From an uncultured Acidobacteriota bacterium (GTDB lineage Bacteria; Acidobacteriota; Thermoanaerobaculia; Gp7-AA8), in assembly GCA_963741955.1 (NCBI GenBank), contig CAVUKB010000001.1, positions 320,001-384,000 on the forward strand: a DNA stretch of 64,000 nucleotides, read 5' to 3'. Of this stretch, positions 1-64,000 are shown piece by piece (position 1 is the stretch's first letter; each line of letters begins with the position of its first letter). A model generated the notes under the pieces. The model ran no database searches. It was given only the letters and a program-made list of their open reading frames with translations, and had not been told where the DNA came from. Both the position numbers and the translations under genes were made by a program.

Positions 1-1106
1 TCGCCGTCCGGGCGGATCGAGGCGAGGTCGTCGGAGACGAACGTCCGTTCGCCGAATGTGACCGACTCGGCTTCCGTGGCGCCGACGTATCCGCGGGCGA
101 CCGATCGGCTGGAGATGCCGATCCGCCCTTCCGCTCCGATCGCCACCTGCACTCCGTCGAGCGGCTTTCCGCAACTCCCTCTCTCCACGGCGGCGCCGAC
201 TCGATCGTAGGTGATACCGCCGCACTCGCTGCAGCCGTAGAACGTATGAATCGGTTTGCCGAAGCGCTCACGAAAGCGTCGCGACACCGATGGCAACAGT
301 GGAGCTCCGGCCGAAATGAATGTTCTGACCGTCTCGAACCCTCCATCGCCGGCGGGGAGCTGCGAGAGGAAATCGAACATCATCGGAATGCCGGGGACCA
401 CCGTGCAGCCGAACCGATTACAGAGCTCGACGATCGAGAGGGGGACGTAATCGTTCGAGATCACGACCGCCGTTCCCTGAAGAAGAAGAGGCGTGACCAG
501 ATTCGAAAATCCGTAAGAGTGCGAGAGGGGGATCGCCCCGAGGTTCACGTCCTGGGGATGGATCTCCATCGAGCTGCAGATGTTCCGGCAGTCCGAGATC
601 AGGTTTTCTTCAGAGGTGAGAATCCCGCGCGGGTGTCCGGTCGATCCCGAAGTGAGTTTGAGCAGAGCGACGTCGAAGCGACGTGCGCGGCTGTCGGACC
701 GGAGCTCGAAGAGGGGGAGACTGTCGGGACTCCAGAAGCTCTCCCGGTCGAGCAGCGCGCGGATCGAGAAATCATCGAGAATTCTCGCCACTTCGGATTC
801 CGTCGCATCACGGTCGATCGGCACGAACGTGCATCCGATCCGGAGTGACGCGAGGAAGAGGGCGATCAGATCCGCGGAGTTCGGAAGCTGCACTGCGATC
901 GGATCGCCTCGCCGTAGCCCCCGCGCCTCGAGGTGTCCGGCAAACGCGTCGGCCCGCTCGAGGAGGGTCCCGGCGGTCGTCACTTCACCGGTGTGGCCAT
1001 CGACCACCGCGGTCCGCCCGGGCGAGGCGGTCGCAATGCGGCGGAATCCATCGTAGATTCCGCCGGAGGAGTCGGGGTTCTTTCGTTCATGAAGGGCAAT
1101 GTCCAG
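1..1106 (-). CDS. AMP-binding acyl-CoA/acyl-ACP synthetase (3' end runs off the window; start uncertain, possibly CTG at 1106)
   Basis: Not in the ORF track. Manual minus-strand translation gives LTSGSTGHPRG (adenylation P-loop), FISAGAPL and FYGCSECGG. Confidence 0.85.
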   Translation of the reverse strand, partial: MDIALHERKNPDSSGGIYDGFRRIATASPGRTAVVDGHTGEVTTAGTLLERADAFAGHLEARGLRRGDPIAVQLPNSADLIALFLASLRIGCTFVPIDRDATESEVARILDDFSIRALLDRESFWSPDSLPLFELRSDSRARRFDVALLKLTSGSTGHPRGILTSEENLISDCRNICSSMEIHPQDVNLGAIPLSHSYGFSNLVTPLLLQGTAVVISNDYVPLSIVELCNRFGCTVVPGIPMMFDFLSQLPAGDGGFETVRTFISAGAPLLPSVSRRFRERFGKPIHTFYGCSECGGITYDRVGAAVERGSCGKPLDGVQVAIGAEGRIGISSRSVARGYVGATEAESVTFGERTFVSDDLASIRPDG

Positions 1107-1203
1107 ACTTCAGCGGCAAGAATAGCGGCTGGTGATTTCGATCGTCAACGGAGTCGGAATTAAAGGGCTCCCCTCGTGTTTGGAGCGGACACTCGAAGTC
1201 GGA

Positions 1204-2505
1204 ATGGCCATGCGCGACGTGATCGTGATCGGAGGCGGGCCCGCGGGATCGACCGTGGCCACGCTGCTGGCAGGGAAAGGGCTGTCTGTGACCCTTCTCG
1301 AACGGGAGAAGTTCCCCCGCTTCCAGATCGGCGAATCGCTCCTCCCGTACGCGAATCCGATTCTCGAGCGGCTCGGCGTCGCGGAAGCGCTGGCGCGCGG
1401 GGAGAGCTCGGTGCTGAAGCTCGGCGCGGAGTTCATCACCGCAGACGGCTCGATCGGCTACTCCTTCCTCTTCGGCGAAGATCTGCCGGAGAAATACTCC
1501 TTCACCTACCAGGTCCGTCGCGCCGAATTCGACGCGATGCTCCTCGCACGTGCGGCCGAATCGGGCGTCGACGTGAGGCAGCAGACCCGGGTCACGGACG
1601 TCCGGATCGGCGACGATCGGGTGAGCGTGACTGCGAGCGGCGAAGGAGAAGAGTCCTTCACCGTCGAGGCTCATTTCGTCGTGGACGCGACGGGATACGC
1701 GAGCATCCTCGGGAACCGCCACGGCGGCCGCGTCGACGACCAGGTGCTCAGGAGAGTTGCCGTGTTCGCGCACTATCGAGGAGTGGAGCCGGGTGCCACG
1801 GACGAGCGCGCGGGCAACATCGTAGTGGTCGTGCTGCGCGACGGCTGGCTCTGGATGATTCCGCTCTCCGAAGGAGTGACCAGCGTGGGGCTGGTGCTCG
1901 ACCGCGACTCGTTCAAGGCTGCCGCACGTTCGCCCGAGGAGATTCTCGCCGAGGCCATCGAAGGTGCGCCGTACGTGGCGCGGAGGATGGGCGGGAGCGA
2001 ACGGGTCGGACCGGTGCGCGTCCGTCGCGACTTCTCCTACCGGATGCAGCGGATCGCCGGACCACGCTGGGCCCTGGTCGGAGATGCAGCCGGATTCGTC
2101 GACCCGATCTTCTCCACCGGTGTTTTCACCGCCATGAGGTCGGCGGAGATCGCGGCCGACGCCATCGCGTACCGCCTCGAAACGGGAAGCTTCCGCGCGC
2201 TCGAGCGTTATCAGAGAAGAGTCGGGGCGGTGCTTCGCCGGTACACCCGGTTCATTCGGCATTTCTACGAGAGGGAGTTCATGGAGATCTTCCTGCAGCC
2301 GAGTGAGCGATTCGGGCTCCGGCGTGTCATCATCGGACTTCTGGCCGGCGACGCGTTCGAGCGCCGATCCGGCCGATGGAAACTGGCGCTGTTCTTCGCC
2401 CTCGTGCATCTGCAGCGCCGTAGTGGCAGAATCGCACCATCAATCGAATGGGATACTCTTCCCCCTGCGGTGCGGGGAAACTCTCCGGAGGAACGAATTG
2501 TCTGA
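1204..2505 (+). CDS. FAD-dependent oxidoreductase, flavin-dependent halogenase family
   Basis: IGGGPAGS (GxGxxG), FPRFQIGESLLP, WLWMIP (WxWxIP), GDAAGFVDPIFSTG. Confidence 0.85.
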   Translation: MAMRDVIVIGGGPAGSTVATLLAGKGLSVTLLEREKFPRFQIGESLLPYANPILERLGVAEALARGESSVLKLGAEFITADGSIGYSFLFGEDLPEKYSFTYQVRRAEFDAMLLARAAESGVDVRQQTRVTDVRIGDDRVSVTASGEGEESFTVEAHFVVDATGYASILGNRHGGRVDDQVLRRVAVFAHYRGVEPGATDERAGNIVVVVLRDGWLWMIPLSEGVTSVGLVLDRDSFKAAARSPEEILAEAIEGAPYVARRMGGSERVGPVRVRRDFSYRMQRIAGPRWALVGDAAGFVDPIFSTGVFTAMRSAEIAADAIAYRLETGSFRALERYQRRVGAVLRRYTRFIRHFYEREFMEIFLQPSERFGLRRVIIGLLAGDAFERRSGRWKLALFFALVHLQRRSGRIAPSIEWDTLPPAVRGNSPEERIV

Positions 2506-2785
2506 TCTCACGGAATTGAAGCTGAAGCTGAAACAGTCGTTGATCGAAAGGCTCAGATTCGAAGACATGAGCCCCGAGGACATCGGCGACGATGATCCTC
2601 TCTTCGACGGCGGTCTCGGGCTCGATTCGATCGATGCGCTCGAGATCGTGGTGATGCTCGAAGCCGAATACGGGGTGAAGATCAGGAACGAGTCGTCCGC
2701 GCGACAGTACTTCCGTTCGATCTCCTCCCTCGCAACACTGGTGGACGAGCGGACCCGCGCTCCACGGGTCGAAGAAAGCGCGTGA
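2498..2785 (+). CDS. Acyl carrier protein
   Basis: GLGLDSIDALE phosphopantetheine motif; TTG start overlapping the upstream gene, with GGAGG upstream. Confidence 0.9.
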   Translation: MSDLTELKLKLKQSLIERLRFEDMSPEDIGDDDPLFDGGLGLDSIDALEIVVMLEAEYGVKIRNESSARQYFRSISSLATLVDERTRAPRVEESA

Positions 2786-3180
2786 TCCCGTTCCTCGGAT
2801 TTCTTCCGCATCAGATCCCATTCCGGGCCGTCTCCGCCGCGCATCCCGTCGACGACCGCACCATCCACGGCACCTGCTTCTGTTCCGGAGCCGACGAGTT
2901 GAGTCGGGGAGCCGCTCCGCCGGTGGTGATGCTCGTCGAGGCGATGGCACAGATCGGCGGTGCGCTCGTATTCCGCCGCCCCGGGGAGGCGGGCTACCTC
3001 AGCGCGATCGACGCCTGCGAGATCTCCGTCCCTCCCGATCCGGGAGACCGAATCGAGCTGCAGGTCGTGCTGGAGGCCTCGTTTGGTACCATGTTCCGGT
3101 TCGAAGGGCGGGCTCTCCGCGATGGAACAGAGATCGCCCGTGCGCGGTTTTACCTCGCCGGAACGGAAGAGCGCGACTGA
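2782..3180 (+). CDS. FabA/FabZ-like hotdog dehydratase
   Basis: LPHQIPFR, VEAMAQ and PGDRI motifs; GTGA overlap with the ACP. Confidence 0.8.
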   Translation: MIPFLGFLPHQIPFRAVSAAHPVDDRTIHGTCFCSGADELSRGAAPPVVMLVEAMAQIGGALVFRRPGEAGYLSAIDACEISVPPDPGDRIELQVVLEASFGTMFRFEGRALRDGTEIARARFYLAGTEERD

Positions 3181-3222
3181 CTGGTTTTTCTCTGATTCGC
3201 ACACACTTGCAAGTTTCACCTT

Positions 3223-4452
3223 ATGCGCAGACCGGATTCTCGGATTCGCCTGGCCATCACTGGCGTCGGCATCATCTGCTCGATCGGGCGGAGCCGGGAG
3301 GAGGTCTGGAATTCGATTCTCGCCGGGGCGGACGGGATCCGGCCACTCGCCTCCTTCCCGGACGAGACGTTTCCCACCACCCTGGCCGCCGAAGTCGGAG
3401 GATCCCTGGGCGGCGCGACGCCCGCCAGCCGGCGTGAGCGCCGGCGATTTTCCCGCAGCGATTCGTTGGCCGTCATCGCCGCGATCGAAGCTCTTCAGCA
3501 CGCGCAGTCGAGCGGAGCAGCTCTCGATCTCCAGGAGACCATCGTCTCCACCGGCACATCCACCGGGGGCCTCCTGGAAGGAGAGGATTACTACTTCCGC
3601 CGTCGTGTTCGGGGCCGCCGCCGGACGCCGGCATCGCGCGTGCTCCAGCAGCCGACCTCCGGTCCTTCGGACGCCGTCGCGCGTGTTCTCGGGCTCGGAG
3701 GCGGAGTCTTCTCCAACGCCACCGCATGTGCATCCGGAGGAGCGGCGATCGGTCTCGCCGCCGATCTGATTCGCGCGGGTCAGGCCTCCGTCGCTCTGGC
3801 TGGAGGCACCGACGCGCTCTGCCGCCTCACGTACAGCGGATTCAACGTTCTTCAGGCCGTCGATCAGGGTCCATGCCGTCCCTTCGATGCGTCGCGCGCG
3901 GGCATCACGCTCGGAGAAGGAGCCGCGTATCTGGTGATCGAACGGTGGGACGACGCAATCGGCAGGGGAGCGGAGATCCTCGCAGAGCTCTGCGGCTATG
4001 GCGCATCGTGCGACGCCTGGCATCCCACCGCGCCGGCCGAGGACGGCCGCGGCGCGGCGGCGGCGATGTCGGCTGCGCTCCGTGAGTCTAGCCTGACCGC
4101 CGGTTCCATCGAGTACGTGAATGCACACGGCACCGGGACAGTGCTGAACGACTCCGCCGAGTCGAAAGCGATTCGCTCCACGCTCGGAGGCAGAGTTCCC
4201 GTCTCGTCGACCAAATCCTACTTCGGCCATACCCTCGGGGCTTCCGGGGGCCTCGAAGCGGTGATCACCGTGCTCGCCCTGATGCACCAGGTTGCTCCGC
4301 CGACGCTTCGGCTGGACTGCACTGAAGAGGAGTGCGGTCTCGACTGCATTCCGAACCTCCCCCGGCCGATGACGTTGAATCGGGCGCTGTCGAATACGTT
4401 CGGCTTCGGCGGCAGCAACATCTCGCTGATCTTCAGGAGAGCCGGGGAGTGA
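3223..4452 (+). CDS. Beta-ketoacyl-ACP synthase (FabF-like, catalytically intact)
   Basis: TACASG, NAHGTGT and GHTLGASG give the Cys-His-His triad. Confidence 0.93.
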   Translation: MRRPDSRIRLAITGVGIICSIGRSREEVWNSILAGADGIRPLASFPDETFPTTLAAEVGGSLGGATPASRRERRRFSRSDSLAVIAAIEALQHAQSSGAALDLQETIVSTGTSTGGLLEGEDYYFRRRVRGRRRTPASRVLQQPTSGPSDAVARVLGLGGGVFSNATACASGGAAIGLAADLIRAGQASVALAGGTDALCRLTYSGFNVLQAVDQGPCRPFDASRAGITLGEGAAYLVIERWDDAIGRGAEILAELCGYGASCDAWHPTAPAEDGRGAAAAMSAALRESSLTAGSIEYVNAHGTGTVLNDSAESKAIRSTLGGRVPVSSTKSYFGHTLGASGGLEAVITVLALMHQVAPPTLRLDCTEEECGLDCIPNLPRPMTLNRALSNTFGFGGSNISLIFRRAGE

Positions 4453-5687
4453 TGAGCGAGATCGGTCGGATCGGAATCTACGGGATCGGAGTGATCGGAC
4501 CGCAGGTGTCGGGAATCGAAGCATTTCGCGAACGGATCCGCAGCGGAGTCCCGGCGACGGCTCCGGTGCGCTCGTTCGAAACTGCGGGTCTGTCGGCGTC
4601 GACGGCCGGCCTGGTCACGGACTTTCAGCCGAAGAAGTTCATCGCTCCGATGAAGTTGCGTCGCATGAGCCGCCTCTCGCGACTCGGAGCAGCCGCCGCG
4701 ATCATGGCCGTGCGAGACGGTGGGGTCGATCCGCTTCCCCTTTCCGGTCCCGAGGTCGGCGTGGCGCTCGGCACCGCATTCGGGACGATCCAGGTTTCGG
4801 TCGAGTATCTCGAAGAGTACGTCGAGAAGGGTGCGGCGCTCGCGCCGCCGCAGCTGTTCGCCGAGTCGGTCGCGAATGCCCCCGCCTCGCACATCGCGAT
4901 CGCCGGCGGATACGAAGGATTCAATCTCACCTTCACCCAGAGAGAGTCTTCCGTTCTCACTGCGCTGATGTTCGCGTCCGCTCAGATCGCGAAGGGAGCG
5001 ACACGAGCGGCTCTCGTCGGCGGAGTCGACGAGACCAACGAGATGATCTTCAGTATCCTCGATCGGATCGGAGCTCTCGCTCACTCGAACGGGAGCGACG
5101 AAGAAGCCTCGCGGCCGTTCGACGCCCGCAGAAACGGGATGGTGGTCGGTGAGGGATCATCGGCATTCCTTCTCGCCGGGGAAGGGGCGTTGCCGGATGC
5201 GCGTGAGCCGTACGCGTGGATCTCCGGATTCGGAACGAGCCGGGATGCGAGCGCGAGCCTCTCCGACTGGGGAAACGATCCTGCCGCAGTAGTGCGGTCG
5301 ATGCGTCGCGCGATCGTCGATGCCGAGCTCGAGCCCGGCGACATCGACGGGATCATCGCTTCGGCGAACTCCACGATTCGAGGAGATCGACTCGAGTACC
5401 TCGCAATCCAGCAGCTGTTCGGAAAGGGCGCGCCGCCGGTCGCGGCCCCGAAGTCGTATTTCGGCGAGTACGCATGCGGTGGAGGCGCTACTCTTGCCAC
5501 TGCTCTGGTGGCGCTGCGGGAGCAGGAGCTTCCGGCGACTCCGGGGTTCGAGGTCGCGCCGAGCGATCTCACCATTCCCGTCACGCGCGAATCGACGCGG
5601 CGTGAGATGCGGCATCTTCTGGTGAACTCCCTCTCTGCCGGTGGGGGCGTCGTCTGCGCCGTGATCTCTCGAGGTGTCGATGAGTGA
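4452..5687 (+). CDS. Ketosynthase-like chain-length factor (no catalytic triad)
   Basis: Thiolase-fold motifs (SVANAPA, RPFD, GEG) present, but TQRESS, SANST and FGEY replace the Cys/His/His motifs. Confidence 0.8.
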   Translation: MSEIGRIGIYGIGVIGPQVSGIEAFRERIRSGVPATAPVRSFETAGLSASTAGLVTDFQPKKFIAPMKLRRMSRLSRLGAAAAIMAVRDGGVDPLPLSGPEVGVALGTAFGTIQVSVEYLEEYVEKGAALAPPQLFAESVANAPASHIAIAGGYEGFNLTFTQRESSVLTALMFASAQIAKGATRAALVGGVDETNEMIFSILDRIGALAHSNGSDEEASRPFDARRNGMVVGEGSSAFLLAGEGALPDAREPYAWISGFGTSRDASASLSDWGNDPAAVVRSMRRAIVDAELEPGDIDGIIASANSTIRGDRLEYLAIQQLFGKGAPPVAAPKSYFGEYACGGGATLATALVALREQELPATPGFEVAPSDLTIPVTRESTRREMRHLLVNSLSAGGGVVCAVISRGVDE

Positions 5688-6357
5688 GCGCTTCGCGGTG
5701 GTGATCCCGGCGCTCGATGCGGTGCAGACGGTCGGGGCGATCGTGTCGGATGCACGCAAGGAGGTTCCGCGCGTGATCGTGGTCGACGACGGCTCGACGG
5801 ACGGGACCGGAGATGCGGCACGTGCGGCCGGTGCGGAGGTCGTGAGGCACGAGAGGAATCGGGGCAAAGGCGCTGCGTTGAAGAGTGGCTTCCTGGAGGC
5901 GCTCCAGCAGGGAGTGGATGCGGTGATCACGCTCGATGCCGATGCGCAGCATCTTCCCCGCGAGATCGGCCGGTTCATCGATGCTTATGAAGCGAGCGGC
6001 GCGGATCTGATCATCGGGAGCCGGGCGCACCTGTTCGCCGGAATGGTCGGACGTCGGCGCGCTGCGAACCGTTTTTCCGCCTGGTCGATCTCCCGTGCTT
6101 CGACGGTTCGAGTGCTCGACTCGCAGAGCGGCTTCCGTCTCTACTCTGCCCGTCTCCTCAGGCAGCTCACGATCCGGGCGAATGGATTCGACGCCGAGAG
6201 CGAGGTGATCGTCCGTGCGGGGCGCGCAGGACTCGGGATCCGTGAGATTCCGATCGACCTCGGATTCGTGAACGGTATTGCCACCAGCCACTACAGACCC
6301 GTTCTGGACACGCTGCGGATTGCGTGGACCGTCACGCGGACAGTGGTCGCGGGGTGA
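5680..6357 (+). CDS. GT2 glycosyltransferase (DPM-synthase-like)
   Basis: VVDDGSTDGT, NRGKGAAL, TLDADAQH, DSQSGFR. Confidence 0.9.
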   Translation: MSERFAVVIPALDAVQTVGAIVSDARKEVPRVIVVDDGSTDGTGDAARAAGAEVVRHERNRGKGAALKSGFLEALQQGVDAVITLDADAQHLPREIGRFIDAYEASGADLIIGSRAHLFAGMVGRRRAANRFSAWSISRASTVRVLDSQSGFRLYSARLLRQLTIRANGFDAESEVIVRAGRAGLGIREIPIDLGFVNGIATSHYRPVLDTLRIAWTVTRTVVAG

Positions 6358-6432
6358 GACGCGCTCTGGCGGGCCGCAGGGTGAGTCGGGTTCAGAGGCC
6401 GAGCGGTCCGGAACCCGACGTCCGACTCTGCG

Positions 6433-7095
6433 TCAGACGGCCGCTTCTTCGACCATCCGGTTCTCCTCCACCGGACGCGTCTTGTGCCCACTATTCAGCG
6501 CCGTGACCTGCTGGTAAAGCATCGACTCCCCCCGGCGGAGATAGTCGAAGCTCGAATAGAGTGTCGCCAGCAGACAAAGCTGGAAGAGCACCGGGAGGAG
6601 CAGCAGCGCAATCGGTGCGAGGAACATGTTCGCGGCCACCGCTCCCGAGATTGTGACGACCTGGAGGACGGTGGAGAATTTGCCGGCGATCGAAGGGGGG
6701 AAGCGCCGGATGTTGATGCGCGTGTAGAGGAGATACGCGAACGAGATGATGACGGCGTCGCGGATGAAGATGGTGAACGTGAGCCAGACCGGAACCGTGT
6801 AGCGCACGGCAGGTGAGAACGTGTAGAGCACGTAGCCGGAGAACATCATCACTTTGTCCGCCGCGGGATCGAGAATCGCCCCGAGGCGCGAGCGCTGATT
6901 CAGGCGGCGCGCGATATAGCCGTCGAACGCATCAGTGAACCCGGCCAGGACGAACGTGACGAACGCAGCGGTGAAGGCCTGGGCGAGCGTGGCTGCGACG
7001 AATACCGGGATGAGGAGGATCCGGAGGAGCGTCAGTCCGTTGGGAATGGTGAGCGCGCCATGAAAGGGCGACTCTTCGTGAGGGGAAGGGGTCAT
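6433..7095 (-). CDS. CDP-alcohol phosphatidyltransferase (PgsA/cardiolipin-synthase-like)
   Basis: TIPNGLTLLR and DAFDGYIARRLNQRSRLGAILDPAADK signature. Confidence 0.92.
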   Translation of the reverse strand: MTPSPHEESPFHGALTIPNGLTLLRILLIPVFVAATLAQAFTAAFVTFVLAGFTDAFDGYIARRLNQRSRLGAILDPAADKVMMFSGYVLYTFSPAVRYTVPVWLTFTIFIRDAVIISFAYLLYTRINIRRFPPSIAGKFSTVLQVVTISGAVAANMFLAPIALLLLPVLFQLCLLATLYSSFDYLRRGESMLYQQVTALNSGHKTRPVEENRMVEEAAV

Positions 7096-7100
7096 ACCGG

Positions 7101-7793
7101 TCAGACTGCTTCCTTGAATTGAGCGATCGCCCTCTTCCGAAGATAGACCGTCCGGCCTTCTTCCAGCAGCAGATTCTGCTCCATCCAGTCGTGCATCATT
7201 CTCGAGACAGTCTCCCGCGAGGTGCCGATCATGTTCGCGATGGACTGGTGAGTCGGCCGGGTGACTGCGATGTAGTCACCCTCCATTTCTTTTCCCCCTC
7301 GCTGTGCGAGATCGAGGAAAAAACGGGCGAGACGTCCCTGAACGTCCATGGTTGCAAGAGACTCGATCCGGTCGGAGGCACTTCGCAGACGATGGGAAAG
7401 CTCGGCCAGCACTTTCCGGGTGATCGAAAAATTGTCCTTCACGATGTTCAGAAAATCCGTTCGCCAGATCGTGAGGAGCTCCAGCTCTTCGGTTGCGATG
7501 ACCGTCGCCGATCGCGGCTCGTCATCGAGCAGCGCCATTTCCCCGAAAAATTCTCCGGGGCCGAGCAGCGACAGAATGATCTCTTTCCCCTCGGGGGAGA
7601 TCATGGTGATCTTCACTTTCCCCTTTCGTATGAGGCAGAAGACGTCCCCGATCTCGTCGGCGTAGAAGATCACCTCGTCGCGCTTGTAACGACGGGCTTT
7701 GGCGACCGCGGCGATCGCCTCCAGTTCCGGCGGATCGAGCTCCGCGAAAAGGGAAAACCTCCGGAAAAGCTCCACGTCCATTGCATCAGGCAT
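7101..7793 (-). CDS. CRP/FNR family transcriptional regulator
   Basis: cNMP motif FFGEMALLD..PRSATV; HTH IANMIGTSRETVSR; start placed at MPDAMDVELF. Confidence 0.92.
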   Translation of the reverse strand: MPDAMDVELFRRFSLFAELDPPELEAIAAVAKARRYKRDEVIFYADEIGDVFCLIRKGKVKITMISPEGKEIILSLLGPGEFFGEMALLDDEPRSATVIATEELELLTIWRTDFLNIVKDNFSITRKVLAELSHRLRSASDRIESLATMDVQGRLARFFLDLAQRGGKEMEGDYIAVTRPTHQSIANMIGTSRETVSRMMHDWMEQNLLLEEGRTVYLRKRAIAQFKEAV

Positions 7794-8127
7794 TCTATCA
7801 GGGTTGTCGATCCGGGGTCGCGGGCGGGACGGGCAGCCGTGGCAGGGGACGTTTCCGACGGCAGTCCCCGGTTTCTCACCCGCCTCGGCAGCAGAGGTGA
7901 TGTCTCTCCCTGGGCAGGTGCGGTTCACGAGGCGGGATCCGGACCGAAATCGGGTTGTACGCGATGAGAGGGGCGCAGTGGTTGGACGCGACGCGTGGGT
8001 GATCCTGCCTGCCGGCTCCGCGTGGGCCGAGGGCGACGCCGATTGACTTCGCACCTGCCGAAATCATACGCTGGGCCATCGTTCAATCGGCGAGCGAGGG
8101 ATTCCCTCGGCTCGATTCAGGGCTCAC

Positions 8128-9381
8128 TTGGCCATCAAACGGATCATTCCCGTCTCTTCGGGAAAAGGCGGCGTCGGAAAGACGACCTTCGCCGTCAATT
8201 TCTCGCTCGCGCTCTCCCAGTACGGCAAGACCGTGCTGGTCGACCTCGACACCGGCACTTCGGCGATCCGGCACGCCATCGATGTTCCCATCGACCGCGA
8301 CCTCTATCACTTCTTCCGGAGGAACGAACCTCTTTCCAACTGCATCACGTCGATCGAGAAGCTCGACAAGGACGGCAGATACCGGAACTTCGGATTCGTC
8401 GCGGGACCGCTGCACCTCATCGAGGAGATCACCAATTTCGGGGAGGAGCGGAAGCGGAGCCTGATCGGTGCCATCAACGACCTCGATGCCGACTACGTCG
8501 TACTCGATCTGAAAGCCGGTCTCGATGCGCACGTGATCGATTTCCTCCCCTTCTCGAACTCCGGGATTCTGATTTTCACGCCGCACCTCCCGAGTGCCAC
8601 GCTGGCGGCCTCGGATATCGTCAAGTCGATTCTCTTCCGGAAGATGAGGTTGATCTTCGGAAAGAGCTCGCCCTTCTTCCGCACGGTGGAAGGACGGATC
8701 GACTTCTGGAAGCTGATCAACGATCTGATCGATCGGGTGGAAGACGTCTACGACTCTTCGGTCGAGAATCTCGACGCGTTCGCGCAGGACCTTTTCGATT
8801 CTCTCGGCGACCACCCGATCAGCAGGACGGTACGCTCGACGATCGACAGCTTTCGCGTCTACTACCTCCTCAACCTCTTCAGCGGCGTCGAGGAATCCTA
8901 CGAGACCGCGATCCGTCCGTTTCTGGAGAATCTCACCACCAACGTGTCGGCTCATTGCGGGGTGACGAACCTCGGCTGGATCAGCAGGAGCGAGGTGATT
9001 CACCGCGCGAACTGCAACCGGATCCCCGCGCTTCTCACCCCCGAACGGCTCGAACCGGAGTCGGTGCCCGACCGCTATGCGCAGGAGCTGGAGGATCTCC
9101 GGGTCACCGCAATCGGGCTCGAGCCCGCGCGACCGGAAAAGCGAATGAACCCGCGCCGGGAATCATTTCGGACTCCATCCGGTGACGACCCTCTCTCGAT
9201 ACAGCTCGACGTCCTTCGCTCGATGTTCGAAAAAAAGGAGGACGACGACTTTCGCGCGAACTTCGAATATGCGACGCAGCGCGCGCTCTTCACTATGAAG
9301 ACACGGCGCCCGAGCGAATTCGGAGACCGGAAGATCTACCTGCCGGAGGAGATGCTCGAGGTACTGTTCGAGCGCGCGTGA
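8128..9381 (+). CDS. MinD/FlhG/ParA-family P-loop ATPase
   Basis: Deviant Walker A SGKGGVGKTT, VLVDLD, YVVLDL; TTG start. Confidence 0.85.
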   Translation: MAIKRIIPVSSGKGGVGKTTFAVNFSLALSQYGKTVLVDLDTGTSAIRHAIDVPIDRDLYHFFRRNEPLSNCITSIEKLDKDGRYRNFGFVAGPLHLIEEITNFGEERKRSLIGAINDLDADYVVLDLKAGLDAHVIDFLPFSNSGILIFTPHLPSATLAASDIVKSILFRKMRLIFGKSSPFFRTVEGRIDFWKLINDLIDRVEDVYDSSVENLDAFAQDLFDSLGDHPISRTVRSTIDSFRVYYLLNLFSGVEESYETAIRPFLENLTTNVSAHCGVTNLGWISRSEVIHRANCNRIPALLTPERLEPESVPDRYAQELEDLRVTAIGLEPARPEKRMNPRRESFRTPSGDDPLSIQLDVLRSMFEKKEDDDFRANFEYATQRALFTMKTRRPSEFGDRKIYLPEEMLEVLFERA

Positions 9382-9720
9382 GATGGAGAATGCTCCGGCG
9401 CCCGGGCTAGGATCGAGGTTAACCTGGAGGGAGCTTCCGGTGGCTCGGCAACGCCGATCTGTGCCCTTCACCGGACGATTCATGCAAACCATCTCCGGAC
9501 GGTGATGCCGGAATCCGGCAATGCGCCCGCGGTGACCCGACCGCTCGTCGTGACCGCGTGCGGAATGGCCGGCGTGATGATGCGGTTCTCCAGCTCGCCC
9601 CGCGGGGCATCGTGTCGACCCCGACGGAGAGGTTGACCGGTCGCGACGGAATGCCTACAATCCGCGCGCACGACAGGCGAGCCATTTGCCGGGTCGATGT
9701 TGAACGGAAACAACAGGGAC

Positions 9721-9796
9721 GCCTCCATAGCTCAATTGGTAGAGCAGCGGACTCTTAATCCGTTGGTTCTAGGTTCGAGTCCTAGTGGGGGCACCA
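9721..9796 (+). tRNA. tRNA-Lys (CTT)
   Basis: Acceptor stem GCCTCCA/TGGGGGC; anticodon arm GCGGA-CTCTTAA-TCCGT; T loop TTCGAGT; CCA encoded. Confidence 0.97.
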
Positions 9797-9819
9797 AAAC
9801 CAACTCGACGGTTCGACGA

Positions 9820-9850
9820 CCCTCGGACGCCGTTCCGGGGTTTTTGTTTT
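9820..9850 (+). terminator. Putative intrinsic terminator between the two tRNAs
   Basis: CCTCGGA-CGCCGT-TCCGGGG hairpin followed by TTTTTGTTTT. Confidence 0.6.
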
Positions 9851-9868
9851 GAGGCGGACGCTCGTCGT

Positions 9869-9957
<89 letters not shown>

Positions 9958-10004
9958 CGACAGAGTCTTTGCCGACTCGAAACTCCTGAGACAGGAATGA
10001 TCAG

Positions 10005-11294
10005 ATGCTGAGTGAATTCAAAGACGTTTCCACCGTGAAGAAAATCGCGGAGATCGAGATTCCGGCGGACGAAGTGAAAAGTGAGCTGGACCGGGTGACG
10101 GTCGAGTTCTCCCGCCAGGCCAGGATTCCGGGCTTCCGCCCCGGCCACGTGCCACGAAACGTGGTGCGGAACCGTTTCGCCCGCGAGATCGAGGAGGAAG
10201 CGGTGCAGCGTCTTCTTCCGCGCTTCTTTCACGAGGCGCTCGAAGGGAAGGACCTCGAGACGGTCGGCAGTCCCGGCGTGAAGGAGCTGGGGAAGCTGGA
10301 AGAGGGACAGGCGCTGAAGTTCACGGCGGAGTTCGAAGTCAAGCCTCCGGTCGAGCTCGGCGACTACGGAGACATCGAGATCGAAGCCCCTTCCGTCGAA
10401 GTGGGCGACAAGGACGTGGACGAGATGATCGAACGGGTGCGGCAGCAGGGCGCTTCGTTCCGCACCGTCGACCGTCCAGCGGCGAAGGACGACTATGTTC
10501 TCGTCGACGTGACGAGCACCGCTGAGGGCGACGAGACTCCTCGCACCACGAGCGGATACACGATGCATCTCGGAGACGATGCGCCCCTCCCCGAACTGGT
10601 CGCTCTCCTGGAAGGTGCGACGGCGGGGGAGAAGCGGTCCCTCGACAAGGCCTACGACGAGGACGCACCGAACGAGGAAGTCCGCGGGAAGAGCGTTCGG
10701 TACGAAGTCGATGTGAAGGAAGTTCGGGTGCTGGAGCTTCCGGAGGTGAACGACGAGCTGGCGAAGAGCGCCGGGATCGCGGAGACCATCGAAGAAGCAC
10801 GAAGCAGAATCGCCGAGGATCTGAAGGGGCATCGGGAGCAGAGCGCGGCGCAGGCGCAGCGACGCCAGGCGAGCGACAGGCTCACGGAAATGCACCCGAT
10901 GGACGTCCCGTTGGCTTTGGTGGAGGAAGAGCTTCAGAAGTCGATGCGGAACTACGCGCGGTTCCTCTCGTCGCAGGGAGTGGAGCTGGAGCGGGCGGAC
11001 CTCGACTGGAACAAGATCGCCGAGGAATTCCGACCCGACGCGGAGAAGAGGGCGAGGCTGAACCTGGTGCTCGAAGCGATCGCGAAGAAAGAAGAGATCG
11101 TGGTGAGCGATACGGAAGTGGACGCGGAGATCCGGAAAGCGGCAGGGCCGAAGGAGTTTCCGGAGGTCAGGCACCGGCTTCGTGGCGACGGGGGATACGA
11201 AGGGTTGCGCGCATCGATGTTGCAGGAACGAGCGCTGGACCGGGTGGTCGAAAAGGCGCGGAAAGTGCCTGCCGCGGAGACGAAAGAGACATAA
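10005..11294 (+). CDS. tig: Trigger factor
   Basis: IPGFRPGHVP ribosome-binding motif; tRNA-Leu-tig-clpP synteny. Confidence 0.95.
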   Translation: MLSEFKDVSTVKKIAEIEIPADEVKSELDRVTVEFSRQARIPGFRPGHVPRNVVRNRFAREIEEEAVQRLLPRFFHEALEGKDLETVGSPGVKELGKLEEGQALKFTAEFEVKPPVELGDYGDIEIEAPSVEVGDKDVDEMIERVRQQGASFRTVDRPAAKDDYVLVDVTSTAEGDETPRTTSGYTMHLGDDAPLPELVALLEGATAGEKRSLDKAYDEDAPNEEVRGKSVRYEVDVKEVRVLELPEVNDELAKSAGIAETIEEARSRIAEDLKGHREQSAAQAQRRQASDRLTEMHPMDVPLALVEEELQKSMRNYARFLSSQGVELERADLDWNKIAEEFRPDAEKRARLNLVLEAIAKKEEIVVSDTEVDAEIRKAAGPKEFPEVRHRLRGDGGYEGLRASMLQERALDRVVEKARKVPAAETKET

Positions 11295-11368
11295 TCTGAG
11301 AGAGAGATGGGAGGAGGGCGCGACCGGAAGAGCGGCGCGTCGATCTCCTCCGAGCGGGGGTGTCCGAA

Positions 11369-11956
11369 ATGGTGTTGATTCCGATGGTCGTGGAGCAGAC
11401 GTCGCGAGGAGAGCGTGCATACGACATCTACTCCCGGCTGCTCAAAGACAACGTGATTTTCCTCGGTCAGCCGATCGACGACAACGTGTCGAACCTGGTG
11501 ATCGCGCAGATGCTCTTTCTCGAAGCGGAGAACCCGGAGAAGGACATCTGGATCTACATCAACTCTCCCGGCGGATCGATCACCTCGGGGATGGCGATCT
11601 ACGACGCGATGGAGTACGTGAAGCCTGCGGTTGCGACGATCTGTGTTGGGCAGGCGGCCTCGATGGCGGCGGTACTGCTCGCGGCGGGCGCGAAAGGGAA
11701 GCGTTACGCGCTTCCGAACTCGCGCGTACTGATTCACCAGCCGCTCATGTATGGACTCGGCGGTCAGGCGTCGGAGATCGATATTCATGCGCGCGACATC
11801 ATGAGGATGAAGCAGCGACTGAATCAGATTCTCGCCGATCACACCGGTCAGCCTATCGAGAAAATCGACAAAGATACGGACCGTGATTACATCCTTCAGG
11901 CGAGCGAGGCGGTGGAGTACGGTCTGATCGACCAGGTCATCACCCGCCGCGAATAG
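11369..11956 (+). CDS. clpP: ATP-dependent Clp protease proteolytic subunit
   Basis: DIYSRLL, YINSPGG, GQAASM, IHQP. Confidence 0.98.
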
Positions 11957-12156
11957 AGTCCGAGCGGGCGCGACGCCACCGTCGCGCCCCTCTTTTCGCT
12001 CCATGACCGGTCGCTCGGCCAGGCCGAACGGAAAGGCGCGGAGTGGACCTCGGAATTCCACCGGTACACGCGTTTTCGCGTGAGCCTCATCACCACTTCC
12101 CAGCGGAATGAAGTTTGATACTGGTCATGTTGGAGATCAGCGGAACCGCCGGGTTC

Positions 12157-12185
12157 TTGACACGCCCGCGACCGAGTAGAACAAT
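12157..12185 (+). promoter_or_regulatory. Candidate sigma70 promoter for clpX
   Basis: TTGACA-N17-AACAAT, ending 28 nt upstream of the ATG. Confidence 0.45.
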
Positions 12186-12213
12186 GATTCAAACCAAAGG
12201 GGAAGAGCGCTAA

Positions 12214-13464
<1,251 letters not shown>

Positions 13465-13548
13465 CCCGCGCACACGACGGCCAATCAGCAGACGTGAGAC
13501 CAGACCCGTGCGGAAAGAACCGTGCGGGATCATACGATCGAATTGCAT

Positions 13549-15951
13549 ATGTCCGATTCCGAAACTCAGACCATTCAGTTGCCGCTCGTTCCGCTCCGGG
13601 ACATGGTGGTGTTCCCGTCGATGATGGCTCCATTCGTCGTCGGCAGGCGCGCCTCGATCCTCGCGCTCGAAGCGACTCTTTCGACCACCGAGAAGAGAAT
13701 CTTCCTCGCCACCCAGCGGGACCCGAAGATCGACGATCCGAAAATGGACGAGATCTACCAGGTCGGCGTGATCGCCACGGTGGTGCAGAACCTCAAGCTC
13801 CCGAACCACAATGTGAAGGTGATGGTGGAGGGAGTGGGGCGAGCGGAGATCGTCTCGTTCGCCGACTCCGACGAGGGCTTCGTCACGGTGGAGGTCCGGC
13901 CGCTCGAGGTGGACTGTCCACTCAGCTCCGAGATCACCGGATACATGAACAAACTGGTGGAGATCTTCGAGCAGTACGCGAAGATGTCCCACCATCTCGC
14001 GTACGAGGGAATCGCCTCGACTCTGAAGATGGACGATCCGGATCGCTTCGCGGATTCTCTCGCCTCGCATCTGCTGATCACCACTCCGGAGAAGCAGCAG
14101 CTGCTCGAGACGTCAAATCCCTATGAGCGGCTTCAGAAGCTGCAGGATCTGATCGAGATCGAGATCGAGAAGATCAACATCGACAAGCGCATCAACTCCA
14201 AAGTCAAAAAGCAGATGGAGCGTGCGCAGAAAGAGTACTACCTCAACGAGAAGATCAAGGCGATCCATCAGGAGCTCGGCCGCAAAGACGACCGCTCCGA
14301 CGAGATCGAGGAGTTGAAGGGAAAGATCGAATCCTCCGGAATGACCAAGGAGGCGAAAGAGAAGGCGCTGCAGGAGCTCAAGAGGCTGGAGACGATGCCC
14401 GGAGTTTCAGCCGAGGCGACCGTTTCCCGGAACTACATCGAGTGGCTCGTCGCCGTCCCGTGGACCAAGACCTCGCGTGAGATCAAGGACATCGACCGGG
14501 CGGAAAAGATCCTCAACGAGGACCACTACGGGCTGGAAAAGATCAAAGAGCGGATCCTCGAGTTCCTCGCCGTGAGACATCTGGTGAAGGGCTCCAGGGG
14601 AACCATCCTCTGTTTCGTCGGACCTCCCGGGGTGGGAAAGACTTCGCTCGCGAAGTCGATCGCCCGGGCGACCGGACGCGAGTTCGTTCGGCTCTCGCTC
14701 GGTGGCGTGCGCGACGAGGCGGAGATCCGCGGTCATCGTCGTACCTACATCGGTGCCTTTCCCGGACAGATCATCCAGAGGATGAAGAAGGCGGGGACGG
14801 TGAATCCGGTGTTCCTCCTCGACGAAGTCGACAAGATGTCGATGGATTTCCGCGGCGATCCTTCCGCGGCACTTCTCGAGGTTCTCGATCCGGAACAGAA
14901 CAACACGTTCGTCGATCACTACCTCGACGTCGAATACGACCTCTCGAAGGTGATGTTCATCGCTACGGCGAATGTGAGCCATACCATCCCGGCCCCTCTC
15001 CGTGATCGGATGGAGATCATCAACCTTTCGGGATACACGCACCTCGAGAAGCTCTCGATCGCCATACAGTTTCTCCTTTCCAAGCAGATCAAGGAGCAGG
15101 GACTGAGTGCGGAGAATGTCGATCTGACCCACGAAGCGATCGAGGAGATCATCGAGAGCTACACCCGGGAGGCGGGGGTGCGGAATCTCGAACGGGAGAT
15201 CGGATCCGTTTTCCGGAAAGTCGCCCGGATGGTGGTCAAGGAAGGAAACGAGTTCAAGATCGAGATCGAGCGGGAGAAGCTGAAAGAACTGCTCGGCAAG
15301 CCGCGCTTCCGTTCCCGCAAACGGGAAGAACAGAGCGAGATCGGAGTGGCGACGGGGCTGGCCTGGACGGAAGTCGGCGGCGAGCTGTTGAGCACCGAAG
15401 TCTCTCTCTCTCCCGGAAAAGGAAACCTGACCCTCACCGGCAAGCTCGGTGACGTGATGCAGGAGTCGGCTCGCGCCGCACTCTCTTACGTCCGCGCGCG
15501 CTCGGAAATGTTCGGGGTGGAATCCGACTTCCACGACAAAGTGGACATCCATATCCACGTTCCGGAAGGCGCGATCCCGAAAGACGGCCCGTCAGCGGGA
15601 ATCACCATGGCAACCGCGCTGCTCTCCGCGGTGACGCGTATCCCCATCCGCCAGGACGTCGCAATGACTGGAGAGATCACCCTCAGAGGGAAGGTCCTTC
15701 CGATCGGCGGCCTCAAGGAAAAGGTCCTCGCTGCGTCCCGCGCCGGAATCCATCGCATCATTCTTCCCATCGACAATGAACGGGATCTGGACGACATCCC
15801 TCAGGACGTTCGAGATCAGATGGAGTTTCACCTCGTGGAGTCGATGGACGAAGTCGTTCTGGTCGCGCTCGATGGCACGATTGTTCCATTGGCGGCCAAG
15901 GAGAAACTCTCCGAATCCGACGCCGTAGGCGGAGACGGGATGACTCACTGA
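13549..15951 (+). CDS. lon: Lon protease
   Basis: GPPGVGKTS; PKDGPSAG (catalytic Ser). Confidence 0.98.
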
Positions 15952-16095
15952 CACTCAAATGTCGCGCCGCTGCGGCTCCTCCCCCGGTGGGAGGCCTGCA
16001 GTTGACAATTGTGAGACAATAACAGGCAGCCCTTCGCCGGGACCTTCAACGCAGCGAAATCCAAATTCCCCCAGCGGGAAGAATCAACCCATAAC

Positions 16096-16686
16096 TTGGA
16101 AATCCGTTCAGTAAAGCTCGAGAGAGCGGCATACAGACCGGAGGACTTTCCCCGTGACGGGCGTCCACAGTTTGCGATCGCTGGGCGATCCAACGTGGGC
16201 AAGTCGAGTTTGATCAATACGATCCTCCGGCGGCGGGATGTGGCACGAGTCAGCCAGACGCCGGGAAAGACGCAGGCGATCCATTTCTATCTGGTCAACG
16301 AGCGTTTTTACATCGTCGACCTTCCCGGTTATGGATACGCGAAAGTCTCGCGGGCCGTCTCGACCTCGTGGGGAGAGCTGGTTCGAAGCTATCTGGAGAC
16401 GTCTTCGACGCTCCGAACGATCTTTCTGCTGCTCGACTCCCGAAGGGAGCCGGGCGAGCACGATCTTCAGATGAAGGTCTGGTCCGAGGCTACCGCGACC
16501 CGGTGGGTACCGGTCCTGACCAAGGTGGACAAGCTCTCGAACAACGAGTTGGTGAAGCAGTTACGCCGGATCGCGGCGGAGTTGGAGATCGAGCCGGAGG
16601 AGTTCATCCGGTTCTCAAAGGTGACAAGGCAGGGAGTCGATCAGTTCTGGCGTGAGATCGCCACCGGATGGGACCCGGCGCAATGA
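16096..16686 (+). CDS. engB: GTP-binding protein EngB/YihA/YsxC
   Basis: [26 protein letters not shown]; follows lon. Confidence 0.96.
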
Positions 16687-16726
16687 ATTTCGCACCGCGA
16701 GCAGATCGCGGCGAGAGGTCAGGAAA

Positions 16727-18403
16727 ATGGATCAACAGCAACTGGAGAAATCGACCACCGGGGACGCACCGAGCGACGAGACCCCGGAAGTGACGACGGC
16801 AGCGGCGGAGAAGGCTCCGGAAAACGGGCAGCCAGCGGCTCGCGCGGAAAAGGCCGAGAAGAGCGAGAAGGCTCCCCGCCGGACGGCGAAGAGCGCGGCG
16901 GCGGAGAAGTCGTCCGAGAAGGCCGCCTCCGACAAGTCCGCGGAGAAGTCGTCCGACAAATCGTCCGAGAAGGCCGCCGAAAAGATCGCGGACAAACCCG
17001 TGGAGACGGAAAAAGCCGCGGAGAAGGTTGCCGACAAAGCGGCCGAGAAGCCGTCCGAGAAGCGCGCCGAAAAGGGCCGCGAGAATGGTGGCGAAAACGG
17101 CGGCGAGCGCTCCGCGCGCGGCAGGAAGGACGAGAAGCCATCGAACGGCGAGACTCTCGACATCCGGGTGCTCAAGGAGATGAAGCTGAGCGACCTGACC
17201 CGGCTGGCGAAAGAATTCGGCGTGGAGAACGCGGCGGGGATGCGCAAGCAGGATCTGATCTTCTCGATCCTTCAGGCGCAGACGGAGCGGAGCGGCTTGA
17301 TCTTCTCCGAGGGAGTGCTCGAGTGCCTCCCGGACGGATTCGGATTCCTCCGTGCCCCCGAGTACAACTACCTCCCCGGTCCGGACGACATCTACGTCTC
17401 TCCCTCCCAGATCCGCCGGTTCGATCTGCGGACCGGTGACACGGTCTCCGGCCAGGTGCGGCCACCGAAAGAAGGAGAACGCTACTTCGCGCTGATCAAG
17501 GTCGAAGCGGTCAATTTCGAGCACCCCGATGTGGCTCGGGAAAAGATTCTGTTCGACAACCTCACTCCTCTCTATCCGGAGGAGCGGATCCGGCTGGAAG
17601 TGGGGACCAACATGTCCTCGCGCGTCCTCGATCTGGTGGCGCCGATCGGGAAAGGCCAGCGCGGACTGATCGTCGCGCCGCCCCGCACCGGGAAGACGAT
17701 GCTCCTGCAGTCGATCGCCAACTCGGTCACCACCAATCACCCCGAGGTCACTCTGATCGTCCTTCTGATCGACGAGCGGCCGGAAGAAGTCACCGACATG
17801 CAGCGCTCCGTCAAGGGAGAGGTCATCTCCTCGACCTTCGACGAGCCGGCATCGCGACACGTGCAGGTCGCGGAGATGGTCATCGAGAAGGCCAAGCGTC
17901 TGGTGGAGCACAAGCGTGACGTGGTCATTCTTCTCGATTCGATCACCCGCCTGGCGCGCGCGTACAACACCGTGGTGCCGCCGTCCGGGAAGGTTCTCTC
18001 GGGTGGTGTCGATTCGAACGCCCTCCAGCGTCCGAAGCGATTCTTCGGCGCGGCCCGGAACATCGAGGAAGGGGGCTCGCTCTCGATCATCGCCACCGCC
18101 TTGATCGACACCGGATCACGCATGGACGACGTGATCTTCGAGGAGTTCAAGGGCACCGGTAACATGGAAGTGCATCTCGACCGGAAGCTCGCCGACAAGC
18201 GCGTCTTCCCCGCCATCGACATCAACCGCTCCGGAACCCGGAAAGAGGAGCTTCTGCTCGAAAAGGCGGAGCTCAATCGGATCTGGGTGCTCCGTAAGGT
18301 CTTCAGTCCGCTCTCGACGGTCGAGTCGATGGAGCTCCTTCTCGAGAAGCTCGAGAAGACTCGTTCCAATCAGGAGTTCCTCAATTCGATGAGCTCCATG
18401 TAG
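16727..18403 (+). CDS. rho: Transcription termination factor Rho with a long low-complexity N-terminal extension
   Basis: [37 protein letters not shown]; AGGA RBS before ATG at 16727. Confidence 0.97.
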
Positions 18404-18439
18404 AGACAATGCAGAGACGATGTAGAGACGTGTAGAGAC
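18398..18439 (+). repeat. Four copies of RTGYAGAGAC (10-11 nt period) overlapping the rho stop codon
   Basis: atgtagagac a atgcagagac g atgtagagac gtgtagagac. Confidence 0.75.
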
Positions 18440-18611
18440 TTTCAGCGGCGCGACGGCTCGAGGATGCCGGTTTCTCGATGCTCGAGCCCGTTCCCAGTCG
18501 TCGGACAGGTCGGATCGTTCCGGCTTGTCCGACTTCGCGTTTCTGGAGACCGAACCGGCTCCTTCCGGCTCCGATGAAACGATTTCCCTTCCTGATACGT
18601 TTCACTGACAG

Positions 18612-21101
18612 ATGGCAAAGAAAAGAGTGATCCGCGATTTCGTCTGGCGCCACGCCGTCGGAATCGCTCTGATCGTGATGGCGATCTTCGTGGCGGGCAT
18701 CGGAGCCGTCGCGTACAACTACGTCGTCATCACCAAAAAATTCGATTCGAGCCGGCGTTGGGACGTTCCCAGCCGGATCTACTCGGATGCGACCGCGATC
18801 CTCCCGGGATTGACCTACCGCCGTTCGCTGCTCGAGCCGAAGCTCAATCAGGTCGGCTATCACGAAGTCGAATCGGAACCGTCCACGCCGGGTGAATACC
18901 GCTACACCGACGACGGGCTCGAGATCTACCTGAACAACTTCCGTTATCCGGACATGGACTTCCAGGGTCTTCCGATCCGGATCTCCCTGCATCGCGACCG
19001 GGTGGAAAAGATCACCCGGATCCAGGACGGCGTCACGCTGAGGGCCGTTCGGATCGAGCCGGAGCTGATCACGTCGATCTACGACGACGTGATGGAAGAC
19101 CGTGTGCCGATCGCACTCTCGGCGGTGCCGCAGAACCTGATCAATGCCGTTCTCGCAGGCGAGGACCGAAACTTCTTCGAGCACGAAGGGATCTCGATCC
19201 GCGGAATCGTCCGGGCAGCACTGACGAACCTGCGGAGCGGCGGCGTCAAGGCCGGAGGCTCGACCATCACCCAGCAGCTGGTGAAGAATCTCTTCCTCAC
19301 CCAGAAGCGCGACTTCTCGCGAAAGGCGCGCGAGGCGCTGATGGCCCTGATCCTCGAAGCACGCTACTCGAAAAAGGAGATTCTCGAGGCCTATCTCAAC
19401 GAGATCTACCTCGGTCAGAACGGGTCGGTGCAGGTTCTGGGTGTGGAGCGGGCAGCCCAGGTCTACTTCGGCAAACACGCGAAATACCTGACCCTCCCCG
19501 AGGCGGCCACCATCGCCGGGATCATTCCCTATCCGAACGGCTACTCGCCGTTCACCCATCCCGATCGAGCGCTGAAGCGGCGGAACCTGGTCCTCGGCGA
19601 GATGCACGATCTGAACATGATCGACGATGCCGGGTACCGGCGAGCCATCGCTGCGCCGATGAAGGTGAACCGTTTCCACAAGGCGATTCGAAGCGCGCCT
19701 TACTTCGTCGACCTGGTGATGAAACAGCTCCGCGAGACCTATCCCGACACGCAGCTCGAGACCGACGGACTCCGGATCTTCACTACGCTCGACACGATGA
19801 TGCAACGCTCCGCCGAAGATGCGCTCAGCGACGGCATCGCGAACCTGAAGAAGCGCTACTCCTTCATCCGTAAGAAGAAGGATCCTTTGCAGGGCGTCGT
19901 GCTGACCATTCAGCCGGGGACCGGCTACGTCAAGGCTCTGGTTGGTGGTACGGACTATCAGCGTAGCCAGTTCAACCGTGCGTTCCAGGCCCGGCGACAG
20001 CCGGGATCGCTCTTCAAGCCATTCGTCTATGCCGCGGCGATGAACCCGACGGAAGGAGCGAATACTCTCACTCCGTCGTCGTTCCTCGACGATTCTCCGA
20101 TCAGCGTCAAGATCGGCAATCAGGTCTGGGAGCCGCAGAATTACGACAACAGGTATCACGGACGGGTGAGCGTGAGGCAAGCGCTCGCGCACTCCTACAA
20201 CATCCCCGCCGTCCGTGCGGCGATCGATGCCGGTGTGCCGAACGTAGTCCAGATGGCCTCGAAGGCGGGCGTCCAGAGTCGTCTCGAGCCGTACCCGTCG
20301 ATCGCACTCGGAGCGTTCGAAGTGACGCCTCTCGAGATTGCTTACGCCTACAGCGTCTTCGCGAACGAAGGAGTCAAAGCCGAGCCGGTGAGCATACTGG
20401 CCGTGGCCACACGCGAAGGGAAGCTGCTGGAGAACCGCGAGGTGCGGATGAAGAGGGTGGCCCGCGCGGCGGTGACGTATGTGGTGAACAACATCCTCCA
20501 GGACGTTCTCGACTACGGGACCGCGGCGCACATCCGCGCGCTCGGCTTCGATCGTCCGTACGCCGGAAAGACCGGCACGACCAACAGCTATCGCGATGCG
20601 TGGTTCGTCGGGTATTCCCCGCGACTCCTCAGTCTCGTCTGGGTCGGTTATGACGATGGCGAGAATCTCCGCCTTGCCGGCGCGTCGGCGGCGATGCCGA
20701 TCTGGGCGGACCACATGGACCGGATCGTCGGAATGGTCCCCGAGGCCGATTTCCGCCGTCCGGACGACGTGGTGGAACGCCAGATCGACCCGGAGAGCGG
20801 AATGCTCGCGACGCCGTACTGCCCGGAGACCAGGAGTGAAGTCTACGTCGCGGGCACCGAGCCGACGCGATCCTGCGACCTCCACTCGGCGTGGGAGCCG
20901 TATCCCTGGCTTTCCGGGATGCGTCCCGACCAGCAGCCGGGTGGGGCGATCGGCGGAGAGCCGGATGTGCGGACTCCCGGCGCCCGGCAGGCGGAGGATG
21001 CACCACCTCGCGCGGACCAGCCCAATCCGGAAAAGAAAAAGAAGAAACGTGGTCTTCAGCGGTTGATCGACTGGCTTTTCAAGGACGACGGGGGCCGTTG
21101 A
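18612..21101 (+). CDS. mrcB: Class A penicillin-binding protein (PBP1b-like)
   Basis: N-terminal TM, UB2H-like region, EDRNF, GGSTITQQLVKN, SLFK, SYN, KTG. Confidence 0.88.
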   Translation: MAKKRVIRDFVWRHAVGIALIVMAIFVAGIGAVAYNYVVITKKFDSSRRWDVPSRIYSDATAILPGLTYRRSLLEPKLNQVGYHEVESEPSTPGEYRYTDDGLEIYLNNFRYPDMDFQGLPIRISLHRDRVEKITRIQDGVTLRAVRIEPELITSIYDDVMEDRVPIALSAVPQNLINAVLAGEDRNFFEHEGISIRGIVRAALTNLRSGGVKAGGSTITQQLVKNLFLTQKRDFSRKAREALMALILEARYSKKEILEAYLNEIYLGQNGSVQVLGVERAAQVYFGKHAKYLTLPEAATIAGIIPYPNGYSPFTHPDRALKRRNLVLGEMHDLNMIDDAGYRRAIAAPMKVNRFHKAIRSAPYFVDLVMKQLRETYPDTQLETDGLRIFTTLDTMMQRSAEDALSDGIANLKKRYSFIRKKKDPLQGVVLTIQPGTGYVKALVGGTDYQRSQFNRAFQARRQPGSLFKPFVYAAAMNPTEGANTLTPSSFLDDSPISVKIGNQVWEPQNYDNRYHGRVSVRQALAHSYNIPAVRAAIDAGVPNVVQMASKAGVQSRLEPYPSIALGAFEVTPLEIAYAYSVFANEGVKAEPVSILAVATREGKLLENREVRMKRVARAAVTYVVNNILQDVLDYGTAAHIRALGFDRPYAGKTGTTNSYRDAWFVGYSPRLLSLVWVGYDDGENLRLAGASAAMPIWADHMDRIVGMVPEADFRRPDDVVERQIDPESGMLATPYCPETRSEVYVAGTEPTRSCDLHSAWEPYPWLSGMRPDQQPGGAIGGEPDVRTPGARQAEDAPPRADQPNPEKKKKKRGLQRLIDWLFKDDGGR

Positions 21102-21202
21102 CGCAGAGTCGGCGCGGGATTCGCATCCGGGCTCGACCGCAGCCGCCCGGTGTGATGGAATCCCATGCACCGAACATTCTGCCGGCGCATCATGAACTGA
21201 CG

Positions 21203-21976
21203 ATGGCTTTCACGCACTTATCGGAGCGACTCGCGACCCTCTTCGTCTACGTTGGCGAGCTCTCGATCCTGACCTATCAGACGATTCGGGAGAGCTTCCG
21301 GCGACCGTTCGAAGGGAAGGCCCTGATGCAGCAGTTCGAGGTGATCGGAGTCCGATCTGCCTCGATCGTATTCTTCACTGCGCTCTTCATCGGGATGGTG
21401 CTTGCGCTGCAGACCGCGTATTCGCTCTTCAACTTCGGAGGGAAGCTGTTCATCGGACGGGTGGTGTCGATCTCGCTCGTCCGGGAACTCGCGCCGGTGC
21501 TGATGGCGCTGGTGGTCGGCGCGCGCGTGGGCGCGGGAATGACCGCGGAGATCGGTACGATGAAAGTCACCGAGCAGATCGATGCGCTGCGTGCGCTCGC
21601 GACCAGCCCGGTGCGGAAGCTGGTCGTCCCGAAAGTGCTGGCCACCACGCTGATGCTCCCTCTTCTGACGACTCTCGCCTGCGCGATCGGGATTTTCGGC
21701 GGGATGATGATCGCGGTTTTCAATCTTCATCTGAGTGCGAACTTCTATTTTCGGAGTGTGGTGACCGCGCTCCGCTACAACGATCTCGCTTCCGGGATCG
21801 GTAAGACGTTTTTCTTCGGATTCGTGATCGCGGTTCTCGCATGCCACAACGGAATGCGGACGACCGGCGGCGCAGACGGAGTGGGGAGAGCGACTACCTC
21901 GACGGTCGTCACTTCGGCGATCTCGGTGCTGGTGCTCGATTTCTTCCTCACCAAACTCTTCCTGATCGTGACGTGA
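21203..21976 (+). CDS. mlaE: MlaE family ABC permease
   Basis: RELAPV, AEIGTMKVTEQIDAL, GVGRATT. Confidence 0.92.
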   Translation: MAFTHLSERLATLFVYVGELSILTYQTIRESFRRPFEGKALMQQFEVIGVRSASIVFFTALFIGMVLALQTAYSLFNFGGKLFIGRVVSISLVRELAPVLMALVVGARVGAGMTAEIGTMKVTEQIDALRALATSPVRKLVVPKVLATTLMLPLLTTLACAIGIFGGMMIAVFNLHLSANFYFRSVVTALRYNDLASGIGKTFFFGFVIAVLACHNGMRTTGGADGVGRATTSTVVTSAISVLVLDFFLTKLFLIVT

Positions 21977-22818
21977 TGACGGAGCTGGCCGGGACGACGA
22001 CTGATTCGACGACCTCCGCGCCTCTCGAGGCGGGTCGGGAAGTCTTCGTCGAGTTCATCGACGTGCACAAGTCGTACGGGCGAAAGTCGGTCCTGCGCGG
22101 CGCGAATCTGAAGGTCTACCGGGGTGAAGTGCTGGTGATTCTCGGGGGTTCGGGCAGCGGAAAGTCGGTTACTCTCCGTCACATTCTCGGACTCGAACAT
22201 CCGGACGAGGGAGAGATCATCGTCGATGGCGAGGAGATCACCGGACTGCGCGAGGAGGATCTCTTCCGCGTCCGGATGAAATTCGGCATGCTCTTCCAGA
22301 GCGGAGCGCTCTTCGATTCCATGAGCGTCCTGGAAAACATCGCGTTTCCTCTTCGCGCACACACCGACGCAACGGAAGACGACATCCGTCGCATCGTCGG
22401 AGAAAAGCTGGCGCTGGTGGATCTCGCAGGAACCGAGGCCCTGATGCCGGTCGACCTCTCCGGAGGAATGCGGAAGAGGGTCGGCTTGGCGCGGTCGATC
22501 GTGATGGAACCCGAAGCGATTCTCTACGACGAACCAACTACGGGCCTCGATCCGATCACCGCCGAGACGATCAACGAGCTGATGGTCGGGCTCCAGACGA
22601 AACTTCACGTGACGTCGGTCGTCGTGACTCACGACATCCAATCGGCATTCTTCGTCGGCGATCGGATCGCGTTCCTGAACGACGGCGTCTTCGAATGGGT
22701 TGGAACGATGGACGAGGCGCGCGACTCCGATCATCCGGAGCTGCGCGCGTTCTTCAAATCGTCGAACGTGTCGGCGGCCCAGCCGACGACTGAGCGGCGG
22801 AGACGCCGCGAGGACTAA
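21976..22818 (+). CDS. mlaF: MlaF family ABC ATPase
   Basis: GGSGSGKS, FQSGALFDS, LSGGMRKRV, YDEPTTGLDP. Confidence 0.92.
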   Translation: MTELAGTTTDSTTSAPLEAGREVFVEFIDVHKSYGRKSVLRGANLKVYRGEVLVILGGSGSGKSVTLRHILGLEHPDEGEIIVDGEEITGLREEDLFRVRMKFGMLFQSGALFDSMSVLENIAFPLRAHTDATEDDIRRIVGEKLALVDLAGTEALMPVDLSGGMRKRVGLARSIVMEPEAILYDEPTTGLDPITAETINELMVGLQTKLHVTSVVVTHDIQSAFFVGDRIAFLNDGVFEWVGTMDEARDSDHPELRAFFKSSNVSAAQPTTERRRRRED

Positions 22819-22876
22819 TGTCCGGGCGCCTCAGGTTCTCCGGAAAGTGGCGCAGTGCCGGGCTCGAGAAGAAGAG

Positions 22877-24319
22877 ATGGCGAAAATGAATGAAAAGGGA
22901 CGTCTGCTGAAGGTCGGGCTCCTGGTCTCCGCGAGTCTGATCGTGCTGATGGCCTTCCTGTTCTTCATCGGATCGGAGCAGAAGCTTTTCTCACGCAAGA
23001 ACGAGTACCGGGTGCGCCTCGAGAGTGTCTCCGGCCTGGCGGAAGGAAATCCGGTCCAGATCGCCGGCGTCACCGTCGGAACGGTCCGCGACATCCGGCT
23101 GCCGGAGAACCCGAAGGCGCGCACCGTCGACATCGTGATTCAGGTCGACCGGAAGTACGCCGACCGGATCCGGCAGGACTCGCGGGCGAAGCTGAGGAAA
23201 CTCGGGCTCATCGCCTCCGACAGCTACATCGAGATCACACCGGGATCGCCTCAATTTCCGGTTCTCGAGCCGGGATCGATCATTCCCGCGCAACGGCAAA
23301 CGAACGTCGAAGCACTCATCTCTTCCGGCGAGGATCTGGTCGACAACTTCGTGCAGATCTCCTATTCCCTGAAGAACATCCTCCAGCGCGTCGACCGTGG
23401 CGAAGGGCTCCTCGGCGAGCTCACCACACAGCCCGCAAACAAGCAGCGGCTGACCGATACGCTGATGGTCACCCTCAACCGGATGAACAAGATGCTCGGC
23501 CGGGTCGAGAAGGGGGAGGGACTGGTCGGCAAACTGATGTACGACGATGAATACGCGAACGAAGTGGCCGAGTCGCTCCGCTCCAGCGCTCACTCGATGC
23601 GGGTGGTGATGGCCAGCCTCGAGAGCGGTTTCTCGAGCGACAAGGGTGCCGTTCCTGCGCTCCTGACCGATCCCGCGCAACGGGAGAAAGTGGTCGCTCT
23701 GATCGACAATCTCTCCAAGGCATCGGGGAACATCGTGGAGTTCAGCCAGCAGTTGCACGACGGTCAGGGCCTGCTGCCGCGGCTGATCAGCGACAAGGAA
23801 TTCGCCGACCAGTCACTGCAGGAGTTCAACGCCCTGGTGAAGCAGCTCGACACCGTGGCGGCGAAGCTCAACGGCGGCGAAGGGACCGCGGGACGTCTGA
23901 TCAACGATCCCTCCGTGTACGAAAGCATCAATGACATCCTGATCGGGATCAACGAATCGAAGCTGCTGAGATGGCTGATCCGGAATCGTCAGAAGAAGGG
24001 TATCGAGCAACGGTATCAGGTCGAGCAGAAGAATCAGACGGAGAACGGCCCCCCGGCTCCTGATGGGAAGAGCTCCACTTCCTCGGTTCCCGAGCCACCG
24101 CCACCGGCGTCGAAGCTCGAGCCCGGAGAGATTCCTCCCCCTCCGCCACCCCCCGAGCCGGCACCCGCGACGGAAACCGCTCCTGCGGAGCAGACGCCTG
24201 CGGAGCCGGCGACGACGCCGCAGACCGATACGCAATCTCCGCCCGCAGCCGGCGAGCCCGCAGCCGTCCCACTCGCGACGGATACAGTGCAGCCCGAGTC
24301 GCCGCCTCCGGGTTGGTAG
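22877..24319 (+). CDS. mlaD: MCE/MlaD family protein with long helical region and Pro-rich tail
   Basis: TM anchor followed by the MCE domain (GLAEGNPVQIAGVTVGTV, YIEITPG). Confidence 0.88.
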   Translation: MAKMNEKGRLLKVGLLVSASLIVLMAFLFFIGSEQKLFSRKNEYRVRLESVSGLAEGNPVQIAGVTVGTVRDIRLPENPKARTVDIVIQVDRKYADRIRQDSRAKLRKLGLIASDSYIEITPGSPQFPVLEPGSIIPAQRQTNVEALISSGEDLVDNFVQISYSLKNILQRVDRGEGLLGELTTQPANKQRLTDTLMVTLNRMNKMLGRVEKGEGLVGKLMYDDEYANEVAESLRSSAHSMRVVMASLESGFSSDKGAVPALLTDPAQREKVVALIDNLSKASGNIVEFSQQLHDGQGLLPRLISDKEFADQSLQEFNALVKQLDTVAAKLNGGEGTAGRLINDPSVYESINDILIGINESKLLRWLIRNRQKKGIEQRYQVEQKNQTENGPPAPDGKSSTSSVPEPPPPASKLEPGEIPPPPPPPEPAPATETAPAEQTPAEPATTPQTDTQSPPAAGEPAAVPLATDTVQPESPPPGW

Positions 24320-24632
24320 CGAGACTCGGCCCACGCTCGGCTGGACGCGATCATTGCGGGGGCCGTATATCGTTCGCGCGAGTCATCCGGTCGATCCGTA
24401 TTTCTCACGCTGTCTCTGCTGCCGAGGCGGATCGCGGCGTGTCTGTTGCGTTGCATCGAGGCCACTTCGCACCTCCTCGCGACGAGACGATGCGGGAAAT
24501 CCGGGTTAGAATGTCGGCCCGGCAACGGGCTACGGTTCGCCGGAGCGACCGGGTCAGCGCAGTAGTCAACCCGTCCTCCAACCGGAATGTCCCGGTGCGG
24601 GAACGGGAAGGATTCCACTCTAAGGAGCCATC

Positions 24633-25967
24633 GTGAACATTGCGGTCGTTGGAACGGGCTATGTCGGGCTCGTCACCGGAGCCGGTCTGGCCGATTTCGG
24701 GAACGAAGTGACCTGCGTCGACATCGACGAGCGGAAAATTGATGCACTGAATCAGGGGAAGATCCCGATCTACGAACCGGGACTCGATGCGATCGTCGCA
24801 CGAAACGTGGAGGAGGGACGACTCGGCTTCAGCACCGATCTGGCCGGCGCAATCGAGAAAGCGCGGGCGATCTTCATCGCCGTCGGAACGCCCCAGCTCC
24901 CGGACGGGTCGGCCGATCTCCGGTACGTCGAAGACGTGGCCCGATCGATCGCGCACCACATGGATGGCCCGAAGCTGGTGGTCACGAAGTCGACCGTCCC
25001 GATCGGAACGGGGAAGCGCATCCAGCAGATTCTCGCCGAGTCGGGCAAGTCGCATCAGGCCATGGTCGTCTCCAACCCCGAGTTTCTGAGGGAAGGATCG
25101 GCGATCGAAGATTTCATGCGGCCCGACCGCGTGGTGATCGGTTCGTGGGAACCCGAAGCGGCGGAACTTATGAAGGAGATCTATGCCCCGTTGCACTCGC
25201 TCGAGATCCCGTTCGTGGCGACCACGGTCGAGTCGGCGGAGTTGATCAAGTACGCCTCGAATGCATTCCTCGCGACGAAGATCTCGTTCGTCAACGAGAT
25301 CGCCGCCCTCTGCGAAAGGCTCGGCGGCGACATCCAGGACGTGGCGAAAGGGATGGGTCTGGACCAGAGGATCGGACCGAAGTTTCTCCAGGCCGGTCCC
25401 GGCTACGGCGGGTCGTGTTTCCCGAAGGACACCAACGCCCTGGTGGACATCTCCCGTCGTGCCGGCTATTCGTTCCGGATCGTCGAGGCGGTGGTCGAAG
25501 TCAACGAGGCGATCAAACGGAGAATGGTGGACAAGGTTCTCGACGCAGTCGGCGATCTCGCCGGCAGGACCATCGGCGTACTCGGCCTGGCGTTCAAGCC
25601 GGAGACCGACGACATGCGTGAGTCACCGACCATCCCGCTGATCAACGGACTCCAGTCCCTCCGCGCGAACGTACGTGCGTACGATCCCGAAGCGATGGAG
25701 AATGCCCGGACGTTCTTCCCCGACATCACGTTCTGCCGCGATGCGTATGAAACGGCAACCGGTTGCGATGCCCTGGTCATCGCGACCGAGTGGAACGAGT
25801 TTCGCGCGCTGAACCTGGGGCGGATCAGATCCCTCCTGAAGGCGCCGGTGATCGTCGACCTCCGTAACGTATACGACCACCGGCGGATGGAAGCGGAAGG
25901 GTTCCGCTACTACTCGGTCGGCCGGCCGGCCGTAACCAAGCGGCAAGTCGCCGCGGGGGAGCGGTAA
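24633..25967 (+). CDS. ugd: UDP-glucose 6-dehydrogenase
   Basis: [25 protein letters not shown]. Confidence 0.95.
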
Positions 25968-26938
25968 TGGGGAAAGCGCTGGTCACCGGAGGCGCAGGAT
26001 TTCTCGGATCACATCTCTGCGATCTCTTCCTGGAGAGAGGTCACGAAGTCATCTGCATGGATAACTTCCTGACCGGCTCACCGAACAACATCAAGCATCT
26101 ACTCGGTCGCCCGGGCTTCAGCTTCGTGAAGTACGACGTGACGAACTACATCCACATCGACGGGCCGCTGGACTACGTGCTTCACTTCGCGTCGCCCGCC
26201 AGCCCGATCGATTACCTCGAGAAGCCGATCCAGACTCTGAAGGTCGGTTCTCTCGGGACGCACAAGACGCTCGGAGTGGCCAAGGACAAGAACGCGAGAT
26301 ATCTCCTTGCATCCACCTCCGAAGTTTATGGCGATCCACTCGTCCACCCGCAGCGGGAGGATTACTGGGGGAACGTCAATCCGGTCGGGCCGCGCGGAGT
26401 CTACGACGAGGCGAAGCGATTCGCGGAAGCGATGACCATGGCCTACCGCCGTTTCCACCACGTGGACACACGCATTGTCCGCATCTTCAACACGTATGGG
26501 GAGAGAATGCGGATGAATGACGGACGGGTGGTCCCGGCGTTCGTTTCCCAGGCGCTCCGCGGTGAGGATATGACGGTGTTCGGAGATGGATCACAGACCC
26601 GGTCGTTCTGCTACGTCTCGGATCTGGTGGAAGGCATCTACCGGCTGCTGATGTCGGACGAGGCGCAGCCCGTCAACATCGGAAATCCGAACGAGCTGAC
26701 GGTGCTGGAGTTCGCAAAGCAGATCCGGAAAGCCACCGATTCGACCTCCGAGATCGTGTTCAAAGCTCTTCCGGAGGATGACCCGAAGATTCGCAGACCC
26801 GATATTACCAAGGCGAGGGAAATTCTCGACTGGGAGCCGCACGTGCCGCTGGAAGAAGGACTGAAGCGAACGGTCGCGTATTTTCGCGAGCGGATCCTCG
26901 ACCAGGCCGCGGCAACTCCGGCGACCGGCAACTCATGA
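25967..26938 (+). CDS. uxs: UDP-glucuronate decarboxylase (UDP-xylose synthase) family SDR
   Basis: [37 protein letters not shown]. Confidence 0.88.
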
Positions 26939-26952
26939 TGCGGGAGGGCGCG

Positions 26953-27468
26953 ATGCAGGAGATCACCTCTTCGGACAAGAAGCTCTGCTGGATTCATCCC
27001 GATCCGGCGCAGCGCTATTTCGAGCTGGTCGCGGACTCCGAGCCGGTGGCGAAGCTCCAGCTTCAGCAAGGGATCGTCGCGCTCGCGCACGCCGAGGCGG
27101 CCGAGGGGCGCTGGACGTTCAAGCAGGTCGGATTTCTCCATCCTCACGTCACGGTCCGGCAGCAGGGAGCCGACGTCAACGTCGCTAAATTCGAGCCGAA
27201 TGCGAGCGGCGGCGGCGCGCTTCATTTTCCCGACGGCCGGAGCTTTCGCTGGGTCAGCAACTTCTGGCTCTCGGAGTGGTCGTGGACCGACGTGGCGGAC
27301 AATCGGGTAATGTCGTTCCGCCGCGACTTCGCCATCGACAAGCGTGAGGGTGAGCTGACGCTCCGTCTCGACGCGAAGGAGATTCCACACCTCTCGATCC
27401 TCGCGCTGCTCGGCTGGTATCTGATCATCATGCTCGCTGACGAAGCCGCAATGACCAACTTGACGTAG
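26953..27468 (+). CDS. Hypothetical protein (Trp-rich, beta-strand-rich, hydrophobic C-terminal helix)
   Basis: Coding-like ORF with GGAGG RBS; start at 26935, 26938 or 26953. Confidence 0.7.
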   Translation: MQEITSSDKKLCWIHPDPAQRYFELVADSEPVAKLQLQQGIVALAHAEAAEGRWTFKQVGFLHPHVTVRQQGADVNVAKFEPNASGGGALHFPDGRSFRWVSNFWLSEWSWTDVADNRVMSFRRDFAIDKREGELTLRLDAKEIPHLSILALLGWYLIIMLADEAAMTNLT

Positions 27469-27635
27469 TCGGCGCGGGCGCTGCGGGCGTCCCGCTCGCA
27501 AGGGCGAACGCAGCGAGGCTGCTTCTTTCCGGTACAGCCGTTCACATTCTCCTGGAGGACGTCCGGAGAGGCTTCCCGCATGTTCCCTGAAGGCGCGGCC
27601 TGTGTTAGTCTGCGCACGCTTTGAAGACGAATCCG

Positions 27636-28934
27636 ATGCAGAACGTCGCCGTGATCGGCGCCCAGTGGGGAGACGAAGGGAAAGGGAAGATCGTCGATCT
27701 TCTCTGTGAGCATTTCGACGTCGTGGCCCGGTATCAGGGAGGGCACAACGCGGGGCACACGGTACGCTTCGGTGACCACCACTACTCGCTTCATCTCGTT
27801 CCCTCCGGAGTCCTCCATCCCGGAAAGCTCTGTGTGCTCGGAAACGGGATGGTCATCGATCCGGAAGCGCTCCGGAACGAGATGGAGAACCTGGAGAAAT
27901 CGGGTGTCGCATTCGACGACAACCTCCGGATAAGCGACGCCGCACATTGCATTCTCCCCATCCACGCTGCCCTCGACCAGGCGCGGGAAGCCGCCGCGGG
28001 GAGCGCGAAGATCGGTACCACCGGACGAGGAATCGGACCGGCGTACGAGACGAAGGTGAGCCGCTTCGGCATTCTGATGGGGGACCTTCTCGACCGCCCG
28101 ACTCTGGAGAGGAAGGTCCGCATCCTCGCCGGCGAAAAGAACGCCATTCTGCAGAGCGTCTACGGAAAAGAGCCGTTCGACCCCGAGCGGCTCGTCGCCG
28201 ATCTTCTCGGGTACGGTGAGATGTTCCGCGATCGGATCTGTGACACTACGAAGCTCCTCTACGACCAGATCCGGGCGGGGCGGCGGGTGATGTTCGAAGG
28301 AGCGCAGGGAACGCTCCTCGACGTCGATCACGGGACCTATCCCTACGTCACCGCGTCCAACTGTACCGCCGGTGGCGTTGCGACCGGACTCGGCGTCGCG
28401 CCGCGATTCATCAACGGCGTCTATGCCGTCGTGAAGGCATACACGACGCGGGTCGGAGAGGGGCCGTTCCCCACCGAGCTCACTGACGAAGTCGGCGATC
28501 GGATCCGCGAGCGCGGCAACGAGTTCGGAACCACCACCGGACGCCCGCGCAGGATCGGCTGGCTCGACCTCGTGGTTCTGCATTCCGCACACATGCTGAG
28601 CGGGATCGATGCGATCGCACTGACGAAGCTCGACGTCCTCGACGACTTCGAGGAGATCCCCGTCTGCGTCGGCTATCGGGTCAAGGGGGAGATGCACCGC
28701 ACCTTCCCGCGCTTCGCCGTCGCTCGTGGTGAGTTCGAACCGGTCTACGAGACGCTTCCGGGATGGCACCGCTCCACGGTCGGGATCAACCGTTTCGAGG
28801 ACCTTCCTCAGGCGGCCCGCGACTACGTGCGCTTCATCGAGGAGCAACTCGGAGTCTCGATCAGCATCGTCTCGACCGGCCCCCGTCGTGAAGAGACCAT
28901 CCTCCGCGAAGACGCCGTCCTCTCGCGGGACTAG
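27636..28934 (+). CDS. purA: Adenylosuccinate synthetase
   Basis: GAQWGDEGKGK, GHNAGHT, IGTTGRGIGPAY. Confidence 0.98.
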   Translation: MQNVAVIGAQWGDEGKGKIVDLLCEHFDVVARYQGGHNAGHTVRFGDHHYSLHLVPSGVLHPGKLCVLGNGMVIDPEALRNEMENLEKSGVAFDDNLRISDAAHCILPIHAALDQAREAAAGSAKIGTTGRGIGPAYETKVSRFGILMGDLLDRPTLERKVRILAGEKNAILQSVYGKEPFDPERLVADLLGYGEMFRDRICDTTKLLYDQIRAGRRVMFEGAQGTLLDVDHGTYPYVTASNCTAGGVATGLGVAPRFINGVYAVVKAYTTRVGEGPFPTELTDEVGDRIRERGNEFGTTTGRPRRIGWLDLVVLHSAHMLSGIDAIALTKLDVLDDFEEIPVCVGYRVKGEMHRTFPRFAVARGEFEPVYETLPGWHRSTVGINRFEDLPQAARDYVRFIEEQLGVSISIVSTGPRREETILREDAVLSRD

Positions 28935-29069
28935 AGGCTCGCGTTTCGCCGCTCGAGCTACGCGATTGCGTGAGATGGGCAAAGGAGCGCTCCGCTTCTG
29001 CCGTGGGTGGGTGTGGGGCAGCGCTGGCGCACGTGCCGTGTTCCGCGCGGCGGATTGCAGATCCGCGCT

Positions 29070-29167
29070 CCCCGAGCCTCGAACCTCGAACCCCGAGTCC
29101 CGAGCCTCGAGCCTCGAGCCCCGAGCCTCGCGTCCCGAGCCCCGAGCCCCGAGCCTCGCGTCCCGCG
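29070..29167 (+). repeat. Heptamer tandem array, 14 x YCYCGMR
   Basis: Contiguous ccccgag/cctcgaa/tcccgag/cctcgag/cctcgcg units. Confidence 0.9.
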
Positions 29168-29191
29168 CCTCTCTGCTATCATTCGCCCGCC

Positions 29192-30712
29192 ATGACCGAG
29201 CTCGCGATCGACGGCCTTTCTCTGACCCTCGCGGACGTCCGCGCAGTCGCCTCCGGAGAGGCGAAGGTGATTCTCTCCGCGCCGGCGCGCCAACGGATGC
29301 TCGCCTCGCGGGCGGTGATCGAGTCGATGGTCCGCGAAGGGCGGACCGTTTACGGCGTCACCACCGGATTCGGGGTTTTCTCCGAGGTCGCGATCTCGCG
29401 CGAGAAGGTTCTGGAGCTGCAGAAGAACCTGATTCTCTCGCACTGCGCCGGAGTCGGAGAGCCGTATCCGGTGGAAGTGGTCCGAGCGATGATGCTGCTC
29501 CGGGCGAACGCGCTGGCCCGCGGCAACTCGGGGATCCGGATCGAGGTGGTCGAGAGGCTTCTTCGTCTGATCGAGAGCGGAATGACGCCGGTGGTTCCTT
29601 CTCAGGGATCAGTCGGCGCTTCGGGAGATCTGGCTCCGCTCGCGCATCTCGCCGCCTCCCTGATGGGAGTGGGAGAGATGTGGCACGAAGGGAAGCGCAT
29701 TGCCGCATCCGACGCTCTCTCCCGGATCGGTCTCGAACCGGTCCGCTACGAGGCGAAGGAAGGGATCGCCATGATCAACGGCACACAGGCGATCTCCGCG
29801 GTGGGAGGGCTCGCGCTCGAGCGCGCCCGGACGCTCCTCGATCTCGCCGACGGAATCGCGGCGATGACTCTCGATGCGCTGCGGGGAACCGACGCCGCAT
29901 TCGATCCGCGGATCCACGCGCTGCGTCCACATGCCGGACAGATCACCGTGGCTCGACGGATGCGGAACCTCGTCGACGGCAGCCCGCTCCGGGAGTCGCA
30001 TCGCAGCTGCGGAAAAGTGCAGGACGCCTATTCGCTCCGCTGCATCCCGCAGGTTCACGGAGCCGTGCGCGATGCGGTCGGTTTCGCCCTCTCGAAACTG
30101 GAGATCGAGATCAACTCCGTCACCGATAATCCGCTCATCTTCCCCGAAGACGGTCAGGCGATCTCGGGCGGGAACTTCCACGGTGCACCGGTGGCGATGG
30201 CCTGCGACGTCGCAGCGCTCGCCCTGACCGATCTCGCGTCCATCAGCGAGCGGCGGATCGAGCGTCTGGTGAATCCTCAGCTCTCGGAGCTTCCCCCGTT
30301 CCTGGTTCGGGAAGGGGGGATCAACAGCGGCTTCATGATCGCTCAGGTGACTGCTGCTGCGCTCGTCGCGGAATCCCGGGCGCTCTCCCACCCCGCCTCC
30401 GTCGATTCGATTCCCACCTCGGCGAACAAGGAAGACCACGTCTCGATGGGTCCAACCGCGGCCTGGAAGCTCTCCCGCATCGTCGAGAACGTCGCGTCCG
30501 TGCTCACCATCGAGATCCTCTGCGCGGCCCAGGCGCTCGAATTCCATCGTCCGCTGACCTCGTCGGAGCCGGTCGAAGCGATGCACCGCCTCGTGAGATC
30601 CCGGGTTCCGGTGTGGGAATCCGACCGTTACCTGCATGCCGACCTGATGCAGGTGCGCGAGATGCTCCCCGCTCTCGCTTCAGCGCTCTCCACGTTCGAT
30701 CTCGACCGCTGA
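29192..30712 (+). CDS. hutH: Histidine ammonia-lyase
   Basis: YGVTTGFG; MIO motif GSVGASGDL; LILSH His-specificity motif. Confidence 0.95.
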   Translation: MTELAIDGLSLTLADVRAVASGEAKVILSAPARQRMLASRAVIESMVREGRTVYGVTTGFGVFSEVAISREKVLELQKNLILSHCAGVGEPYPVEVVRAMMLLRANALARGNSGIRIEVVERLLRLIESGMTPVVPSQGSVGASGDLAPLAHLAASLMGVGEMWHEGKRIAASDALSRIGLEPVRYEAKEGIAMINGTQAISAVGGLALERARTLLDLADGIAAMTLDALRGTDAAFDPRIHALRPHAGQITVARRMRNLVDGSPLRESHRSCGKVQDAYSLRCIPQVHGAVRDAVGFALSKLEIEINSVTDNPLIFPEDGQAISGGNFHGAPVAMACDVAALALTDLASISERRIERLVNPQLSELPPFLVREGGINSGFMIAQVTAAALVAESRALSHPASVDSIPTSANKEDHVSMGPTAAWKLSRIVENVASVLTIEILCAAQALEFHRPLTSSEPVEAMHRLVRSRVPVWESDRYLHADLMQVREMLPALASALSTFDLDR

Positions 30713-30789
30713 CGCCGCCATCCGCTGCCGGCGGATTGATGGGGCCTCCCCGAGTGGTTATAGTGAAGGACATCCGAGGGAGGTGCACG

Positions 30790-31419
30790 ATGAGCGTCGA
30801 AACTTCAAAGCCGGTCGAGCTTCAGAGTTCCTCTCCGACCTTCATCCCGCTCCAGAAATTCGTCTCGGATATCGAGGTGATGTCGCGCGGGACGACGACC
30901 AAGCAGGAGCTGTACGACTATCTCGTGCAGCATCAGATCTCACCCGACGAGCTCCGGCCGTACGAGCACTGGCTGAAGGAGAGGCACACGCGGAATCTCA
31001 TCTTCCGCAACCAGAACGTCGAGATCATGGTTCTCTGCTGGAACGTCGGCAATGTCACTCCGCTCCACACCCATAACGGACAGCTCGGATGGATGTCGAT
31101 GGTGCGCGGCAGACTGATGGTGGAGAATTATCGTGTGGTCCGCTGCAACCGTCCGGAGAACCAGCAGGTGGTGGGGATCGACTGCCTGGCCGGGGCGACG
31201 GAGATCGAGATGGAGAAGCTGAGCACCGAGCACTGCATCCCGGGTGGCCCGATCAATACGGTCGACAAGACCCAGACCATCCACCGGATTCTCAATCCCG
31301 CCGAGTGGAACGAGCCGGCGGTGAGCCTCCACATCTACTCTCGGCCGATCGATTCGTGCGTCGTCTTCGATCTCGAGAACCAGCGCTGCTCCCGCCGCGA
31401 CCTCAGCTACGACAACTGA
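30790..31419 (+). CDS. Cysteine dioxygenase family cupin
   Basis: TRNLI, TPLHTH, IHRI, SLHIYS. Confidence 0.85.
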   Translation: MSVETSKPVELQSSSPTFIPLQKFVSDIEVMSRGTTTKQELYDYLVQHQISPDELRPYEHWLKERHTRNLIFRNQNVEIMVLCWNVGNVTPLHTHNGQLGWMSMVRGRLMVENYRVVRCNRPENQQVVGIDCLAGATEIEMEKLSTEHCIPGGPINTVDKTQTIHRILNPAEWNEPAVSLHIYSRPIDSCVVFDLENQRCSRRDLSYDN

Positions 31420-31542
31420 TCCGGCGCGGTGGCGAAAAGGTCTCACCGGGACTCCGAAACGCGCGGGCTCATAGCGTCCCCCCCGAGTTGATAGAATGCC
31501 CCGGAATTCACCAGTCGCCGCCCGCGACGGAGCGAGGGAACG

Positions 31543-32727
31543 ATGTCGTTGATCAACACAATCAGCAGCGAGCTCGAGCAGATGCAGAAGGAGGGGACCC
31601 TGAAGAAGGAGCTCCCGCTCCGCGGTCCTCAGGGACCGGTCGTCGAAGTCGAAGGCGTTGGTGAGGTCGTGATGCTGACCTCCAACAACTATCTCGGACT
31701 CGCCAACCACCCGGCGATCGTCGAGGCGGCCGAGAAAGCCGAGCAGCAGTACGGCTACGGTCTCGCTTCGGTGCGGTTCATCTGCGGTACGCAGGAGATC
31801 CACAAGGAGCTGGAGGCGAAGCTCTCGGAGTTTTTCGGAACCGACGACGCGATCCTTTACGGTTCGTGCTGGAACGCGAACGAGGGGCTCTTCCAGACCA
31901 TCCTCACCGAAGAAGACGGGGTCTTCTCGGACGAGCTGAATCACGCTTCGATCATCGACGGAATCCGGCTCGCCCGCTGCCGGAAGCTCCGCTACAGGAA
32001 TCGCGACGTGGGTGATCTCCGGCGTCTGCTCGAGGAGAATCGCGATCTGAGGAACCGGTTGATCATGACCGACGGCGTGTTCTCGATGGAGGGATCGCTC
32101 GCTCCAATCCAGGAACTGGTGGAAGTGGCGAAGGAATTCGACGCGTTCCTCGTGGTCGATGATTCGCACGGGACGGGAGTGCTCGGGAAGACGGGAAGGG
32201 GGACGGCGGAGGAGCTCGACTCGTTCGGGAGCATCAACGCGTACACCTCGACACTCGGGAAGGCTCTGGGGGGATCGCATGGGGGATTCACCACCGGGCC
32301 GAAAGAGCTGATCGAGTACCTGCGGCAGAAATCGCGCCCCTATCTCTTCTCGAACACTCTTCCTCCTGCGGTCGTGATGGGATCGATCGCCGCGCTGGAG
32401 CTCCTCGCCCGCGACCCGTCATTCCTCAAGCGTCTTCGCGAGAACACGACCTACTTCCGTAAGAAGCTGACCGATGCGGGTCTGCAGATCCGCGAAGGCG
32501 TGCATCCGATCGTCCCGATCATCATCGGGGACACGGCCAAAGCGATCAGGATGTCGCGCGAGCTTCTGCAGAAAGGTGTGTACGTCTCCGGGTTCGGATT
32601 TCCGGTCGTTCCACAGGGACAGGCACGGCTCCGTTGTCAGATCAGCGCCGCACACACGCGAGAGCACCTCGATCGCGCGATCACCGCGATCGTGGAGCTC
32701 GCGGAGAAGTACGGCGCGATTGCGTGA
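31543..32727 (+). CDS. kbl: Glycine C-acetyltransferase (2-amino-3-ketobutyrate CoA ligase)
   Basis: SNNYLGL, SVRFICGT, NHASIIDG, TLGKALGG, SRPYLFSN. Confidence 0.93.
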   Translation: MSLINTISSELEQMQKEGTLKKELPLRGPQGPVVEVEGVGEVVMLTSNNYLGLANHPAIVEAAEKAEQQYGYGLASVRFICGTQEIHKELEAKLSEFFGTDDAILYGSCWNANEGLFQTILTEEDGVFSDELNHASIIDGIRLARCRKLRYRNRDVGDLRRLLEENRDLRNRLIMTDGVFSMEGSLAPIQELVEVAKEFDAFLVVDDSHGTGVLGKTGRGTAEELDSFGSINAYTSTLGKALGGSHGGFTTGPKELIEYLRQKSRPYLFSNTLPPAVVMGSIAALELLARDPSFLKRLRENTTYFRKKLTDAGLQIREGVHPIVPIIIGDTAKAIRMSRELLQKGVYVSGFGFPVVPQGQARLRCQISAAHTREHLDRAITAIVELAEKYGAIA

Positions 32728-33061
32728 GACGCAGATCCTGAGCAGAGCGACGATCGGCTGAAGACGAGCAACTCCCCCGGATCTCCCTCTGAGATCCGCG
32801 AATCCCTCCACGTGGCCGGTGAATAATCCGGGCTGAAGGGTCACGTCTTACCCTCTCCGGATTACCTCCTTGTCATTCTGGCCCCGACCTGGCTCCGACG
32901 AGCCTGGTTCACTCCTTTTGAGCAAGAGTTTTGCACCTGCTCAGCCGTTGCTGATGACGCACATTTCGTCCGAGCGGCAACTCCGTCGACCCAGGTGAAG
33001 CAGGTCCCTTTGCGCCTTCGGATGCGGCGCGGTGCGACCACGGACGAAGAAGGGAGAGACG

Positions 33062-35005
33062 ATGCTCGAAAGGATCAACGGACCGGAGGATCTCGGAAGT
33101 CTCAGCGATGAAGAGCTGTCCCTCGTGGCGCAGGATTGCCGGGAGATGATCATCCGTACCATCACCCGCCGGGGAGGGCATCTCGCTTCGAATCTCGGAG
33201 TGGTCGAGCTCACGCTCGCTCTTCATCGCAGCTTCAGGAGTCCGGTGGACCGGCTGGTGTGGGACACCTCCAACCAGTGCTACACGCACAAGCTGGTGAC
33301 CGGCCGGCGCGATCAGTTCGAGACCATCCGCACTCCCGGAGGACTCTCGGGATTCGCAGAGCCGGAGGAGAGCGTCCACGACACGCTCGCCGCGGGACAC
33401 GCGGGGACAGGTCTTTCCTATGCTCTCGGTATGGCGCAGGGGCTCCAGCAAGATCATCAGAATCCTTTCGTCGTCGCAGTGGTCGGCGACGGAGCTCTCA
33501 CTTCCGGACCGAGTTACGAAGCGCTGAACAACATCGTGCATCTCCGGCCCAAGCGCCTGATCGTGGTTCTCAATGACAATGGCTGGTCGATCTCCGAGAA
33601 CATCGGCTGGCTGACCTACTGGCGCAACCGGCTGATTCTCAACCCCCAGTACGTTCGGCTGAAGAAGGCGGGTCACAGCGTCGTCTCCAGACTTCCGCAC
33701 GGCGAGAAGGCGTGGAAGATCGCGCGAAAGATCAAGAGCCGGATCGAGGGTCTGGTGCTGCCGAACCTGATCTGGGAAGAACTGGGATTCCATTACATCG
33801 GACCGATCGACGGGCACGACATCCGCGAGGCGGAGGAGTCGCTCAGACAGGCGAAGGACATCGCCGCCCAGGGCGAACCGGTGATCGTCCATGCCCTGAC
33901 GCACAAGGGACGTGGCTACAAGGAGGCGGAGGCCAATCCGTCGCGATTCCATCAACCCGGAACGCCGTCGGCGGCGGCCGGTCCGGGCGCCCGCTTCACA
34001 TACTCACAGGTATTCGCGAAGACACTGATCCGGATGATGGAGCGCGATCCGAAGATCGTCGCGATCACCGCCGCGATGCTCGAAGGAACCGCGCTCGCTG
34101 AAGTGCGCAATCACTTCCCGGACCGCGTCTTCGACGTCGGAATCGCGGAAGAGCATGCGGTGATCATGGCTGCGGGGATGGCCAAGGCAGGACTCAAGCC
34201 GGTGGTCTCGATCTACTCGACGTTCCTGCAGCGGGCATTCGACCAGCTGATTCACGACATCGCTCTGCAGAATCTTCCGGTGACGATCTGCATCGACCGT
34301 GCGGGTCTGGTCGGTGACGACGGGAAAACCCATCAGGGGATCTTCGACATCGGCTACACCCGGATGATCCCGAACCTGACCATCGCCGCACCGCGGGACG
34401 AGAACGAGCTGCAGCACCTTCTCTTCACCGCGATCGAGTCGGGACGGCCGTTCGCGCTGCGGTATCCGCGCGGTCTCGGCCTCGGAGTTCGCCTCGACGA
34501 CGAGCTGCACGCTCTTCCGATCGGCGGCGGCGAAGTTCTGCGGGAAGGGAACGACGTCGTCCTTCTCGGCTACGGCTCAATGGTGCAGGTCGCGCTGGAC
34601 GCCGCGGAACTTCTCGCGGATCGCGGGATCTCCTGCGGAGTTGCCAGCCAGCGATTCGTCAAGCCGCTCAGCCTCGAGGTGCTCGGGAAAGTCAGCCGGA
34701 TGGCGCCCCGCGTGCTCACGCTCGAGGAACACCTCGCGTCGGGCGGCTTCGGCAGCGCCGTTCTGGAGGCATTTCAGGCCCAGGGATGGACCGGATGCGA
34801 CGTCAGGGTTCACGGCATTCCGGACCAGTTCGTCGATCACGCTCCCGCTCCCGAGCAGCGCGCCCTCTTCAGGCTGGACGTCGAAGGAGTGGCGGCGGTG
34901 GTGCAGGAACGTTTCCCGGAACTGTTTCGCGCCAAGCTCGTTCACGACGCCACGGAACGAACCGCGCGCGCGAGTGGAACCGCAAACGAGAGGGTGCGAT
35001 GGTGA
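33062..35005 (+). CDS. dxs: 1-deoxy-D-xylulose-5-phosphate synthase (divergent motif)
   Basis: GGHLASNLG, GDGALT, NDN, DVGIAEEH, DRAGLVGDDGKTHQG, RYPRG. Confidence 0.9.
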   Translation: MLERINGPEDLGSLSDEELSLVAQDCREMIIRTITRRGGHLASNLGVVELTLALHRSFRSPVDRLVWDTSNQCYTHKLVTGRRDQFETIRTPGGLSGFAEPEESVHDTLAAGHAGTGLSYALGMAQGLQQDHQNPFVVAVVGDGALTSGPSYEALNNIVHLRPKRLIVVLNDNGWSISENIGWLTYWRNRLILNPQYVRLKKAGHSVVSRLPHGEKAWKIARKIKSRIEGLVLPNLIWEELGFHYIGPIDGHDIREAEESLRQAKDIAAQGEPVIVHALTHKGRGYKEAEANPSRFHQPGTPSAAAGPGARFTYSQVFAKTLIRMMERDPKIVAITAAMLEGTALAEVRNHFPDRVFDVGIAEEHAVIMAAGMAKAGLKPVVSIYSTFLQRAFDQLIHDIALQNLPVTICIDRAGLVGDDGKTHQGIFDIGYTRMIPNLTIAAPRDENELQHLLFTAIESGRPFALRYPRGLGLGVRLDDELHALPIGGGEVLREGNDVVLLGYGSMVQVALDAAELLADRGISCGVASQRFVKPLSLEVLGKVSRMAPRVLTLEEHLASGGFGSAVLEAFQAQGWTGCDVRVHGIPDQFVDHAPAPEQRALFRLDVEGVAAVVQERFPELFRAKLVHDATERTARASGTANERVRW

Positions 35006-36000
35006 GAGCGCACGCCAACCATCCCGGAGTCGACCGCCTGCTCGTTGCCGGACTGCGGGGATTCTGCGCCGGCGTGGTGCGGGCCATCGACGTGGTGGAG
35101 AAAGCGCTGGAGGTGTGCGACGGTCCGGTCTATGTCCGGAAGGAGATCATTCACAACCGTTACGTCGTCGAGCAGTTGAGGGAGAAGGGGGCGCGATTCG
35201 TCGAAGACGTCGACGAGGTCCCCGAAGGCGCCTGGCTCGTTTACTCCGCTCATGGCGTCGCACCAGCGGTACGCGACGAAGCGCGGCGGCGACACCTGCG
35301 CACCATCGATGCCACTTGTCCTCTGGTGACCAAAGTCCACCTGGAAGTGATCCGCTTCGTTCGCGAGGGATACACGATCCTGTTCCTCGGCCATCGCGGC
35401 CATGACGAGACCACCGGGACGCTCGGCGAAGCGCCCGAGTCGATGCGGCTGGTCGGGTCCATCGAAGACGCCGAGAAGGTCGAGGTTCCGGATCCGGATC
35501 GGGTCGTCTATCTGACCCAGACCACTCTCAGTGTCGACGACACCCGTGCCATGGTCGATGTGCTGAGGCGCCGCTTTCCGAATCTCGAGTCGCCTCCGAA
35601 GGACGACATCTGCTACGCGACACAGAACCGGCAGGACGCCGTGAAGGCGATGGCTCCGCACATCGACAGCCTCCTGGTGCTCGGCGCGCCGAACAGCTCC
35701 AACTCCCTGCGCCTCTGCGAGGTCTCGGCCGGTCTGGGCGTGCCGGCCCACCTGATCGAGAGCGCGGCCGACATCCGCCCCGAATGGCTCGAAGGAGTTC
35801 GCACGCTCGGTCTCACGGCCAGCGCCTCGGCACCGGAGATTCTGGTCCGCGAAGTGGTCGGACACGCCCGCACCAATCTGGGCATCGAGCGGATCGAGGA
35901 GTTCGAGACTGTGGAAGAGGACGTGAGATTCCTTCTGCCACCGGAACTGAAACGGTTGCTGCAGAACCGCGCGGAGGGAGATCTTTCCGTCGAACCTTGA
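34999..36000 (+). CDS. ispH: 4-hydroxy-3-methylbut-2-enyl diphosphate reductase
   Basis: GFCAGV, DATCPLV, DICYATQNRQ, SSNS. Confidence 0.97.
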   Translation: MVRAHANHPGVDRLLVAGLRGFCAGVVRAIDVVEKALEVCDGPVYVRKEIIHNRYVVEQLREKGARFVEDVDEVPEGAWLVYSAHGVAPAVRDEARRRHLRTIDATCPLVTKVHLEVIRFVREGYTILFLGHRGHDETTGTLGEAPESMRLVGSIEDAEKVEVPDPDRVVYLTQTTLSVDDTRAMVDVLRRRFPNLESPPKDDICYATQNRQDAVKAMAPHIDSLLVLGAPNSSNSLRLCEVSAGLGVPAHLIESAADIRPEWLEGVRTLGLTASASAPEILVREVVGHARTNLGIERIEEFETVEEDVRFLLPPELKRLLQNRAEGDLSVEP

Positions 36001-36139
36001 GAAATTGTGAGGCACTTCGCTTGCAGCTCGACGCTCGCGGAACGGTAGACGATCGACGACATCATCAGGCGATGAGACCGATATTGAAAAGGAGATCAAG
36101 CCACTGAACGGATGACCGGGACCGGAGGTGGTGTGAATT

Positions 36140-38158
36140 ATGTCTGTTCAGGAAATCACGAACACGAGCCCCGCATCGGATCCGCTTTCGCGAGCTCCAC
36201 GCTCCGTCGTCAATGACGCGATCGCCTCCGCGCGTAAGCGACTCCTCGCCCTGCAGCACGAAGACGGCCACTGGTGTGGTGAGCTCGAAGGAGACACCAT
36301 ACTCGAATCGGAGTACGTGCTGACACTGTACTTCCTCCTCCGACGCGCCGACGAGCGGATGCGCAAAGCCGCGGAGTACCTCCGGCGACAGCAGCTCTCC
36401 GACGGCGCATGGGCCAACTACCCGGGCGGTCCGAGCGACGTCAGCGCCTCGGTGAAAGCGTACTTCGTGCTCAAGCTGATGGGCGATGACCCCGACGCTC
36501 CCCACATGGCGAGAGCGCGAGAGACCATCCGCGAGCTCGGCGGAGTCGAGGCGTGCAACTCATTCACCAAGATCTACCTCGCGATGTTCGGGCAGTACGA
36601 CTGGAATCGCTGCCCGGCCGTGCCGCCGGAGATGATCCTTCTTCCCGACGCCTCTCCGTTCAACATCTACAAGATGTCGTGCTGGTCGCGCGACATCGTG
36701 GTGCCTCTGTCGATCATCTGGGCGACGCGTCCCTCCTGTCCGGTTCCGGAGAATGCTTCCATCGACGAACTGACCGAGAAAGCGGCGCCCGCTCCACCCG
36801 CCAACCAGCGAAGTGCCCGCGATCGCGCCTGGACCGGATTCTTCACCGCGCTCGACGTCGCGCTCAAGCGGATCGAGAAGAGCCGTCTCCGTCCGCTTCG
36901 CAGGAAGGCAATCACCGCAGCAGAGGAGTGGATTCTCGAACGTCTCTCCGGCAGCGACGGACTCGGCGCGATCTTTCCGCCGATCATCAACACCATCATC
37001 GCGTTCAAGGCGCTCGGCTATGAGGATGACGATCCGCGGCTCGTCTCGCAGCTCGACGAGCTGGAAAAACTGGTCATCGAAGAGAGCGACGACCTTCGCG
37101 TTCAGCCTTGCTTCTCTCCGATCTGGGACACCGCAATCGCGATCCAGGCGTTATGTGAGTCCGGATCGAGCGGCAGCAGCGCCGACATCCTTCGTGCCGC
37201 GCGCTGGCTCCTCGGGAGAGAAGTCACCAGGCCCGGCGACGTTCAGCGGCTCCACCCGGAAGTTCCCCTCGGGGGGTGGTACTTCGAATATGCGAACGAG
37301 TTCTATCCCGACGCGGACGACACCGCGGAGGTCCTCACCGCTCTGAGCTACGTCCGATTCCCCGATTCGAAGGAGGATCGGCGCCGGGTCGAGGCGATGG
37401 CGCGTGGAATCGGGTGGCAGCTGGCGATGCAGAACTGCGACGGCGGCTGGGGCGCGTTCGACCTCGATTGCGACGACTACGTGCTGACTCTCATTCCGTT
37501 CGCCGATCACAACGCGATGATCGATCCGAGCTGTGAGGACATCACCGGACGCTCCATCGAGATGCTCTTCCGGCTCGGCTTCGACGCCGATCACAACGCG
37601 ATCTCCAGGGCGGTACGCTTTCTTCTCGACCGGCAGGACGACCACGGGACGTGGTATGGACGCTGGGGCTGCAACTACGTCTACGGAACGTGGCTCGCCA
37701 TCAGTGCGCTGGAGACGGCAGGAGAGCCGATGAACGACGATCGGTACCAGCGCACCAGTGAGTGGCTCCGCGCCAAACAGAACCACGACGGCGGGTGGGG
37801 CGAGCTGCCGCGCTCCTACGATGAACCGGAGATGAAGGGAGTGGGGCCGAGTACGCCCTCGCAGACGGCGTGGGCCCTGCTGACTCTTTTCAAGCTCGGA
37901 GACTACGATTCGCCCGAGGTCCGTCGAGGGGTGCAGTATCTTCTCGACCGGCAATTGGAAGACGGTTCCTGGAACGACGAATACTGGAGCGGGACCGGCT
38001 TCCCGCGAGTCTTCTATCTGAAGTATCACCTCTACGCGCTCTACTTCCCGCTCTGGGCGCTCGCACGTTTCGAGCGGCACGAGAGGGGAGCGGCGCGACG
38101 CGAGATCACCACCGAGCGCACTTCGAGCGATGCTTCCGCGCGGGAGGTGGTGGCGTGA
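36140..38158 (+). CDS. shc: Squalene-hopene cyclase
   Basis: QW repeats; YPDADDTA (DxDD) motif; WYGRWG. Confidence 0.97.
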   Translation: MSVQEITNTSPASDPLSRAPRSVVNDAIASARKRLLALQHEDGHWCGELEGDTILESEYVLTLYFLLRRADERMRKAAEYLRRQQLSDGAWANYPGGPSDVSASVKAYFVLKLMGDDPDAPHMARARETIRELGGVEACNSFTKIYLAMFGQYDWNRCPAVPPEMILLPDASPFNIYKMSCWSRDIVVPLSIIWATRPSCPVPENASIDELTEKAAPAPPANQRSARDRAWTGFFTALDVALKRIEKSRLRPLRRKAITAAEEWILERLSGSDGLGAIFPPIINTIIAFKALGYEDDDPRLVSQLDELEKLVIEESDDLRVQPCFSPIWDTAIAIQALCESGSSGSSADILRAARWLLGREVTRPGDVQRLHPEVPLGGWYFEYANEFYPDADDTAEVLTALSYVRFPDSKEDRRRVEAMARGIGWQLAMQNCDGGWGAFDLDCDDYVLTLIPFADHNAMIDPSCEDITGRSIEMLFRLGFDADHNAISRAVRFLLDRQDDHGTWYGRWGCNYVYGTWLAISALETAGEPMNDDRYQRTSEWLRAKQNHDGGWGELPRSYDEPEMKGVGPSTPSQTAWALLTLFKLGDYDSPEVRRGVQYLLDRQLEDGSWNDEYWSGTGFPRVFYLKYHLYALYFPLWALARFERHERGAARREITTERTSSDASAREVVA

Positions 38159-39156
38159 GATTCCCCTTGCACCTCACCACCGACACCATCCAGCATCAGG
38201 TCCGCAACGCGCTGCGTGGACGGACCCGATACCCGTTCGTCCTGATGCTCGAGCCTCTCTACACCTGCAATCTCGCCTGCATCGGCTGCGCGACCGAACG
38301 GCACACCGGGAAGCTCAAGGACCGTCTGCCTCTCGAGAAGTGCATCGAAGCGGTGGAGACCTCCGAAGCGCCGGTGGTCTCGATCTGCGGCGGAGAGCCG
38401 ACTCTCTACCCCGAGCTTCCCCAGCTGATCGAGGAGATCATCGCCCGCCGGCGGCACATCTACCTCTGCACGAACGGACTCCTCCTCGACGAGAAGGTGT
38501 ACGGCGTGATACGCCCGCACAAGCGGCTGATGATCAACGTTCATCTCGACGGAATGCGCGAGACGCACGACATGGTCTGTGCGCGCGAAGGGGTGTTCGA
38601 CAAGGCGATGGAGACGATCCGGAAGGGCGTCGAGCTCGGACATCACATGATGGCCAACACCACGGTGTTCCGCGAGACCGAAGTCTCGGAGGTGGAGGAG
38701 CTCTGCCAGCTGCTGACCGACGAAGGGGTGGAAGGAATGCTGGTCAGCCCCGGCTATCACTATGAATCGGTGGAGGGCGAGATGTTCCTCACCCGAAACG
38801 AGATTCGCGAGAAGTTCATGAAGATCCTCGAGATCTCGAAACGCTACCGTCTCACCTCGACGCCGATGTTCCTCGAGTTCGCGGCCGGATTGCGCGACTA
38901 CAAGTGTTCTCCGTGGAGCACCGTCACGTACACGCCGCTCGGGTGGAAAGGGCCCTGCTATCTGATCGGCAAGCGCTACACGCATTCGTGGGACGAGTTC
39001 TGGAACGGCACCGACTGGACGTACTGGGAGTCGCGCGAGGATCCGCTCTGTCAGAACTGTGCGATGCACTCCGGCTTCGAAGCCTCGGTCGTTCGCGAGC
39101 TCCCGAAGCACCCCGGAGACATGTTCCGGCTGGCGGCCTGGAACCTTCTGGGGTGA
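38155..39156 (+). CDS. hpnH: Adenosylhopane synthase (radical SAM)
   Basis: VLMLEPLYTCNLACIGC, GGEP, CQNCAMHSGFE; GTGA overlap with shc. Confidence 0.9.
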   Translation: MRFPLHLTTDTIQHQVRNALRGRTRYPFVLMLEPLYTCNLACIGCATERHTGKLKDRLPLEKCIEAVETSEAPVVSICGGEPTLYPELPQLIEEIIARRRHIYLCTNGLLLDEKVYGVIRPHKRLMINVHLDGMRETHDMVCAREGVFDKAMETIRKGVELGHHMMANTTVFRETEVSEVEELCQLLTDEGVEGMLVSPGYHYESVEGEMFLTRNEIREKFMKILEISKRYRLTSTPMFLEFAAGLRDYKCSPWSTVTYTPLGWKGPCYLIGKRYTHSWDEFWNGTDWTYWESREDPLCQNCAMHSGFEASVVRELPKHPGDMFRLAAWNLLG

Positions 39157-39277
39157 TACCGGCCGACCTGCGCGCGGGCTTTGCTGGAGCAGGGGCGCGG
39201 GACTCGACCGGCGGCACACAGATCGCGCAAATGACTCCGCGGGAATGTATCTTTGAACCAGGGAGTGCCTTCACTGC

Positions 39278-40267
39278 ATGACGACCCTCGTCACCGGCGG
39301 CACCGGCTTCATCGGCGCACACATCGTTCGCGCGCTCCTCGACCGCGGTGAAGACGTCCGCTGTCTGGTTCGTCCTTCGAGCCGCCTGACGAATCTCGAG
39401 GGACTCGACGTGGAGATCGTGCGGGGCGATCTCTGTGACCGTGAGTCGATCCGTCGCGCCGTCACAGGTGCGGAAACCGTCTACCATTGTGCGGCCGACT
39501 ATCGGCTCTATGTCCGAAATTCTGCCGAGATCTACGCGACCAACGTCGAAGGGACCCGCAACGTGCTGCGCGAGTCGGCGGATGCCGGAGCCCGGAAGAT
39601 CGTCTACACCAGCTCCGTCGGCGCGCTCGGGCGCTGCCGTGACGGACATCCGGCGGACGAGTCGGTTCCGGCCGGCGAGGCGGAGATGATCGGCCATTAC
39701 AAGCGGAGCAAGTTCCGAGCGGAGCGGGTCGCGGAACAGTTCGCGGCCGGCGGTTCGCCGGTGGTGATCACCAATCCTTCCACTCCGGTCGGAGAGCTCG
39801 ACGTCAAACCGACTCCCACCGGGAAGATCATCGTCGAATTTCTCCGGGGGAGGATGCCGGCGTACGTCGACACCGGGATGAATCTGATCGACGTGCGCGA
39901 TGTCGCGGCGGGTCATCTGCTCGCCGCTGCTCGTGGACGGACGGGAGAGAGATACATCCTTGGAAATCGAAACCTGACCCTGGCCGAGATCCTGGCGATG
40001 CTCGCGAGGTTGACCGGCCGGCCGCGGCCGAGAGTCAGGCTTCCTCACTGGATCGCGATGACGGCGGCGATCGGAAATGAAGCGTTCTGCCGGATCACCG
40101 GAGGCGATCCGTCGATCCCCCTGGAAGGCGTGAGAATGGCCCGGCACCGGATGTACTTCGATTCGTCGAAAGCAGTCAGTGAGCTCGGGCTCCCCCAGAC
40201 ACCGGTCGAAGAGGCTCTCGGACGCGCGGTCCGGTGGTTCCGGGAACATGGATACGCATCCGGCTGA
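39278..40267 (+). CDS. hpnA: Hopanoid-associated NAD-dependent epimerase/dehydratase
   Basis: GGTGFIG, AADYRL, YKRSK, DVKPTPTGKII. Confidence 0.92.
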   Translation: MTTLVTGGTGFIGAHIVRALLDRGEDVRCLVRPSSRLTNLEGLDVEIVRGDLCDRESIRRAVTGAETVYHCAADYRLYVRNSAEIYATNVEGTRNVLRESADAGARKIVYTSSVGALGRCRDGHPADESVPAGEAEMIGHYKRSKFRAERVAEQFAAGGSPVVITNPSTPVGELDVKPTPTGKIIVEFLRGRMPAYVDTGMNLIDVRDVAAGHLLAAARGRTGERYILGNRNLTLAEILAMLARLTGRPRPRVRLPHWIAMTAAIGNEAFCRITGGDPSIPLEGVRMARHRMYFDSSKAVSELGLPQTPVEEALGRAVRWFREHGYASG

Positions 40268-40339
40268 GCGGCTTCTTTCTTGCAAAAGGTCTGGCGAGGT
40301 GATCCGCCGGCCCGGTGCGACGAAGGCGGGTATTCGAGA

Positions 40340-41146
40340 ATGATGTCCGGTAACCTGAACGACGGAAACCACGGGTCGCCGATCGCGGTGATCGCCGCAC
40401 TTCCTGAAGAGATCCGGCCATTTCTCCGTCGACTTCCGCACGTCGAGACGAGGCAATCTGGTGGTGTGACCCTGCGGGAGGGGACGCTCGGGCCGGAGCG
40501 TGTCGTCGTCGCCGTCACCGGCGATGGCGCGATTCGGGCCGCCCGAAGCCTCACTGTAATTCTCGATGCCGTGAGGCCCCGCGCCATTCTCGGCGTCGGC
40601 ATCGCTGGCGCTCTCACGCCCGGCCTCTCGGTCGGCGATCTTCTCGTTTCGGAGCGCGTCTGTGCGTGGCGCGGCAGCTGGTTCGAGCCCGACGGTGAGC
40701 TGCTCGCCCGTGCGCTTGCGTCCGGCCCACCTTCGGTAAGAGGAACGGTCGTGACGTCCGATCGGATTCTGGTCAACGCAGGTGAGAGAGCACACGTGGG
40801 CCGCTTTCTCGGAAAGAGTGGAGAAGCGGCGGTCGATATGGAGTCCGCGGAGTGGGCAAGAGTCGCGACGGATCGGGGTACTCCCTGGCTCGTCGTCCGG
40901 TCGATCTCCGAGACTGCAGTCGAAGACCTCCCTGATTACCTGCCGAAATGCCTTCGTGCCGACGGCAGCCTCAGCCGGCTGCGGGTCGTGCAACGTGCCG
41001 GCCTTCAGCCACGATCGATTCCGGCGCTGATCGAGATGAGGCGAAGGCTTCACCGCTCCGGAATCGCGCTGGCGGACTATCTCCAGATGTTCCTCCATCG
41101 TATGATGGACCATCCTGTCGGACGTGCACTCGGGGCGAGGAGTTGA
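40340..41146 (+). CDS. hpnG: Hopanoid-associated phosphorylase/nucleosidase
   Basis: GIAGAL, AVDMES, VRSISE (PNP/MTA nucleosidase fold); cluster context. Confidence 0.8.
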   Translation: MMSGNLNDGNHGSPIAVIAALPEEIRPFLRRLPHVETRQSGGVTLREGTLGPERVVVAVTGDGAIRAARSLTVILDAVRPRAILGVGIAGALTPGLSVGDLLVSERVCAWRGSWFEPDGELLARALASGPPSVRGTVVTSDRILVNAGERAHVGRFLGKSGEAAVDMESAEWARVATDRGTPWLVVRSISETAVEDLPDYLPKCLRADGSLSRLRVVQRAGLQPRSIPALIEMRRRLHRSGIALADYLQMFLHRMMDHPVGRALGARS

Positions 41147-41152
41147 CGATCG

Positions 41153-42067
41153 ATGACGGCTCTTGACGTACTCCTGGAGAAAACCAGCCGCACTTTTGCG
41201 CTCGCGATTCCGCTTCTGCCCGAGCCGACCCACCGCGAAGTCACCATCGCTTATCTGCTGTTCCGGACTGCAGACACGTTCGAGGATGCACCAGACTGGA
41301 CCGCGGAAGAAAAGGCTGCTGCCCTCGCCGCATTCTGTGACGTTCTCCGCTCGCCGTCGATCGAACGGGCCGAGGCGTTGTCGCGCGATTGGGTGTCGCA
41401 ACGTCCCGCGACGCATGAAGGCTATCTCCAGCTGCTCGCCGAGTTCGCCGGAGTGCTCGATGCGCATCTCGCTCTCTCCGAAGAAGCGCGGGAGGAGATC
41501 ACGCAGCACGTGATCCGCTCCGCGGAGGGGATGTCGCGCATCGTGAGGCGCGAGGGAGGGGTGGAGCTCGAATCGATCGACGAGCTGCGCGAGTACTGCT
41601 ACATCGTTGCGGGGATCGTCGGCGAGATGCTGACGGAGCTCTTCCTTCTCGGGCGGCCGCGGCTCGAACCGGTCGCAGCGGCGCTGCGACAGCGAGCGAA
41701 GCTGTTCGGCGAAGCTCTCCAGCTGGTGAACATCCTCAAAGACTCCGAAGTCGATGCGTCCGAGGGTCGTGTCTACCTGCCGCGAAACACTTCGCGATGC
41801 GAGGTGTTCGACCTTGCGCGGGAGGACCTCGGCGCGGCGTCGGAGTATGTGCTGAGCCTCCAGAGCGCCGGTGCGCCGCGCGGGATCGTCGCGTTCACCG
41901 CCCTCCCTCTGGAGCTGGCCTGGGCTGCGCTCGACAGGATCGAGCGCGACGGGCCGGGATCGAAGATCAGCCGTCCGGAGGTCTACCGGATCACGCGGCG
42001 AGTGAAGAGCGCGCTGGGTCGGAACGAGCCTGCCGTCCGCGGCCATGCACTGCAGAAGGCGCGCTGA
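41153..42067 (+). CDS. Squalene/phytoene synthase family (SQS/FDFT1-like)
   Basis: TSRTFAL, YLLFRTADTFED, YCYIVAGIVG, LQLVNILKD. Confidence 0.88.
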   Translation: MTALDVLLEKTSRTFALAIPLLPEPTHREVTIAYLLFRTADTFEDAPDWTAEEKAAALAAFCDVLRSPSIERAEALSRDWVSQRPATHEGYLQLLAEFAGVLDAHLALSEEAREEITQHVIRSAEGMSRIVRREGGVELESIDELREYCYIVAGIVGEMLTELFLLGRPRLEPVAAALRQRAKLFGEALQLVNILKDSEVDASEGRVYLPRNTSRCEVFDLAREDLGAASEYVLSLQSAGAPRGIVAFTALPLELAWAALDRIERDGPGSKISRPEVYRITRRVKSALGRNEPAVRGHALQKAR

Positions 42068-42394
42068 AGAATATTCTGTCAATCTTGGTTTCTGCAGCAT
42101 TTTTTTGCTCGAAACGCCGCTTTTCGCGAATTATATTCTGTCCGGATGCCTCCGCGTCGCTGAACCGTCACACCTGCAACTCCCCCTCCCGGCGGTCTTT
42201 TCGCTCTCGCTCTGGTGAGCAGGTCGCTCGCACGAAAGATTCGTGTATGGACGTTTACGTACTGAGAATGGAGGACGATCGGTCCGGACTGGAGGTGGTC
42301 CGGAATGATCTGTCGGTCATTGGATAGATACCCTCTCGTGATGGCGCAAATCGCGCCCGGGTGAGGCGCTCCGTGAAAGGGCGGCGTAACCCGA

Positions 42395-42754
42395 TCAGTC
42401 GACGCGTTCGCTCGGCCGATCCTTCGCGAGCTCGAGGATGTAGCGTGGCCGCCCGTCGGCATCGGCGACTGCGAACACCTTTCCGAACGGTTTGAGGTCG
42501 AGCGGCAGGATCACCCTGGCGGTCTTCGAAATCTCGTAGAACGCACGGTCCGCATCATCGACCAGCCAATAGAGCTCCGCCTCGCCGCTGCTCCCAACAG
42601 GGGCATCGGTGGCGATCGCGAAGTGATCGAACTGGACGAAGGTCGGATGCGTCCGCTCGACCTCCAACCCGAGGACGTCGGTGTAGAAGCGAGTGGCAGC
42701 GTCGATGTCCTTGACGTATTCGACGACGAATCCGAATCGGGGATGAATGCTCAT
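42395..42754 (-). CDS. VOC/glyoxalase family protein
   Basis: VKDIDAATRFYTDVLG..FAVADADG; AAGGA RBS. Confidence 0.85.
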   Translation of the reverse strand: MSIHPRFGFVVEYVKDIDAATRFYTDVLGLEVERTHPTFVQFDHFAIATDAPVGSSGEAELYWLVDDADRAFYEISKTARVILPLDLKPFGKVFAVADADGRPRYILELAKDRPSERVD

Positions 42755-42939
42755 GCAGATTTCCTTTCGTTCATGGCCTCCTCCGGGCCGTTCACCGCTC
42801 CCTGCAGTTCGGCCCATCGAGGTGACGAATGGCGACTCCGGTGCGAACGAGCTTGCTATCGCCGTGCCGAAGAGCGCGATTCGGATCGACGCGCCGGGTG
42901 CGGACCGGCGGCGGCGATCCGTGAGTGGCAACTTTGACT

Positions 42940-42993
42940 TCCGACCCGTCCGACCCTTCCGACCCGTCCGACAGGTTCGACATGTCAGACACG
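42940..42993 (+). repeat. Nonamer tandem array, 6 x TCCGACNNN
   Basis: tccgacccg tccgaccct tccgacccg tccgacagg ttcgacatg tcagacacg. Confidence 0.8.
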
Positions 42994-43066
42994 ACCTGGC
43001 CGCTCCTCAGCGAATTCTTTGCGTGCATCGAACCGAGCCGCAGAACGGAAATCTCTACCCTCTTTC

Positions 43067-44293
43067 TTACGCGGGAGCTTTGCGCGGCGAATCCCGCCCC
43101 ACCGCATGGGAGCCTCCGGTCGCACCGACGACCGATGCGTAAAGCTCCGAGTAGGCTTCGACCGTCAGTTCGATGGCGTGAGCGCGGGTACGGCGGAGAC
43201 TTTCTGCAGACATGGCCCCGTAGTGGACCCCGATCGCCGCGCTCAGCTTCTCCATTTCCGCCGCGGCGTCATCGGGATCGTTCGCTCTGAAGAGCGCCCC
43301 GTTCACTCCGTCCTCGACCAGTTCGGGGAGCGCTCCCGCGTTCGCCGCGAGAACCGGAAGTCCCGCCGCCATCGCCTCGAGTGTGGCGATACTCTGGAGC
43401 TCGACGTCGCCCGGCATGGCGAAGAAGTCCGCCGCGGTGAGGAGCGCCGGGAGATCCTCCTCTGCGACGAAGCCGACGAAGAGAACCCGTTGCGAGATGC
43501 CCCGCCGTTCTGCGAGCCGCTTCAGATTCGTCGCCTCGCGTCCGCGCCCCGCGATGATCAGGCGGAGGCGCGACTCCGTGGTTCTGGCCATCGCCTCGAG
43601 GAGCACCTCGACCCGCTTTTCGTAATCGAGACGCCCCACGTAGATGAATACGACATCGGATGGATCGAGTTCGAGCCGCGAACGCACGTCTTTCGAGCGA
43701 TCCTCTCCCACCGCGAAACGGGAATGGTCGACTCCGCACGAGATCGCGTGCACCGGGACTCCATCGAGATGTTTCCGGAGCAGCGCGGCCGCGGTTTCGG
43801 TCGGACTGGTGGCGACCTTCGCCTTGCCGAAGACGCGCGCCACCATCCACCAGAGGAACCGCTCGAGCGTCTTCTGCCCGATCTTCGATCGCGAGATCAG
43901 CGGCACGTGCGGGACGATATTTTCGGGGACGAAGTGGTTCGACGCGATCAGAGGAATGTTCATCGACGAGGCCGTCCGGGCGACGCTGCGGCTCAGCGGA
44001 AAATGATCCTGGATGTGCACGACGTCGGGCCGGATCTCCTCGAGGAGTCGCTGAACTGCGCGACCGGGGGCGGGGGTCACGCGGACGTCGGGATAGAGCG
44101 GCCGCAGCTCGATTGCGGGGATTCCCGCGAGACTCACTCCGCCGTCGATCGCACGCGTCGGCGCAAAGCGCTCTGCCGGAACGGCGACCGTCACCTCGTC
44201 ACCGCGCTCGACCAGTCCCCTCGCGAGCCGTGCAGTGAATACGCCGGGTCCGTTCAGCGGTCCCCAGGTCTGTCCGGCCATCAGGATCTTCAC
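43067..44293 (-). CDS. GT4 glycosyltransferase (diacylglycerol glycosyltransferase-like)
   Basis: YVGRLDYEK, ELQSIATLEAMAAGLPV; GTGA overlap with the upstream gene. Confidence 0.9.
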   Translation of the reverse strand: MKILMAGQTWGPLNGPGVFTARLARGLVERGDEVTVAVPAERFAPTRAIDGGVSLAGIPAIELRPLYPDVRVTPAPGRAVQRLLEEIRPDVVHIQDHFPLSRSVARTASSMNIPLIASNHFVPENIVPHVPLISRSKIGQKTLERFLWWMVARVFGKAKVATSPTETAAALLRKHLDGVPVHAISCGVDHSRFAVGEDRSKDVRSRLELDPSDVVFIYVGRLDYEKRVEVLLEAMARTTESRLRLIIAGRGREATNLKRLAERRGISQRVLFVGFVAEEDLPALLTAADFFAMPGDVELQSIATLEAMAAGLPVLAANAGALPELVEDGVNGALFRANDPDDAAAEMEKLSAAIGVHYGAMSAESLRRTRAHAIELTVEAYSELYASVVGATGGSHAVGRDSPRKAPA

Positions 44294-45411
44294 GCGGACT
44301 TCTCCGCCGCGGAGTCGTTCTGCTCTTCGCTCCTTCCGTTTCCCTGATAGGAGCGCTGACCGAATCGCCTGATTTTCCAGAGGAAGAGGAGTCCCACCAC
44401 GAGCGGAAGCCAGAAGTTGACGCTGCGGAAGACCAGCGTCGCTGCGACCGCCTTCGACTGATCGACCCCGAGCGAGGTGAAGATCAGGGTCATGATCGCC
44501 TCGACGATCGCGACTCCCTGCGGGATCGCGACGATGACGAAGAAGACGATCCCCAGCCCGAACGCGGCGACCAAGCCTCCCGCCGGAATCGACTCGCCGA
44601 ACGCTTTCACCAGCACCCACAGCCCGAATGCGTTCACTCCGTGGACCAGGATGGACCAGAGAATGGAGATGGTGAGCATCTTCGGATGTCTGCCGATGGC
44701 CATCGAGGCTTCGCAGAATTCGCCCGCGATCTTCTCCGGCCACTCCTTCGGGAGAAGGTCGGGATGCTTGAACCAGCCACCCACCTTCGAGACGAGTTTG
44801 CGGACCCAGCCGAGGATCTTCTTCACCCATTGCGGCTCCCAGCGGGAGAAGACGATCAGCATCACCAGGATGACCGTGTAAATGACGAAGACCCCCACGC
44901 CGATCGCGTCGTACGTCTTGAAGATGTGGTGGCGCACCAGGAACGCGACTCCCCAGAACACGAAGGGAATCAGGGTGACGAGATCGATGATCAGCACCAG
45001 CACCACGCCGATCGCGGTTCGCGATCCGCTCTGGCCGCGCTGGATGGCGTCGTCTATGAAGAGCGCCGCGGCCCCCGCGCCGCTCGGGACGACCGCATTG
45101 ACGAAGATGCCGGCGAAGACGACCGGCAGGAGCTCGAGCGCCGCGCTCTCGACGCCGACCACCGCGAATCCGAATGTGTAGAGGAGCGCGTAACCGAAGA
45201 AATACGCGATGTGGATCAGGACGCCGGCCGCGATCCACCACCAGTTCACATCCGACATCGCCTTTGCGAGCTTCTGAAAATCGGTGAAGTGCCCCGCGAC
45301 GAGGGCGGTCATACCGACGAGGACGATGATCATGAAGATCCGTCCGGCGATCGTCTTCGTCTTGCTGGCGCCGGACTGGTTCTTCCCCCCTTTCTTTTTC
45401 AGAAGGCTCAC
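44290..45411 (-). CDS. Lysylphosphatidylglycerol-synthase TM / flippase-like membrane protein (HpnL-like)
   Basis: About 8 TM helices; NAVVPSG, IPQGVAIVE, LVFR..FWLP; GTGA overlap. Confidence 0.8.
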   Translation of the reverse strand: MSLLKKKGGKNQSGASKTKTIAGRIFMIIVLVGMTALVAGHFTDFQKLAKAMSDVNWWWIAAGVLIHIAYFFGYALLYTFGFAVVGVESAALELLPVVFAGIFVNAVVPSGAGAAALFIDDAIQRGQSGSRTAIGVVLVLIIDLVTLIPFVFWGVAFLVRHHIFKTYDAIGVGVFVIYTVILVMLIVFSRWEPQWVKKILGWVRKLVSKVGGWFKHPDLLPKEWPEKIAGEFCEASMAIGRHPKMLTISILWSILVHGVNAFGLWVLVKAFGESIPAGGLVAAFGLGIVFFVIVAIPQGVAIVEAIMTLIFTSLGVDQSKAVAATLVFRSVNFWLPLVVGLLFLWKIRRFGQRSYQGNGRSEEQNDSAAEKSA

Positions 45412-47255
45412 GTGGTCAGCCTTTCGGTCGCGTGCGGATTGACGCGGTCGTTCGGAATGTCGCCGTGCAGCGAGACGGGGGGACGTCGTTCGCGTGCGAG
45501 ATAGCGCCGCAGAAGCTCCTCCCGAGTGATCCAGATCCGGAGCCGCTGCAATCGGGAGGCTCCGGGAGCCGATCCTCCCGCGTTGAACGTCCGGGTGAGG
45601 AGAACGACGTAGACGTGCTCCCAGAAGGTCGTGAACCGGGACCACCCGGAGTGACGAGTCTCCACCCGTTCGAAGCGGAAGCCCCATCGCGAGGCCATGG
45701 CCTGCAACTCGGCGAGCGTGTGCGAGGTGCTCAGCGACGTCTCTCCGACGAAGATCTCCGCAGTGTGCAGCCCTGGCTGATCCGAAACGTACTTTGCGAG
45801 GAGGCGGAGGGTGAGGAGAAAGCGCCGGCTGAACTCACGCCCCCACGAGAGCGAATCACCCGATGTGCGCGAGGGGACGTGCTCGTTCCAGAGGTGAAAC
45901 TGGATCGCCTGCTCCGCACCGATGTCGGCGGCGCGCTCGCTCTCCGGAAGTGCCTCCTCGCTCTCGAGCGGTCCGAGACGGAAGATGCACCTCGGGTCGT
46001 TCGAGAATTCGTGGATGTGGTAACGCCTGCGTAGAATCCGGTCGACGACGAGGATTGCGTGACGGATGGTCCAGTCGAAGATTCGCATAGAGTGGCGGTG
46101 GCCGGGGGATGCCGTCAGCCGTCCGTTCCGCTCGACTGCGAATTCTCTGCCTCTCCATCGGACCCTCCGTCCGGCGAGCCCTCCCGTCCAGACCGCCATG
46201 CCGAAGATCTCCCGGATCGGAAGCGCCAGGAGCCATCGATCGAGCTCGGACGCCCCGCTCAGATGCAGCGCCCTCGCCGCTGCGGCGAAGCGGATCGCGA
46301 AAGCGACCAGAAGCGTGGACGTGATGCCGAGCCATTCTCCCGGAGCGTCGACGAGCCACGCCGCCGCAGCGATCAGAGCCAGAGGCGCGGTCAGGGTCAG
46401 GAGAATCCCCGGGTACTCCACGGTGCGGCTGACCCGAATCGCCCGGGCCCAGCGGAGCTCACGACTCCAGAGATCTCCGAGCCTCGTCGGACCGAGAACG
46501 CTGGTGACGAAGAGCCGCGAGAGCTCGATCCGGAATCCGGCGCGAGCGACGCGATGGCCGAGCTGGTAGTCATCCGCGAGATACTCTCCGACCGCGCCGA
46601 AATCGCCGATCGTGGCGAGGACATCGCGGCGCACGGCGATCGCGGCGCCGAGGGCGAAGCGCATGCCGAAGAGGCGCCGGGCGGCAATCACGCCGGGAAG
46701 GAAAGAGGTCACCATCCCGAGCGCCTCCATTCTCGCGGCGAACGAACCGATCGCGCCCCCCCGGTAGGGAAAGGTCACCATCCCCACTCTGTGATCCGCG
46801 AGGGGGGCGGCGGCGCGGCGCAGGAAATCGGGAGGGACGCGGATGTCACTGTCGATCGCGACGAGGACATCGTGCCGCGCCTCGCGCGCGAGTGCGTCCA
46901 GAATGCCGGCCTTCGGATTCGGCGTCTTCGGATCGTGCACGATCAGCCGGACACGATCGTGTCCATGGATCTCCTGCAGTCGCCCGATCAGTTCGACCAC
47001 CGGATCTTCCGCAGACGCGACCCCGAAGATCACCTCGAGCTCCGGATAGTCCTGCAGGAGATGGCTCTCGAAGTTCTCCATCGCCTCGAAATCGACTCCA
47101 CTCACCGCCTTGAGGATCGAGACCGGAGGAAGCGCATCCACGTCGGGCTCAGTGGGTTTGCGGCCGAAAAAGCGGTTCATCCAGAACGTCGCCACGATCC
47201 AGTAGACACAGCTGGCCGCCGCGAGGAGGGTCAGGACTCCGGCGACGATGCTCAT
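45408..47255 (-). CDS. hpnI: HpnI-like bacteriohopanetetrol GlcNAc transferase fused to a C-terminal YkoP-like domain
   Basis: PPVSILK, QDYP, NPK, DSDIRV, LADDYQLG, RWARAIR, then ~225 extra aa (HEFSNDPRCIFR, FHLWNEH). Confidence 0.8.
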   Translation of the reverse strand: MSIVAGVLTLLAAASCVYWIVATFWMNRFFGRKPTEPDVDALPPVSILKAVSGVDFEAMENFESHLLQDYPELEVIFGVASAEDPVVELIGRLQEIHGHDRVRLIVHDPKTPNPKAGILDALAREARHDVLVAIDSDIRVPPDFLRRAAAPLADHRVGMVTFPYRGGAIGSFAARMEALGMVTSFLPGVIAARRLFGMRFALGAAIAVRRDVLATIGDFGAVGEYLADDYQLGHRVARAGFRIELSRLFVTSVLGPTRLGDLWSRELRWARAIRVSRTVEYPGILLTLTAPLALIAAAAWLVDAPGEWLGITSTLLVAFAIRFAAAARALHLSGASELDRWLLALPIREIFGMAVWTGGLAGRRVRWRGREFAVERNGRLTASPGHRHSMRIFDWTIRHAILVVDRILRRRYHIHEFSNDPRCIFRLGPLESEEALPESERAADIGAEQAIQFHLWNEHVPSRTSGDSLSWGREFSRRFLLTLRLLAKYVSDQPGLHTAEIFVGETSLSTSHTLAELQAMASRWGFRFERVETRHSGWSRFTTFWEHVYVVLLTRTFNAGGSAPGASRLQRLRIWITREELLRRYLARERRPPVSLHGDIPNDRVNPHATERLTT

Positions 47256-48103
47256 GCCGCTCGCTCCCGCAGGGTGCGATACGTGGAGAGCGTGAGGCCC
47301 GCGCTCTCGAGCGCTGCACGGAAGCCGGGACTGACCAGTGTGTCGAGGTCGGTCGGATTCGGTCCCAGCGCTTCTCCGAGCGAGATCGTCGACGGATGGA
47401 AGTAGAGCTCGGCAGTGGAAGCGGAGAGAGCGGAGAGCACTCGGAGTACGTAGCGCTCCTCCATCCGTCCACTCTGCATCAGTCCATAGACGCGTTCGAC
47501 GGTGGCGAACGGCTCGTGACGCAGCTTCCGGCGCGCGCGCCATCCGAGCGCGGCAAAGCTGAGCGCCCAGCCGAGCTTCGTGATCAGATCGCGGTGGTCG
47601 TAGCGGAGCGCGAGCCCGAGGTCGTCCGCGGGGATCCGGATACCTCCGGCTCCATATTTCCGTGCGAGGGGGAGCATCCGGTCGAAGACGACCGGATGCA
47701 TGTGCATGTGCAGATGGCCGTCGACATGCGCGAGACGGAGACCGGTGGCGGCGAACCGTTCGAACTGTGCTGCGATCTCGCGGGAGAGCTCATCGCGGGC
47801 GGCGGGATTGAAGAAGCAGCGGATTCCCTGGCGAGCCGGGTCGTCGGGGAACTTCCCTTCAGGACCGGTGATGGTCGGAAGATCGGCGTGAGAGAGAACC
47901 GCACGACCCGAAGCGACCACGACGTGCAGCCCTACGGCAAGCTGCGGAAAACGGAGCGCGATCTTCACCGCCTCTTCGACCGCATCTCCGGTGACCATCA
48001 GGCTGGCGCTGGTGAGCACGCCTTCCCGCAGCGCCCGTTCGATGGCGGCGTTGATCTCGACCGTGCGGCCGAAATCGTCGGCATTGATGATCACCGAGCG
48101 CAT
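47252..48103 (-). CDS. hpnK: HpnK / ChbG-YdjC deacetylase
   Basis: INADDFG, TSASLMV, HVDGHLHMH, ELYFHP; ATGA overlap with hpnI. Confidence 0.9.
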   Translation of the reverse strand: MRSVIINADDFGRTVEINAAIERALREGVLTSASLMVTGDAVEEAVKIALRFPQLAVGLHVVVASGRAVLSHADLPTITGPEGKFPDDPARQGIRCFFNPAARDELSREIAAQFERFAATGLRLAHVDGHLHMHMHPVVFDRMLPLARKYGAGGIRIPADDLGLALRYDHRDLITKLGWALSFAALGWRARRKLRHEPFATVERVYGLMQSGRMEERYVLRVLSALSASTAELYFHPSTISLGEALGPNPTDLDTLVSPGFRAALESAGLTLSTYRTLRERAA

Positions 48104-48194
48104 AGGATTCCCTCATGACGAGCGCGAGCGCTTTCGAGCGAACTCGAGCAATTCCCGGACCAGAAACGAGAGCGATTGAGAAACTCGAAACCGT

Positions 48195-49439
48195 CTACTC
48201 GTATCGTAGCGCGTCGGAAGGGCTGAGGCGGGCTGCGCGGGCGGAGGGAAGGATCGTGGCGAGGCAGGAAACGACCACGGCGAACCCGGTGATGATCGCG
48301 AGGTCGCTCCACTTCGTCACGAAAGGGATCGACGAGACGAAGTAGACCTCGGCGATCTCGCGCGGGAACGAGACGAGGTGATAGCGGGTGATGATCCAGC
48401 AGACGATCACCCCGAGGCCGACTCCCGTCGCAGTTCCGATCAGCCCCACCAGCGTTCCGTACCAGATGAAGATCCCGCGGATGAAACGGCTCTCGCCGCC
48501 CATCGACATCAGAATGCCGATCTCTTTCCGCTTCTCGTGAACGGTCATGATCAGCGTGGAGACGATATTGAACGTGGATACGAAGACGATCAGACCGATC
48601 ACGATGAAGAGGACGAGCTGCTGGATCTTCAGCATCGAGAAGAGCTGATGGTTCATCTCGCGCCAGTCCGTCACCGCGTACTGCTCGCCCGTGCGCTCAT
48701 TGACCGCCTTCTCCACAATATCGAGATCCGCCGATGGCTGCAGCCGGATCTCGACCAGGTTCACTCCGTTCGGCGAGCCGGTGAGTTGGCGCGCTTCGGC
48801 GAGATCGAGAAAGATCCAGCGCGAGTCGTATTCGTAGAATCCGGTGTCGAAGACGTTCGAGACCATGAAGGTCCCGGACTGCGGGAGAAAAGAGCCTGCG
48901 TGCTCGCTGGGAACGGTGATGGTCAGAGGTGACCCGGCCGAGACTCCGAGCCGCTGGGCGAGGTACTTCCCGACCGATACCCCGGGATAGCCGTCGGAGT
49001 GGAACCCGTTCGGACCGATGATCTTCACCAGCATCGGGGAAGTCTTCGCACGCGACGGTTCGATGCCCTTCACCATTACCTGGGTGCCCGTCGCGAGCGA
49101 TTCGGACGACGCGAGCGCCTGCTGGAAGAGGACGGGAGAGGCCTCGCGCACGCCGGGCGTTCCGCGGATCTCGGCCAGGACCTTCTGTGGGTTGTCCATT
49201 CCCGACTCGACGGAGTAGACGAAGAGCTCCGCATTGCCGCCGAGGAGCTTCTTCTGGAGATCCTGCCGGTACCCGGTCATCAGAGCCATGGAGATGACCA
49301 GCGCCATGACCCCGATCACCAGCCCGAGGATCGAGACGACGCCGACGGCGGAGACGAGCTTGTCGGTAGGACGCTTGAGGTATCGCCACGCGACCTCGAG
49401 CGACAGGATCCGCGCGCTGCTCTTGCTCACTTCTTCCAT
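48195..49439 (-). CDS. LolC/LolE (MacB-FtsX family) ABC permease
   Basis: AWRYL, FNIVSTLIMTVHEKRKEIGIL, PSARAARL. Confidence 0.9.
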   Translation of the reverse strand: MEEVSKSSARILSLEVAWRYLKRPTDKLVSAVGVVSILGLVIGVMALVISMALMTGYRQDLQKKLLGGNAELFVYSVESGMDNPQKVLAEIRGTPGVREASPVLFQQALASSESLATGTQVMVKGIEPSRAKTSPMLVKIIGPNGFHSDGYPGVSVGKYLAQRLGVSAGSPLTITVPSEHAGSFLPQSGTFMVSNVFDTGFYEYDSRWIFLDLAEARQLTGSPNGVNLVEIRLQPSADLDIVEKAVNERTGEQYAVTDWREMNHQLFSMLKIQQLVLFIVIGLIVFVSTFNIVSTLIMTVHEKRKEIGILMSMGGESRFIRGIFIWYGTLVGLIGTATGVGLGVIVCWIITRYHLVSFPREIAEVYFVSSIPFVTKWSDLAIITGFAVVVSCLATILPSARAARLSPSDALRYE

Positions 49440-50521
49440 TCGGCGATCATCTTCATGAAGTCGTCGAAGAGGTGGAACGAGTCGTGAGGTCCGGGTGCGG
49501 CCTCGGGATGGTATTGCACCGCGAAGAGCGGATGGTTCCTGTGCCGGAAGCCCTCGAGCGTTCCGTCGTTGAGGTTCACGTGCGTGAGCTCGACTTCGGA
49601 GTCGGGAAGCGAATCGGGATCGACCGAGAAGCCGTGATTCTGCGAAGTGATCTCGACCTTTCCGCTGGCGAGGTCGCGGACCGGATGATTCCCGCCGCGG
49701 TGTCCGAACTTCAGTTTGTACGTCCGCCCGCCGAGCGCGAGGCCGAGCAGCTGGTGGCCGAGACAGATCCCGAGAATGGGGATGCGGCCGATCATCTGCC
49801 GGATATTCTGTTGAGCATACTCGACCGGCTCGGGGTCTCCCGGGCCGTTCGAGAGGAGGAGACCATCGAACCCGGCGTTGAGGATCTCGTCGGGATGGGT
49901 ACTGGCCGGATAGACGACGACGTCTGCTCCGCGCCTGGCGAGCTGGCGAAGTATGTCTCGTTTGACTCCGAAGTCGTACACGGCGACGCGGATGCGTCTC
50001 TCGGGCATTTCCGTTTCGACGGCGTAAGGACGGAGTGCGGTTACCTTCTGTACCAGGTCGAGTCCCGACATGGAGGGTGCCGTCGCGAGCCGCTTCATCG
50101 CTTCCTCGAGGGAGATCTCTTCCGAGGTGATCATTCCCTTCATCGCTCCGCTGACGCGGATCTTGCGGGTGATCGCTCTCGTGTCGACGCCCTGGATTCC
50201 CGGGAGGTCGTGGGTACGCGCGTACTCGCCGAGTGAGCCGGAGGAGGCGAAGTGGTCCGGATGCTCATGCAGCTCGCGGACGACGAGGCCGGCTGCCTGA
50301 GGCCTCTCACTTTGCTCGACGCGCTCGTCGACGCCGTAATTGCCGATGTGCGGGTAGGTCATCACCACGATCTGGAACCGATAGGAAGGATCAGTGACGA
50401 TCTCCTGGTACCCGGTGAGCGAAGTGTTGAAGACGACTTCGCCGATGGCGGTGGTTTCAGACCCGAAAGATTCTCCGGGGAAGCTGCTTCCGTCTTCGAG
50501 TATCAGGCGTGCGGGTGGCAT
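49427..50521 (-). CDS. carA: Carbamoyl-phosphate synthase small subunit
   Basis: GEVVFNT, SNGPGDP, GICLGHQ, QYHPEA. Confidence 0.98.
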   Translation of the reverse strand: MPPARLILEDGSSFPGESFGSETTAIGEVVFNTSLTGYQEIVTDPSYRFQIVVMTYPHIGNYGVDERVEQSERPQAAGLVVRELHEHPDHFASSGSLGEYARTHDLPGIQGVDTRAITRKIRVSGAMKGMITSEEISLEEAMKRLATAPSMSGLDLVQKVTALRPYAVETEMPERRIRVAVYDFGVKRDILRQLARRGADVVVYPASTHPDEILNAGFDGLLLSNGPGDPEPVEYAQQNIRQMIGRIPILGICLGHQLLGLALGGRTYKLKFGHRGGNHPVRDLASGKVEITSQNHGFSVDPDSLPDSEVELTHVNLNDGTLEGFRHRNHPLFAVQYHPEAAPGPHDSFHLFDDFMKMIAEWKK

Positions 50522-50602
50522 CTGCGGCGATTATACGGAACCGACGGCTGAGAGCGTGAATTTCTGGCGGGAACGGGGGAGTGGTGGGAGCGAGGCGGGG
50601 AT

Positions 50603-50735
50603 GATTTGCGCAACTTGTGCGACTTCCAATCGCGGCTGAGACTCTTTGCCACCAGTGAACGGTGGCACCTCAGCCCTCACGCCCGGGATGTTCCGGCAGG
50701 ACAATCGCGCAAATCGCGCAATTCGCGCAAATGAC
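50603..50735. repeat. Nonamer repeats (AATCGCGCA x3) with a degenerate inverted copy
   Basis: Direct repeats at 50703-50729; inverted copy at 50603-50625. Confidence 0.65.
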
Positions 50736-50736
50736 C

Positions 50737-52365
50737 TCAGAACCCCTGGTCGACGTGTTCTCCGAATGTCGTCTTCATCGCCGAGACGATCTCGCCGATG
50801 GTCGCGTTGCAGCGGACCGCCTCCACGATCAGCGGGAGGAGGTTCTCCTTCGACGCGGCGGCGTTGCCGAGGACCTCGAGTGCGGCGGACCACGCCTCGT
50901 GACCGGCGGGATCGGAGTCGCGGCGGCTGCGGAAGCGCCTCAGTCGCTCGACCTGGTCGCGCTCGACCGATTCGTCGATGACCAGAGTCGGCAACGGGAC
51001 CTCGGTCGATTCCGTGAACTCGTTCACACCGACCACGACTTCCCGCTTCTCCTCGAGCGCTTTCTGTGCCTTGTAGGCGGACTCGGCGATCTCCCCCTGC
51101 ACGAATCCCGAATCGATTGCGGCCAGTGCGCCACCGAGATCGTCGATCTTCGCGATCAGATCGGAAGCGGCCTTTTCGAGGTCGAGGGTCAGAGCTTCGA
51201 TTTCATAGGAACCGCCGAGCGGATCGGCGGTCGCAGCGATGCCGGTCTCCCAGGCGAGAATCTGCTGGGTGCGCAGCGCGATCCGGACGGAGTCCTCGGT
51301 CGGGAGTGCGAGCGCCTCGTCGCGCGAGTTTGTGTGCAGCGACTGGCATCCGCCGAGTACGGCGGCCATCGCCTGGTAGGCGACTCGGATCACGTTGTTC
51401 TCGGGCTGCTGCGCAGTGAGTGTGGATCCCGCGGTCTGGGCGTGGAAGCGGAGAGCCATCGAGCGTGGATCCTTCGCGCCGAAGCGCTCGCGCATGATCT
51501 TCGCCCACATCCGGCGCGCGGCGCGGAACTTCGCGATTTCTTCGAGAAAATTGTTGTGTGCGTTGAAGAAGAACGAGAGCCGCGGGGCGAAGGCATCGAC
51601 GTCGAGACCGCGATCGACGGCGGACTGGACGTATTGGATTGCATTGGCGAGAGTGAAAGCGACCTCCTGAACCGCCGTCGAGCCGGCTTCACGGATGTGA
51701 TAGCCGGAGATCGAGATGGTGTTCCATCGCGGGACGTTCTCCGCGCAGAACTGGAAGACGTCGGTGACGAGGCGCAGCGACGGCCTGGGAGGAAAGATGT
51801 ACGTTCCGCGGGCTGCGTACTCCTTGAGTATGTCGTTCTGGATGGTCCCGCTGAGGCTCGGCCACGGCGTACCGCGCCGCTCGGCGACGACCAGGACCAT
51901 CGCCAGGAGGATCGCCGCCGGCGCGTTGATGGTCATGGAGATGGAGACTTGTTCCAGCGGGATCGCATCGAGGAGCGTCTCCATGTCTTCGACCGAGTCG
52001 ATCGCCACTCCGACCTTGCCGACCTCACCCCTGGCGCGGCGATCATCCGAGTCCATTCCGATCTGTGTCGGGAGGTCGAAGGCGACCGACAGCCCCGTGG
52101 TCCCGCGCTCGAGCAGGTAGCGGTAACGTTCGTTCGACTCCCGGGCGGTGGAAAAGCCCGCGTACTGCCGCATCGTCCAGAGCTTCCGGCGATAGCCTTC
52201 CGGCCGCACTCCGCGGGTGAAGGGGAACCGGCCGGGGTCGCCGAGGTCCGACGCGGCGTCGAAACCGCGGCTTCGGAGCGATTCGGCATCGAAGACCTCG
52301 GGGAGGTCGATGCCGGACGTGGTGGTGACCGGGAACGGAGGGGCGTCTTTTCGCGATTCGGACAT
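50737..52365 (-). CDS. Methylmalonyl-CoA mutase, substrate-binding (large) subunit without a B12 domain
   Basis: [31 protein letters not shown]. Confidence 0.93.
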
Positions 52366-52549
52366 GAAAAAAACCTCGAGACGGAAGTCGTCGGGGCCGG
52401 ATTATCGCAAAAAAACGGTGAACCGACCGGATGTGATGGTATCCGGCAGATTCCTCCGTGCATAATGATCGCTGCCATGGCTGCGGAGCGTGCTCCGTGG
52501 CGGCGCTCGTTTCCGTCCGTGGAGGTCACGGGCAACCCTTCGAAATCCT

Positions 52550-53683
52550 ATGGGCCTGGTCGGAACTCTCGGTACCATGTCGCCCGGCGATCTCCTGCAG
52601 TGGCTCAGCCTCGCGCAGAAGACCGGGACGCTCGTCGTGCGCTCGCGCACGGCGGAAAAGAAGGTCATCCTCCGCAATGGCCGGATCGTCTCCACCGCTT
52701 CGAACGACCCTCGCGAGTACCTCGGGCAGTTCCTGATGAGCCACGGCTACATCAGCGAGGACGAGCTGAAGAAGGCGATGGAGGTGCAGCTCGAATCCCG
52801 GATCCTTCTCGGGAAGATCCTCGCGATGATCAACGCGATCAGCGAGAAAGACCTGACCCGCCTGATGCGGCTGAAGGCGGAGGAGACGATCTACGACATC
52901 TTTCTCTGGAACGGAGGGGAGTTCGAGTTCCAGGATGACGTCCTCCCCACCATGGAGATGGTGCCGCTCGACATCGACGTCACCGGGATCGTGATGGAGG
53001 GGATGCGGCGGGTCGATGAATGGAGCCGAATCCGGGAGTTGATCCCGGACGGATCGATGATCCCGGTGCGGAGCGATTCGCTCGACCCGGACCAGCTCCG
53101 GGAGCGCGAACGGATGATCGCTCTGAGCGTCGATGGGCAACGGAGCATCGAGCAGATCGTCCTGGAGAGCCGCTCGTCGGAGTTCGTGGTCTGCAAGACG
53201 ATCTACGACCTGGTCAGCTCGGGAAAGATGGCGGTACGCGATCACGAGGAGAAGACTCCGCGTGAGCAGCTGACCGGCGAGATCTTCCTCTCGCGCGAGG
53301 CGGAGATCCGCAGCCGTCTCGACAGCGCGCAGGTGGCGCTCGGCGAGAGCCGCTACGACGAGGCTCTGCAGCATCTCCGTGCCGCGTCGAATCTCGATCC
53401 GGAGAACCAGGCGGTCCGCAACACCCTTCACGCGGTCGAAACGCGTGTCCACTTCGATCTCGAGCGGAAGGGGATCGCACTCAAGCGTACTCCCCGGATC
53501 GCGAAGGAGATCGAAGAGATCGGCGACATGAACTTCACTCCGAATGAAGGCTTCGTCCTCTCGAGGATCAACGGGATGTGGGACATCGGGTCGATCATCA
53601 AGATCAGCCCGATCCGGGAGACCGAAGCGCTGCTGATTTTCAGCAAGCTCCTCGACAAGGGGATCATCGACTTCAAGCCGTGA
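52550..53683 (+). CDS. DUF4388 (PatA-N-like) domain protein with a TPR-like segment
   Basis: GTLGTMSPGDLLQWL..KTGTL..GRIV; W.GGEFEF; EGMRRVDEW. Confidence 0.82.
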   Translation: MGLVGTLGTMSPGDLLQWLSLAQKTGTLVVRSRTAEKKVILRNGRIVSTASNDPREYLGQFLMSHGYISEDELKKAMEVQLESRILLGKILAMINAISEKDLTRLMRLKAEETIYDIFLWNGGEFEFQDDVLPTMEMVPLDIDVTGIVMEGMRRVDEWSRIRELIPDGSMIPVRSDSLDPDQLRERERMIALSVDGQRSIEQIVLESRSSEFVVCKTIYDLVSSGKMAVRDHEEKTPREQLTGEIFLSREAEIRSRLDSAQVALGESRYDEALQHLRAASNLDPENQAVRNTLHAVETRVHFDLERKGIALKRTPRIAKEIEEIGDMNFTPNEGFVLSRINGMWDIGSIIKISPIRETEALLIFSKLLDKGIIDFKP

Positions 53684-53714
53684 GCTGCGGCAAGACTCGT
53701 CACGCGTACGCATC

Positions 53715-53936
53715 GTGGCCGAACTTTCAAGGGTCCGGCGTCGCACTTCGAGCGGTTCGTTTGCCGACGCGCGAATCGTCTTCGCAGCGCAGCTCCAAAA
53801 GTTTGATTGCACGCACCGACTGGCGCGTCAGGAACGGTTCACCAAACTTTTGAAGCCCGGATGCGCGGATCGAGTTGCGGGAACCGATCGATGGCCGGTC
53901 CGAATGGCGTTCCGTGGTCCCTGAAAGTTCGGCCAC
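53715..53936. mobile_element. MITE-like inverted-repeat element (222 bp)
   Basis: Perfect 15-bp TIR GTGGCCGAACTTTCA, plus inner IR CAAAAGTTTG/CAAACTTTTG. Confidence 0.65.
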
Positions 53937-53950
53937 ACTGCGGGCCCGGC

Positions 53951-54403
53951 CTACTCCAGTCCCACCCGCGGGCGAATCCGGTTCTCCAGAGCGTTCATCT
54001 CCCCGTGGTCGGTGGCGTGGTCATAACCGAGAGCGTGGATGATTCCGTGGAGGATGAGGTAACGGACCTCGGTCGCCAGCGAATGCCGCTCCACGCGCGC
54101 CTGACGTCGTGCCTGAGGGAGCGAGATCACCACATCGCCGAGCGGCCGGCGATGGCTGCCGGGCTCGACGTCCTCATCGCCGGCGGGAAAGGTGAGCACG
54201 TCCGTGGTCTTCTTCTTTCCGCGGAAGCGTCCGTTCAGCCGCTTCATTCCGGCGTCGTCGACGAAATGAATCGAGACGTCGGTGACCGGCTCGCGTGTCG
54301 CGCGCGCCCTGCGGAGCGCGTCGAGCGCGGATTGCACGAAACGGGTGATCTCATTGCGCGAGAGACGCGGAACCGCAGGCCCGCTCACCACCACTTCGAT
54401 CAT
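53951..54403 (-). CDS. ybeY: rRNA maturation RNase YbeY
   Basis: [24 protein letters not shown]. Confidence 0.96.
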
Positions 54404-55425
54404 CCCTTCGCCGGCTCGCTGGTCTGGTCGCCGTTGGCAGGCGGCTTCCGCGTCTCGTACGCGTTCACGATGCGGCCGACGAGCGGATGCCGGACGACGT
54501 CCCGCTCGGTGAAGTTGAAGAAGCGGATCCCTTCGATTCCGCGAAGGATCTCCGATGCTTCGCGAAGGCCCGATTTCTTTCCTTCCGGAAGGTCGACCTG
54601 GGTGACGTCGCCGGTGACCACCACTTTGGAGCCGAAGCCCATCCGGGTGAGGAACATCTTCATCTGCTCGGTGGTCGTGTTCTGCGCCTCGTCGAGGATG
54701 ACGAATGCTTCGCTCAGCGTGCGGCCGCGCATGAATGCGAGCGGCGCGACTTCGATCACGCTCCGCTCCATCATTTTCGCCACCTTCTCGAAACCGATCA
54801 GATCGTAGAGCGAATCGTAGAGCGGACGCAGGTACGGGTTGACTTTCTCCGCGAGATCGCCCGGAAGGAAGCCGAGCTTCTCGCCCGCTTCGACTGCCGG
54901 GCGGCAGAGAACGATCCGTTTGATGCTGCGGTCAGCGAGTGCAGAGGCGGCCGCTGCGACGGCGAGGAACGTCTTCCCCGTTCCGGCGGGACCGATGGAG
55001 AAGATCATGTCGTTCTGCTGCATGGCCTGAAGATAGAGTTTCTGTGCGAGGTTCCGCGGCGTGACGATCCGCCGGAGCGAAGACTGCAGCGTCTCGTCGG
55101 TGAAGAAGTCGACGATGCTGAGGTTCGGATCTTCCCGGAGCACCCGCGCGCCGGTCGCGACGTCGACGCGTGAGATCGGATATCCGCGCTCGATCAGCGA
55201 CTGGATGTCGGAGAGGAGCCTTTCGGCGAGTGCGGCACTCTCGGGATCTCCCTGGATGAAGAGCTCGTTGCCACGGGCCGAGATCTTCACCCGGAATGCA
55301 TCCTCGATCAGCCTCAGATTCTCGTCGTGAACCCCGAAGAGGTTCGTCACTCCGGCGTCGGTCAGGATCAGGTTCATCGTCGTTCTCGTCTCTGCGGATG
55401 CGCTTGGTGCCGCTGCACTCGACAT
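54400..55425 (-). CDS. phoH: PhoH-family ATPase (YbeZ-like)
   Basis: [26 protein letters not shown]; start uncertain. Confidence 0.93.
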
Positions 55426-55432
55426 AGGCTCA

Positions 55433-56005
55433 TCACTCCGGTAACTCGTCATCGGGCCGGTCGATCCGGTCCAGTATCGTCATCGCAACACTGCCATAGC
55501 GAACGGTCTTCCTCAGCGTCAGCCTCTGCAGGCCCGAAGGATCGAACGGCACCCGGTCGGAGCCGTGCTCGATCACTGCGGTTGCACCGGACGAGAGTGC
55601 AATCCGGGTGTCAACTGCTCCGAGCAGTTCCTGGTAGCGGGGATAGGAGTAGGGCGGATCGGCGAAAACGAGGTCGAACGTCAGCTCCGGAGGAATGCGC
55701 CGGAGTCCCTGGACCGCGTCTGCGGCGATGGTGTGGATGGGAAGCTCCCATTCGCGGCTGATCGACTCCACCCGTGTCATCGAACGCTTCGATTGATCGA
55801 TGGCGACCGCCGAGCGAGCGCCGCGGGAGATTGCCTCGAATGAGAAGATGCCGCTGCCGGAGAAGAGATCGAGGAAATCCGCTCCTCCGATCTGCGAAGA
55901 GACGATGTCGAAGTAGGCCTCGCGCGCGCGCTCGGAAGTGGGCCGGAGCTCGTGTCCCGGCAGGGGCACTTTGCGGCCACGGAGCGTTCCTCCCGTGATT
56001 CTCAG
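55433..56005 (-). CDS. rsmD: 16S rRNA m2G966 methyltransferase
   Basis: RITGGTLRGR, RPTSERARE, DLFSGSG, DPPY. Confidence 0.9.
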   Translation of the reverse strand: MRITGGTLRGRKVPLPGHELRPTSERAREAYFDIVSSQIGGADFLDLFSGSGIFSFEAISRGARSAVAIDQSKRSMTRVESISREWELPIHTIAADAVQGLRRIPPELTFDLVFADPPYSYPRYQELLGAVDTRIALSSGATAVIEHGSDRVPFDPSGLQRLTLRKTVRYGSVAMTILDRIDRPDDELPE

Positions 56006-56814
56006 TCCCGGTTTGGCGATCGGTCGTCTCCCAGAGCGGCGATGAAGTGCGTGTAGAGATCCTTGACGGAGAAATAGACTTTCGTCGGTTCGTGGACGCA
56101 TGTGAGCTCGACCACTTTTCCCTGATCGAGAATCCTGGTCACGCGATAAAGCTTCTGGTCGTCGGAGATCAGGCGGTCGCCCAGGCTCGGGACGTACCCG
56201 GTGATCGGATTCGTGACCTCCCGGTCTATGGCCATGGCGCGGATCAGGTCCTGCAGGACGGCACGCATCCGATCCAGACGAAGAGGAAGGATGACTCTCG
56301 TCCCGAACCGCCGCTCCACCGCTTTGCCGTCATTGGTGATCCGGATGGACGCATAGTCCGTTCGCGTCGGTGATCCGGGAAGCTCCGGAGGGAGGGCGTC
56401 GAGCGTGGCCGCAGAGAAGTTCTGGTGGTACGACTTCATCGCGTCGTCGGGAAGGATCATCCGCTTCCGGATGGTCGCGCCGGCTCCTTTGAGGTGGAGC
56501 ACTGCGAGCCCATTCTGGAAAATGGAGATGCGCTCTTCCATCGCACCGGTGACGGAGACGAAATCGATGAACGGTTCGGGGAGCTTGCCGTCCACCAGCT
56601 GCGAGCCGATTGCCTGCCGCGCCCCGACGAGCTCCGGGACCTCGAAGCGCGTGACGTCGACCTCCGAGGAGTCGGGAACCGGGACGGCGATGGCTCCGCC
56701 GATCGGGACGTTGTCGGGGAGCGTGGACGGGGGATTCGGCTCCGATTGCGCAAGGACGACCGCCGGTAGCGCAAAACAGACGAGCAACAGCCACTCGATC
56801 GCGAATCGCCTCAT
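56002..56814 (-). CDS. Hypothetical secreted protein
   Basis: Signal peptide MRRFAIEWLLLVCFALPAVVLA-Q; stop overlaps the rsmD start. Confidence 0.75.
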   Translation of the reverse strand: MRRFAIEWLLLVCFALPAVVLAQSEPNPPSTLPDNVPIGGAIAVPVPDSSEVDVTRFEVPELVGARQAIGSQLVDGKLPEPFIDFVSVTGAMEERISIFQNGLAVLHLKGAGATIRKRMILPDDAMKSYHQNFSAATLDALPPELPGSPTRTDYASIRITNDGKAVERRFGTRVILPLRLDRMRAVLQDLIRAMAIDREVTNPITGYVPSLGDRLISDDQKLYRVTRILDQGKVVELTCVHEPTKVYFSVKDLYTHFIAALGDDRSPNRD

Positions 56815-56821
56815 CGTCTCG

Positions 56822-57003
56822 AGCCCGCATTTCTCACACCATCTCTGCTGCGGAGACGGATAGCGGCCTGTCTGCTGCGTTGCACCCCTGCTTCGGCTCC
56901 TCAACATAGTCATCACTATGCCTTCGTCGCCGAAGCGGGGTGCGCCTTGCATCCAGGCTGCTCTCCGCCGCCTCGCGACGAGTTGGTGTGAGAAATGCGG
57001 GCT
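56822..57003. mobile_element. MITE-like element A (182 bp)
   Basis: Perfect 20-bp TIR AGCCCGCATTTCTCACACCA; nested internal IRs. Confidence 0.8.
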
Positions 57004-57167
57004 AGGAGTCTGCGCGATAGAAACGTCCGTAGCGAGAAAGCGGAGCGGCGAGGCCAAATTCGTTCGGATTTGAGGTGCGTAGCGGTGGCTACTCGCCGAG
57101 AATCCGGGCGGATTTGGACCGCTGATCCGCTTTCGCAGTAGGTCAGTTTCTATCGCGCAGACTCCTA
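57003..57167. mobile_element. MITE-like element B (165 bp)
   Basis: Perfect 22-bp TIR TAGGAGTCTGCGCGATAGAAAC; nested internal IRs. Confidence 0.8.
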
Positions 57168-58391
57168 ATGGCTTCTAAGATACTGCAATGCGATCGCCGA
57201 GGCAAAAGATGCGGCTTCGGCGGGGGCGAGCTCCCCTCGAAAAATCCCGGCTCTGGTCTCGTCGATCGCGTGTCCGATGTGGCGTCCCCGCTCCGGATGG
57301 ATCCCGGAGCCCGGAATCGCGCGGGCGATGCGGTCGGCGACGATGTACCTGCGAAGCATCGGAACGAAGCGATCGTCGCCGGCGATCGCGGCCGCAGCGA
57401 GAGTGAGAGTGCCGGCTGCACCGATCGCTTCCAGAGCCTGGTCGGGTGTTTCGACCTTCTCGAAGCGGTCGCGAATCGAGGATGCCGACTCGCGGAAACT
57501 CTCGATCTGCGCGATTCTGCGAAGGGTGAACGATGATCCCGAGAGATCGGGCGCTGCGGAGGAAGCCGCCGCGAGGCGGCCGAGCATCGCGACCGGAGTG
57601 TCGATCCGCCCCTCGGGTAGCCAGATCTCGAGCGAGCGCATCGCGAGGTCGAACGCGGACGAGTACTGCACGCCCGGGAAGAGGAGGTCGAGAGCTCCGC
57701 TCCCCCCCATCCGGCAGAGGACCGCGCCGGGGTGCGGTTCGGCGAAGGCGAGCATCACTTCGCGCCACAGTCGCGTCCGGGAGATGCTCCGCAGTGCTCC
57801 GGCGGAGATCGCATGCTCCATCGCGCGCCCGGTCGTCTCCTCCAGTCCGAAGCCGAGGCGGACCGCGAAACGGAGTGCGCGGAGGAGCCGGGTCGGATCG
57901 TCGAGAAAACTTCGCGGGTGGAGGATCCGGATACGCCGCTGTTCGAGATCGGCCATTCCTCCGAGTGGGTCGACGAGCTGCCCCTCGATCAATTCGATCG
58001 CGATGGCGTTGATCGAGAAATCGCGGCGGGTGAGGTCTTCGGCGATCCCTCCGGCCGTGACTTCCGGGAGCGCACCCGGGGCACGGTAGCTCTCCCGCCG
58101 GGCCGTGGCGACATCGATCAGCGGAAGACCGGCCGCTTCGATGGTGAAGGTCATGAAGCGGGGAAAACGGCGGATACGCCCGCCGAGCGCCGACGCGAAT
58201 GCGGCGGCGAACTGCTGGACGTGTGACGCATCCACGACGAAATCGAGATCTCTCACCGGTTCGCCGAGCCGGAGATCGCGCACCGGTCCTCCGACCAGCC
58301 AGACCGCTGTTCGCAGGCTGATCCCGACCTCGCGTGCGGAGAGGAGGATCGCTCGTCTCGCTGGATCGACCGCGTCGAACAGCTCCATCAT
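57165..58391 (-). CDS. Class II tRNA nucleotidyltransferase (CCA/A-adding, poly(A) polymerase family)
   Basis: VGGPVRD, DLD, DLTRRDFSINA, DDPTRLLRALRF. Confidence 0.9.
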   Translation of the reverse strand: MMELFDAVDPARRAILLSAREVGISLRTAVWLVGGPVRDLRLGEPVRDLDFVVDASHVQQFAAAFASALGGRIRRFPRFMTFTIEAAGLPLIDVATARRESYRAPGALPEVTAGGIAEDLTRRDFSINAIAIELIEGQLVDPLGGMADLEQRRIRILHPRSFLDDPTRLLRALRFAVRLGFGLEETTGRAMEHAISAGALRSISRTRLWREVMLAFAEPHPGAVLCRMGGSGALDLLFPGVQYSSAFDLAMRSLEIWLPEGRIDTPVAMLGRLAAASSAAPDLSGSSFTLRRIAQIESFRESASSIRDRFEKVETPDQALEAIGAAGTLTLAAAAIAGDDRFVPMLRRYIVADRIARAIPGSGIHPERGRHIGHAIDETRAGIFRGELAPAEAASFASAIALQYLRSH

Positions 58392-59260
58392 CGCGAGACC
58401 GCTCCATAGAGGCGCAGAAGCTCGTCGCGCCGGAGCTCCGGACGAAACCTCTCGCGCGATGCCGCAGTCACGCGGCGTCTCGGCTCGGAGATCTCGGATT
58501 TGAAGAGGGCACCGAGGATCGCGTGCGCCATTTCGTTCGGGTCGTCCGGAGGAACGAGAAAGCCGGCACGACCGCCGTCGAGACGCCATGCGTTCAGAGG
58601 AGTACGAGACGCGACGACCACACGCCGCCGGACCAGAGCTTCGGCAGTGAATCCGTCGGCATCGTCTTCGTGTGGCGTCGCGTCGATCCAGAGATCGAGC
58701 TCATCGAGGTCCTCGGGGTCGGGAGGCTCTTCGAAGAAACGCCATTCGATGTCTTCCCGAAAGCGGATCACGCGCGACGCGACTGCGGCGATCGCTTCCT
58801 TCCGCGGTCGTGGACCGGCGAAGCCGCCGATCCGCTTCGGTGCACCCTCGGGCGCGCCGGAGGATCTCGCCACGGATTCGAAAAAGCGCGGCGCGACAGC
58901 CTCCCGGACCGTTGCGAACTCCGAAGCGCCGACGCGAGCAGCGGGAAGAGGTGTGCGCCGCCAGGGGAGGAGAGAAGGAGCGGGATCAGAAGGAGCGACG
59001 TACGGCGCCCGGAGCCCTCGAAGAACGGAGGGAGTCCGTGGAACTGGTCCGTACACGTGCACCACGTCCCACCCCTCGCTCGCAGAGCGGCGGGCGAGCT
59101 CCGACGGTGGTACGGGATCTCCCTGCGGAGCGTGAAGCTCGTCGCCGCTCGCCTCCCACACTTCGACGCGATTGTCCGTGGAGAGGATATGCTGGTCGAT
59201 GCTTCGGATCTTCATATCGAAGAGCGTCGCCGTCGAAAACTGAAGCTGAATGATGTGCAT
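58388..59260 (-). CDS. Divergent GT4-like glycosyltransferase
   Basis: DVVHVYG; C-terminal AEAL..VVAS..GFLVPPDDP; ATGA overlap with the downstream gene. Confidence 0.65.
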   Translation of the reverse strand: MHIIQLQFSTATLFDMKIRSIDQHILSTDNRVEVWEASGDELHAPQGDPVPPSELARRSASEGWDVVHVYGPVPRTPSVLRGLRAPYVAPSDPAPSLLPWRRTPLPAARVGASEFATVREAVAPRFFESVARSSGAPEGAPKRIGGFAGPRPRKEAIAAVASRVIRFREDIEWRFFEEPPDPEDLDELDLWIDATPHEDDADGFTAEALVRRRVVVASRTPLNAWRLDGGRAGFLVPPDDPNEMAHAILGALFKSEISEPRRRVTAASRERFRPELRRDELLRLYGAVSR

Positions 59261-59333
59261 CGGCGCGATTCCGGCGATGAAACGAGATTTCGATGTGAAT
59301 ACTGGCAGATTCGGCGGTAAAATCGGAACCAGA

Positions 59334-60653
59334 TTGAATCAGTTCGCAAGTCCATCCGTTGCCGTGCTTTGCCGCGAGCCCGAAATGCTGGCGCGCCTCC
59401 GCGCCGAGTGTCCGGCGTTCGCCTTCGAAACGTCCGTCGACTCGCAGACACGAATCGCGATCGTCGACGACGAGCCGGGCGGAGCGATCGATCACCTTCC
59501 GGACGACGTGGTGGCGCGGATCGTACTCGTCTCCGGAGAGTGCCGTGCGTCCCGGAAATTCGGCGAGCTCCGGATCCAGCGCAGCTGGTTCGACGCCGAC
59601 CCGCGTTCGTATCTCGCTTTCGCTTCCGATCTGGTGGTCGCGACGGAACGTGCGGAGCGCCTGCAGTTCGAATTCGACTTCTTCGACGACATTCGTGATC
59701 TGGTCGCCACGAGCAACATCGAGGTGATCTTCGAGAAAGTCACCCTGACCGTTCTCGCGACCCTGCAGCTCGCGCATGGAACGCTTCTTCTCCACGATCC
59801 GCGGGTCGAGCGGTTCGCCGTCGCGTTCAGCAACGATCCGAGCCACGAGGACACCGGAGAGTTTCTTCCGGGCGTCCAGAAGGAGCTGCTGCAGCAGGCT
59901 CTCGAATCGATCCGCGGCTTCGCGGTCGAGGAGCCGGAGGGAGAAGTCCCCGGTACCATCCTGATGCCGATCCAGCTCGGTGACGACGTGATCGGAGTGA
60001 TCAAGGCGAGCGTGACGCAACTCGACCGGATCGAGTCGCGCAATGCGGTTCGCGCGCTCCGGTATCTGCAGACCGTCACCGCGATCCTCGGCAACGTCTA
60101 CCAGCTCACGCGGAACAAGGATCTCGCCATGCGCGACGATCTGACGAAGGCGTACAACCGGCGGTTCTTCGAAGCGTACCTGGACGAGGAGATGGAACGC
60201 TCCCGCCGCTATTCGACCTGTTTCTCGGTGATTTTCCTCGACCTCGACGACCTCAAGAGCGTGAACAACAAGTACGGACACCTCGCCGGATCGCGGACCC
60301 TTCAGGAAGTCGCGAAGCGGATCATGGGCGCCGTCCGCGCGATCGACAAGGTGGTGCGGTTCGGTGGCGACGAGTTCTGCATCCTCCTGCCGCAGACCGA
60401 TGCGGATCAAGCCTGGTCCGTGGCCGACCGTGTGAAGCGGGCGCTCAACCGTGCACCTTTCCAGCTCGAAGCGGACGTGGAAGTCGATGTCACCGCGAGC
60501 TTCGGAATCGCGACCTATCCGCTGCATGCATCGAGCAAAGAGGATCTGATCCGGGCGGCGGATGCGGCGATGTACCGGGTCAAACTGGCCACCAAGGACT
60601 CGATCGGAATCGCGCGATCCCGTCCGGGCGACGCCGAAAAGCGGATCGGGTGA
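59334..60653 (+). CDS. Diguanylate cyclase (GAF-like domain + GGDEF)
   Basis: DDLTKAYNRR, DLDDLKSVN, RAID I-site, RFGGDEF; start uncertain (59277, 59334 or 59385). Confidence 0.9.
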   Translation: MNQFASPSVAVLCREPEMLARLRAECPAFAFETSVDSQTRIAIVDDEPGGAIDHLPDDVVARIVLVSGECRASRKFGELRIQRSWFDADPRSYLAFASDLVVATERAERLQFEFDFFDDIRDLVATSNIEVIFEKVTLTVLATLQLAHGTLLLHDPRVERFAVAFSNDPSHEDTGEFLPGVQKELLQQALESIRGFAVEEPEGEVPGTILMPIQLGDDVIGVIKASVTQLDRIESRNAVRALRYLQTVTAILGNVYQLTRNKDLAMRDDLTKAYNRRFFEAYLDEEMERSRRYSTCFSVIFLDLDDLKSVNNKYGHLAGSRTLQEVAKRIMGAVRAIDKVVRFGGDEFCILLPQTDADQAWSVADRVKRALNRAPFQLEADVEVDVTASFGIATYPLHASSKEDLIRAADAAMYRVKLATKDSIGIARSRPGDAEKRIG

Positions 60654-60668
60654 ACGGGCGCTGAGTCG

Positions 60669-61778
60669 ATGAGCGACGAACTGACCATTCAGGGAACTCT
60701 GTCGGAGACCACAGTTCCCGACCTGATGCGATCACTGATCCGCAGCTCCGAGAGCGCGATCGTGTCGCTCGAAGCGGAAGGTCGTCACGACAACATCTAC
60801 ATCTACGAAGGAAAGATCGTGTTCGCGACGAGCTCCGATCCCGACCTCGGTCTGGCCGAGGTCCTGTTTCGGGAAGGAGAGTTGAATCTCCAGCAGTACC
60901 GCACCATCAGCGAAAAAATCGTTCCGGTCCAGGAGATCGGCTCGGCCCTTTGTGAACTCGGTTATCTCCGTCCGGAAGAGCTGATGACGGTGGTCGAAAA
61001 ACAGGTGGTCACCATCGTTCTGCGTGCGCTCGCATTCCGCGCCGGCAACTACACGCTGGAATTGCGGGAGGAGCTCCCGGACGAGATTCCGCGACTGTCG
61101 ATCCAGAGTGAGCGGCTCGTTCTGGACGGGGTGGGACGGATCGACCACTGGTCGCTGGTCTCGCGCGGAATCGGGCGGATGGAGCGATCACTGCAGCACT
61201 CCCGGCAGGCCGATCAGCGCGTCTTTCATCTCGATATGACCGAGGAAGAGACCTACATCTACTCGCAGCTCGCGGAGCCACAGACCTTTCAGGAGCTCTG
61301 CGACCGGAGTTATCTCTCTGATTTCGTGACCTGTCGCACGGCGTGGGCACTCCTCACGGCGAACCTTCTCGAAGACGCGACCGAAGAAACGGTCGACGAG
61401 CATCGAGCCGCCGCAGAAGCGGAGATGGTGCTCGAGTCGGAAGTCGAGAGATACAACGGAGCGTTTCAGTCGATCTTCGGTCTGGTCTTCCAGAAGATCG
61501 GCGATCACGTCTACGATTTCATCGACCGGGTGGTCCGGCACCTCTCGCCCGAAACGATGCCGTATCTGAGCGGAGTCAATCTGATGAATGAAGCGCGGGT
61601 CGATTTCGATCAGCTGCTGAACAATCTGATCGCTTCCGGCTCCTCGGATCGACGGGCAATCGTGGAGAGCGTCCTCAACGAGCTTCTCACCGGCTGGATC
61701 TACGAGACGCGAGCCGAGTTCGGGACGGTTCTCGAGGCCGAGATGAACGAGATCATCGAGCCACTGCGCCGCATCTGA
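60669..61778 (+). CDS. DUF4388 domain protein
   Basis: QGTLSETTVPDLM..GKIVFA; LDGVGRIDHW; similar to 52550..53683. Confidence 0.8.
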   Translation: MSDELTIQGTLSETTVPDLMRSLIRSSESAIVSLEAEGRHDNIYIYEGKIVFATSSDPDLGLAEVLFREGELNLQQYRTISEKIVPVQEIGSALCELGYLRPEELMTVVEKQVVTIVLRALAFRAGNYTLELREELPDEIPRLSIQSERLVLDGVGRIDHWSLVSRGIGRMERSLQHSRQADQRVFHLDMTEEETYIYSQLAEPQTFQELCDRSYLSDFVTCRTAWALLTANLLEDATEETVDEHRAAAEAEMVLESEVERYNGAFQSIFGLVFQKIGDHVYDFIDRVVRHLSPETMPYLSGVNLMNEARVDFDQLLNNLIASGSSDRRAIVESVLNELLTGWIYETRAEFGTVLEAEMNEIIEPLRRI

Positions 61779-61884
61779 TATCTGTGATCGGGTATCTCGA
61801 GTGCGGTGACGGCGCCGGCTTGTTGCCGCGTATCTCTCGCAGAAAGCTCAGATAATACTGAACAGATGACAGATACCGGATAAA

Positions 61885-62604
61885 ATGGCTCTCGTGCGGA
61901 ATCTGACCGGAATCGTTCTCCTTTCTGCCTTCCTCGTCGCCGGCTGTGCGACCGGAAATCTCCCGAACCGCCCGAACGAACGGGAGTGGCGGAAGATCTC
62001 CACCGAGTACGACCGCCTCGTTGCGATGCGCCGTTCGCTCCCTGAGCCGGCCAAAGAGGGTTCGCGCAAGGAACAGATCGAAGTGCTCCTTGCGAATCAC
62101 AAGAAGCTCGAGCCGCTCTGGGGGCCGTTTCTCGAAGACGTGCGCGAGTACTACGAGCGGACCGGCGACTCCCGCGCTGCGGCGCTCTACGCAGACGAAA
62201 AGGTCCGTATGGGCGACGAGTACATGGACGTGCTGGCCCGCTACGATCGCGCGATCGAATTGTACCGGAACGCTCTGGCGATCGACCCGTCCAATGAGAG
62301 AGCGAAGGAGCGGCTCGAGGTGGCCCGGTCGGAACGCTTCGTCTCGATGGACGCGTTTGCCCGGATCCGGGAAGGGATGAAAGCTGCGGACGTCCGGCAG
62401 ATCGTAGGGATGCCGCGGGAAGACTGGATCCGGCAGATCGTTCAGAATGAGCGGGTCTTTTCCGTCTGGATCTACCCGAAAGCGGACGGAGGGGCGTCGG
62501 CGATTTATTTCGAAAACGACGTCGTCTATCACACGAACTGGAATGCGGCCGCGCCGGCCGCGGCGAAGGATGATGGCGCCACGAGGGCGCCCGGTAAAGG
62601 ATAA
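61885..62604 (+). CDS. Lipoprotein with TPR and SmpA/BamE-like domain
   Basis: Lipobox LVAGC; TPR YDRAIELYRNALAIDP; IREGMKAADVRQIVGMP..WIY. Confidence 0.78.
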   Translation: MALVRNLTGIVLLSAFLVAGCATGNLPNRPNEREWRKISTEYDRLVAMRRSLPEPAKEGSRKEQIEVLLANHKKLEPLWGPFLEDVREYYERTGDSRAAALYADEKVRMGDEYMDVLARYDRAIELYRNALAIDPSNERAKERLEVARSERFVSMDAFARIREGMKAADVRQIVGMPREDWIRQIVQNERVFSVWIYPKADGGASAIYFENDVVYHTNWNAAAPAAAKDDGATRAPGKG

Positions 62605-62658
62605 TGAATCTCGCCGTGACCCCGATGCGGGTGCGGCCGGATGTGAGGGAGGGTGAAG

Positions 62659-63363
62659 ATGAGCGAAAACGTGATGACCGATGATTCGTCGCACTACGAG
62701 ATTTCCCTGACGGCAGGACAGGCGTTCATCGCCTTCATCCTTCTGCTCCTCTCGCTCGGTGCCTGCTTCGCGTTCGGTGTGATCGTCGGCCGCGGCGACG
62801 ACGACCAGCGGATGGCGTCGGTCCGGGAAGCGGCGGTGACGGAAGCGTCGGCGACGCCGGCCACGACGCCGGTCGAAGAAGTCGCTCCACCGCAGGACTT
62901 CACGAATGGACAAACCGCCTCGAGCCGGGAGACGGTGCCTCCTCCGATCATCGTCGAGAGGCACGAGACCGACCGCAGCCGCGCAGCGGCGCCCGCGGCG
63001 AGCACTCCTCGGCCGGAGCGGTCGCAGGTCGAGCGCGTCCCCGTGACCCCGGACGCAGCGGCTTCGACAGCGGGCTCGCCCTCTTCTGCCCAACCGGCGC
63101 CTCCGCAGGCTGCGAAGGATCTCACCCCGGCAGTCCCGCACTATGCTCAACTCCTCTCCACGTCGGACAAGACGGCGGCCGAGGCTCTCGCAGCGCGCCT
63201 GATCAACGACGGATTCGACTCCGCGTACGTCGAGCGGGCGAAGGTGGCAGAGGGAATGCTCTACCGGGTGCGGGTGAAGTTTGCCTCGGAGGCCCAGGCG
63301 CGGGCAGCCGTACCGTCACTCCAGCGCTACACGAAGAATGAAATCTGGGTGACGAAGCAGTAA
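62659..63363 (+). CDS. SPOR domain protein (FtsN/DedD-like architecture)
   Basis: TM helix, Pro/Ala linker, C-terminal AQL..YRVRV SPOR domain. Confidence 0.8.
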   Translation: MSENVMTDDSSHYEISLTAGQAFIAFILLLLSLGACFAFGVIVGRGDDDQRMASVREAAVTEASATPATTPVEEVAPPQDFTNGQTASSRETVPPPIIVERHETDRSRAAAPAASTPRPERSQVERVPVTPDAAASTAGSPSSAQPAPPQAAKDLTPAVPHYAQLLSTSDKTAAEALAARLINDGFDSAYVERAKVAEGMLYRVRVKFASEAQARAAVPSLQRYTKNEIWVTKQ

Positions 63364-63481
63364 ATCAGCCTCCGAAGCATTAGAGTATTACGTTCCGGGC
63401 CCGCCCGGGCCGGCGACCGTCGTTTCTTTCGCATCCATCGAAGCGACCTGGATGCCGGGCAGCAGGACCTCGACAAAGAAA

Positions 63482-64000
63482 ATGCCGGACCACAAGAACA
63501 GAAACCAGCAGTCGGAGAATCTCCGCCGCTCTCAGGCGCGCAAGCGCTCCTCGGTCGACCCGGTGCAGATCCTCGACCGCTCGATCTACCACCTCTGGGA
63601 GACCATCAACGATCTCGAGCAGATCCAGCCCGAGCACGTGGAGCACTTCCGGGTCTCGATTTTCGGGAGTAGCCGGATCCGCCGCGGAGACCCGATCTAC
63701 GACGACGTGAAACGGCTCAGTGCCGAGCTCGCGAAGCTCGGCTACGACATCGTGACCGGCGGAGGGCCGGGTCTGATGGAAGCGGCGAACTCCGGCGCAG
63801 TGGAGGGACAGGGCGAGAGTCATTCCCGCTCGTTCGGTCTTCCGATCCATCTCCCGAGTGAGGAGACCGCGAATCCCTTCGTCGACCGGGTCTACCGCCA
63901 CCGGACGTTTTTTTCGAGGCTGCATCATTTCGTCCGGCTCTCGTCGGCCTTCGTCGTCTTTCCCGGCGGCATCGGAACGGGGCTGGAGACGTTCATGATC
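63482..64000 (+). CDS. LOG family nucleotide monophosphate nucleosidase (partial)
   Basis: Manual translation: VSIFGSSR, VTGGGPGLMEAAN, FPGGIGT; runs off the window end. Confidence 0.88.
   Translation, partial: MPDHKNRNQQSENLRRSQARKRSSVDPVQILDRSIYHLWETINDLEQIQPEHVEHFRVSIFGSSRIRRGDPIYDDVKRLSAELAKLGYDIVTGGGPGLMEAANSGAVEGQGESHSRSFGLPIHLPSEETANPFVDRVYRHRTFFSRLHHFVRLSSAFVVFPGGIGTGLETFMI

Follow-up and report, generated by a model that had tools for sequence, protein, structure and literature searches.

In the described HpnI-HpnK(-HpnJ) side-chain pathway, bacteriohopanetetrol (BHT) is converted to BHT-GlcNAc, then to BHT-GlcN and then to the BHT cyclitol ether (PMC12583986, PMC5462960). One species without hpnJ is reported to have BHT-glucosamine as 100% of the product (PMC12583986). 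The head groups of bacteriohopanepolyols are used as biomarkers and many of the observed structures are, according to the same source, without known genes (PMC12583986); N-acylglucosaminyl-BHT is one structure reported to exist (PMC8537080). HpnL (TIGR03476) is described as a UPF0104 membrane protein that is associated with hopanoids and has no known function (10.1101/2025.07.29.667474). Operons that combine a lipid glycosyltransferase, an amine-freeing deacetylase and a UPF0104-type flippase are described for GlcN-phosphatidylglycerol in Pseudomonas aeruginosa (gpgSDF, in which GpgS is the GT4 enzyme) (PMC12713373) and for Clostridioides difficile (hexSDF) (PMC10128005).

The window analysed here is a stretch of 64,000 nucleotides from an uncultured Acidobacteriota bacterium. 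Four minus-strand open reading frames (ORFs), from 48103 to 43067, encode in order HpnK, an HpnI::YkoP-like fusion, a flippase-like protein and a GT4 glycosyltransferase. The features of the locus are as follows:

48103..47252, minus strand: hpnK, first gene of the operon, encoding a YdjC-family deacetylase of 283 aa (TIGR03473, 286.2 bits; PF04794, 213.3 bits)
47255..45408, minus strand: hpnI::YkoP-like fusion gene, 615 aa, an ORF with GT21 and YkoP-like parts
46101..47255, minus strand: hpnI part (residues 1-385), GT21 lipid glycosyltransferase (TIGR03472, 313.6 bits; PF13506, 145 bits)
45408..46100, minus strand: YkoP-like C-terminal domain (residues 386-615; conserved core approximately 397-592), below the PF22790 cut-off
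44290..45411, minus strand: flippase-like membrane protein, UPF0104 / LPG_synthase_TM, 373 aa (PF03706, 114.5 bits; TIGR00374, 73.2 bits)
43067..44293, minus strand: GT4 glycosyltransferase, last of the overlapping genes, 408 aa (PF00534, 129.8 bits; PF13439, 92.3 bits)
42395..42931, minus strand: glyoxalase-like ORF, 178 aa (PF12681, 30.2 bits against a cut-off of 30.1)
36140..42067, plus strand: convergent hopanoid core operon with shc, hpnH, hpnA, an hpnG-like gene and a squalene-synthase-like gene, assigned from profile scores

As stated in the original prediction, the four genes are joined by short overlaps, ATGA between hpnK and hpnI::YkoP-like (47255-47252), and GTGA both between the fusion and the flippase-like gene (45411-45408) and between the latter and GT4 (44293-44290). 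The start of hpnK is the ATG at 48103, with GAGGGA upstream. The operon was also said to face the shc operon; the orientation is indeed convergent, but the glyoxalase-like ORF lies between the two, 135 bases downstream of GT4 on the same strand, and its membership of the operon is uncertain. On the facing strand, shc (squalene-hopene cyclase, 36140-38158; TIGR01507, 687.8 bits, cut-off 431.1), hpnH (TIGR03470, 358.6 bits, cut-off 225.05) and hpnA (TIGR03466, 478.9 bits, cut-off 367.65) all pass within 6 kb, while the hpnG-like gene (TIGR03468, 116.4 bits, cut-off 187.1) and the squalene-synthase-like gene that ends at 42067 (TIGR01559, 90.7 bits, cut-off 286.75) fall below their cut-offs.

Both hpnI and hpnK are present, as had been claimed. 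HpnK, which belongs to the YdjC fold family, is well above the TIGR03473 cut-off of 232.6 bits. HpnI matches TIGR03472 over residues 2-381 and passes the cut-off of 310 by just 3.6 bits, below every other GT21 protein scanned (335-385 bits for 12 of them); hydropathy places hydrophobic segments at residues 3-21, 284-302 and 309-327. The lack of hpnJ, originally claimed for the window, extends to the whole 99.1%-complete genome, in which TIGR03471 (cut-off 577.6 bits) has four matches, the best of them at 60.8 bits. The locus therefore resembles the known side-chain pathway in having, near shc, hpnH, hpnA and an hpnG-like gene, a GT21 and a YdjC protein that score above the HpnI and HpnK thresholds, and differs in that its genome lacks HpnJ, the HpnI margin is narrow and two further genes are translationally coupled to the pair. 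In addition, HpnI carries the 230-residue YkoP-like domain, which is common to 5 of 120 other proteins among the matches listed.

Judged from this gene content, the bacterium is likely to produce and export an amino-sugar lipid that is more elaborate than the textbook compound. The reading preferred here, to which we give slightly less than an even chance, is that the operon has two modules, which together give BHT a decorated amino-sugar head group and export the product. The first module would consist of HpnK and HpnI::YkoP. The GT21 part of HpnI would transfer GlcNAc to BHT and HpnK would then take off the acetyl group, as suggested by family membership and by the neighbouring shc-hpnH-hpnA-hpnG genes; as there is no HpnJ, the free amine would not be converted to the cyclitol ether.

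The YkoP part, which the original prediction listed as an extra domain, looks like the most informative new component. The family (PF22790) is uncharacterised, and in a full-text literature search for 'YkoP' the term occurred in no title or abstract among the matches listed. The copy in the window is fused to HpnI and scores below the Pfam cut-off of 27 bits (17.8 bits in the whole protein, at residues 449-585, and 21.3 bits for the domain alone). Its homology to the family is indicated by phmmer, which returned 708 cluster representatives at E <= 0.001 with relatives down to E 4.5e-30 that pass the PF22790 cut-off, by two fused homologues above that cut-off (P0005, 45.6 bits; P0006, 29.1 bits) and by the language-model features of the ESM Atlas, where the YkoP family set is common to 24 of 30 matches (best score 0.98). 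All ten of the long cluster representatives tested (569-682 aa) are GT21 proteins with a YkoP domain, nine of them above the YkoP cut-off. GT21 and/or YdjC genes occur in the fetched flank of 26 of 80 genome loci with YkoP, usually in the order YdjC-GT21-YkoP, and at seven of these 26 GT21 and YkoP form a single ORF. Conservation in the YkoP alignments is concentrated in the N-terminal half, with an invariant R and H inside a conserved ELHLWNEH motif. The invariant polar residues and the recurrent fusions to GT21 suggest a working enzyme, and the domain is probably one.

The same loci bear on the identity of the acceptor. When GT21 and YdjC proteins from YkoP loci were scored, all of them (12/12 and 7/7) exceeded the respective HpnI and HpnK cut-offs, and for 7 of these 12 GT21 proteins no shc was found in the genome of origin; passing scores are therefore no proof of a hopanoid acceptor, and surveys that take a match to these two models to mean 'makes BHT-glucosamine' may over-call. 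The GT21 family also covers diacylglycerol and ceramide glycosyltransferases. An alternative, rather unlikely in our estimate, is that the product of GT21, YdjC and YkoP is an N-modified glucosaminyl glycolipid whose acceptor is diacylglycerol or some other non-hopanoid molecule, as has to be so wherever shc is absent, that GT4 adds a sugar to it or makes the acceptor glycolipid, and that the position beside shc is incidental. The shc cut-off is passed in 20 of the 79 YkoP-bearing genomes; among the 26 genomes with GT21 and/or YdjC beside YkoP, it is passed in nine, fragments occur in two and no shc was found in 15, although the shc-negative genomes include many metagenome bins whose completeness is unknown. 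PF22790 is also passed in Bacillus subtilis, Thermus thermophilus and Deinococcus radiodurans, and glycosaminyl glycerolipids with an N-linked acyl group have been reported from Thermus, Meiothermus and Chthonomonadales (PMC4318418). Against a non-hopanoid acceptor in this organism, about 1 kb separates the end of the operon from the shc-hpnH-hpnA-hpnG genes. Since shc is rare in the family of the organism (1 of 24 other genera) and no GT4 orthologue was found in 300 other genomes of its phylum, the operon and the shc genes look like one sporadic block. A comparable arrangement is found in reference genome G048, where a flippase-GT4 pair is convergent on shc itself and a YkoP trio lies beside hpnA and hpnG.

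The AF2 model of the YkoP-like domain has a pLDDT of 85.2. Foldseek placed GNAT proteins in its top rows (E 0.012-0.1), with zero matches at E <= 0.001. Of the 50 VIA-align rows listed, 35 are named acetyl- or acyltransferases, GNAT proteins or acyl-homoserine-lactone synthases (Z 5.2-6.4); none of the matches reaches Z 8, below which, by the tool's own statement, a score may reflect a common arrangement. The predicted fold thus appears GNAT-like, with weak scores. In GNAT enzymes a glycine-rich loop after the fourth strand binds the pyrophosphate of CoA, and no conserved loop of this kind was seen at that position in two YkoP alignments.

A GNAT-type fold is also that of the MprF synthase domain, and PF03706, the family of the flippase-like protein, is the MprF flippase domain. 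Together with the overlapping position of the flippase-like gene directly after the YkoP domain, these likenesses would allow a split MprF-like system in which the YkoP-like domain and the UPF0104 protein are the synthase and flippase halves, and an amino acid, not a fatty acid, is placed on the head group before flipping. It has been speculated in a preprint that HpnL-type proteins might couple amino acids to hopanoid polyols (10.1101/2025.07.29.667474). We consider such a system very unlikely, as neither an MprF synthase nor a Fem-type structure is among the 50 VIA-align rows listed and a Pfam scan of the fusion protein did not find PF09924. Moreover, YkoP adjoins three unrelated candidate lipid translocators, namely UPF0104, DedA/VTT and a small EamA-like protein, the last directly upstream of YkoP in 32 of 80 loci; because a DedA/VTT or EamA-like protein takes the place of UPF0104 at other loci, the pairing of YkoP with UPF0104 is not specific.

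In the preferred pathway to a decorated BHT head group, the fused YkoP-like domain would re-modify the free amine of BHT-glucosamine, with acyl-CoA, acyl-ACP or aminoacyl-tRNA as candidate donors. The most likely change would be N-acylation to N-acylglucosaminyl-BHT, of the kind reported from Alicyclobacillus, for which we know of no gene. In the NodC/NodB/NodA and LpxC/LpxD systems a sugar transferred as GlcNAc loses its acetyl group, and the amine then receives a longer acyl group. HpnI, HpnK and YkoP may by analogy follow the same deacetylate-then-reacylate chemistry, although there is no sequence relationship and the acyl transfer by YkoP is putative. A broader and somewhat unlikely version is that the whole YkoP family are lipid-hexosamine N-acyltransferases, which would place a fatty acyl group on the amine after HpnI and HpnK have acted. 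The product would be N-acylglucosaminyl-BHT or, in organisms without hopanoids, the N-acyl-glycosaminyl glycerolipids reported from Thermus and Chthonomonadales; GT4 enzymes of the clade seen here would add a hexose, and UPF0104, DedA or EamA-like proteins would be interchangeable exporters. If this were so, HpnI and HpnK would serve amino-glycolipid synthesis in general and not specifically that of hopanoids, and the finding on YkoP would extend past the hopanoids to N-acyl amino-glycolipids in thermophiles.

The second module would be formed by the flippase-like protein and GT4, a compact 'lipid glycosyltransferase plus translocator' cassette. The flippase-like protein exceeds the cut-offs of both PF03706 (33.4 bits) and TIGR00374 (43.2 bits) and has eight hydrophobic segments by hydropathy, which makes it a multi-pass membrane protein and a predicted flippase; its orthologues include proteins at loci L017 (E 9e-108) and L097 (E 7e-67). 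The label 'HpnL-like' holds at the level of the PF03706 superfamily and of its placement among hopanoid genes. It does not hold for the HpnL model itself (TIGR03476, cut-off 195.65 bits), to which the genome has no match at E <= 0.001 among nine candidates scored and which is also missing from the NCBIfam matches of the protein at E <= 0.01; unlike HpnL, the protein travels paired with GT4.

Both GT-B halves of GT4 are above their Pfam cut-offs and its orthologues share 44-49% identity. It reaches no NCBIfam cut-off, the best near-full-length match being to the GlcNAc-PG synthase model NF053787 (GpgS) over residues 59-388, with 104.8 bits against 480. The flippase-GT4 module is similar in logic to gpgS/gpgF of P. 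aeruginosa, and the operon, like gpgSDF and hexSDF, brings a lipid glycosyltransferase, an amine-freeing deacetylase and a UPF0104-type flippase together. It differs from them in its second glycosyltransferase (GT21), its YkoP domain, its deacetylase, which is of the YdjC and not the COG3233 type, and its acceptor, probably a hopanoid. GT4 may add a second sugar to BHT-glucosamine or make a companion glycolipid; it would perhaps act on the cytoplasmic side of the membrane, with the product of YkoP or the same acceptor lipid as its substrate, after which the flippase-like protein would carry the completed lipid across to the outer leaflet.

Flippase and GT4 form a cassette of their own. At metagenome GT4 loci a flippase candidate lies directly upstream in 66 of 80 (VTT in 52, UPF0104 in 14), whereas YkoP, GT21 and HpnK were each found in five and shc within 8 kb in none of the 80. 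In the wider GT4 family there is no tie to hopanoid production: among 301 Chloroflexota genomes, shc occurs in 13 of 50 that are GT4-positive and in 36 of 251 that are GT4-negative, a weak enrichment (Fisher p = 0.057), and the four strongest GT4 matches of this sample are in genomes without shc and have no hpn genes nearby. These counts, the report of BHT-glucosamine as the sole product in a species that lacks hpnJ and the weak GNAT-like match of YkoP favour a simpler outcome, in which the pathway stops at BHT-glucosamine, YkoP is a non-catalytic or regulatory appendage and flippase-GT4 makes an unrelated glycolipid or surface sugar, merely co-transcribed. We regard this too as rather improbable, given the four-base overlaps that join all four genes, the signs of a working enzyme in YkoP and the recurrence of the order YkoP-translocator-GT4 across several phyla. 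In a tree of 94 GT4 sequences, moreover, the clade of the window is set apart (SH-like support 0.948) and contains all 15 loci linked to hpnI, hpnK, YkoP or shc (15 of its 32 distinct loci, 0 of 58 elsewhere). The linkage counts given here are drawn from related and partly duplicated contigs, so that their p-values overstate the case.

The original prediction, that the operon may add a second sugar to BHT-glucosamine, or make a paired glycolipid, and translocate it, is thus supported in part, by hpnI and hpnK without hpnJ and by the linkage within the GT4 clade; on the other side, GT4 orthologues are present in 5 of the 79 YkoP-bearing genomes and missing from 74. The operon offers a candidate enzyme that would modify BHT-glucosamine in bacteria without HpnJ, a candidate glycosyltransferase clade that travels with it and a candidate translocator for the product. 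The proposed co-conservation of flippase and GT4 with hpnI and hpnK is likewise partial: most hpnK-hpnI-YkoP loci lack the cassette and most cassettes have no hpn genes nearby, but orthologous flippase-GT4 or DedA-GT4 pairs adjoin YkoP/hpnI/hpnK, or shc, in five reference genomes, from the Chloroflexota (Ardenticatenaceae, Chloroflexia), NC10 and the Armatimonadota (Chthonomonadales). Among the YkoP-bearing genomes, shc is present in all five with a GT4 orthologue (in one as a fragment) and in 17 of the 74 without (Fisher p = 0.0012); when only shc genes that pass the cut-off are counted, the proportions are 4 of 5 and 16 of 74 (p = 0.013).

The operon comprises four minus-strand open reading frames (ORFs) in 43067-48103, with successive stops and starts sharing four bases, and the facing strand carries dxs, shc (687.8 bits), hpnH (358.6) and hpnA (478.9). 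The features of the operon and its flank are as follows.

48103..47252, minus strand: hpnK; ATGA shared with the next gene at 47255-47252
47255..45408, minus strand: hpnI::YkoP-like fusion gene; GTGA shared with the third gene at 45411-45408
45411..44290, minus strand: flippase-like gene; GTGA shared with the GT4 gene at 44293-44290
44293..43067, minus strand: GT4 gene, the fourth overlapping ORF
42395-42931, minus strand: glyoxalase/bleomycin-resistance-like ORF (PF12681, 30.2 bits vs 30.1)
40280-42067, plus strand: hpnG-like and squalene-synthase-like genes of the shc operon (116.4 vs cut-off 187.1 and 90.7 vs 286.75)

A purine-rich stretch lies 6-9 bases upstream of all four operon starts, and the GTG start of the GT4 gene is consistent with the N-termini of the GT4 orthologues. 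In the family scan the hpnK product matched the HpnK model with 286.2 bits (cut-off 232.6), residues 2-381 of the 615-residue fusion protein matched the HpnI model with 313.6 bits (cut-off 310) and the flippase-like protein matched LPG_synthase_TM with 114.5 bits. The original observation of four overlapping genes facing the shc operon is confirmed. The GT4 is a generic member of its family, its best near-full-length curated match being GlcNAc-phosphatidylglycerol synthase (104.8 bits vs a cut-off of 480). The hpnG-like and squalene-synthase-like genes, well below their model cut-offs, are divergent forms. The glyoxalase-like ORF is on the same strand as the hpnK-hpnI operon and separates the GT4 gene from the end of the shc operon. 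A promoter and terminator scan of 42000-48400 gave one promoter-like and one terminator-like site, a count not above that of shuffled sequences, and neither was at a boundary of the operon.

The absence of hpnJ, previously noted for the window, extends to the whole 99.1%-complete genome, where the best match to the HpnJ model scored 60.8 bits vs 577.6. The description of the flippase as 'HpnL-like' holds only to the extent that both belong to the same Pfam superfamily, because the HpnL model had no match at all in the genome. The function of HpnL-type proteins is described as still open, and no specific profile is said to exist for hpnO (10.1101/2025.07.29.667474). The hopanoid genes and the operon are a sporadic block in the host lineage, since a search of 300 further genomes from the phylum gave no GT4 ortholog (E <= 1e-60) and shc was found in only one of 24 other genera of the host family, a tally that takes in the unpublished genome G030. 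This distribution is consistent with acquisition by transfer; base composition is unremarkable.

The YkoP domain, rather than the GT4, is the most informative novelty of the operon. In the fusion protein the YkoP family (PF22790) gave a weak match of 17.8 bits at residues 449-585 (cut-off 27). When the C-terminal 236 residues were used as query, 708 cluster representatives were found at E <= 0.001 and 366 at E <= 1e-10, most of them free-standing proteins of 200-250 aa. All ten long representatives tested combined GT21 (the glycosyltransferase family to which HpnI belongs) with YkoP, nine of them passing the YkoP cut-off; it is also passed by two fusion proteins related to that of the window, and the YkoP family set was common to 24 of 30 ESM Atlas matches. 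Because these lines of evidence agree, the predicted homology of the C-terminal domain to YkoP appears sound despite the sub-cut-off score. The fusion itself is rare: among the 120 relatives listed only five (P0002-P0006, 41-46% identical) cover 88-96% of the 615-aa protein, and the remainder have the usual HpnI size, about 390 aa. No orthologue of the fusion protein was found in 40 same-class relatives, including the unpublished genomes G022 and G030, the best match reaching 36% identity, confined to the GT part, and searching the genome itself with Pfam gave no further copy of YkoP. Another membrane-transporter fusion in the HpnI family is seen in the relatives P0025 and P0054 (540 aa), where an EamA domain (PF00892, precomputed) is joined to the GT21 part.

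Among the papers listed by a full-text literature search for YkoP none was on its function, judging by titles and abstracts, and a Bacillota YkoP query aimed at Alicyclobacillus gave only six close relatives, with uninformative names. Arg and His residues are invariant in the 80-sequence YkoP alignment and an ELHLWNEH motif is conserved. The AlphaFold2 model of the domain (pLDDT 85.2, pTM 0.77) had no Foldseek match at E <= 0.001, the top rows being GNAT acyltransferases at E 0.012-0.1. In a VIA-align comparison with 48,161 chains the 50 matches listed had Z scores of 5.2-6.4, none reaching Z 8, and 35 of these 50 carry the names of acetyl- or acyl-transferases, GNAT proteins or acyl-homoserine-lactone synthases. 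A profile search of solved-structure sequences with the YkoP alignment gave four matches (best E 0.012), none of them meaningful. GNAT enzymes have a usual CoA-binding loop, and this loop is not conserved in the YkoP alignment. The model comparisons hint at a GNAT-like fold, from which we tentatively infer acyl transfer. The fusion protein has three clear hydrophobic segments; a fourth, weaker one leads into RRVRWRGR immediately ahead of the YkoP domain, a hint that the domain may be cytoplasmic.

YkoP loci were surveyed using a 12-row alignment as query and one genome per species, and neighbours were counted by local phmmer with the proteins of the window; the best 80 of 158 relatives, mostly Chloroflexota, were retained. 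Among these best 80 of 158, GT21 and/or YdjC (the deacetylase family to which HpnK belongs) flanks YkoP in 26 loci, usually in the order YdjC-GT21-YkoP, while 54 loci, many of them short, have neither; GT21 and YkoP form one ORF in seven, and shc or hpnA lies within 8 kb in five, some also with hpnG, hpnH or squalene-synthase-like genes. In 32 of the best 80 of 158 (L042:6278-6691, plus strand, and 31 further loci in L017-L096) the gene immediately preceding YkoP on its strand encodes a small EamA-like membrane protein of about 138 aa (PF00892, 25.6 bits, below the cut-off of 28.2). DedA- and EamA-type proteins are lipid translocators, and the EamA-like protein is a candidate third kind beside YkoP. 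A YdjC+YkoP hybrid ORF (L017:7503-8645, plus strand; P0122) was considered as a second fusion type. It covers only positions 2-95 of 266 of the YdjC model, and its genome (G041) has shc only as a 344-bit fragment; a deletion remnant of a decayed pathway, or a long-read assembly error, is more likely, and the hybrid was therefore not counted as evidence.

All 12 GT21 proteins tested from the YkoP loci passed the HpnI cut-off and all seven YdjC proteins passed that for HpnK. An shc passing its cut-off is present in 20 of 79 YkoP-bearing genomes (4/5, 3/38 and 13/36), with fragments in two more; many of the genomes without shc are metagenome bins whose completeness is not known. Where GT21 or YdjC adjoins YkoP (26 genomes), shc was present in nine, fragmentary in two and not found in 15. 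A match to the HpnI or HpnK model thus does not guarantee a hopanoid acceptor. Against the HpnI equivalog model, whose cut-off is 310 bits, the GT21 proteins of seven loci (L023, L028, L034, L043, L053, L062 and L086) reached 335-385 bits, and squalene-hopene cyclase was not found in their genomes at E <= 1e-50; automatic HpnI and HpnK names may mislead on substrate in these genomes.

The GT4 ortholog occurs in only five of the 79 YkoP-bearing genomes. Flippase and GT4 orthologues follow YkoP in L017 (Ardenticatenaceae; E 9e-108 and 6e-107) and in L022 (NC10), with an incomplete flippase and one in-frame TGA within the GT4 match. In L039 and L087 (Chthonomonadales) a DedA/VTT protein occupies the flippase position, and in G048 (Chloroflexia) the flippase-GT4 pair is convergent with shc, the YdjC-GT21-YkoP trio being elsewhere beside hpnA and hpnG. 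All five genomes have shc, one as a fragment (Fisher p = 0.0012; p = 0.013 for cut-off-passing shc only). In the reverse survey, a six-orthologue GT4 alignment was searched against metagenome contigs and the best 80 of 333 relatives (38-58% identical) were examined. Directly upstream of GT4 in these best 80 of 333 is a VTT gene in 52 loci and a UPF0104 gene in 14, most of the other 14 beginning too near a contig end to judge; YkoP, GT21 and HpnK are each present in five loci and shc in none. An ABC transporter, an epimerase and a sigma factor recur (8-9 of the best 80 of 333 each) and give no pathway clue. Just downstream of one VTT-GT4 cassette is a full-length MprF (L173:9648-12500, plus strand; LPG_synthase_TM and LPG_synthase_C, 951 aa).

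In 301 Chloroflexota genomes, including the unpublished G444, G551, G579, G633 and G678, the GT4 profile was found in 50, shc in 49 and both in 13 (26% vs 14%, p = 0.057), and the four strongest GT4 matches are VTT-GT4 pairs or lone GT4 genes in genomes without shc. On these grounds the GT4 family overall is a cassette of general type, 'lipid glycosyltransferase plus translocator', and hopanoid specificity, considered once shc had turned up in all five GT4-bearing genomes, was dropped for the whole family and retained for the clade of the window alone. A FastTree phylogeny of 94 GT4 sequences placed the window in a clade with 36 tips from 32 distinct loci (SH-like support 0.948), together with all 14 UPF0104-coupled loci and the six VTT-coupled loci carrying YkoP. 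Linkage to hpnI, hpnK, YkoP or shc was seen at 15 loci, all of them inside this clade, and at none of the 58 loci outside it, one weak GT21 match in L182 being excluded; the p-value of 1e-8 overstates the case, given the relatedness of these loci and a few near-duplicates among them. The co-conservation of flippase and GT4 with hpnIK called for at the outset is present within one GT4 clade and is not general.

In the known route HpnI converts bacteriohopanetetrol (BHT) to BHT-GlcNAc, HpnK gives BHT-GlcN and HpnJ the cyclitol ether (PMC12583986, PMC5462960), and BHT-GlcN is described as the end point in a species lacking hpnJ (PMC12583986). Here the fused YkoP domain would re-modify the amine of BHT-GlcN, most likely by N-acylation, the GT4 would next glycosylate either that product or the same acceptor, and the UPF0104 protein would move the finished lipid outward. 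N-acylglucosaminyl-BHT is reported from Alicyclobacillus acidocaldarius (PMC8537080). The YkoP Pfam cut-off is passed in Thermus thermophilus and Deinococcus radiodurans, and glycosaminyl lipids bearing an acyl group in N-linkage are reported in Thermus, Meiothermus and Chthonomonadales (PMC4318418); these links are correlative. Among characterized systems gpgSDF of P. aeruginosa comes closest, with a GT4, a deacetylase and a UPF0104 flippase, and is compared in the same work with hexSDF of C. difficile (PMC12713373). Three translocator families occur beside YkoP or GT4 in different loci, which suggests that transport belongs to the pathway. The idea of a further-glycosylated hopanoid is partly supported. 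A UDP-glucose 6-dehydrogenase family gene and an epimerase/dehydratase gene are at 24633-26938 (plus strand), 16 kb from the operon, and in L087 a dehydrogenase gene of that family (11685-13151, plus strand) follows the GT4 orthologue at a distance of 1 kb; together they may point to a uronic-acid donor.
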